DNA from: Candidatus Coatesbacteria bacterium
GTDB taxonomy: Bacteria > JAFGND01
Direction of reading: 5' to 3'
Assembly (NCBI GenBank): GCA_016927185.1
Contig: JAFGND010000070.1
Location: 1 to 33,491 of the forward strand
Length of the DNA stretch: 33,491 nucleotides
Shown here: positions 1 through 33,491 of the stretch, piece by piece
Position numbering within the stretch: the stretch's first letter is position 1
How the letters are laid out: each line of letters opens with the position of its first letter
Program-made: the position numbers and the translations under genes
The notes under the pieces: model-generated
What the model saw: only the letters and a program-made list of their open reading frames with translations
What the model was told of the DNA's origin: nothing
Databases searched by the model: none

Positions 1-6
1 GAAAAC

Positions 7-31
7 GCAGGGATAGAAATGATATCCCTGC
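7..31. terminator. Stem-loop, possible terminator
   Basis: Perfect 9-bp inverted repeat GCAGGGATA-N7-TATCCCTGC followed by an A/T-rich stretch. It may overlap the end of an upstream CDS (frame 1 reads ENAGIEMISLQI*). Confidence 0.4.
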
Positions 32-146
32 AAATTTAAAAAAAGGAATAAAAACAGAAACATTTCTTGCATATTCATGTATCCAATAAAAAATACTTTA
101 CAACAGAACCGTCTTATATATTATTGGAAAACATAAGGAGGTTTGA

Positions 147-560
147 ATGACAAAAATTTTCTTGATACTAGTTATAACAGCGGCTTTAATCTGGGCAGAA
201 GGAGAAGATGATATAGGATTCAGCATCAGTGCAGGTAACACAATGCAATCAACAACAGCTGGTGAAACAGTTCATTTCAAAATTACCCTTGTAAACAGCT
301 CTTCTTCAGGAGCTATTTACACTCTCAAGACAATCCCTGTAAAATCTCCTTCAGGATGGTCAACAATGATTTGTCAGGGAGGCGTATGCAGTCCTGTTAG
401 TGAAATGCAGACTACTGAAGTTCCTGCAGGAGGAAGCCTTGCACTGGAGTTTTCAGTAATAACTGAGGAAGCAGGCAAAGGAATTTACAGATTCCAGGTT
501 TTCCCCCAGAGTAGTCCTGCAAAAACAAGGACATATAAATTCACGGTGACTGCTGAATGA
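147..560 (+). CDS. Secreted hypothetical protein, probable Ig-like beta-sandwich
   Basis: AAGGAGG SD, signal peptide, beta-rich pattern (GETVHFKITLVN, W, CxxxxC). ATGA overlap with the next gene. Confidence 0.75.
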   Translation: MTKIFLILVITAALIWAEGEDDIGFSISAGNTMQSTTAGETVHFKITLVNSSSSGAIYTLKTIPVKSPSGWSTMICQGGVCSPVSEMQTTEVPAGGSLALEFSVITEEAGKGIYRFQVFPQSSPAKTRTYKFTVTAE

Positions 561-1960
561 AAAAAATTCAATTCTTGATAATAATCCTTTTACTGACAAC
601 AGATTATCTCTTTACTGATCAAGGAGAAGTTTCCTTGAAAAAACTTGGAAAAACTGACAGCCCCAACAGGACAGTATATGGTTATCATCCTTACTGGGTA
701 ACTTCTTCCTGTGTTGACAATTACAGATGGGAACTGCTTACGCATATTGCTTGCTTTTCTGTCGAAGCGACAAGTACTGGAACTTTCAGCAACAAGCATA
801 GCTGGCCATCAGGTTCATTGTGGCAAAAGATAATAACCAATGCTCATAATAATAATGTAAAAGTGACTCTTGTCTGCACGCTTTTCGACTCAGCAGCACT
901 CCGCACTCTCCTTTCTTCATCAACTTACAGAAACAGGCTTATACAAAATCTGCTCACAGAAGTGCAGAATGGCAATGCAGATGGAGTAAATATTGATTTT
1001 GAGGAAGTCCCTGGAGATCAGCAGACAAATCTGACAACTTTCATGACTGATCTTAACAATACCTTCAAGAATGCACGAGCTGATTATCACGTTACTCTTT
1101 GCGGACCTTCAGTAGACTGGAGAAATGCCTTTCATTATGAAAACCTAATGAAAAATACTGATGGGATAATGATTATGTGCTATGGATACTATTATGGTGG
1201 TTCATCAACAGCTGGACCAGTGAGTCTTCTTCAAAAAGGTGATGGCTGGAGTACATATAATGTAAAATGGACAATAAATGACTATCTGTATTATGGCAAG
1301 AACCAGAATGATAAAATGATTCTTGGTATTCCATATTATGGAATTGACTGGCCTACAAATACTGATGCTGCTCACAGCTCCACAAGGGGAACAGGAACCT
1401 CTGTAACATACAAGAATGCTGTCGTGAATGCGAATACCTATGGAAGGAAATGGCAGGAAGATGTAAAGAATCCATGGTACTCATATAGCAGCAGCGGTTA
1501 TCATCAATGCTGGTATGACGATGATGAAAGTCTAGGCTACAAATATGATGAAGTAATAGCTAATAATCTTCAAGGTATTGGTATCTGGGCTTTAGGTTAT
1601 GATGATGGCAGAAGTGAACTCTGGGATAAAATAGAGGAGTATTTCAGCCAGTTGACTGGGTTCACTACAAGCAAGAAACGATTACCCAATGATACTGGCT
1701 TGCTAAAAGCTTTTCCCAATCCTGTTCTTGATAAGCTTTGTTTCCAGTTTTCAGCAGATAAGTCAGGTAATTACAAGCTTCTTTTATATGACATCAATGG
1801 CAGGCTGATAGAAACCTTTGTTGATAAGAATATTTCGAAAGGAACTTATCACGGCAAGATTAATATTTCAGGAATAAGAGGGATAAAAAAAGGTGTCTAC
1901 TATCTCAGATTGCAGGGAATTAGTAATGATTGTATCAAACTGGTTTACCTGGGTAGATAA
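557..1960 (+). CDS. Glycoside hydrolase family 18 (chitinase/chitobiase-like) with T9SS type A-like C-terminal sorting domain
   Basis: Signal peptide; DGVNIDFE catalytic motif; LGIPYYG, WYDD and GIGIWALGYD motifs; C-terminal FPNP...YDINGR...GVYY...KL. Confidence 0.9.
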   Translation: MKKIQFLIIILLLTTDYLFTDQGEVSLKKLGKTDSPNRTVYGYHPYWVTSSCVDNYRWELLTHIACFSVEATSTGTFSNKHSWPSGSLWQKIITNAHNNNVKVTLVCTLFDSAALRTLLSSSTYRNRLIQNLLTEVQNGNADGVNIDFEEVPGDQQTNLTTFMTDLNNTFKNARADYHVTLCGPSVDWRNAFHYENLMKNTDGIMIMCYGYYYGGSSTAGPVSLLQKGDGWSTYNVKWTINDYLYYGKNQNDKMILGIPYYGIDWPTNTDAAHSSTRGTGTSVTYKNAVVNANTYGRKWQEDVKNPWYSYSSSGYHQCWYDDDESLGYKYDEVIANNLQGIGIWALGYDDGRSELWDKIEEYFSQLTGFTTSKKRLPNDTGLLKAFPNPVLDKLCFQFSADKSGNYKLLLYDINGRLIETFVDKNISKGTYHGKINISGIRGIKKGVYYLRLQGISNDCIKLVYLGR

Positions 1961-1963
1961 ATA

Positions 1964-2872
1964 TTGACAGACTTTGATAAACCAAATCTTACTCTTGTAT
2001 TTCCTAACTGGAATGGAAAGGATGATACACTTGAATTTCTTGACAGCCTTCTCAAGATAACTTATCCAAAAGACAAGATAGAGATTATTGTTTCCGATAA
2101 TGGTTCAAAAGATGGTTCCCTTGAAGCAATACCAGATAAACTGAAAGAGCTTGAAAAAGCGGGATTCAAATCCGCTTTCATGCATGAGAATGGTTTAAAT
2201 GTAGGAGCAATAATTGCTTATAATGAAGGACTCGCTCAATCTAAAATTCCCGGAAAATACGTATTGAAAACAGACAATGATATCATAATAGCACCAGATT
2301 CAATAGATATCCTGGTAGAATATATGGAAAACAATATTGATTCAGGTATTGCAGGTCCCAGGGTTTACTACTATGATAAGCCTGATGAAGTTGCACATGC
2401 AGCAGGTTTCCTTGAATGGGGAGTATCAAAGAGAAATGACAGGGATAGTGAAGAAATTATTGAATCAGAATACCTTACAGGTTGCTGCATGCTGATAAGA
2501 AAAGAAGTTATAGAGAAACAGGGATTCTTTCTTGATGAAAACTATTTTGTCTATAATGATGATCTTGATCTGTCCTTGATGTGCAGGAAACTTGGATACA
2601 AGAATGTGTATATACCTTATGCAAAATGCTGGCATAAAGTTTCAGCTTCTACAGGAAGGCAGAAAAAATCGCCATTTGCAATATATCACGATTTCAGAAG
2701 CAGACTTTATTTTGTTCATAAATATAGCAGCATTTTTTTCCTTATATTCTATTGGGCTATAATGCCTTACATACTTTTAAGGTGGTTAAAACAGGGCTGG
2801 CTTTTCAAGCCGGTTTTTCTTGCCTTGCTGGATTTCACATTTAAAAGACTTGGAAATAAGGGGCATTATTAA
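1964..2872 (+). CDS. Glycosyltransferase family 2
   Basis: NWNG, IIVSDNGSKDGS, DND, TGCCMLIR, YNDDLD and WHKVS motifs; TTG start. Confidence 0.9.
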   Translation: MTDFDKPNLTLVFPNWNGKDDTLEFLDSLLKITYPKDKIEIIVSDNGSKDGSLEAIPDKLKELEKAGFKSAFMHENGLNVGAIIAYNEGLAQSKIPGKYVLKTDNDIIIAPDSIDILVEYMENNIDSGIAGPRVYYYDKPDEVAHAAGFLEWGVSKRNDRDSEEIIESEYLTGCCMLIRKEVIEKQGFFLDENYFVYNDDLDLSLMCRKLGYKNVYIPYAKCWHKVSASTGRQKKSPFAIYHDFRSRLYFVHKYSSIFFLIFYWAIMPYILLRWLKQGWLFKPVFLALLDFTFKRLGNKGHY

Positions 2873-3984
2873 TGAGGATTGGAATTGCAACAGTAAGTGA
2901 GGCAAAAAGAATGGGTGGAATAGCTACTTATATAAGGGAATTATTGCCTCATTTTGCGCTACAAGCAACACAACATGAATTCTTTGTGTTCAGAAATACT
3001 GAATATGCTTTAAAGATACCAAAAGCAGATAACATGCATGATATAACATTCAAATTCAATATTAATAGCCCAAGTATAAGGAGACTTTACGAGCAGCTTG
3101 TTTTTCCATTTCTCATCAAAAAGTACAACCTTGATCTTCTACATAGCATTGATAATGTTATCCCTTTTTTATATTCAGGCAATCAAGTAGTAACAATCCA
3201 TGATGTAACACTTTTTAATACTCCAGACAGATTCACGAAATTAAAGACTCTTTATTTGAAGAATTTCGTAAGACGTACTGTTAAAAAGGTAGATCACATA
3301 ATAACCATAAGCAGCTCAACGAAGTCTGATCTTATAAAATATACTAATGCAGACGAAAGCAAGATTACAGTGATTTACGAAAGTGCAAATCATAATCCTC
3401 CATGCTCAGCAACAAATCTTCAAACAATTTATAAAGTAAAGAAACCATATTTCATTTTCATTGGTACGCTGGAACCTGGAAAAAACCTTATGCGAATGAT
3501 GAGAGCTTTTGCTCAAGCCAGGAAAGAAGCCAATCTACCTCATAAATTTGTTATTGTTGGTGGAACTGGCTGGAAATTTGAAGGAATATTAGAAGAAGCT
3601 AAATCTCTTAACCTTTGTGATGACATTATTTTCACTAAATATGTTCCACTTGAGGATCTAACATTGCTCTTGAAAGAATCTTTCGCTTTACTTTTTGCAT
3701 CATTATACGAAGGTTTTGGTCTCCCAATGGTTGAGGCATTCGAAGCTGGTATCCCGGTTCTAACCTCTAATATTTCAGCTATGCCTGAAGTTGCCGGGAA
3801 TGCAGCATTATTAGTTGATCCTTATGATGTAAATGCCATAAAAGAAGGAATAATAAGACTTGCCAGGGATGCGGATTTGAGAAAATCATTGATTGCCAGG
3901 GGAAAAGAAAGAAGAAAAATGTTTTCCTGGTCACAATGTGCATTTGAAACAATAAAAGTCTATGAATCCTTTATCAACATGTAA
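2872..3984 (+). CDS. Glycosyltransferase family 4 (mannosyltransferase-like)
   Basis: VTIHD, GTLEPGKN, SLYEGFGLPMVEA and PEVAG motifs. Confidence 0.92.
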   Translation: MRIGIATVSEAKRMGGIATYIRELLPHFALQATQHEFFVFRNTEYALKIPKADNMHDITFKFNINSPSIRRLYEQLVFPFLIKKYNLDLLHSIDNVIPFLYSGNQVVTIHDVTLFNTPDRFTKLKTLYLKNFVRRTVKKVDHIITISSSTKSDLIKYTNADESKITVIYESANHNPPCSATNLQTIYKVKKPYFIFIGTLEPGKNLMRMMRAFAQARKEANLPHKFVIVGGTGWKFEGILEEAKSLNLCDDIIFTKYVPLEDLTLLLKESFALLFASLYEGFGLPMVEAFEAGIPVLTSNISAMPEVAGNAALLVDPYDVNAIKEGIIRLARDADLRKSLIARGKERRKMFSWSQCAFETIKVYESFINM

Positions 3985-6335
3985 AACAATATACCAGCAG
4001 CAATATAGAAAAGAGCTCCAAGCCAGAAAGAATAACCAATTCCATATGAAACTGAGATACATATTGCCATTACTGATGCAATAACTGACATAGCTCCGTT
4101 TATCCCCCAGAACCATGCAAGCGGTAAATTTCCATGTTGCGTACTTGCCAGTTTGAATCCCATTGGAAAAGGCATTCCCATAAAAAAACCAATAATGAAC
4201 AGCATAGAGAAAGCAACTGGTATCCTTACAAGGTTTCTGGCAGATGAAAAACTGCTTATAATATGCGGTGTAAGGTAACCGAATAATATTACTAGAAGAA
4301 CAAGGAAAATCCAGAAAAAAGCTGTTTTCCTCATCCCGTATCGTTCAGAAACTATCCCTGATATATAGCTTCCTATACCACTTGAAACAAGCAGTGAGAA
4401 TAAAACTACAGTAAGGCTGTAAACAGGATGACCAAGAAAGATGACAAGTCTCTGCATCTGCGAAATTTCAATTGACATATAAGCAAGCCCTATACTTGCA
4501 AAGTAAATCATGTATTTGTATGATCCTGAAGGAATCATCTTGTCCCATTTCCAGGGAATGATTATGCAAAGAAGACCAAGTAGGATTACTGTAAACAACA
4601 AACTTACAAGCGTGAAAACAGGATGGCTTGGATCAAGTTTGAATACATCTGAAAGTCTGTAGAATAAGAAAAAGAACGGATTATCATCAGTATTTGGGGA
4701 TATATCATATGGATACTTCTTTATTTCTTCCTGAAGGTTTCCTGTTTCAATAATTCGTTGCAATATCCTGTCTTTAGAAGGTTCACCTGGAATAAGCATT
4801 ATCTCGAAGTTAAGTTCATTGCATATGCTTCTTATTTCCCTTAGTTCACCAGCATCAAAAGGTGATCTTGCTACCATTATGGTTCCCATGCCATTCAATA
4901 AGCCATAAGCCTGGTTGTTTCTTATAAGTATGATATGGTCAGATGCCTTTTCAGTAATATTCTTCAAACTTGATCTGGCAAGTGTCACTAGCCTGTATAT
5001 CTCGTAAGGCTTGTCATCAAGATACCATCTTGAAACAGTCAATATCCCTTTTTCATTAAGCCGGGAAATAAACAAACTCCAGGCTTCAACAGTATAGAGG
5101 CTGTTCTCAGTAAGAACATATGCCCCAGCTGCTGTCGCTGCCCAGGTGTCAATCTGGGAAATCTGTATCAAATCATAGCTATCCTTGCCTCTTGCAATGA
5201 AACTTCTTGCCTCATCATCAATCATTGTAACCTTATGATGTTTATAGAGATTACCAGAATATCCAGCGAAAGGATATTTCAGAAGTTCAATTATCTTTCC
5301 ATTGAATTCAAGACCGGTAACATGCTTCTGGTTGAAGGCTATTGCACTTAATAAGTCCCTGCCTCCGCCTATTCCAACCACAAGAACATCAGCATTTTTC
5401 CTTATGTAATGAGCTATATTAGTAATGTCATATTTAAGAAATTCTATCTCTTCATTCTTACCATTCCATTTTGTAATGACTGTTCCTGCAAGATTGTCTA
5501 TGAACAGCATTATCTGTGGAATCTTGTACTCCCTTGGAGTTTTTGATGACATTCCCCATCCAACTGGATTCACAGGCTTTTCAGGTTCACCATAAACAAG
5601 GAGTCTGGCAAAAGGAGTCCATTTTTCATATACCGGTTTCGGTTCTATACCATTCTTTGACCATACTATTGATATAAGCGGATAATTGTATCTGGCTGAT
5701 ACAAGATGCAGAAAGACCAGAAGAAATACTGATATCAGAAGATTCCTGCTTCTCTTTTTATACTTTGTATCTCCATCTTCTGCGAATATCCAGGATGCAA
5801 TTGCAGCAAGAGCTGATAGTATGGCAATTGCAGCTGGAGCATCAAGATAACTCAACACTGGTATGACAATAAGACATGCACTTGCTGAGCCAGCCAAATC
5901 AATAGCATACAGCATTCCTGCTTTCACTGGATTTGATGTCAATATAAGACATATAATCATGCCTGAAAAAGTGAATACTGTAGCTATAATCATGTAACGC
6001 AAAAAACCTGAGAATATTGCTGTCAGAGAGATGTGTAAAGCAAGAGGAATACTCAGTATTACGAAGAGGCTCAATATTATTGCCCATGCATAATAATACG
6101 AAATCCTTGAAAGATGGGATCTGCTATTCTGGAACCATTCTTTTTTTTTGTATACTATCAATGCCCCTATAGATAAACCAAAAAGTGCAAGTGAAATAGA
6201 GACAAATGCGAAATGATACCACATCGTTGCGGAAAATAGTCTTGTCAGAATCAACTCATGAAGAAGACTTGTAAGGGTGATTACAAAAAAACCAGCAATA
6301 ACCCTAAAGGAAACTTGTTCTTTGAATCCTGTTAT
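3960..6335 (-). CDS. Polytopic membrane protein with central spermidine-synthase-like SAM-dependent transferase domain
   Basis: N- and C-terminal TM bundles (ELILTRLFS, YAIDLAGSA, FLGHP, WGING); SAM motif VLVVGIGGGRD; PNTDDNPFF. The ORF track starts at TTG 6254, but the first TM helix lies upstream in frame, so I propose an ATA start at 6335. Confidence 0.85.
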   Translation of the reverse strand: MTGFKEQVSFRVIAGFFVITLTSLLHELILTRLFSATMWYHFAFVSISLALFGLSIGALIVYKKKEWFQNSRSHLSRISYYYAWAIILSLFVILSIPLALHISLTAIFSGFLRYMIIATVFTFSGMIICLILTSNPVKAGMLYAIDLAGSASACLIVIPVLSYLDAPAAIAILSALAAIASWIFAEDGDTKYKKRSRNLLISVFLLVFLHLVSARYNYPLISIVWSKNGIEPKPVYEKWTPFARLLVYGEPEKPVNPVGWGMSSKTPREYKIPQIMLFIDNLAGTVITKWNGKNEEIEFLKYDITNIAHYIRKNADVLVVGIGGGRDLLSAIAFNQKHVTGLEFNGKIIELLKYPFAGYSGNLYKHHKVTMIDDEARSFIARGKDSYDLIQISQIDTWAATAAGAYVLTENSLYTVEAWSLFISRLNEKGILTVSRWYLDDKPYEIYRLVTLARSSLKNITEKASDHIILIRNNQAYGLLNGMGTIMVARSPFDAGELREIRSICNELNFEIMLIPGEPSKDRILQRIIETGNLQEEIKKYPYDISPNTDDNPFFFLFYRLSDVFKLDPSHPVFTLVSLLFTVILLGLLCIIIPWKWDKMIPSGSYKYMIYFASIGLAYMSIEISQMQRLVIFLGHPVYSLTVVLFSLLVSSGIGSYISGIVSERYGMRKTAFFWIFLVLLVILFGYLTPHIISSFSSARNLVRIPVAFSMLFIIGFFMGMPFPMGFKLASTQHGNLPLAWFWGINGAMSVIASVMAICISVSYGIGYSFWLGALFYIAAGILFYMLIKDS

Positions 6336-7822
6336 ATCTGCAATCCTTCTGTTTTTACCATCATAAGAACCTGATAGTAAAGAAACAAAACCCTTGATAT
6401 ACCTGTTTCCATCAAAATAAGCTTGTTTTGTTCCTTATCAAACTTCTCGTTAATGACAGGTCCTTCAGTTTTCCTTTTTGCCTTCTTCTTGACAGCTTTT
6501 TCAGGAGCCGGGATAGTATTTATAAACTGGGCAACAAGTTTTCCCTGTTCAATTATCTTGTCAGTGGCAGAATGATTCTCTTTCATGTTATTATATTCTG
6601 CCCTGAGTGAGATTATTTTCTTTTCTGCAGTGTCTTTGTCCTTGACTGTCTTTTTCTTTGTTTTTCTTACTGCCTTCTTCCCCTTTTTTTCAGTACTATC
6701 TTTGCTGTCGTCCGTTGCAGAGCTTTCATCCCCGGTAATTTTATACTTCTTTTCTAGTTCAGCCAGATATTTATCTGTTTTCTCAAGCATTTCTTCAATG
6801 AATGCTTCTGAATCATATTGCTTTCGTTCTTCAGCTGCTTTCTTTTCTTCAAGTATCTTCTTCTCTGCTTTCTCAATGGAATCCTGTTTAGCTATCCTTG
6901 CATCATCTTCTTTTTTAGATGTTATCTTGCTCATATTAAGAAAAAACGGCATCAAGAATATGCTTGCAATAACAAGCAATAATCCAATTCCTCCTCCAAT
7001 CAGTATTCCGTGTATGAATTTAAGCCCCTTTTGGGGATGTTCATATTCTTCTTCGAAATCTTCTTCGTTTTCCATTTTTCCTTCCCCCTCCTGAGTTTCA
7101 CTTGATGAAAATGGAATGATTGCCAAACCGTAATTAAGTGATTCACTTTCACTCATGGAACTTGAAATCATATTTTTCAAGTCAGTACTGATATCCCTGG
7201 AAACCTTGCTTGCAGATAATGTCTTGAAAAGGTCTTCTTCCTTGATCTTATCAAAAATCTGTTTTGATACAAGATATATTGTATCGCCTTCTTCATGATT
7301 GAATCTACCTATTTTCGGGTCTAAATCTGCATTCACTCCCAGAAGCATACTTTCTGTATTATCAGACTGAGGTTCCAGGGATCCAACATTTGGTGACAAT
7401 ACTGTTGTCCTGTTTCCCCTTTTCAATATAAATTTATTACCACCAGAATTGAAGTAAAAGCATGTTGATTTATATATCAGAAGTAATCCCATGCCGAAAT
7501 GACTCTTTGGTGTAGATCTTTGATTAAGCTGGAACAAGCTTGAGTTTACTTGTGATATTATTCTTGTTATTGTATCTGGTATAGTAAGCGGAATCAATGG
7601 AGATTGATAAAGATTATCTGATATTCTTTCAAGAAATGTCTTTGCAATGCCCAGGTTCTTGTGATTTATATGGAATGGATCAAGCATCAGCAACAATACT
7701 CCTTCCCTTTCAAGGGATGAAGGTTCTATTGGTTGCCTCAGCTTGAAAATATTTGATGAAATATCTTCATCAGAACCACAATATGCAACTTTCAGGATAT
7801 CCATATTTGCAAGAATACTCAT
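6332..7822 (-). CDS. Bitopic membrane protein: degenerate PP2C/PPM-like N-terminal domain, TM helix, charged C-terminal region
   Basis: Order and spacing of GVLLLMLD, FNSGGNKFILKRG, LLG...GDTIYLVSKQIFD and LNYGLAII match PPM motifs; hydrophobic segment at about aa 270-295. Confidence 0.65.
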   Translation of the reverse strand: MSILANMDILKVAYCGSDEDISSNIFKLRQPIEPSSLEREGVLLLMLDPFHINHKNLGIAKTFLERISDNLYQSPLIPLTIPDTITRIISQVNSSLFQLNQRSTPKSHFGMGLLLIYKSTCFYFNSGGNKFILKRGNRTTVLSPNVGSLEPQSDNTESMLLGVNADLDPKIGRFNHEEGDTIYLVSKQIFDKIKEEDLFKTLSASKVSRDISTDLKNMISSSMSESESLNYGLAIIPFSSSETQEGEGKMENEEDFEEEYEHPQKGLKFIHGILIGGGIGLLLVIASIFLMPFFLNMSKITSKKEDDARIAKQDSIEKAEKKILEEKKAAEERKQYDSEAFIEEMLEKTDKYLAELEKKYKITGDESSATDDSKDSTEKKGKKAVRKTKKKTVKDKDTAEKKIISLRAEYNNMKENHSATDKIIEQGKLVAQFINTIPAPEKAVKKKAKRKTEGPVINEKFDKEQNKLILMETGISRVLFLYYQVLMMVKTEGLQI

Positions 7823-7833
7823 GATTTTTTATC

Positions 7834-8742
7834 CTACTTCTTTTTTTCTGCAGCATCTGCAGGCTTAGGCAGGTTTGTAGGCATTACCAATGGCATTGAT
7901 TTCATATCTTCAGGTAGCAGTATAAGCGTGCTGTTATTTGAACCCAGAAGTGACTTCAGCATTTCAATCTTGTACCACTGGATATAGTTTGGTGTCAGTC
8001 CCTGCGAAATTATGAGGTTATATTCCTTTATACCTTTTGCCTCCACTACTTTTCTCTCCGCTTCAAGTCTTTCCTTGTCAAGCACAAACTGCATTTTCTT
8101 TGCATGCTGCTCTGCTTCCTGCTTCTCGTTTATTGCATTCACAAGTTTTGAAGGCAGATTAACATTCCTTAAAAGTATTCTCTCTATTATAACTCCCTTT
8201 CCCTCAACAAGCTTTGCTGCCTGCAGATTTATTATTGTGTTAACTGCCTCTCTTTTCGAAGAATATAAATCTTCAGCAGTATGCTGTACTACAACATCTC
8301 TTATTACTGTTCTGAGGAGTGGTCTTATAACTTTCTGATCATAATCCTCACCAATTTCATTAAAAACCTTAGGACCTTCTGATGGAATAAGTTTATACCA
8401 TGCAGTGAGATCAAGTGAAACAGTCAAGCCTTCCTTTGTCAATGCAGTTATTGCATCATCTCCCTCTTTCTTTCCTTCTCTTGGTGCTATCGACATTGTA
8501 TATTCCTGAAGTCTTGTTGTCATTATATAAGTTCTTTCCAATAGAGGCAGTTTGAAATTGAGACCGGGCTGCATATATCTTGGCATGACTTTCCCCAGTC
8601 GGGTGACTACTGCAATATTCCCTGCTGGTACAATCTTGTAAGTGTCGCAACCTACGATTATTACAATCAAGGCAATAATTATGAACCAGAAAGCATATTT
8701 TGCTTTTCCTCTTGAAGTTTCAATTATGTGAACATCAGCCAT
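7834..8742 (-). CDS. SPFH/band 7 (prohibitin family) membrane protein
   Basis: N-terminal TM, PGLNFKLP, LTKEGL, AINEKQEAEQ and EAERKVVEAKG. Start refined to ATG 8742 (AAGGAG SD); ORF track start is 8778. Confidence 0.92.
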   Translation of the reverse strand: MADVHIIETSRGKAKYAFWFIIIALIVIIVGCDTYKIVPAGNIAVVTRLGKVMPRYMQPGLNFKLPLLERTYIMTTRLQEYTMSIAPREGKKEGDDAITALTKEGLTVSLDLTAWYKLIPSEGPKVFNEIGEDYDQKVIRPLLRTVIRDVVVQHTAEDLYSSKREAVNTIINLQAAKLVEGKGVIIERILLRNVNLPSKLVNAINEKQEAEQHAKKMQFVLDKERLEAERKVVEAKGIKEYNLIISQGLTPNYIQWYKIEMLKSLLGSNNSTLILLPEDMKSMPLVMPTNLPKPADAAEKKK

Positions 8743-8924
8743 AATTTCTCCTTTTGCATTATTTTCCTGCCAAAGCATTCAATCAAAAAGCTATTGTCAA
8801 GGAAAAAGCCTTATGATTGATTTATACTTTTTGTAACAATATTCTACTTGGAAATAATTAAAAATCAGCTTATTAAGCAGTACTAAGATTAAAGAGGAGT
8901 GAATATAATCCTCCTCTTCTCGAT

Positions 8925-9974
8925 TTATCTCAAATCAACTCTTTTCGGTATGAATATCCTTCTTAAAGTATTCCTGTTTGTGCTAATATCTCTTGATGCT
9001 GTTTTTGCACTGCTTGAAGAAGGTTTCTTTATGCTGTTTAAATTACTGGCATACATCTTCTTTATTCCTCCCCAGGTTTCTTTCTTTATACCTTCTTCAT
9101 GAAAAGGCACATAAATATAAACTGCCTGAGGAGAGAATCCTTCCTTATTAATTCCTGCTGCTATATAAACTTGCTTCCTTGTGGTCTGATTGCTTGTGAA
9201 ATTATCATAGTATGATAAACAGCGAATATTAAGGTAAGTTTCATCACCATTGAACCATTTTCCTTCCCCAAGTGTATCAACTGCGCATAAAACGAGTAAA
9301 TGACCTTCGTTTTTCTGGTCATATCTTCTAGTCCATGTTCTAGGATCATATGCAACAATCATTGAACTATCTAACTGAGTTGCTCCTTCATTAAAACAGG
9401 TAACCGCCCAGACAATACAATTCAAATCATAATCATAACCAATACCACGTAACCAGTAAGAATATGAAATGTCTGAAGGTGCATTAAAGTTGCCTTTATA
9501 TTGCATCAAAATTGGATCTACTTCACAAAGTTTGAAGTTATCCCTGTCAACAACCAGAACTCTGTAATCACCTTTATAAATCATGTAAAGACAACCGGTA
9601 TAATAACCATTCTCATCAAGCTGCACATAATCTTTATTAGACATATCTTCAATGCCAAGAAAATACAATCTCTTTGAAGTATTATCAGCTACTGCGAGAG
9701 TATCACCACTGAAACTTATGCTTATTGCATAAGGATCAATACCAGATGGTAACCATGATTTCTCCCATGTTCCTGTATTGACATCACCTCTATAAATGTA
9801 ACGTGTAACATAATTTACTATATATATTTTGTCTTTTGAAACAGTCAGTCCTGAAATATTCTGTTCTACATTATATCCTTCTGGAAGTGGATAAGATGCG
9901 ATCCTGTCTCCCATGTCTGCCAAGGATATTGAAGCAGAGAAGAAAAGAAGCAAGAATACTAAAATTCTATTCAT
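8925..9974 (-). CDS. Secreted hypothetical protein (possible beta-propeller), paralog A, with TWGGIKKMY motif and basic tail
   Basis: Signal peptide; GGAGG SD before ATG 9974 (ORF track start 9986); full-length similarity to 10008..11081. Confidence 0.8.
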   Translation of the reverse strand: MNRILVFLLLFFSASISLADMGDRIASYPLPEGYNVEQNISGLTVSKDKIYIVNYVTRYIYRGDVNTGTWEKSWLPSGIDPYAISISFSGDTLAVADNTSKRLYFLGIEDMSNKDYVQLDENGYYTGCLYMIYKGDYRVLVVDRDNFKLCEVDPILMQYKGNFNAPSDISYSYWLRGIGYDYDLNCIVWAVTCFNEGATQLDSSMIVAYDPRTWTRRYDQKNEGHLLVLCAVDTLGEGKWFNGDETYLNIRCLSYYDNFTSNQTTRKQVYIAAGINKEGFSPQAVYIYVPFHEEGIKKETWGGIKKMYASNLNSIKKPSSSSAKTASRDISTNRNTLRRIFIPKRVDLR

Positions 9975-10007
9975 TTTTACCTCCATTCAAATATAATTTT
10001 ACCAGAA

Positions 10008-11081
10008 TTATTTAACTGTTGCTCTTTTCGGTATGAATATTCTTCTTAGAGTATTCCTGTTTGCGCTTATGTCTCTTGATGCTGTTTTTGCACTACCTGA
10101 AGAAGGTTTCCTTATACAGCTTACACTGCTTGCATACATCTTCTTAATTCCTCCCCAGGTTGTCGTTTTAAGGTTCGTTCCATCATAATAGAATGAAGCA
10201 TACATCCAGACTGCTTGGGGAGAATATCCTTGAGTTTCCATTCCAGCACCTAGATAAACCTTCTTGTTACCTGGATAATCATTTAAATAGCCTATGCCCC
10301 TGATGTTTACATAAGTTTCATATCCATTATACCATCTTCCCTGACCTTGTGTATCATATGCACAAGTTGGACAGAAATGACCATTCCGGTAAAGATCAGT
10401 TCTTCTTGTCCATGTGTTTGGATCATAAGCTGCAATCATTGAACTGTCTATTCTGATTAATGCTTCATCAAAACAGGTGATTGACCATAGAATACATCCT
10501 ATCTCAAAATCATAACTCAAGCAACGCATCCAGTATGTCTTTGATATCTCTGAAGGTGCATTAAACTTGCCTTTATATTGCATCAAAATTGGATCCACTT
10601 CATAAAGTTTGAAGTTATCTCTGTCAACAACCATTACACGATAATTTCCATTATACATTATATATTGCACACCTGTAAGATATGGCGGATTTGTTTCCTG
10701 GACAACACTTTCGTCCAGCAATACTGAACCCAGGATATCAAGGTTATCACCACTAATATCAAGGAAGAACAAACGTTTGCCAGCATTACCAACCAATGCT
10801 AAAGTATCAGTACTATTACTGGCACTCATTCCATAAGGATAAGAATCTTGGGTTAAAAACCATGATTTCTCCCAAGCTCCAGTATAGGCATTACCTCTGT
10901 ATATATAGTTTGTCAAAGAATTTGCAATATATATTCTTCCTCTCGAGATCGCAAGGCCTGTAATCTGCTGCTCAATATTATATCCTCCTGGCAATGGATA
11001 CGAAGCAATCCTGTCTCCCGTTACAGTTGCAGTTACTGAAGTAACCAGAATAAAAAGCATAAACAAAACAATCCTGTTCAT
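10008..11081 (-). CDS. Secreted hypothetical protein (possible beta-propeller), paralog B, with TWGGIKKMY motif and basic tail
   Basis: Signal peptide and AGGAGG SD; shares GDRIASYPLP, VVDRDNFKL.EVDPILMQYKG and the C-terminal tail with paralog A. Confidence 0.8.
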   Translation of the reverse strand: MNRIVLFMLFILVTSVTATVTGDRIASYPLPGGYNIEQQITGLAISRGRIYIANSLTNYIYRGNAYTGAWEKSWFLTQDSYPYGMSASNSTDTLALVGNAGKRLFFLDISGDNLDILGSVLLDESVVQETNPPYLTGVQYIMYNGNYRVMVVDRDNFKLYEVDPILMQYKGKFNAPSEISKTYWMRCLSYDFEIGCILWSITCFDEALIRIDSSMIAAYDPNTWTRRTDLYRNGHFCPTCAYDTQGQGRWYNGYETYVNIRGIGYLNDYPGNKKVYLGAGMETQGYSPQAVWMYASFYYDGTNLKTTTWGGIKKMYASSVSCIRKPSSGSAKTASRDISANRNTLRRIFIPKRATVK

Positions 11082-11271
11082 TTTTGCCTCCTTTTTCTAA
11101 AACAAACTCATTTGCTGAAATTATAGTTTTTATACCTTAACAAGGTTAATAAAGTAACTATTTTTCAACTAAAAAAGTCAAGATAAAAAGAATGGTCAGA
11201 TTCTTCTTTACAAAAAACTCTGTCTCAGGTGCATGCTAAGTGCTTTTTTATCACCTGATGAAAGGATTTAT

Positions 11272-13614
11272 ATGAGATTCTTGATACTTTTTATACTGTT
11301 TTCTGCGGGTTTGGCTGGTGCTTCAAATGACGGATTCGACGATCTCTTCACAGCACAATCAGACTATCCTTTCTCGCAGTTCCTTAATCCTGCAGCACTT
11401 GCAGCTCATGACGGTTTCGATATATATTCGTCGATGAGCTATGTAGAGGAAAACAGCAATATACCGAAATTCACGGATGTTTCTGCAAAATTCGGGAATT
11501 TCTTTGGAATGACATACAGGCACAGGGCAGACAACGGCAATATCTCATCAATGAACAATCTTGGACTGACTGCTGCAATAAGATTTCACAAGGCTTTCAT
11601 GATAGGCACCACCTATGACAGATATTATTTCAAAGACGATGAAACAATCAATTACGGTACATTGAATGCAGGTTTCATAATGAGACCACACAGATTCGCA
11701 AGTCTCGGCTTCGTTGCTAATGAACTATGGTCTGATAATGACTATCCCAAAAGCTACTCAGCAGGAATAGGCATCAGACCAGGTACTGAAATGATATCAT
11801 TGTATGCGGATTTAAGATGGGAAAAGGGGGAAAAGATATCAAAAGGTGATGTTTATTACGGGGCTTTCATTGAACCTCTTGATGGAATAACCATTGGAGC
11901 AAGTTACAAGGACAAGAATAAATACGGTTTCAATATTGGATTCAATATGAGATACTTCGGTATTGGAACAAGGACACGCTCTGTAGGCGATATGAAAACA
12001 ATAAATCCCTATATATTCTACTCCTCCTCCATAAGACCAACACTCGTGAATGAGACAAAATATATTTCAGGCATGAAAATCCAGGGAAAAATTGATAATT
12101 CAGGTGCAAGTTCATTCCTCTTTGGCTCCAATCCATCAATTAGAGACTATATAGATGCAATACATACAGCAAGAAGGGACGCAACAGTAAAAGCGATTTA
12201 TGTGAAAGTTGGAAATCTGGATACATCATGGGCACTGATAGAGGAACTGAGAACTGCTATAAGTGAGTTCAGATCAACTGGCAGAAAGGTGCTTGTATAC
12301 ATGGAATCAGGAGGCATGAAGGAATATTATCTTGCTACTGCATCAGACAAGATAGTGATGTGTCCTGAAGGCTCATTGATGCTTGAAGGAATAAGCATGA
12401 GAGGGCTGTTCCTGAAAGGATTGATGGACAGACTGAAAATAACTGTTCAGTATACAAAGCATGGCAAGTACAAATCTGCAGTAGAGATGCTTGCAAACGA
12501 AAAATGGTCTGATCCCGCAAGAAAACAGATGGAGGAATTCCTTGATGATATTGATAATGAGATAACTACGGAAATGGCTAAAAAAGCGAAACTTACAAAG
12601 GAACAGTTTACAGAAAAAGTTTATAAAAAAGTCATCCTGCATTCAGAAGAAGCAAAAATGCTTGGCTTGATTGATGCAGTGATGTACGAAAAAGAGGCAA
12701 AAAGATTTGCAAATACGCTGATAGCAAGAAAAGGTGACAAGATAGATGATCTATCATACTTCACCTATTATGACAAGAGATGGGATGAAAAACCTGCAAT
12801 AGTTGTTCTGAATGCTGAAGGAAGCATAGCCAGGGGAGAAAATGGCAACAGCCTGCTGTCTGGAAAGACAATGGGATCTGATGGCATGATAAAGCTAATA
12901 AGAGCTGCATCAAGGATACCTAATACAAAGGGAATAGTTTTCAGGGTTGATTCGGGCGGTGGGGATGGACTTGCTTCTGATCTTATCTGGCATGAACTTA
13001 AGGAGCTGAGAAACAAGAAAAAAAGCCTTGTTGTATCAATGGGAAATATGGCTGCATCAGGTGGATACTACATATCCATTCCTGCAGAGAGAATTTTTGC
13101 TGACAAAACCACATTAACAGGATCAATAGGCGTTTTCTGGATGAATTTTTCAGTAAAGGATCTTGCAAACTGGCTTGGGGTAAAAACAGAGATAGTGAGA
13201 AGAGCTCCTCATGCAGGTAATGCAAGCATTTATGAAAAACTTTCTGCAGAAGAACTTAAATTATTGCAGGACTTTGTTGACAATGATTACCAGAGGTTTG
13301 TGAACAAGGTTGCAATGGACAGGAAACTCTCTCCATCATATATAGACAGTGTAGGTCAGGGGAGAATCTGGTCAGGTCCTGCAGGAAAGAAACTGGGGCT
13401 TGTTGATGAGATTGGAGGACTGGACCAAGCAATAAGATATATTGCAAACCAGAATAACCTGAAAGAAGGCGAATACAGGATCATCTATATACCAAAGCAC
13501 AAGAGTTTTCTCAAGCAGATAATGGATCTTCCAATGCAACTCAGGAAAAGCGTGGAGATCCCGTTTAATCTGGAAAACCAGATATTGTATTTGTGCCCTT
13601 TCAGTTTGGATTGA
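11272..13614 (+). CDS. sppA: Signal peptide peptidase SppA (S49, two-domain type) fused to an N-terminal FadL/PorV-like beta-barrel
   Basis: YYLATA, KYKSA, RVDSGGG, AASGGYY, TGSIGV, QGRIWSG and GLVDEIGG motifs. The N-terminal ~260 aa have NPAAL and amphipathic strands. Start refined to ATG 11272 (ORF track start 11233). Confidence 0.88.
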   Translation: MRFLILFILFSAGLAGASNDGFDDLFTAQSDYPFSQFLNPAALAAHDGFDIYSSMSYVEENSNIPKFTDVSAKFGNFFGMTYRHRADNGNISSMNNLGLTAAIRFHKAFMIGTTYDRYYFKDDETINYGTLNAGFIMRPHRFASLGFVANELWSDNDYPKSYSAGIGIRPGTEMISLYADLRWEKGEKISKGDVYYGAFIEPLDGITIGASYKDKNKYGFNIGFNMRYFGIGTRTRSVGDMKTINPYIFYSSSIRPTLVNETKYISGMKIQGKIDNSGASSFLFGSNPSIRDYIDAIHTARRDATVKAIYVKVGNLDTSWALIEELRTAISEFRSTGRKVLVYMESGGMKEYYLATASDKIVMCPEGSLMLEGISMRGLFLKGLMDRLKITVQYTKHGKYKSAVEMLANEKWSDPARKQMEEFLDDIDNEITTEMAKKAKLTKEQFTEKVYKKVILHSEEAKMLGLIDAVMYEKEAKRFANTLIARKGDKIDDLSYFTYYDKRWDEKPAIVVLNAEGSIARGENGNSLLSGKTMGSDGMIKLIRAASRIPNTKGIVFRVDSGGGDGLASDLIWHELKELRNKKKSLVVSMGNMAASGGYYISIPAERIFADKTTLTGSIGVFWMNFSVKDLANWLGVKTEIVRRAPHAGNASIYEKLSAEELKLLQDFVDNDYQRFVNKVAMDRKLSPSYIDSVGQGRIWSGPAGKKLGLVDEIGGLDQAIRYIANQNNLKEGEYRIIYIPKHKSFLKQIMDLPMQLRKSVEIPFNLENQILYLCPFSLD

Positions 13615-14107
13615 AAATCAATGGAGGGAAGGCGATTTCCCTGAAATCCTCTTCCCTTGCAAATCCTTTGCTATCCATGAAATATTCTTTCAGATTCTCC
13701 TTGCTGTAAGACCATTCCCCATTTTGATTAACATAATCAGGTTCCCTTGAAGCCATAAATCTCAGGTTTATCAGTCCCTTGAGAAGTATCTGTATTTCAT
13801 CATGTTCAATGTATTCCTCTTCATATAATCCCTGAATATAACCCATTCCATAGAATATAAGATAAGCTTCCTCTGAAGTGAAATCCTTTATTAAATCTTC
13901 GCTTGATTTTATTGTATAGATTATTGCAAGTTGCATCTCTTTTGTAACATTCTTCACTACAAGTCTCATTCCCTGTATGCAGAAGATGAAACTTCTTGCC
14001 TCTTTCTCAGTAAGATTTTCAGACAGATTAATATCAATAGCAGTTGTTGCCTTAAATGCCTGTCTGAACTTCTTTATCGCCAGCCAAATAATTTGCAGAT
14101 GATCCAT
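13601..14107 (-). CDS. Hypothetical cytoplasmic protein
   Basis: 168-aa ORF filling the gap after mrdA, with SD-like GAGGA; overlaps the mrdA 3' end by 56 bp; no recognisable motif. Confidence 0.65.
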   Translation of the reverse strand: MDHLQIIWLAIKKFRQAFKATTAIDINLSENLTEKEARSFIFCIQGMRLVVKNVTKEMQLAIIYTIKSSEDLIKDFTSEEAYLIFYGMGYIQGLYEEEYIEHDEIQILLKGLINLRFMASREPDYVNQNGEWSYSKENLKEYFMDSKGFAREEDFREIAFPPLIFNPN

Positions 14108-15938
14108 CCTTAATCCTCTTGTTTTTTAATGCAAAATACGATTGTACTACCTTCCGGAAAATTGGTGCAGCATATGTTCCACCAGCAATTCCATGTTCCA
14201 GGAAAACAACAACACAAATCTCTGGATCATTCACTGGAGCAAATCCTACAAACCATGCATGATTAGGACCATGAGGATTCTGTGCCGTTCCTGTCTTGCC
14301 AGCAGTTTCCAGGCCCTTGATTCTTGCTTCCTTTCCTGTTGCATTCTTGGCAGCGATAACTCTTCTTGCTGCCTCCTTTATATATTGAATATTCTGCTTT
14401 GAAAAAGGCAAATGATAGGTTTTCGGAATGAACTTCTCTTCCAGCTTTCCTTGAAATCTTATTTCCTTTAAAACATGCGGTTGCACTACAACTCCATCAT
14501 TTGCAATTCCACTGAATAGTGTTATCAACTGAATAGGTGTTACAAGCATCTCTCCCTGCCCTATGGCAAGATTAAGAGATACGCCTCTTCCCCAGTTTCC
14601 CTTGCCGAAAACCAGATTATAGTATCTCTCACTTGGAACCAGCCCTCTTCTTTCATAAGGGATGTCAATACCTGAAAGAAAACCAAAACCGCACAGTTTT
14701 GAATACTCAGTTAGCCTCTCAAGACCTAGACGCTCTGCTACCTGATAGAAATAAATATCACATGAATATGTCATTCCCTTGTTAAGATCAAGATTGCCTC
14801 CATGCCCCGTTTTTTCCCAGCAATAAAAAAGCCTGTCTCCATATCTGTATCTTCCAGTACATGGTTTCAACATTTCAAATGGTGAAATTAGCCTGGCCTG
14901 CAAAGCTGCTCCAGCAGTTACTACTTTGAATGTGGAAGCTGGAGGATAAGCTGCCTGGATTGCCCTGTTTAAAAGTGGATGCAATGGGTCCTGTGATATT
15001 GCTTTCCATAATTTAACGGAAACACCTCTTGATAGCATATTTGCATTGAAAGTAGGAGTACAGGCTAACGCAAGGATTTCACCTGTTTTTGGGTTCATTG
15101 CTATGACTGTTCCTGCAAATCTGTTCTCAAGAGCTGTCTGGGCAGCATTCTGCAGGTCAACATCAATAGTCAGCACCAGATCCTTTCCCGGAACTGCTGA
15201 TTCTACTATTGTCTCGCTTGTAAGATGCCTTCCCTTTGCAGTTATTAGCTTGCTTGATCGTCCTCGCTTTCCGTGAAGCTTGTCTTCATACTGTTTTTCT
15301 ATTCCTGATCTTCCAACCTGATCCCCTGGAATATACAAGTTGGGATTGTCCAGATTAAGTTTTATAAGCTGCTCTGCAGTAATTTCTCCGACATATCCCA
15401 GCACATGGCACAAATTCTCAGGATATCTATAGGAGCGAAGTGGTACTTTATGAATTTCTATCCCGGGATACTCATTCTGGGATTGCCAAATCTTGTGAAG
15501 GAAAGCCATTTCTTCATCACGCTGCTTGTTTCCCTTTTTCACACTGAATGTATCAATAAATGTATATATAACAACCGGATTCAAGGGATTCTTTACATCA
15601 TTCAATATTGCAGCAACTTCATCAAGATTTATCCTGTTTGTCATTTTTGCAATACTTGAAAGCACATCTGGATTATTGGTGATTTTCTGTGGAATTACTA
15701 CTAGCTGATAGGATAGAAAAAAATCAGCAAGCATCTTGTTGTTCCTGTCCAGTATCTTTCCTCTTGGTGCTGAAGAATAGTCAGTTTTGAGCATATTGTC
15801 TTTTGCTTTTTCATAGTAATATTTATAATTAATTACCTGCATATAGAAAAGCTTGATTATATAAATGAATACCAGAATGATAAAGAATCTTATCAGTATA
15901 AAACCTTGTCTTTTCTGGATTTCTACTGCATCTTTCAT
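14052..15938 (-). CDS. mrdA: Penicillin-binding protein 2
   Basis: N-terminal TM, RGKILDRN, STFK (SxxK), SCD (SxN-like) and KTGTAQ; follows mreBCD. Confidence 0.95.
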   Translation of the reverse strand: MKDAVEIQKRQGFILIRFFIILVFIYIIKLFYMQVINYKYYYEKAKDNMLKTDYSSAPRGKILDRNNKMLADFFLSYQLVVIPQKITNNPDVLSSIAKMTNRINLDEVAAILNDVKNPLNPVVIYTFIDTFSVKKGNKQRDEEMAFLHKIWQSQNEYPGIEIHKVPLRSYRYPENLCHVLGYVGEITAEQLIKLNLDNPNLYIPGDQVGRSGIEKQYEDKLHGKRGRSSKLITAKGRHLTSETIVESAVPGKDLVLTIDVDLQNAAQTALENRFAGTVIAMNPKTGEILALACTPTFNANMLSRGVSVKLWKAISQDPLHPLLNRAIQAAYPPASTFKVVTAGAALQARLISPFEMLKPCTGRYRYGDRLFYCWEKTGHGGNLDLNKGMTYSCDIYFYQVAERLGLERLTEYSKLCGFGFLSGIDIPYERRGLVPSERYYNLVFGKGNWGRGVSLNLAIGQGEMLVTPIQLITLFSGIANDGVVVQPHVLKEIRFQGKLEEKFIPKTYHLPFSKQNIQYIKEAARRVIAAKNATGKEARIKGLETAGKTGTAQNPHGPNHAWFVGFAPVNDPEICVVVFLEHGIAGGTYAAPIFRKVVQSYFALKNKRIKDGSSANYLAGDKEVQTGI

Positions 15939-15939
15939 T

Positions 15940-16443
15940 TCAATCTGCCACTTTTTTATCTAAAACTTTCGACATGGCTTTTCTTAAACCGGGGAGTAGA
16001 AAGAACAGCAATAATCCTACAAGACCAGTATAAATTGAATCCGGTAAATAGGATAAAAAGAATTCAGAAAAAATGCCTGAGGGATTTGTATATTCTGTAA
16101 GCGTAAAATAGAGCAATCTTGAAGAAAGGCATCCTGTTGAAATTGCAAAAAACTGTGACTGTGGATTCTGAAGATTTATCTTGTCCTTGAATGAACCGAA
16201 TACATATGCATATATTGTATATATGAGCATATTGATACCCATCTGGGTGGGATTGAATGTATCTATTACCAATCCAGTGAAAAACCCTAATGTCATTGCT
16301 CGTGATGGAGTGAGATTTAATGAATAGAATGTAAGGAGTATTACAATCAAATCAGGTTCAAATCCAAAAACAGAAATGAACTTAATAAGAAGAGTTGTCT
16401 GTATCAATAAAACCAGATATACTGCAAGAAATAATCTAATCAT
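15940..16443 (-). CDS. mreD: Rod shape-determining protein MreD
   Basis: Hydrophobic 167 aa with PDL and GFFTGLVID; located between mreC and mrdA. Confidence 0.9.
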   Translation of the reverse strand: MIRLFLAVYLVLLIQTTLLIKFISVFGFEPDLIVILLTFYSLNLTPSRAMTLGFFTGLVIDTFNPTQMGINMLIYTIYAYVFGSFKDKINLQNPQSQFFAISTGCLSSRLLYFTLTEYTNPSGIFSEFFLSYLPDSIYTGLVGLLLFFLLPGLRKAMSKVLDKKVAD

Positions 16444-17231
16444 TCTTTCTTTTCGTCTGTATGAATTATGAATATATCCTGTAAAGATCCAAATGTTACT
16501 ATCGGCTTAATGGGTATTTCCTGTATCAGCTCCACTCTATCAGGAATGCTGTTCTTTGGAATAGTTCCTATCTTGATTCCCGTTGGAAAAGTCTCCCCGA
16601 TGCCTGAAGTAATAATCAAATCACCTTCCTTCAGATCAGCATTTCTTGGAAGTTCAGTAAGTTCAACCTGATTTTTACCTCTTACGAGACAGAGAATATT
16701 ATTTCGTTCTATATATGCACTAACCGAGAAACCTGGATCCAGAAGTGTTTGAATGTAAGAGACTGAATAATCAGTTTCAATTACTTTGCCCACAAGCCCT
16801 TCGAAATTAATGACAGGAAAACCTGTCTTTATTCCATCCTTGTATCCCTTATCTATTACAAGCAGAGTAATGTTCTTTGAAGGACTGTGATGAAGAATTC
16901 TTGCATAAGTAACACGCATATTCATTTTTTCCTTGAATCCCAGAAGTTTTCTCAGGTAAGCATTCTCCTTTTCAGCTTTTTCCGCACTATCAATCTTCAG
17001 TTTCAATTCAATCAGTTCGGTTTTCAATTTTGTATTATCTTCCTTGACAAGGGGTAGGTATTGAACTATTACAGCGAATCTTCTCAATGGATAGAATACT
17101 GTCCTGAAAAGATTTGTGGCAAAAGATATCTTTGTAGCATCAGGCAGAAAAAGAAAAATTACTGAAACCAGCAGATAAAAAAGCAAAAACAGGTTTTTTT
17201 GCTGGCCCAGAATTGAGAAAAGGCGCAGCAT
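16440..17231 (-). CDS. mreC: Rod shape-determining protein MreC
   Basis: TM, coiled coil ENAYLRKLL, IDKG, GLVGKV and TSGIGETFP.GI.IG. Confidence 0.93.
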   Translation of the reverse strand: MLRLFSILGQQKNLFLLFYLLVSVIFLFLPDATKISFATNLFRTVFYPLRRFAVIVQYLPLVKEDNTKLKTELIELKLKIDSAEKAEKENAYLRKLLGFKEKMNMRVTYARILHHSPSKNITLLVIDKGYKDGIKTGFPVINFEGLVGKVIETDYSVSYIQTLLDPGFSVSAYIERNNILCLVRGKNQVELTELPRNADLKEGDLIITSGIGETFPTGIKIGTIPKNSIPDRVELIQEIPIKPIVTFGSLQDIFIIHTDEKKE

Positions 17232-17236
17232 TGTTT

Positions 17237-18301
17237 CTATTCCTTTTTGCTGTGAAGAAGTACTTTTTCATAAGCCTCAAGATCATCAAGAACTTTTCCT
17301 GCTCCCAGAACTATTGCAGTAAGTGGATCATCTGCCATGTTGATCGTAAGATCTGTCTCCTTGTGCAACAATGCATCAAGTCCTTTCAGAAGTGCACCTC
17401 CTCCAGCAAGCGTAATTCCCCTGTCTTTTATATCAGATGCATGCCCGGGAGGAGTTTTCTCCAATGTCCTCTTTGTTGCATCTATTATTGCATTTACTGG
17501 CTCCTGTAAGGCTATTCTTATTTCTTCTGATCTTACCTCAACAGATCTTGGGATTCCCTCCTTCAGATTAAGACCATTAACTACCATTTTTAACTCCTGC
17601 TTGAGAGGAAATGCTGATCCAATTGTTTTCTTGATAAGTTCAGCAGTATTGTAGTCAGTTTCAATGTTATATCTCTTTCTGAGAAAATCTATTATTGCAA
17701 AATCCATTTCATCACCAGCTACCTTGACATGATTATAAACAACTATTCCAGATAATGCGATAACAACAATTTCTGTTGTACCTCCTCCAATATCTATAAT
17801 CATGTTTCCAGATGGGGAATTCACTGGCATTCCAACACCAATAGCAGCTGCCATAGGTTCAGCTATAAGGAATACCTCTCTTGCACCAGCGTGTTCCGCA
17901 CTATCAACAACTGCTCTCTTCCCAACCTCAGTGATACCTGAAGGTACGCATACAACTATTCTAGGTTTGATGAGGAAATTATGTTTAATAGCTCTTTGTA
18001 TGAAAGTCCTGAGCATATCCTCAGTCAGTTCAAAATCCTCTATAACACCATCTTTCAAAGGTCTCACTGCCTTTATGCCTTCATGTGTCCTTCCAAGCAT
18101 AGCCTTGGCTCCTCTTCCGACCTCCTTTATTCTTCCTGTTCCTGCTTCTATTGCTACTACTGAAGGTTCATCAAGGACTATTCCCCTTCCCTTGACATAA
18201 ACAAGGGTATTTGCAGTTCCAAGGTCTACTGCAACATCACTAGAAAAAAGCTGTATGAAGTCTTTGGCTAGTTGTAAGAAAGAGAATTTGGTGAAAGGCA
18301 T
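17237..18301 (-). CDS. mreB: Rod shape-determining protein MreB
   Basis: DLGTANT, EPSVVA, RPLKDGVI, EPMAAAIG, DIGGGTTE and GGGALL. Confidence 0.97.
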   Translation of the reverse strand: MPFTKFSFLQLAKDFIQLFSSDVAVDLGTANTLVYVKGRGIVLDEPSVVAIEAGTGRIKEVGRGAKAMLGRTHEGIKAVRPLKDGVIEDFELTEDMLRTFIQRAIKHNFLIKPRIVVCVPSGITEVGKRAVVDSAEHAGAREVFLIAEPMAAAIGVGMPVNSPSGNMIIDIGGGTTEIVVIALSGIVVYNHVKVAGDEMDFAIIDFLRKRYNIETDYNTAELIKKTIGSAFPLKQELKMVVNGLNLKEGIPRSVEVRSEEIRIALQEPVNAIIDATKRTLEKTPPGHASDIKDRGITLAGGGALLKGLDALLHKETDLTINMADDPLTAIVLGAGKVLDDLEAYEKVLLHSKKE

Positions 18302-18305
18302 AAGT

Positions 18306-18695
18306 CTATGGTTTTACAATCCATGCACCTGGATAATCAAAACCCAGAGCTTTGTTATACAATTTCATGGCTCTTCCAAAATCAGAAACCGGTCCAACCC
18401 TCATCAGATAATATCCGTTGTAAGAAAGAGCTTTTACCTCACTACCAAACTGCAATCTTCCCCTTTCCAATCCAGAATTGACCCTTTCATAAGGCAGAAC
18501 TGTTATCTGCAAATAAAACTCTTGCTGCTCTTCCTTTTGAGATGTTTCACAGTCTGTCATTAAATAATTCGGTAAATCATTAATATTCAATGGATTAAAT
18601 TCATTGCTTGAAAACCTGTCAGGATCAGGCATATTGCTGTGACAACTAATCAAAAAAACTGCCATAAAGCATATAAATATTTTTTTTCTTAACAT
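18306..18695 (-). CDS. SPOR-domain lipoprotein
   Basis: Lipobox LISC after MLRKK; C-terminal FYLQI...YLMRVGP...AWIV. Start refined to ATG 18695 (ORF track start 18749). Confidence 0.75.
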   Translation of the reverse strand: MLRKKIFICFMAVFLISCHSNMPDPDRFSSNEFNPLNINDLPNYLMTDCETSQKEEQQEFYLQITVLPYERVNSGLERGRLQFGSEVKALSYNGYYLMRVGPVSDFGRAMKLYNKALGFDYPGAWIVKP

Positions 18696-18979
18696 AATTG
18701 TATAAGTTTTTCTATAGAAACAGGTTGCAGATTCAAATGTTCTTGTCAAGGTATTTCAGGCATGGAAACTTCAGTTATAGCGTTCTTGCAATGTTTTTAA
18801 TATATTCAACTCAGGAATAAAGCTGAGTTATCATAAAAATTCTATCATCAATGCTGTCTTGAAATTCCTCCTGATTTCCAGAAATTTCCTGATTTCATTA
18901 TTATCGTAGATTGAAATATAATAATCCACTAAACAGTCAATTATATGGTTTTCAAGGAATGTCATTGAAAGAAAACAGC

Positions 18980-19007
18980 TTGACTGAAAAGTGCATGTTA
19001 TTAAACT
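18980..19007 (+). promoter_or_regulatory. Putative sigma70-type promoter
   Basis: TTGACT-N16-TAAACT upstream of the SD and ATG at 19036. Confidence 0.45.
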
Positions 19008-19035
19008 TCAACCTGTTGAATTTCAGGAGGTTTTT

Positions 19036-19806
19036 ATGCGAAAATTACTTATTATTCTTGGACTTATTTTAGGAATGCTTCTTTTTTCCTATTCTTGCGG
19101 TGATGATGATGATGGAGGGAATGGCACAGGCACCGGCACAGGAACTGGAACCGGTACAGGAACCGGCACAGGAACCGGCACAGGAACTGGAACTGGCGAA
19201 GGCGAATTCGCTATCTTCGATTTCAATGAAGGAAGCGGAACAACTACAAAAGGTACAGGAACTGGTGGAGAATGGACAGCTAATATTATAAATGCAACCT
19301 GGGTACAGGAAGGTTATGACAGTGCTGCAGTCCTGTTTACAACTATGGGAGCAACCCCTCAATATGTTGAAGCTGGCGAAGTAGGTGAATTCTATTTTAA
19401 TGGACAGACATTTACATATGATTTCTGGTTCAAGGCAAACAGCTTTACAGACTATGGTGGATTGTTTGACATGATTAGCGAAAGTGTTGATGGTATATGT
19501 CTGAGAACCAATCCTACTGGACAGCTGGAATTTGTTGTAGGAAATGGAGGTTGGCTGACTTATACTACAACTAATACTCTTCAGACAGGTAAATGGTATA
19601 ACATAAGAGTAGCCTTTGCAAATCAACTGATGCTACCTCATATTACAATCTATGTTGACAAGGAGACCTGGCTGGATACAAATATAGCAACACCCAATCC
19701 CCCAACAAACAAGCTGCGCATAGGAGCTCAGGTGCTTGGAAATCTGACCTCAAATGGTGTGATAGACAGATTCAGGATCTGGGACAAAGTGGTGCCACCA
19801 CTCTAG
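19036..19806 (+). CDS. Lipoprotein with (Gly-Thr)12 linker and LamG/concanavalin A-like domain
   Basis: AGGAGG SD; lipobox SYSC then an Asp run; [27 protein letters not shown] and GVIDRFRIW. Confidence 0.85.
19123..19194 (+). repeat. 12 x GGNACN hexamer encoding (GT)12
   Basis: Counted directly; third codon positions vary. Confidence 0.95.
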
Positions 19807-19821
19807 GATTACAATGAAATA

Positions 19822-19858
19822 AATAAAAAAAACCCGTTATAAAACGGGTTTTTTTATT
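19822..19858. terminator. Bidirectional intrinsic terminator
   Basis: A-tract-CCCGTT-ATAA-AACGGG-T-tract between convergent genes. Confidence 0.9.
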
Positions 19859-19876
19859 CAAAGAATGGAAATATAG

Positions 19877-20650
19877 CTATTCCTCAGTATCCTCTTCATC
19901 ATCAGAGGAAACTCCTTCTGCAGCCTTGAGATAAGCTTCTATTGCTCCGATACTTATTGCACTTCTCATCTTAACAGGCATCAACCTTGCATCTTTTGTT
20001 AACCAAACCCAGAGTCGTCCTTTTTGCTTGAAAACTGCTGATGATTCAAGTTTTGGTTCAACCTTCCAGCATTCGAAAGTTCCTGCAGGGACAGTCACGG
20101 TCTCAGTTGACTGGACTTCAACAATCATTGGGTAGTTCTTTTTGTCAGCATGGTTAGGGATCTGGATTTTTGCACCAATTTTTACCTTGTCTCCTTGAGC
20201 CCTGAAATAATACAATGCACAGAGAATATCCACTACCCTTGCTGGAGTTCTCATCACTGTACCATCATCATAAGTTACTGTATTGTTTTCCTGGTCAAAA
20301 GTGGTTACAACATCCGTGCTGTAATTACCTTCCCTGAGATGCTTTTCAAATCGCAAGGAATAAAGATTTTCTATATCAAAATATGCTTCAATCCTGTCTC
20401 TAACTGGGAAGAGAGCGCTGAAAGCAGTATTCGAGTTGGTTTCAGAATATATATGATATGCCTTCCTTCCCTTGAAAACCTTGATACCTTTTACTTCTAA
20501 TGTAGCTGTTCCTGCAGTAAGACTTTGCGTTCCGAAGAACTGTATGGAAAAAGTCAGTTTCTCCCCTATTTTCCAGGGTACCTTTGCCTCTGCTGATAGA
20601 AACTGAGAAAACAGCATTATGATAATCATCACACCTGTTAGTTTTAACAC
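19877..20650 (-). CDS. DUF3108-like secreted protein
   Basis: GTG start with GGAGG SD; signal peptide; GEKLTF, VRDRIE, ETVTVPAGTFEC and W.TKD..LMPV. Confidence 0.85.
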   Translation of the reverse strand: MLKLTGVMIIIMLFSQFLSAEAKVPWKIGEKLTFSIQFFGTQSLTAGTATLEVKGIKVFKGRKAYHIYSETNSNTAFSALFPVRDRIEAYFDIENLYSLRFEKHLREGNYSTDVVTTFDQENNTVTYDDGTVMRTPARVVDILCALYYFRAQGDKVKIGAKIQIPNHADKKNYPMIVEVQSTETVTVPAGTFECWKVEPKLESSAVFKQKGRLWVWLTKDARLMPVKMRSAISIGAIEAYLKAAEGVSSDDEEDTEE

Positions 20651-20679
20651 AACAACCTCCTTGATATCGAAGAAATAAT

Positions 20680-21045
20680 TTATATCATTAAAACGCTTGC
20701 TATTGCATAATCCTTGTCATGTGAGACGGACAATAATAAAGCTTTATCCTTGAATTCCCTTAAATACTGACTGTTAACTATATTTATAGATGGGGATCCC
20801 TCTTCATCAATAATCACTTCTATATCCTTGTATGCGAAAATACCCTTGCCTATTGTCTTTATAAAAGCCTCTTTTGCTGCAAATCTTGCTGCATAAGAGT
20901 GATATTTTCTTGCCTGCTTTTCACAATAAATCTGTTCGTTTTTTGTAAAAATCCTGTTTATAAATCTATCTCCATATTTATTATAAAGATTTTCTATTCT
21001 AGGGATACTCACAATATCTATACCAATTGATGGTGATTTTTTCAT
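20680..21045 (-). CDS. acpS: Holo-[acyl-carrier-protein] synthase
   Basis: IGIDIV, RIFT..E, AARFAAKEAFIK and SVSHD. Confidence 0.96.
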   Translation of the reverse strand: MKKSPSIGIDIVSIPRIENLYNKYGDRFINRIFTKNEQIYCEKQARKYHSYAARFAAKEAFIKTIGKGIFAYKDIEVIIDEEGSPSINIVNSQYLREFKDKALLLSVSHDKDYAIASVLMI

Positions 21046-21245
21046 TCCCTGGGTTTTGCTTCCTTTGCAGAAGAAACAATTTCACCTTCGATCCTTATAG
21101 TACCGTTATCTATCCTGATATCAAAATGACATGAAGGATTAGTGCAGATCCAGGCTTTATACTTGATAGTTGCACCATCTCTTCCATAGTCAGAAAGTGG
21201 CACTAATACGCCCTTTTCACACTTGTTACATTTAGGAAAATTCAT
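21042..21245 (-). CDS. Small zinc-ribbon-like protein
   Basis: GGAGG SD; CxxC...CTNPSC; ATGA overlap with acpS. Confidence 0.8.
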   Translation of the reverse strand: MNFPKCNKCEKGVLVPLSDYGRDGATIKYKAWICTNPSCHFDIRIDNGTIRIEGEIVSSAKEAKPRE

Positions 21246-21275
21246 TTTATCCTCCCATCACATTCAACACAATGA

Positions 21276-21298
21276 AAGGCTGAGGAAAGCTCAGCCTT
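21276..21298 (-). terminator. Stem-loop downstream of lipoprotein gene
   Basis: AAGGCTGAG-GAAAG-CTCAGCCTT, 9-bp stem with only a short T tract. Confidence 0.6.
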
Positions 21299-21310
21299 AA
21301 ATCAAGAAAT

Positions 21311-21694
21311 TTATTTCTTTGGTGAATATACTGGTGTTATTTTTTTCCCGCCTCTTGAAGGGCTTGGAACTGGAGTTATATGGGTACGTGGAGTAGTGGA
21401 ACCTTTTTCTCTGATAATATAGGTTCTTGTTGCTGGTAATTTTGCATTCTTCTTCAGTTCCTCTACATCCTTGATAAGATTCTCTACATCTTTTACCAGA
21501 TCATCAACAATCATCTGCAAACTGTCAACTTTTCCAGCTTTCTGAGCCATTGTCTGGCTTGATGTTTCTATTGTTGCAACCTTTGTAGACAAGTCTTCCA
21601 ATGCCTTCTTTGTAGCTGGATCAGTTCCTCCTATACAGCTTATTAGTGAAGCAGCTACCAAAACGGATAGTATTGCTACCAATACTCTTTTCAT
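21311..21694 (-). CDS. Lipoprotein with coiled coil and Pro/basic tail
   Basis: AAGGAGG SD; lipobox LISC; heptads LVKDVENLIKDVEEL. Confidence 0.85.
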   Translation of the reverse strand: MKRVLVAILSVLVAASLISCIGGTDPATKKALEDLSTKVATIETSSQTMAQKAGKVDSLQMIVDDLVKDVENLIKDVEELKKNAKLPATRTYIIREKGSTTPRTHITPVPSPSRGGKKITPVYSPKK

Positions 21695-21920
21695 TATTAA
21701 CCTCCTTAAGATTAACCCTCTATTTACTACTGCTTTTAAGATTAATTCACCTCCTCTTAATATCTATTTATTTTATGACGGTTTAGCTTTTATTTTTCCC
21801 TATATTTAAAGCAATTGTATTTTTCATCCTCTTTATATAAATATAAAGAATCATCAAAAAAATTCCATCTTGAAAACAGAAACTTCAAATTCAGGAAATC
21901 GAAAAAACTATATTTTGATC

Positions 21921-21948
21921 TTGACATTTTTAACCATTATACTATTGT
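21921..21948 (+). promoter_or_regulatory. Putative sigma70-type promoter facing no CDS
   Basis: TTGACA-N16-TATTGT. Confidence 0.4.
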
Positions 21949-21954
21949 ATAAAC

Positions 21955-22024
21955 CAACAGGCGCCTGCTGATTTTCCTTCAGTAGATTATTAAAAGAGAG
22001 CAATTTGCTCTCTTTTCTTGTTTT
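21955..22024 (+). ncRNA. Candidate small RNA
   Basis: Promoter-like signal, then hairpin CTGCTGA-TTTTCCT-TCAGTAG, then a terminator hairpin with T tract; no family recognised. Confidence 0.3.
21992..22016. terminator. Bidirectional intrinsic terminator
   Basis: AAAAGAGAGCAA-T-TTGCTCTCTTTT, just past the stop of the ExeA-like gene. Confidence 0.85.
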
Positions 22025-22862
22025 AAAAACTGTCAATAGAAGTCCTTGTCTGCAAAAGACCTAAATCATTTACTACTTCTCTTACAATATATAAATCTAC
22101 TTTTGATTTCTTGAGCAGGAAAGCTTCCAGAAGCGAATTGTCACAAATGGTATTGATAAGCCTTGGAATACCTGTGCTTGCCCTGTGAATAAGCCCATAA
22201 GCTTCGTCAGTAAAGACGGATTCCTTTGCTCCTGCTATTTTCATTCTGTGCTGAATATAACGTAGTGTTGATTCATATTTCAGGGATCTCAATGAGAATT
22301 TAAGAGCTACCCTCTGTAATAATGCTACATCCAGAGATAGATTCTGATCAATTTCAGGCAAACCAAAAAGAATGAACGTTATAAGCATCTGACCAGAATC
22401 TTCCAGATTTAAAAGTCCCCTCAATTCCTCCATAATCTCCTTGGCTCTCAGCATGTTAGCTTCGTCAATCAGAACAACTGCTTTCTTGTTCTGTTTCTTT
22501 ATTTCCTTCAATCTCAGGAAAAGCTGGTTAAGTATTTCAACTCTTGTATCAGCAAGCTGGTCAAGTTCGAATTGAGAAGCAATCTTCCTTAGAAGCCATA
22601 ATGAACTTATATCCGGATGAACTATTATAAGAAGAGCTGTTTCATATATTGAATCATCCATTTCAAGTAGAAGTCTTCTCGCAAGAGTCGTCTTTCCTGT
22701 TCCAAGATCTCCAACAAGAACAGCCAGACCTTTCATGGTCTCAGCAGCATACTTGAGCCTCAAAAGTGCCTGATCATGCTGCTCCGAATTAAAATAGAAT
22801 CTGTCATCGGGTACATTGGAAAAGGGCTGCATGGATAATCCAAAAAACTCTTCATAACTCAT
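22023..22862 (-). CDS. ExeA/GspA-family AAA+ ATPase
   Basis: YEEFFGL..PF..PD, Walker A GDLGTGKT, Walker B VLIDEA, LFGLPE and GIPRLINTICD; no TM or peptidoglycan-binding tail. Confidence 0.9.
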   Translation of the reverse strand: MSYEEFFGLSMQPFSNVPDDRFYFNSEQHDQALLRLKYAAETMKGLAVLVGDLGTGKTTLARRLLLEMDDSIYETALLIIVHPDISSLWLLRKIASQFELDQLADTRVEILNQLFLRLKEIKKQNKKAVVLIDEANMLRAKEIMEELRGLLNLEDSGQMLITFILFGLPEIDQNLSLDVALLQRVALKFSLRSLKYESTLRYIQHRMKIAGAKESVFTDEAYGLIHRASTGIPRLINTICDNSLLEAFLLKKSKVDLYIVREVVNDLGLLQTRTSIDSF

Positions 22863-22876
22863 ATATCAAATTCCTA

Positions 22877-24805
22877 TTATAAATATGAAATCTTTCTTTT
22901 CTTCTGGGTTTCCTTCTTTTCAGTTTCTTCTTCCTCTTTTATTTCCTCACTCTGTAATTCCTTAACAAATTTCTTGAGATCAGTTATAATTCTCTTGCTT
23001 TCTTGTCTGGATAATCCCAGTGAAGGCATTTCACTGATCTCTCTTTTATCAAGATTATCTATATAATCAGATTCTCTTTCCGGGAAAAGCAAATCCTGAA
23101 CCGGTTTTTCTTCCACTACTTCCCTGGCAGGTTGTTTTGCTGGTGTTTCTTTCTCCTCTGCTGAAGTGTCTTCCTCTTTTTTCTCTCTTTGCATTTTTTT
23201 GAGCTGCACGAGATATTTCTTAAGCAGTTTCTCAGTATCCTTGAAATTCTTGTTGGTAGCATAAACTTCTTTCAGTTCCTTTATTGCACTCTTGAGATAC
23301 CCTTTTTGTTCGAAAGCTATTGCAAGCATGTATCTAAGATTTATGCACTGCAAAGGTTCTTTTGCCACCGAGATTCCTCGCTTTAAAGTCACCATTGCTT
23401 TATCAAGTTCTTCCTTTTCAAGGAAAATTTCTCCAATCATTTCATATGCTTTTGTATCATCCCTGTTAGTAAGGATTATCTTTCTGAATTGTGTTATTGC
23501 TTCTTCGTACAAGCCCATATCCTTGTACATTATCCCGAGATCATACATATTATCAGCATCATCAACTGTTTCGCTTGCCTGGAATCCTTCTTTCAGCTCT
23601 TCAACCATGCTTTCCAGTTCAAGCAAATGCTGTATTGTTGCACTTTGTTCTTCAAGTATTGAATCAATCTCATTGAATGTCCTGTCCTTGGCTACAGGAG
23701 AAAAATCATCAAGGATTTCCTTCAGTTTTCCCTTTGAAATCTCTATTTGTTTCTTGCGTTCTTCCTCAAATTTCTGTTTCACCTCATCAGCAGCTTTTCT
23801 CCTTGCATCTGCTTCAGCTTTCTGCCTTGCTTCTTCCCTCTTCCTTCTTTCTTCATCAGCCTTTTTCTTGGCTTCTATCTCAGCTTGTCTTATTGCTTCT
23901 TCTTCGGCTGCTTTCTTCCTGGCTTCCTCAGCTGCTTTTCTTTTTGCATCCTCTTCCGCTTTTCTCCTGGCTTCTGCTTCAGCTTTCTGCCTTGCCTCTT
24001 CCCTCTTCCTTCTTTCCTCATCAGCCTTTTTCTTGGCTTCAATCTCAGCTTGTCTGGTAGCCTCTTCTTCGGCTTTCTTCCTGGATTCTTTTTCAATGCG
24101 TTTCAGTTCTTCTTCCTCTTCTTCCGAAGCTGAAGAAAGACCTTCAAGAATGTTCATCAATTCATCTTCTGATTCATCCTTTGCCTTCTTTACTTCTATC
24201 CCTTTCACAGAATCGGGATCAAGCTCTTTCATTTTCTCAAGGATGTCACCTGCTGCTTCTTCCATGGATAGTTCCTGGAATACAGCCAGACCTTTTTTAT
24301 AGATTGACATTGCTTCATCATATCTCTTGTAAACCTCTAGAAAATGGCTATATTCAAGGTAGCTTTGTAAATCCTGATTGTCCAGTTCAAGCATCTTATC
24401 ATAAAGTTCGAAAATCTCTTCCTTTTTGTCTCTGTTATGTTGAATATACTTCCTGTAATTATCTACTGCTTCCTTGTTGAAACCCTGCTTAGCCAGAAGC
24501 CTTCCCATTATCTTGAAAACATCTGGTTTTGTCTCTTGCCTTAATATCTTCCTGCACATTGCAACAGCATTATTATAAAACTCCTGACTCTCATAAGCTT
24601 CAATCGCCAACAGAAAATAATTAATTGCCAAAGCTTTGTTGTTCAGTTTTATATAAAGATCTCCTATATAGTTCAGATAAGTGGGATCCTGACCATCTAT
24701 CTCAATTATAGCTTTATATTCCTCAATGGCTTTGTTGAAATCTCCTTTCTGCATGAATCTATCTGCATTTTTCTTGAGCTTCTCTACTTTCTTCTTGTTA
24801 CTCAT
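22877..24805 (-). CDS. TPR-repeat protein with central E/K/R/A-rich helical spacer
   Basis: N-terminal TPRs, charged repeat region and C-terminal TPRs (YDLGIMYKDMGLYEEAI); SD AGGTGAGG. Confidence 0.88.
   Translation of the reverse strand: MSNKKKVEKLKKNADRFMQKGDFNKAIEEYKAIIEIDGQDPTYLNYIGDLYIKLNNKALAINYFLLAIEAYESQEFYNNAVAMCRKILRQETKPDVFKIMGRLLAKQGFNKEAVDNYRKYIQHNRDKKEEIFELYDKMLELDNQDLQSYLEYSHFLEVYKRYDEAMSIYKKGLAVFQELSMEEAAGDILEKMKELDPDSVKGIEVKKAKDESEDELMNILEGLSSASEEEEEELKRIEKESRKKAEEEATRQAEIEAKKKADEERRKREEARQKAEAEARRKAEEDAKRKAAEEARKKAAEEEAIRQAEIEAKKKADEERRKREEARQKAEADARRKAADEVKQKFEEERKKQIEISKGKLKEILDDFSPVAKDRTFNEIDSILEEQSATIQHLLELESMVEELKEGFQASETVDDADNMYDLGIMYKDMGLYEEAITQFRKIILTNRDDTKAYEMIGEIFLEKEELDKAMVTLKRGISVAKEPLQCINLRYMLAIAFEQKGYLKSAIKELKEVYATNKNFKDTEKLLKKYLVQLKKMQREKKEEDTSAEEKETPAKQPAREVVEEKPVQDLLFPERESDYIDNLDKREISEMPSLGLSRQESKRIITDLKKFVKELQSEEIKEEEETEKKETQKKRKISYL
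23795..24070 (-). repeat. Intragenic duplication, 165-nt period
   Basis: RQAEIEAKKKADEERRKREEARQKAEA is encoded twice; TCAGCTTGTCT occurs at 23880 and 24045. Confidence 0.9.
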
Positions 24806-24824
24806 CTCGCCTCACCTTGGATTA

Positions 24825-26030
24825 TTAAAAAGACACCCATTTCCCTTTTTTCATAACTTTGTCAACTGAATTTATTCCGTAATGATATGAAATATCTCTG
24901 TAATCTTCTGCATTCCATATAATTAAATCAGCTTGCATGCCTGCATCCAGAACTCCTATATTCTCAGCTCCCAAAGCTTTTGCTGCTATCAGGGTTGATG
25001 CAATAAAAGCATCTTCAGGGCTTATTCTCATAGTATTACAAGCAATTGCCTGAACCAGAGAAAAATTTTCGAGGTAGCAACTCCCTGGATTGCAATCTGA
25101 TGCAAGAGCAAAAGTAATTCCATTTTCTTTTAGTTTTCTTGCAGGGGGATAAATACCTAATCCCAATGTAAAACTTGTTGCAGGAAGTAAAACAGGACAG
25201 ATTTTGTATTCCTTCAATATTCTTATTTCATTATCATTTATATAATTCAGGTGATCAGCACTTATTGCTCCTGTTTTTGCTGCTGCTTCAACTCCATGAG
25301 AATTTCCAAGTTCATTTGCATGGATTTTGGGAATGAGACCATATTTTTTCCCTGTTTCCAATATTCTTTCTGATTCTGATTTAGAAAAAACACCATTCTC
25401 ACAGAAAACATCACAGAACTTTGCATATCCCTGTCTTGCCACTTCAGGTATCATTTCTTCTATTACCATGTTTATATAATCCTCCCTTTTATCCTTATAT
25501 TCAGGAGGGATTTCATGTGCACCAAGAAATGTTATGAAAATCTCAATTGGAAGTTCTTCATCAAGATCATGGAGTATTTTTATGAGCCTTAATTCATCTT
25601 CTGTTGTCAGACCATATCCACTTTTTGCCTCTATAGTTGTCGTACCATGAGACATCATTCTCAATAGTCTCTGCCTGGTGCTCTTGTATAGTTCCTCATC
25701 ACTTGCCTGACGTGTCAATCTGACAGTCTTGTTTATTCCTCCACCTGACTTTGCTATATCCATGTAACTGATGCCTTCCAGTCTCATTGAGTATTCATCA
25801 GATCTGTTCCCGGCAAATATAGGATGAGTATGGGGATCAACAAGACCTGGTGTAATAAGCTTTTCTTGAGCATCGAATTCTTCCCATTTCCCCTCAGGCT
25901 TTTTGTCAGATATATAACATATCCTGTCCCCATCTATACCTATGAAGGGATGGTCAAGAATTCTCAACGATGGATTCAAGGAATCTGTTGCAGTTACTGC
26001 AGATTTCACATTAATCAACAGAAGTTTCAT
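24825..26030 (-). CDS. hutI: Imidazolonepropionase
   Basis: PGLVDPHTH, GGGI, GTTTIEAKSGYGL, FLGAH, DVFCE, HANEL, SADHL and SDCNPGS. Confidence 0.96.
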   Translation of the reverse strand: MKLLLINVKSAVTATDSLNPSLRILDHPFIGIDGDRICYISDKKPEGKWEEFDAQEKLITPGLVDPHTHPIFAGNRSDEYSMRLEGISYMDIAKSGGGINKTVRLTRQASDEELYKSTRQRLLRMMSHGTTTIEAKSGYGLTTEDELRLIKILHDLDEELPIEIFITFLGAHEIPPEYKDKREDYINMVIEEMIPEVARQGYAKFCDVFCENGVFSKSESERILETGKKYGLIPKIHANELGNSHGVEAAAKTGAISADHLNYINDNEIRILKEYKICPVLLPATSFTLGLGIYPPARKLKENGITFALASDCNPGSCYLENFSLVQAIACNTMRISPEDAFIASTLIAAKALGAENIGVLDAGMQADLIIWNAEDYRDISYHYGINSVDKVMKKGKWVSF

Positions 26031-26360
26031 ATCATTTCACAAACATTTTTTAATTTTGTAACTCACCTCATTTTAATACTTCTTCTTCTTGTCAAGACTG
26101 TTATGCAAAAATTCAAATTTTGATCTGCAGTAAATAGAAATGAAATTGCATTCAGTTTTCCCTATACACAAAGCTGATTCATGAACTCTCTGGACTAATA
26201 CCCCTTTTTCTCTTATTATTTAAGCTTGCTTTCAGGATTTTCCAGAAACCTCTTGTTCATTTTAAAATCATTTTATATTGACAGCTTGATAATTTTAATT
26301 GACAGAATTAATGATAATCTCTGGCTATGTCAATATCATTGAGTAAAAGGGGATTAATAT

Positions 26361-27266
26361 ATGGAGCAAATACTGAGAGAGAAAGTGAAGGAACTGCTGA
26401 AACAAAAGACAATAGATCTTTTCATAGGTTATTCCATTTCGGATCCAGACAAGAATACGTATAAACCTTTTTTCATAACTGATCCAAGGCAGGTAGATAA
26501 ACTGACATATAATTCATATTGCTTCAACAATCTTGCTTTGTATCTTACAAAAGATGAACTGAAAAACAGATACAAGAAAATCGGTTTGCTTTGCAAGGGA
26601 TGTGATGCAAGAGCTGTCATAACATTATGCCAGGAAAATCAAATTGAAAGAGATTCTGTTTATATAATAGCAGTTACCTGTAATGGAGTATACAGAGATA
26701 ATCAGCATTATGAAAAAATCAGCAAGGATAACATAGCAGATAAATGTCCAGGTTGCAAAGTGACAAATCCACCTGCTTCAATTGCTGATGAAATAATTGA
26801 AGATGCAATCAAGGATGACAAGGACAATCCTGTAAACATGCAGAGTCCCATAAGTGTATGGTGGGAAAATTTTGATAAATTGCCAAACGAAACAAAATGG
26901 CTCTATTTCAAGGCCGAATTCGATAAGTGCATTAAATGTTATGCATGCAGGCAAGTATGCCCCTTGTGTTATTGTACAATCTGCATTGCTGACCAGAATT
27001 TACCAAGATTCTTTTCTAAATCCTCTGATGCATCAGGAAATGCAGCATGGAACATAGTCAGGGCATATCATCTGACGGGAAGATGCATTGGCTGCGGTGA
27101 ATGCGAAAGAGTTTGTCCCGTGCGAATACCTTTAATGAAAATAAACAAGAGAATGTCTCAGGCAGTCAAGGAGTTCTTTGACTATGAAGGAGGATTAGAC
27201 AAGGAAGCCCCTCCAGCACTGGTTACTTTCAAGAATGATGATGACGAGAATCTATTTCATGGTTAA
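26361..27266 (+). CDS. 4Fe-4S dicluster protein with FrhB/FdhB-like N-terminus (FlxC-like)
   Basis: KGCDARA, CIKCYACRQVCPLCYC and RCIGCGECERVCP. Confidence 0.85.
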   Translation: MEQILREKVKELLKQKTIDLFIGYSISDPDKNTYKPFFITDPRQVDKLTYNSYCFNNLALYLTKDELKNRYKKIGLLCKGCDARAVITLCQENQIERDSVYIIAVTCNGVYRDNQHYEKISKDNIADKCPGCKVTNPPASIADEIIEDAIKDDKDNPVNMQSPISVWWENFDKLPNETKWLYFKAEFDKCIKCYACRQVCPLCYCTICIADQNLPRFFSKSSDASGNAAWNIVRAYHLTGRCIGCGECERVCPVRIPLMKINKRMSQAVKEFFDYEGGLDKEAPPALVTFKNDDDENLFHG

Positions 27267-27284
27267 GATAGAAAAGGAAAACAT

Positions 27285-28346
27285 ATGACCGAGTTATTTA
27301 AATTATCCCCATTTGAATTGAATGCATGGATGGATTTATTGATAGCGGCAGGTTATCCGGTTTTTGCACCTGTCTTTGAAGAAGGCACAGATAAGGATAA
27401 CCTTTATTTCAAGAAAATAAAGAAATGGAATGATGCAGATATTGGCAAGCTGAAGACAAAGCGAGGTCCCAAGGAGCTTTTTTTCCCAATCAATGAAGAC
27501 CTGTTCTCTTACAAGTATAATGGAGATGGTTTCACTCTCGAGGATCCGGAAATTGAATATGAACCTTTCATTGTTGCCGGATTGCGCCCTTGTGATACTG
27601 CGGGACTGGATGTAATAGACAAGCTTTTCAGCTGGGACTACAAGGATGAATTTTATCTGAAGAAACGAGAAAAAGCGATTTTAATAGCCTTCACCTGCCC
27701 TTATACTGATTCAAGCTGCTTTTGTACTTCCGTTCTGGGAAAATATCCCTACAAGGATGGAAGTGATATTATGCTGACCCAATTGAAAAGCAAGGATTAC
27801 ATTGTTGAGATATTGACTGAAAAAGGAAAAAAACTCCTCAGTCATTTAAACAAGGTAATTAATCCTGCTTCCAAAGAGGATTTGAAAGAACTTAAAAAAG
27901 AACTTGATAATATTGATAAAAGCATAAAAAAGATAAAAATCGATAAAGTCAAGTCATGGCTTGAAAATAATTTCGAGGATGACTACTGGAAGAATTGTGC
28001 TCTTGAATGTCTGTCTTGCGGGATATGCACATTTGTATGTCCTACTTGTCACTGCTTTGACATTATTGAAGACAGGAATTTAGACAAGATAACAAGAAGG
28101 AGAACATGGGATAGCTGCTCTTTCACTGATTTCACTAGAATGAAAGTACATCAACCAAGACAAGAGCATTTCAGGAGATGGAGACAAAGACTTATGCATA
28201 AATACTATTATTATGTGAACAACTTTGAAGTTATTGCATGCACAGGCTGCGGAAGATGCATTGAAAGCTGTCCTGTAGGAATAAATATAATGACGATGCT
28301 TTCAGAAATTGATGATAAGGGCAAAAAACTGAAAGCAAAAGCTTAA
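27285..28346 (+). CDS. 4Fe-4S protein, AsrA/sulfhydrogenase-beta family (FlxB-like)
   Basis: RPCD, CFC, CLSCGICTFVCPTCHCF, WDSC, RQRLMHK and CTGCGRCIESCP. Confidence 0.9.
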   Translation: MTELFKLSPFELNAWMDLLIAAGYPVFAPVFEEGTDKDNLYFKKIKKWNDADIGKLKTKRGPKELFFPINEDLFSYKYNGDGFTLEDPEIEYEPFIVAGLRPCDTAGLDVIDKLFSWDYKDEFYLKKREKAILIAFTCPYTDSSCFCTSVLGKYPYKDGSDIMLTQLKSKDYIVEILTEKGKKLLSHLNKVINPASKEDLKELKKELDNIDKSIKKIKIDKVKSWLENNFEDDYWKNCALECLSCGICTFVCPTCHCFDIIEDRNLDKITRRRTWDSCSFTDFTRMKVHQPRQEHFRRWRQRLMHKYYYYVNNFEVIACTGCGRCIESCPVGINIMTMLSEIDDKGKKLKAKA

Positions 28347-28355
28347 CAGGAGAGG

Positions 28356-29192
28356 ATGATGACAAATATTTATAAACCGTTTGTGATGGAAATAATTAAA
28401 AGTTTTCAGGAAACTCCTGATGTAAAAACTTTCAGATTGAAATTCAAGAATGATGAAATAGCAAAGAATTTTTCATTCAAGACTGGTCAATTTGGAGAAT
28501 ATACCGTTTTCGGAGTTGGTGAAACAACATTCTGCATATCTTCATCAGCTTTTCAGAAAGATTATATAGAATGCTCTTTCAAGAAAGTTGGGGAAGTCAC
28601 TACTGCCCTTGAAAGGCTCGACAAAGGCGATGAAATCGGATTCAGGGGACCTTATGGAAACTGGTTCGAGATTGATGAATGGGCTGGAAAAAATCTGGTC
28701 TTTGTTGCCGGGGGAATAGGTCTTGCTCCAATCCGCTCATGCTTTCTTTCATGCCTTGCCCAGCGGGAAAAATACAAGGACATTACAATGATATATGGAG
28801 CCAGATCCGTTAGCGATCTTGTTTATAAAACACAGCTTAATGAGTGGGAGAAGAGAGACGATATAAAAACGATTTATACTGTGGATCCGGGAGGCGAAAA
28901 TAGTTCATGGAAGGGCAAAATAGGTTTCGTGCCAACCATTCTTGAAAAGGCTGATCCAAAGCCAGATAATACAGTTGTTATTACATGCGGTCCACCCATT
29001 ATGATAAAGTTTGTTCTTAAATCCCTGAAGAAAATGAATTTCGAGGATGAACAAATTATTACTACCCTTGAAATGAAAATGAAGTGCGGAATAGGTAAAT
29101 GTGGCAGATGTAATATCGGTCCTTACTATGTCTGTAAACATGGACCGGTATTTTCCATGGCACAAATAAAGGATTTTCCACTGGAGTATTAA
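28356..29192 (+). CDS. FAD/NAD(P)-binding 2Fe-2S oxidoreductase, AsrB/PyrK family (FlxA-like)
   Basis: GQF, RGPYGN, AGGIGLAP, CGPPIM and MKCGIGKCGRCNIG..YVC..GP. Confidence 0.92.
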   Translation: MMTNIYKPFVMEIIKSFQETPDVKTFRLKFKNDEIAKNFSFKTGQFGEYTVFGVGETTFCISSSAFQKDYIECSFKKVGEVTTALERLDKGDEIGFRGPYGNWFEIDEWAGKNLVFVAGGIGLAPIRSCFLSCLAQREKYKDITMIYGARSVSDLVYKTQLNEWEKRDDIKTIYTVDPGGENSSWKGKIGFVPTILEKADPKPDNTVVITCGPPIMIKFVLKSLKKMNFEDEQIITTLEMKMKCGIGKCGRCNIGPYYVCKHGPVFSMAQIKDFPLEY

Positions 29193-29325
29193 ATCCTTTA
29201 ATATATTATCAATTAAGATATTAGTTAATTATATATTATATGTAACTTCAAAAGAATCAAGAAAACCCTTGACAAAACTAGTCTTATACAATTTCTGTAT
29301 CTGCGAAAATCAAGAAAGGAGAAGT

Positions 29326-29988
29326 ATGTTCAAGAATGTTCTGGTTTTGTTTATTGCTATAGCTTTTGTATTGAGTTGTGGTGCCCCGGGACCCAAGGAT
29401 ACTATAGACAAGTTCTTTTCCTTGGCAAAGGAAAAGAAATTGGGTGATGTACAGAAACTTATTTATCAGGAAGATTATCAAATATATACTCAAGTGAAAG
29501 CTAAACTTGATGAACTTAAGGAGCTTGATCCAGGACAGGCAAAAACCGAAAGCGATAAATACGATATTTATGGAAAAATGTTGAAGTCTACAAAATATAA
29601 AATAGCTGAGGAGCCTAAAGAAAAAGATTCAGAATCTACTGTAAAAATAATATTATATCAGAATGATTCTGAAGAGACAATAGATTTGAAGTTGATAAAA
29701 AAAGAGAACAATTGGTTTATAAGACTTGATTCTGACGGAACAATGAAAGATGGAATCAGTCAGCTGGACAGAATAATAACAAATCTAAAGGAACAGAAAG
29801 AAGCAACAACCGCAAATGATTCAACCTCAAAATCAGATACTGAACTGAAAGATACTGAAGATTCTGCAAAAAATAAAGACAACGTCGATAAAAATGTTGA
29901 CAAAAAAGACAGTAAGTCAAAAACTAAAATCAAAAAAGGGAAAACTGCAAAAAAGAAGGCAGTGAAAGCTAAAAAGAAGAAAACTTAA
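29326..29988 (+). CDS. Lipoprotein (DUF4878/NTF2-like) with Lys-rich tail
   Basis: AAGGAG SD, lipobox VLSC, PKDTIDKFF and LIKKENNWFI. Start refined from 29269. Confidence 0.8.
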   Translation: MFKNVLVLFIAIAFVLSCGAPGPKDTIDKFFSLAKEKKLGDVQKLIYQEDYQIYTQVKAKLDELKELDPGQAKTESDKYDIYGKMLKSTKYKIAEEPKEKDSESTVKIILYQNDSEETIDLKLIKKENNWFIRLDSDGTMKDGISQLDRIITNLKEQKEATTANDSTSKSDTELKDTEDSAKNKDNVDKNVDKKDSKSKTKIKKGKTAKKKAVKAKKKKT

Positions 29989-30044
29989 TTAGAAGCTGCT
30001 TTCAAAGCAATAGTTAATGCTATTTGATCTTTAAGGGAGATATT

Positions 30045-31247
30045 TTGAAGACTCCACTTATACTTTGTTTTGTGCTTATCACTATAGGTTTTCTTAACTC
30101 CTCTCCTCCTTCCCTGGAACATGTAAGAAATGAGATAAAAGCAAGGAATCTCGAATGGTTTGCATCAGAAACATATAATTCAAAACTTCCATATGGTCTT
30201 GCAGGATTGAACTTGATGCATCTAAAAACCGAAAATCCTGGGGATGCCAATGTCAATTTCCTGTCTCATAATAATGATAAAAAACCAGTTTCTTTTTCTT
30301 GGAGAGATTATAAGGGCAGAGACTGGGTTACAAGTATCAAGAATCAAGGACAATGCGGTTCTTGCTGGGCATTTGCTGCATTAGCTGCCTGGGAAGTATC
30401 AATCAGAGTAGCTTATTCAAACCCTGATGAACAAATTGATTTAAGTGAGCAATTTCTTGTTTCTGATTGTTTCAAAGATGGAGATTGTAATGGTTGCTGG
30501 CCAAGTGCATTATATAAATTCCTGAAGAGCGAAGGCTGCATTGATGAAGCATGCTGGGTATACAGAGGAAGGAATACCCCATGTTACGGTCAATGCGAAG
30601 AATGGAATAGCAAGAAGCTTCTTCTCCGGGATTATAAATCAATCCTGAATAATAATGAAGCAGTGAAACAAGCAATAACAGTATCCCCTGTATCAACTAT
30701 AATGCAAGTATATGAGGATTTCTATTATTACTACAAATCAGGGATTTACAAGTATTCAATTGGAGAATCAATGGGACTTCATGCGATTACTATTATTGGA
30801 TATAATGATAACAACAATAATGGGTATTGGTACTGCAAGAATAGCTGGGGAGAGAATTGGGGAGAAGATGGTTTTTTCAAGATAGCATATAATCAGGCAA
30901 GAATTCCGTATCCAAATCAGACCCATCTTCCAATAGCTTTCTTCCAGGGTTTTGGAAATCCTGCAAAGACTGCAAAAGAAGTACCAAGAAAAAAAGAACT
31001 TCTTGTTACCCCAAATCCCTTTCTTGACAAAATTGACATCTGGTTTTATATTATGGAGAAAGGAAATATAGAAATCTCCATTTTTGACATTAATGGAAGA
31101 AAAATAAGAACTATTATCAAGGGCTATCATCAACCCGGAAGTTATTATTATAAGCAGAATAACATGAAAGAAAAACAGGGAATTTACTATATTGCCTTGA
31201 TCGGGAAAACTTATAAGATTATTACAAAACTTGTGAAAATAAACTAA
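30045..31247 (+). CDS. Papain-family (C1A) cysteine peptidase with T9SS-like C-terminal domain
   Basis: NQGQCGSCWAF, GLHAI and KNSWG; C-terminal PNPF...FDINGR...GIYY...KLVK. TTG 30045 follows a GGGAGA SD (ORF track start 30024). Confidence 0.92.
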   Translation: MKTPLILCFVLITIGFLNSSPPSLEHVRNEIKARNLEWFASETYNSKLPYGLAGLNLMHLKTENPGDANVNFLSHNNDKKPVSFSWRDYKGRDWVTSIKNQGQCGSCWAFAALAAWEVSIRVAYSNPDEQIDLSEQFLVSDCFKDGDCNGCWPSALYKFLKSEGCIDEACWVYRGRNTPCYGQCEEWNSKKLLLRDYKSILNNNEAVKQAITVSPVSTIMQVYEDFYYYYKSGIYKYSIGESMGLHAITIIGYNDNNNNGYWYCKNSWGENWGEDGFFKIAYNQARIPYPNQTHLPIAFFQGFGNPAKTAKEVPRKKELLVTPNPFLDKIDIWFYIMEKGNIEISIFDINGRKIRTIIKGYHQPGSYYYKQNNMKEKQGIYYIALIGKTYKIITKLVKIN

Positions 31248-31257
31248 GGAGGATGTT

Positions 31258-32751
31258 ATGAAGCTATTAACTTTGTTTCTATTATTGACTTTCAGCTTGA
31301 TTTCTGCAAGATCAAGGACATTCACACTTGAGGAATTAAGACTTGCAATAAAAGCTAAAGGTTATAACTGGCAAGCTGGAGAGACAAGCAATTCAAGGCT
31401 TCCAGAAGCTCTTCGCGGAATGAATGTCATGAAACTGGACAGAAACAAGCAACCAATCAATTCAAAACCAGACTATTTCGCTAAAGAAAATCTGAAAAGA
31501 CCTTCAAAGCTAGATTGGCGCGATTACAATGGTCATAACTGGATAACTCCGATCAGGAATCAGGGTGGATGTGGCTCATGCTGGGCATTTGGTTCAGTTG
31601 GAGCCTGGGAACCAGTTACAAGAATTGCACACAATAATGCCACAGAGGAAATTGACTACAGCGAGCAATATCTTGTTTCAGACTGCTTCCCTGCAGGCAA
31701 TTGCTCCGGTTGCTGGCCAAGCAGTCTGTATCCATTCCTTAAAAGCAATGGCTGCATAGATGAAGATTGCTGGCCATATGAAGGAAGAAATTCTGCATGC
31801 AATCCCAAGTGCACCGACTGGGAAAGCAGATTGGTAAAAATGACTGATTACAGGGTACTGGGACATGACAATGAGGCAGTCAAGCAGGCTGTAACTGAAG
31901 GACCTGTTTCAACAACAATGGATGTTTATGAGGACTTCTATTACAATTATACTGAAGGAGTTTACAGGCATACTTCAGGAGGAAGTGTCGGACTTCATGT
32001 TGTTGCAATTATTGGATATAATGACGATGAGGAAGGTGGATACTGGTATTGCAAGAATAGCTGGGGAACCGGCTGGGGTGAACAGGGTTTCTTCAGAATC
32101 GGTTATGATGAGGCAGAAATTCCATGGGCTAATGAGACTCACTTGCCAATAATGCAGGATGAAGCTGCAAAATCCATTACTGTTGTTTATCCAAATGGGG
32201 GAGAAAACCTTGATGGAGGTTCAAGCGTATTCATAGAATGGATTACAACGGGCAACATCAGCCTTGTGGATCTTTTCTTCAGCACTAATTCAGGAAATTC
32301 ATGGGAAACATTAGCAACAAATCAGAATAATAATGGCAGTTTCAACTGGACAGTACCTAATATTGATGCAATTAGCTGCCTTATCAAAATTGCTGACAGT
32401 CAGGATACAAGTGTTGACCAGAGTGATGGAGTTTTTGAAATTCACAGAACAACAGGATTCAACTTTGCTAAAGGCACGAAATTTGCTCCATCTAAATATG
32501 GATTGTCTATATCACCCATACCATTTTTCAAAAGAGCAATGCTGAAATTTGATTTGCCAAATTCAGATATGGTTAGTATTGAAATTTTTGACGTAAATGG
32601 GAAAAAAGTTTCAACTGTTTGCAAAAAGTATTTGCAATCTGGAAGATATAACATTTCAGTTGATACTTCAAAACTTAGAAGTGGAGTATATTTCTTCAAT
32701 ATGAAGACAGAGAATTATAATACGACTCTGAAAGCAATTCATCTTGACTAA
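31258..32751 (+). CDS. Papain-family (C1A) cysteine peptidase with Ig-like domain and T9SS-like C-terminal domain
   Basis: Signal peptide; NQGGCGSCWAF, GLHVV and KNSWG; ITVVYPNGGE Ig-like module; FDVNGK...SGVYF...K. Confidence 0.93.
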   Translation: MKLLTLFLLLTFSLISARSRTFTLEELRLAIKAKGYNWQAGETSNSRLPEALRGMNVMKLDRNKQPINSKPDYFAKENLKRPSKLDWRDYNGHNWITPIRNQGGCGSCWAFGSVGAWEPVTRIAHNNATEEIDYSEQYLVSDCFPAGNCSGCWPSSLYPFLKSNGCIDEDCWPYEGRNSACNPKCTDWESRLVKMTDYRVLGHDNEAVKQAVTEGPVSTTMDVYEDFYYNYTEGVYRHTSGGSVGLHVVAIIGYNDDEEGGYWYCKNSWGTGWGEQGFFRIGYDEAEIPWANETHLPIMQDEAAKSITVVYPNGGENLDGGSSVFIEWITTGNISLVDLFFSTNSGNSWETLATNQNNNGSFNWTVPNIDAISCLIKIADSQDTSVDQSDGVFEIHRTTGFNFAKGTKFAPSKYGLSISPIPFFKRAMLKFDLPNSDMVSIEIFDVNGKKVSTVCKKYLQSGRYNISVDTSKLRSGVYFFNMKTENYNTTLKAIHLD

Positions 32752-32804
32752 AAAATGAAAGGAGGATTTTTTCAGATATCAATTTTTTAACAAAAGGAGG
32801 AAAA

Positions 32805-33491
32805 ATGAAGTATGTAATTATTCTACTAGTCATGGCTTTGGCTATGCCTTTAGTGGCATTAGATCCATATATAATGACGCTAGAAGAATGTAGAGCTTAC
32901 ATCAAGGCAAACAATCTCAAATGGGAAGCAGGTGTAACCCCTTATACCAATATGCCAAAAGAAACTTTGAAAATGATGCTTACTGGCATGTATCTTCCCA
33001 TCGAAAGCAAGACAAAAAATAGCAATCATATTGTTAATTCAAACACTAAAAATCCTGAATATCTTGACTGGACAAACGTAGGTGGAACGAACTGGATGAC
33101 TTCAGTCAAGAATCAGGCTAGCTGCGGCTCATGCTGGGCATTTGCAGTCATGGGAACCTGGGAAGCAATGATAAATATCAATTCGAATAATTCCAATATT
33201 GACTGGGATGCATCAGAGCAATACATGGTTTCAACCTGCTACTCAGGAGGAAGCTGCGGAGGCGGACCTGCTGGAACAGGACCTGCAAACTGGGTAAAAG
33301 CTAATGGAGTACCAGATGAAGCATGCTATCCATACAAGGCTGCAAATTCCAACTGCAATGAAAGATGCTCTGACTGGGCAAGCAGATTGAAATATATCAA
33401 GACTGTTACTAATGTTTGCACATCAGCAAATACTGAAGCAATCAAGGCAGCATTGAGAAATGGACCGGTTGGCACAGCAATGCAGGCAACA
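32805..33491 (+). CDS. Papain-family (C1A) cysteine peptidase, truncated by window end
   Basis: Not in the ORF track. AAGGAGG SD; MKYVIILLVMALAMPLVA signal peptide; LDW...VKNQASCGSCWAF and SEQY; no stop seen before the window end. Confidence 0.92.
   Translation, partial: MKYVIILLVMALAMPLVALDPYIMTLEECRAYIKANNLKWEAGVTPYTNMPKETLKMMLTGMYLPIESKTKNSNHIVNSNTKNPEYLDWTNVGGTNWMTSVKNQASCGSCWAFAVMGTWEAMININSNNSNIDWDASEQYMVSTCYSGGSCGGGPAGTGPANWVKANGVPDEACYPYKAANSNCNERCSDWASRLKYIKTVTNVCTSANTEAIKAALRNGPVGTAMQAT

Follow-up and report, generated by a model that had tools for sequence, protein, structure and literature searches.

Tandem, putatively secreted paralogs with a TWGGIKKMY motif and a cationic tail: a possible extended form of a C-terminal tag in uncultured bacterial lineages

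Among the C-terminal tags of exported proteins, LPXTG, PEP-CTERM and the T9SS CTD each opened the way to finding an envelope machinery dedicated to it, and each sets the surface proteome for entire phyla. In LPXTG, PEP-CTERM and GlyGly-CTERM, the signals of sortase, exosortase and rhombosortase, a transmembrane helix lies between the motif and a basic cluster. Highly basic C-terminal appendages are also described in Fibrobacter succinogenes, where, according to the passages of PMC6851124 that concern them, basic terminal domains (BTDs) of 43-46 residues with a pI above 9 are found in FSU_2361 and FSU_2362, signal-peptide-bearing cellulases. The same passages report that BTD/Fpm-1 was proposed as a T9SS signal and that most were re-interpreted as T9SS CTDs, and in the relevant parts of PMC6851124 and PMC3079729 the BTD is considered as an anchor to the cell surface whose mechanism is unknown.

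We analysed a stretch of 33,491 nucleotides (hereafter the window) from a Coatesbacteria-like organism. The initial annotation had described tandem paralogs in which TWGGIKKMY is followed by exactly 41 Ser/Lys/Arg-rich residues, and both open reading frames, which lie on the minus strand, were found to have this arrangement:

10008..11081, minus strand: paralog B, 357 aa as in the ORF list, with a signal-peptide-like N-terminus, a beta-propeller body, TWGGIKKMY and a 41-aa basic tail
10134..10160, minus strand: TWGGIKKMY of B
10011..10133, minus strand: cationic tail of B, 41 aa, net charge +9, ending IFIPKRATVK
8925..9974, minus strand: paralog A, 349 aa, from the likelier start, the ATG at 9974
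8925..9986, minus strand: longer form of paralog A as first annotated, 353 aa from the first ATG, which adds MEVK
9051..9077, minus strand: TWGGIKKMY of A; the core TWGGIKK is invariant in the family
8928..9050, minus strand: cationic tail of A, 41 aa, net charge +8, ending IFIPKRVDLR
8891..8919, minus strand: stable, terminator-like hairpin just past the stop of A, followed by UUUAAUCUU

The shorter form of paralog A is the likelier one, since a GGAGG (9980-9984) lies 5 nt upstream of the ATG at 9974 and the database copy of the protein, P0001 (349 aa), begins at that same ATG. A and B are clearly related (BLASTP, 198/361 identities, 55%, E 5e-146), and the pattern WG.[IVL]K is absent from every other frame of the window. 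The hairpin has a predicted RNA folding energy of -14.8 kcal/mol (z -3.6), with none of 200 shuffled sequences equally stable, and it was left unflagged by a consensus terminator scan; B and A form a two-gene unit with this terminator-like end at 8891..8919. On the plus strand, antisense ORFs run across both tails (8899..9102 and 10033..10188), which we regard as K/R/S-rich codons read in reverse.

A search among 5.8 billion proteins returned a family of only nine clusters, whose members are 33-55% identical and in which TWGGIKK, invariant in the 8 aligned members and present in 9/9, is the sole long invariant block. WGGIK ends 38-45 aa short of the C-terminus in 9/9 members, all of which combine an acidic body (net charge -5 to -16) with a tail of 35-42 aa and a net charge of +6 to +10; the tails of A and B each contain 10 Lys or Arg and 11 Ser or Thr. 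The longest hydrophobic run in the tail is about 3-4 residues (IFI), and AF2 models the tail without strands at a pLDDT of about 25. Its end follows the pattern h-x-h-P-[KR]-[RM]-x-x-h-[RK], and the Pro of h-x-h-P-[KR]-[RM] is kept in all 8 aligned members and is found in P0009 too. The sequence of the tail is otherwise divergent, motif and tail together being 26-49% identical across the family. A profile of motif plus tail, corresponding to the 55-aa signal of the initial annotation, matched 3 of 1.84 billion representatives, all from the family, and in the 5.8-billion set, where it covered proteins 99-2000 aa long, it gave 9 matches at E<=10 from 3404 candidates, again all of them family members, so that as a unit this signal is private to the family. 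Searching genome contigs with the whole family gave 39 pattern matches and 0 relatives. Within the window, two lipoprotein-like ORFs likewise end in strongly cationic tails that are free of the motif, and the last 41 residues have a net charge of at least +8 in 4 of 29 ORFs.

A hydrophobic N-terminal segment is present in all nine family members (maximum over 10-mers on the Kyte-Doolittle scale 2.8-3.6, a heuristic used in place of a dedicated predictor) and the AF2 family model places a helix at residues 2-15, and it is on these two grounds that we call the family secreted. The same model has confident beta-sheets across residues ~30-220 and a pLDDT below 50 in its C-terminal third (residues 221-349). 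When compared with the PDB by Foldseek, its top matches were all beta-propellers (best E 4.9e-08), at TM scores of 0.33-0.39 and with a query that is partly of low confidence, and residues 17-300 of the Atlas model align to NHL/SGL/YncE six-bladed propellers at a TM of 0.57. Since this alignment reaches residue ~300, the propeller fold would stop just before the motif (residues 300-308). On these models the body is a predicted six-bladed beta-propeller, and the propellers of A and B probably act as binding modules. In Pfam and NCBIfam neither paralog matched any family at E<=1 except for one 13-bit match to HemY, which is at chance level and was rejected as an identity for the paralogs, and the family profile had 0 matches among PDB sequences at E<=10.

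The tail had also been described as more conserved than most of the body, and in numbers this is so, with 30/41 identities between A and B in the tail against 159/295 for everything ahead of the motif; columns 151-190 of the body alignment equal or exceed the tail (0.9 in 20-residue windows). For the tail, dN is 0.150, dS 0.502 and dN/dS 0.30, a ratio drawn from the small sample of 41 codons, and for the body the values are 0.340, 1.087 and 0.31, so for this pair we reject a tail under tighter purifying selection than the body. Since tail dN and tail dS each come to roughly half of the body value, the extra similarity seems to stem from a more recent common ancestry at the 3' end, through gene conversion for instance. 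The similarity of the two tails would then be largely an effect of low dS, and it does not prove a special constraint on their sequence.

The core of the motif has a much wider distribution. An exact-motif scan of genomes gave at least 116 loci; of the 116 listed, 34 have at least 100 in-frame codons upstream of the motif, and in 10 of these the motif lies at most 5 residues from the stop. These 10 loci encode 7 different proteins, and 5 architectures are represented: LamG, LTD/Cys-rich, beta-helix, CBM20 and dockerin. A protein census with the motif gave 237 matches at E<=10, 120 of which were listed in detail (5 of the family and 115 others) and which, taken singly, are weak (E 1e-4 to 1.9). 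Among the matches listed, W-G-x-I-K ends 0-10 aa from the C-terminus in 115/115 non-family proteins, with a mode of 4, and the carriers further include Kelch, CBM9_1, F5/8-C, CHRD, cohesin, 3-keto-disaccharide-hydrolase-like and unassigned bodies. In the same listed set, the N-terminus is hydrophobic in 87 of 95 full-length carriers, two carriers terminate exactly at the conserved Lys, and the few with organism names are from Poribacteria, Eisenbacteria or Krumholzibacteria. The Kelch propeller P0028 bears the tag as a terminal appendage. The initial annotation had put [ST]WGx[IV]K at the very C-termini of secreted proteins from candidate phyla including Poribacteria and Eisenbacteria, a statement borne out by the near-terminal position in all 115 listed non-family proteins. 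These carriers also mean that the motif extends beyond the A/B family, and structure prediction gave no picture of a motif buried in a core fold: it is unstructured beside LamG and of low confidence in the family model.

The Trp and Lys of the tag, at i and i+4, are invariant in two tag subtypes (43/43 and 66/66) and in the family (9/9), and type-2 tags have exactly 4 residues after the motif in 38/43. In an alignment of 42 LamG sequences, the tag has 7/7 of the invariant columns, and in the AF2 model of a LamG carrier the tag residues 241-260 have a pLDDT of 58-59 and no secondary structure, next to a domain above 80. Tag codons differ synonymously between loci, which argues for conservation at the peptide level; since degenerate codon positions vary among loci, we rejected a DNA repeat at gene ends. 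No Pfam or NCBIfam model covers the tag, and literature searches for the motif, or for sorting-signal terms together with the phylum names, returned no description of it (matches to 'TTWG' concerned an unrelated abbreviation and were set aside). Internal copies of the exact heptamer are found in unrelated proteins as well: an Acidobacteria enzyme family (9 loci), an FtsA-like protein and small lipoprotein-like ORFs of Sulfurospirillum/Campylobacterales.

The family and the Eisenbacteria-type tag have in common T-T ahead of the Trp and a hydrophobic followed by an aromatic residue at +6/+7. A tag profile built free of the family and run against 154 sequences (the nine family proteins and 145 frames of the window, each 60 aa or longer) matched only family members, at 17-23 bits. 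We infer that the family motif is homologous to the C-terminal tag. The reading that we favour, with somewhat less than even confidence, is that the tag is a modular C-terminal sorting or anchoring signal, to which this family adds a second, polycationic anchor. A and B would be exported by Sec as acidic six-bladed propellers, each directly followed by a variant of the widespread modular T-T-W-G-G-I-K tag. As an unstructured linear motif, the tag could be read after Sec export by an envelope component that would deliver the protein to the cell surface or hold it there, and its invariant Trp and Lys may be the contact or attachment residues. The disordered extension of 35-42 aa could serve as an electrostatic anchor to anionic envelope material, rather than as a throw-away pro-piece. 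The data show the anatomy, the fold class, the confinement of motif plus tail to the family and the modular, near-terminal distribution of the core. The function proposed for the tag derives from its distribution, as our searches found no partner, machinery or processing, and both this function and the role of the tail are put forward from sequence. To this extent the interpretation in the initial annotation is partly supported, while a sorting or processing signal, an export system that reads it and a cleaved 41-aa extension are proposals. Were the tag a sorting signal, one simple profile would be enough to list the surface proteins that these phyla export, and phylogenetic profiling against it could expose the machinery. 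The tag is attached to lectin-like, carbohydrate-binding and adhesion modules from uncultured lineages, Poribacteria included, and is short enough for domain libraries to miss. As the only long-extension form seen, the family lends itself naturally to testing whether a free C-terminus is required.

A broader proposal, which is possible but to our mind rather doubtful, takes TTWGGIK as the mark of a pathway so far undescribed, for export after Sec or for attachment to the surface, that Poribacteria, Eisenbacteria and Krumholzibacteria would have in common with the Coatesbacteria-like organism analysed here. A short unstructured signal with neither a transmembrane helix nor a folded CTD would, on this proposal, be unreadable by sortase-like, T9SS and T1SS machineries. 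The family would be the extended form, with a tail that either is cleaved to activate the signal, possibly by a neighbouring peptidase with a PorV-like barrel, or tethers the propeller to the envelope. This peptidase is encoded next to the pair:

11233..13614, plus strand: peptidase of family S49 (SppA) whose N-terminal part is a PorV/PorQ/PorP-like barrel, transcribed divergently from A and B

Its product matches Peptidase_S49 (E 1.1e-67) and SppA_67K (321 bits), and its residues ~30-285 match PorV/PorQ/PorP-SprF-type barrel clusters at a TM of 0.69-0.80 by query, making it a possible candidate for a tail-processing enzyme.

Taken by itself, the suggestion of the initial annotation that the 41-aa tail is a cleavable extension appears to us unlikely. 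On this view the tag would function solely close to a free C-terminus, as in the other phyla, and the tail would be a pro-piece that masks it until an envelope protease such as the S49 neighbour removes the tail. The view would account for the family running on precisely where the tags stop (..IKKMY-AS.. against ..IK-x-h-Y, R-stop), all 115 listed non-family carriers ending 0-10 aa past the motif and 38/43 type-2 tags exactly 4 residues after it, and it is in keeping with a serine peptidase with an outer-membrane-barrel-like N-terminus only 151 bp off, on the opposite strand. However, the distance of 0-10 from motif to end among the tags means that a precisely placed carboxylate is unnecessary, the length, the charge and the terminal P-[KR]-[RM] of the tail are kept across members of 33-55% identity, which exceeds what a disposable spacer needs, and the adjacency to the peptidase is known from one locus only.

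We give a similarly low probability to the view that TWGGIKK closes the propeller as its last strand or cap and is unrelated to the tags, which it would resemble by coincidence, the tail being no more than a basic, disordered stretch able to bind anionic polymers (LPS, EPS or nucleic acid). The motif lies directly against the fold, whose alignment runs to about residue 300, and the low pLDDT of residues 221-349 leaves room for a closing-strand role. At position -4 the family has Lys, unlike the Glu (43/43) or Leu (63/66) of the two tag subtypes. The family-free tag profile scores the family at just 17-23 bits and over the core alone, which corresponds to E 12-800 at the 5.8-billion database scale. 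As the family's own motif was the query that brought the tags to light, scores of this size mean that homology of the 8-11-residue core could be coincidence, and the view also draws on the heptamer occurring elsewhere by chance or in other roles and on the cationic tails of other exported window proteins that are free of the motif. Against it, the motif is the only long block kept unchanged at 33-55% family identity, the T-T prefix and the +6/+7 hydrophobic-aromatic pair recur in the tags, the Kelch propeller P0028 has the tag as a terminal appendage, and AF2 shows no strand at the motif (a low-confidence helix at 304-309).

A covalent role is very improbable, whether the Lys is attached to peptidoglycan or glycolipid or is cross-linked to the Trp four residues away. 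The C-terminal Lys of Braun's lipoprotein (Lpp) is linked by L,D-transpeptidases, and Trp-Lys cross-linked peptides are known; the invariant W/K spacing in 43/43, 66/66 and 9/9 sequences and the two listed carriers ending exactly at the Lys are compatible with such chemistry. Still, the Lys seldom stands at the very C-terminus, the carriers, as modules for carbohydrate binding or adhesion, would be of more use outside the cell than fixed to peptidoglycan, and no transpeptidase or radical-SAM gene adjoins the A/B pair. Least probable, and scarcely to be expected, is that the basic tail represents, in minimal or degenerate form, a C-terminal signal for T9SS in the manner of the Fibrobacter succinogenes basic terminal domains: T9SS substrates are present in the organism (Pfam finds Por_Secre_tail on 3 window proteins, one GH18 protein and two C1 peptidases), their CTDs are basic too (last-41 net charge +3 to +7) and a signal role was proposed for BTD/Fpm-1 (in the part of PMC6851124 on F. 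succinogenes), yet neither paralog matches Por_Secre_tail (PF18962) or TIGR04183 at E<=1 while the same Pfam library detects those 3 neighbours, the tail is half as long as a CTD and predicted to be disordered, and the tag is also found under the name Poribacteria.

With the modular sorting or anchoring signal as the preferred reading, the family can be set against the described systems. The T9SS type A CTD (Por_Secre_tail, PF18962/TIGR04183) is likewise a C-terminal, modular and rather basic element on Sec-exported proteins of diverse function, but it is a folded beta-sandwich of ~70-100 aa with a library model, whereas here a linear motif of 15-20 aa is joined to a disordered 41-aa tail. The tripartite sortase-type signals resemble the tag as short C-terminal motifs on many unrelated exported proteins within certain lineages, and resemble the family in the basic stretch at the very end; their hydrophobic helix, however, has no counterpart in the family tail, the tags end 0-10 aa past the motif, and no NCBIfam model matched the tail or the tag. 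Type I secretion uses substrates that lack an N-terminal signal peptide, and all 9 family members are hydrophobic at the N-terminus by the same heuristic; an outer-membrane beta-signal has a terminal aromatic residue closing the final amphipathic strand of a barrel, and the family ends in R, K, I or H on a propeller body. Compared by description only, the Fibrobacter BTD is, like the family tail (9/9 members), a highly basic C-terminal appendage of secreted proteins, as defined in the relevant passages of PMC6851124, and the passages on BTDs in that paper and in PMC3079729 mention no TWGGIK-like motif. The tail profile, with no match outside the family in 1.84 billion representatives, argues against close homology to BTDs. 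The NHL/SGL/YncE six-bladed propellers have the same predicted fold as the body of A and B, but the family lies outside their sequence families, the Pfam NHL, SGL and YNCE models being unmatched at E<=1. From the TTWGGIK tags of Poribacteria, Eisenbacteria and Krumholzibacteria, the family differs at position -4 (Lys in place of Glu or Leu) and in that the tags stop at most 10 aa after the motif, whereas the family runs on for 35-42 cationic residues (0/9 within that limit), which makes the nine clusters the only form seen with a long extension. With these tags it shares the T-T-W-G-G-I-K core, the site right after a folded domain, the signal-peptide-like N-terminus and the hydrophobic-aromatic pair of type 2 at +6/+7.

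Paralogs A and B lie in tandem on the reverse strand and are 55% identical (198/361 residues, E 5e-146), and both carry TWGGIKKMY followed by exactly 41 Ser/Lys/Arg-rich residues, just as the initial annotation had read them, motif coordinates included:

8925..9986 (-), paralog A as an ORF
9051-9077 (-), TWGGIKKMY of A
10008..11081 (-), paralog B
10134-10160 (-), TWGGIKKMY of B

The ATG at 9974 is more likely to be the start of A than 9986, since GGAGG lies 5 nt upstream of it and the database copy has 349 aa, and B-A looks like a two-gene unit, given the 33 nt from the stop of B to the start of A and the stable hairpin 3' of A (-14.8 kcal/mol, z -3.6). The tail had also been described as better conserved than most of the body, and between A and B this holds (30/41 identical residues against 159/295 ahead of the motif). 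For this pair the rates argue against tighter selection on the tail, since dN/dS is the same there as before the motif (0.30 against 0.31) with dS halved (0.50 against 1.09); the extra similarity therefore points to a 3' end that the two genes have shared until more recently, through gene conversion for instance. Antisense ORFs at 8899..9102 (+, 67 aa) and 10033..10188 (+, 51 aa) overlie both tail-coding regions; their products are similar hydrophobic peptides, and they are probably a by-product of Lys, Arg and Ser codons read backwards. The paralogs' strand also has an SPFH/Band-7 gene (7834..8778) and, downstream of it, two further genes: 6332..7822 (-), whose 496-aa product belongs to no family and has a Lys-rich region and a membrane segment in its middle, and 3960..6254 (-), which encodes a membrane protein of 764 aa with multiple passes and a spermidine-synthase-like domain that scores weakly (23.7 bits).

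Eight proteins from 5.8 billion clusters form the family of A and B, with a ninth added by a later search; two bear a Candidatus Coatesbacteria MAG as source name, and none was found in the 185,579-species genome collection. All nine carry K-x-[TED]-T-W-G-G-I-K-K-[MV]-[YF] and then 35-42 residues (38-45 from WGGIK to the C-terminus), with a net charge of +6 to +10 in the tail and -5 to -16 in the body. Outside the A/B pair the tail diverges (26-49% identity to A, motif included). In eight members of nine its last residues are h-x-h-P-[KR]-[RM]-x-x-h-[RK] or nearly so, and the Pro of this ending is invariant in the eight aligned members and present in family member P0009 as well. Searching with motif and tail combined in one profile (A2), as the initial annotation had proposed, did not carry the long signal beyond these nine proteins: the family alone was recovered, both exhaustively among 1.84 billion representatives (3 representatives) and, within the 5.8-billion set, among its longer proteins (9 at E<=10, out of 3404 candidates).

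As to the body, at E<=1 neither A nor B can be assigned to Pfam or NCBIfam, and the family profile has no match to PDB sequences at E<=10. By a hydrophobicity heuristic, every member of the family starts with a hydrophobic N-terminal stretch. An AlphaFold2 model from the eight-sequence family alignment (mean pLDDT 57.6) contains confident beta-sheets at residues about 30-220 and falls below pLDDT 50 over 221-349, and Foldseek against the PDB with this model returned beta-propellers exclusively (best E 4.9e-08). In the model that the ESM Atlas has for this sequence, residues 17-300 align to NHL/SGL/YncE-type six-bladed propellers (TM 0.57), so the propeller is predicted to stop just ahead of the motif (residues 300-308).

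Confinement of the motif to this family would have spoken against a signal, and many unrelated proteins were found to carry it. DNA encoding TWGGIKK occurs at at least 116 loci of the genome collection; among the matches listed, 34 loci have at least 100 in-frame codons upstream, and in 10 of these the motif lies within 5 residues of the stop:

L008; L071 with orthologs L085, L100 and L115; L114: LamG proteins, Poribacteria
L032: LTD/Cys-rich-repeat protein, Eisenbacteria
L047: beta-helix protein, Eisenbacteria
L051: CBM20 protein, Krumholzibacteriia
L044: dockerin protein, labelled Saccharibacteria

In these carriers the tag lies outside every Pfam and NCBIfam match. Its degenerate codon positions differ between loci, so it is the peptide that is conserved, and a DNA element is ruled out. 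Two adjacent genes on a Poribacteria chromosome, L071:3-482 (+) and L071:745-1527 (+), both end in the tag, as KLATTWAAVKRQ and KLAATWGGIKKIR, and carriers can thus cluster; KLATTWAAVKRQ, on the neighbour of the L071 carrier, is a tag variant, and within the core G can be replaced by A and I by V. In the remaining 24 of the 34 long-ORF matches listed, which include an FtsA-like protein and an Acidobacteria enzyme family (9 loci), the motif is internal or more than 5 residues from the stop. In that enzyme family (L010, L012, L020, L041, L046, L050, L073, L103 and relatives) TWGGIKKSGIGRSH is internal, with 90 residues between it and the C-terminus, and the heptamer is in an unrelated, non-terminal role. 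Twelve short lipoprotein-like ORFs of about 45-60 aa (L019, L024, L029, L045, L048, L049, L054, L061, L075, L087, L099, L106), mostly from Sulfurospirillum and Campylobacterales, carry the heptamer directly behind the lipobox Cys (SGCATWGGIKKDAKDGAEWTKEK), an N-terminal and not a C-terminal context.

A protein census with a profile of ten tag segments (A4) yielded 237 proteins at E<=10, and the best 120 of these comprise 5 family members and 115 others. In 115/115 of the latter, W-[GA]-x-[IV]-K is followed by between 0 and 10 residues before the protein ends (residues to the end, with counts: 0, 2; 1, 15; 2, 15; 3, 30; 4, 41; 5, 4; 6, 5; 7, 1; 9, 1; 10, 1), in agreement with the statement in the initial annotation that such a motif occurs at extreme C-termini of secreted proteins in phyla such as Poribacteria and Eisenbacteria. 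Because HMMER local alignment is blind to where a protein ends, the terminal position is a finding, one that holds for proteins with tag-like flanks and not for every occurrence of the heptamer. Two subtypes, with 6 intermediate proteins, appear among the best 120 of 237:

P-x-G-K-L-[AT]-T-T-W-G-G-I-K: 66 proteins, mostly LamG, one Poribacteria name
[TV]-E-x-[ST]-T-W-G-[GA]-I-K-x-[ILM]-[HY]-[RNQK]-stop: 43 proteins, with Eisenbacteria and Krumholzibacteria names

Pfam-confirmed carrier domains are Laminin_G_3, CBM_20, Beta_helix/NosD, Dockerin_1, LTD, Kelch, CBM9_1, F5_F8_type_C, CHRD, Cohesin and 3keto-disac_hyd; several bodies have no Pfam family, and 87/95 full-length carriers among the matches listed have a hydrophobic N-terminus. 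All seven invariant columns of a 42-sequence LamG alignment come from the tag. The AlphaFold2 model of a LamG carrier (pLDDT 87.7) is confident to about residue 240, and residues 241-260 have pLDDT 58-59 and no secondary structure. Burial in the core fold, the other doubt raised initially, is thus not predicted for this carrier, where the tag is modelled outside the domain; in the family the motif region is modelled at pLDDT below 50. The LamG alignment and model suggest that the tag behaves as a short linear motif for partner recognition and not as part of a fold.

We consider it probable that family motif and tags share origin and function. They have the T-T-W-G-G-I-K core in common, both come directly after the fold of an exported protein of binding type, a hydrophobic and then an aromatic residue stand at +6/+7 in the family as in the second subtype, and the motif is invariant although the family is otherwise 33-55% identical. 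Against kinship, position -4 is Lys in the family and Glu (43/43) or Leu (63/66) in the subtypes, the family motif is non-terminal, and it was itself the query that yielded the tags. A family-free tag profile (115 non-family sequences) scores the family at 17-23 bits, over the core only; these are its sole matches among 154 local sequences, and not significant at database-wide scale. That the motif is a structural strand whose likeness to the tags is coincidental is, on balance, unlikely.

The tail is predicted to be disordered (pLDDT about 25), cationic and of low complexity. A net charge of at least +8 in the last 41 residues occurs in 4/29 window ORFs, namely A, B and two lipoprotein-like ORFs without the motif:

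21311..21694 (-), lipoprotein-like ORF, last-41 charge +8
29269..29988 (+), lipoprotein-like ORF, last-41 charge +15

Both have a Cys after a hydrophobic N-terminus and a low-complexity cationic tail. The envelope proteins of this organism thus seem to use cationic tails quite generally, which favours the tail as an electrostatic anchor whose role is independent of the tag. Alternatively, the tail could be a pro-piece whose cleavage exposes the tag, which we regard as doubtful; from adjacency at one locus, a candidate processing enzyme is conceivable:

11233..13614 (+), S49 (SppA-type) peptidase, 793 aa, divergent from B

Its first ~285 residues match no Pfam or NCBIfam model; in structure they are similar to outer-membrane barrels of the PorV/PorQ/PorP-SprF kind (TM 0.69-0.80 by query). 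An SppA-type peptidase joined to an outer-membrane barrel is unusual; the fusion also occurs in Atlas clusters of Cloacimonadota, Ignavibacteriota and Myxococcota.

We tentatively hypothesise, as the best reading, that the acidic propeller would be exported by Sec, that an envelope component would then recognise the unstructured TTWGGIK and deliver or hold the protein at the surface, and that the family-specific tail would contribute electrostatic tethering. The analysis shows how the proteins are built, which fold class they have and where tag and tail occur; we infer every functional step. A covalent reaction involving the invariant Trp and Lys is improbable, and a degenerate T9SS signal slightly more so. 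In the window the T9SS Por_Secre_tail occurs on one GH18 protein and on the first two members of a C1 peptidase tandem of three:

557..1960 (+), GH18 protein, Por_Secre_tail
30024..31247 (+), first papain-family C1 peptidase, Por_Secre_tail
31258..32751 (+), second papain-family C1 peptidase, Por_Secre_tail
32805..33491 (+), third papain-family C1 peptidase, cut by the window end

The organism therefore has type IX secretion substrates, and the canonical C-terminal signal and the motif coexist in one genome.

Of the known C-terminal signals compared, none fits the tag. Unlike the T9SS CTD, it has neither a CTD model match nor a CTD-sized fold; it lacks the transmembrane helix that sortase- and exosortase-type signals contain; and tag and family proteins differ from T1SS substrates by their signal-peptide-like N-termini. 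No description of a TTWGGIK tag was found in the literature covered, which leaves out most subscription journals. Among described features, the tail comes closest to the basic terminal domain that Fibrobacter succinogenes enzymes carry, with a pI above 9 and in some cases 43-46 aa; this domain has been discussed as anchoring to the surface by an unknown mechanism, and a role as T9SS signal was proposed later (PMC6851124, PMC3079729). We place the finding among C-terminal sorting or anchoring tags, and there is a real chance that the pathway behind the TTWGGIK tag is itself new.
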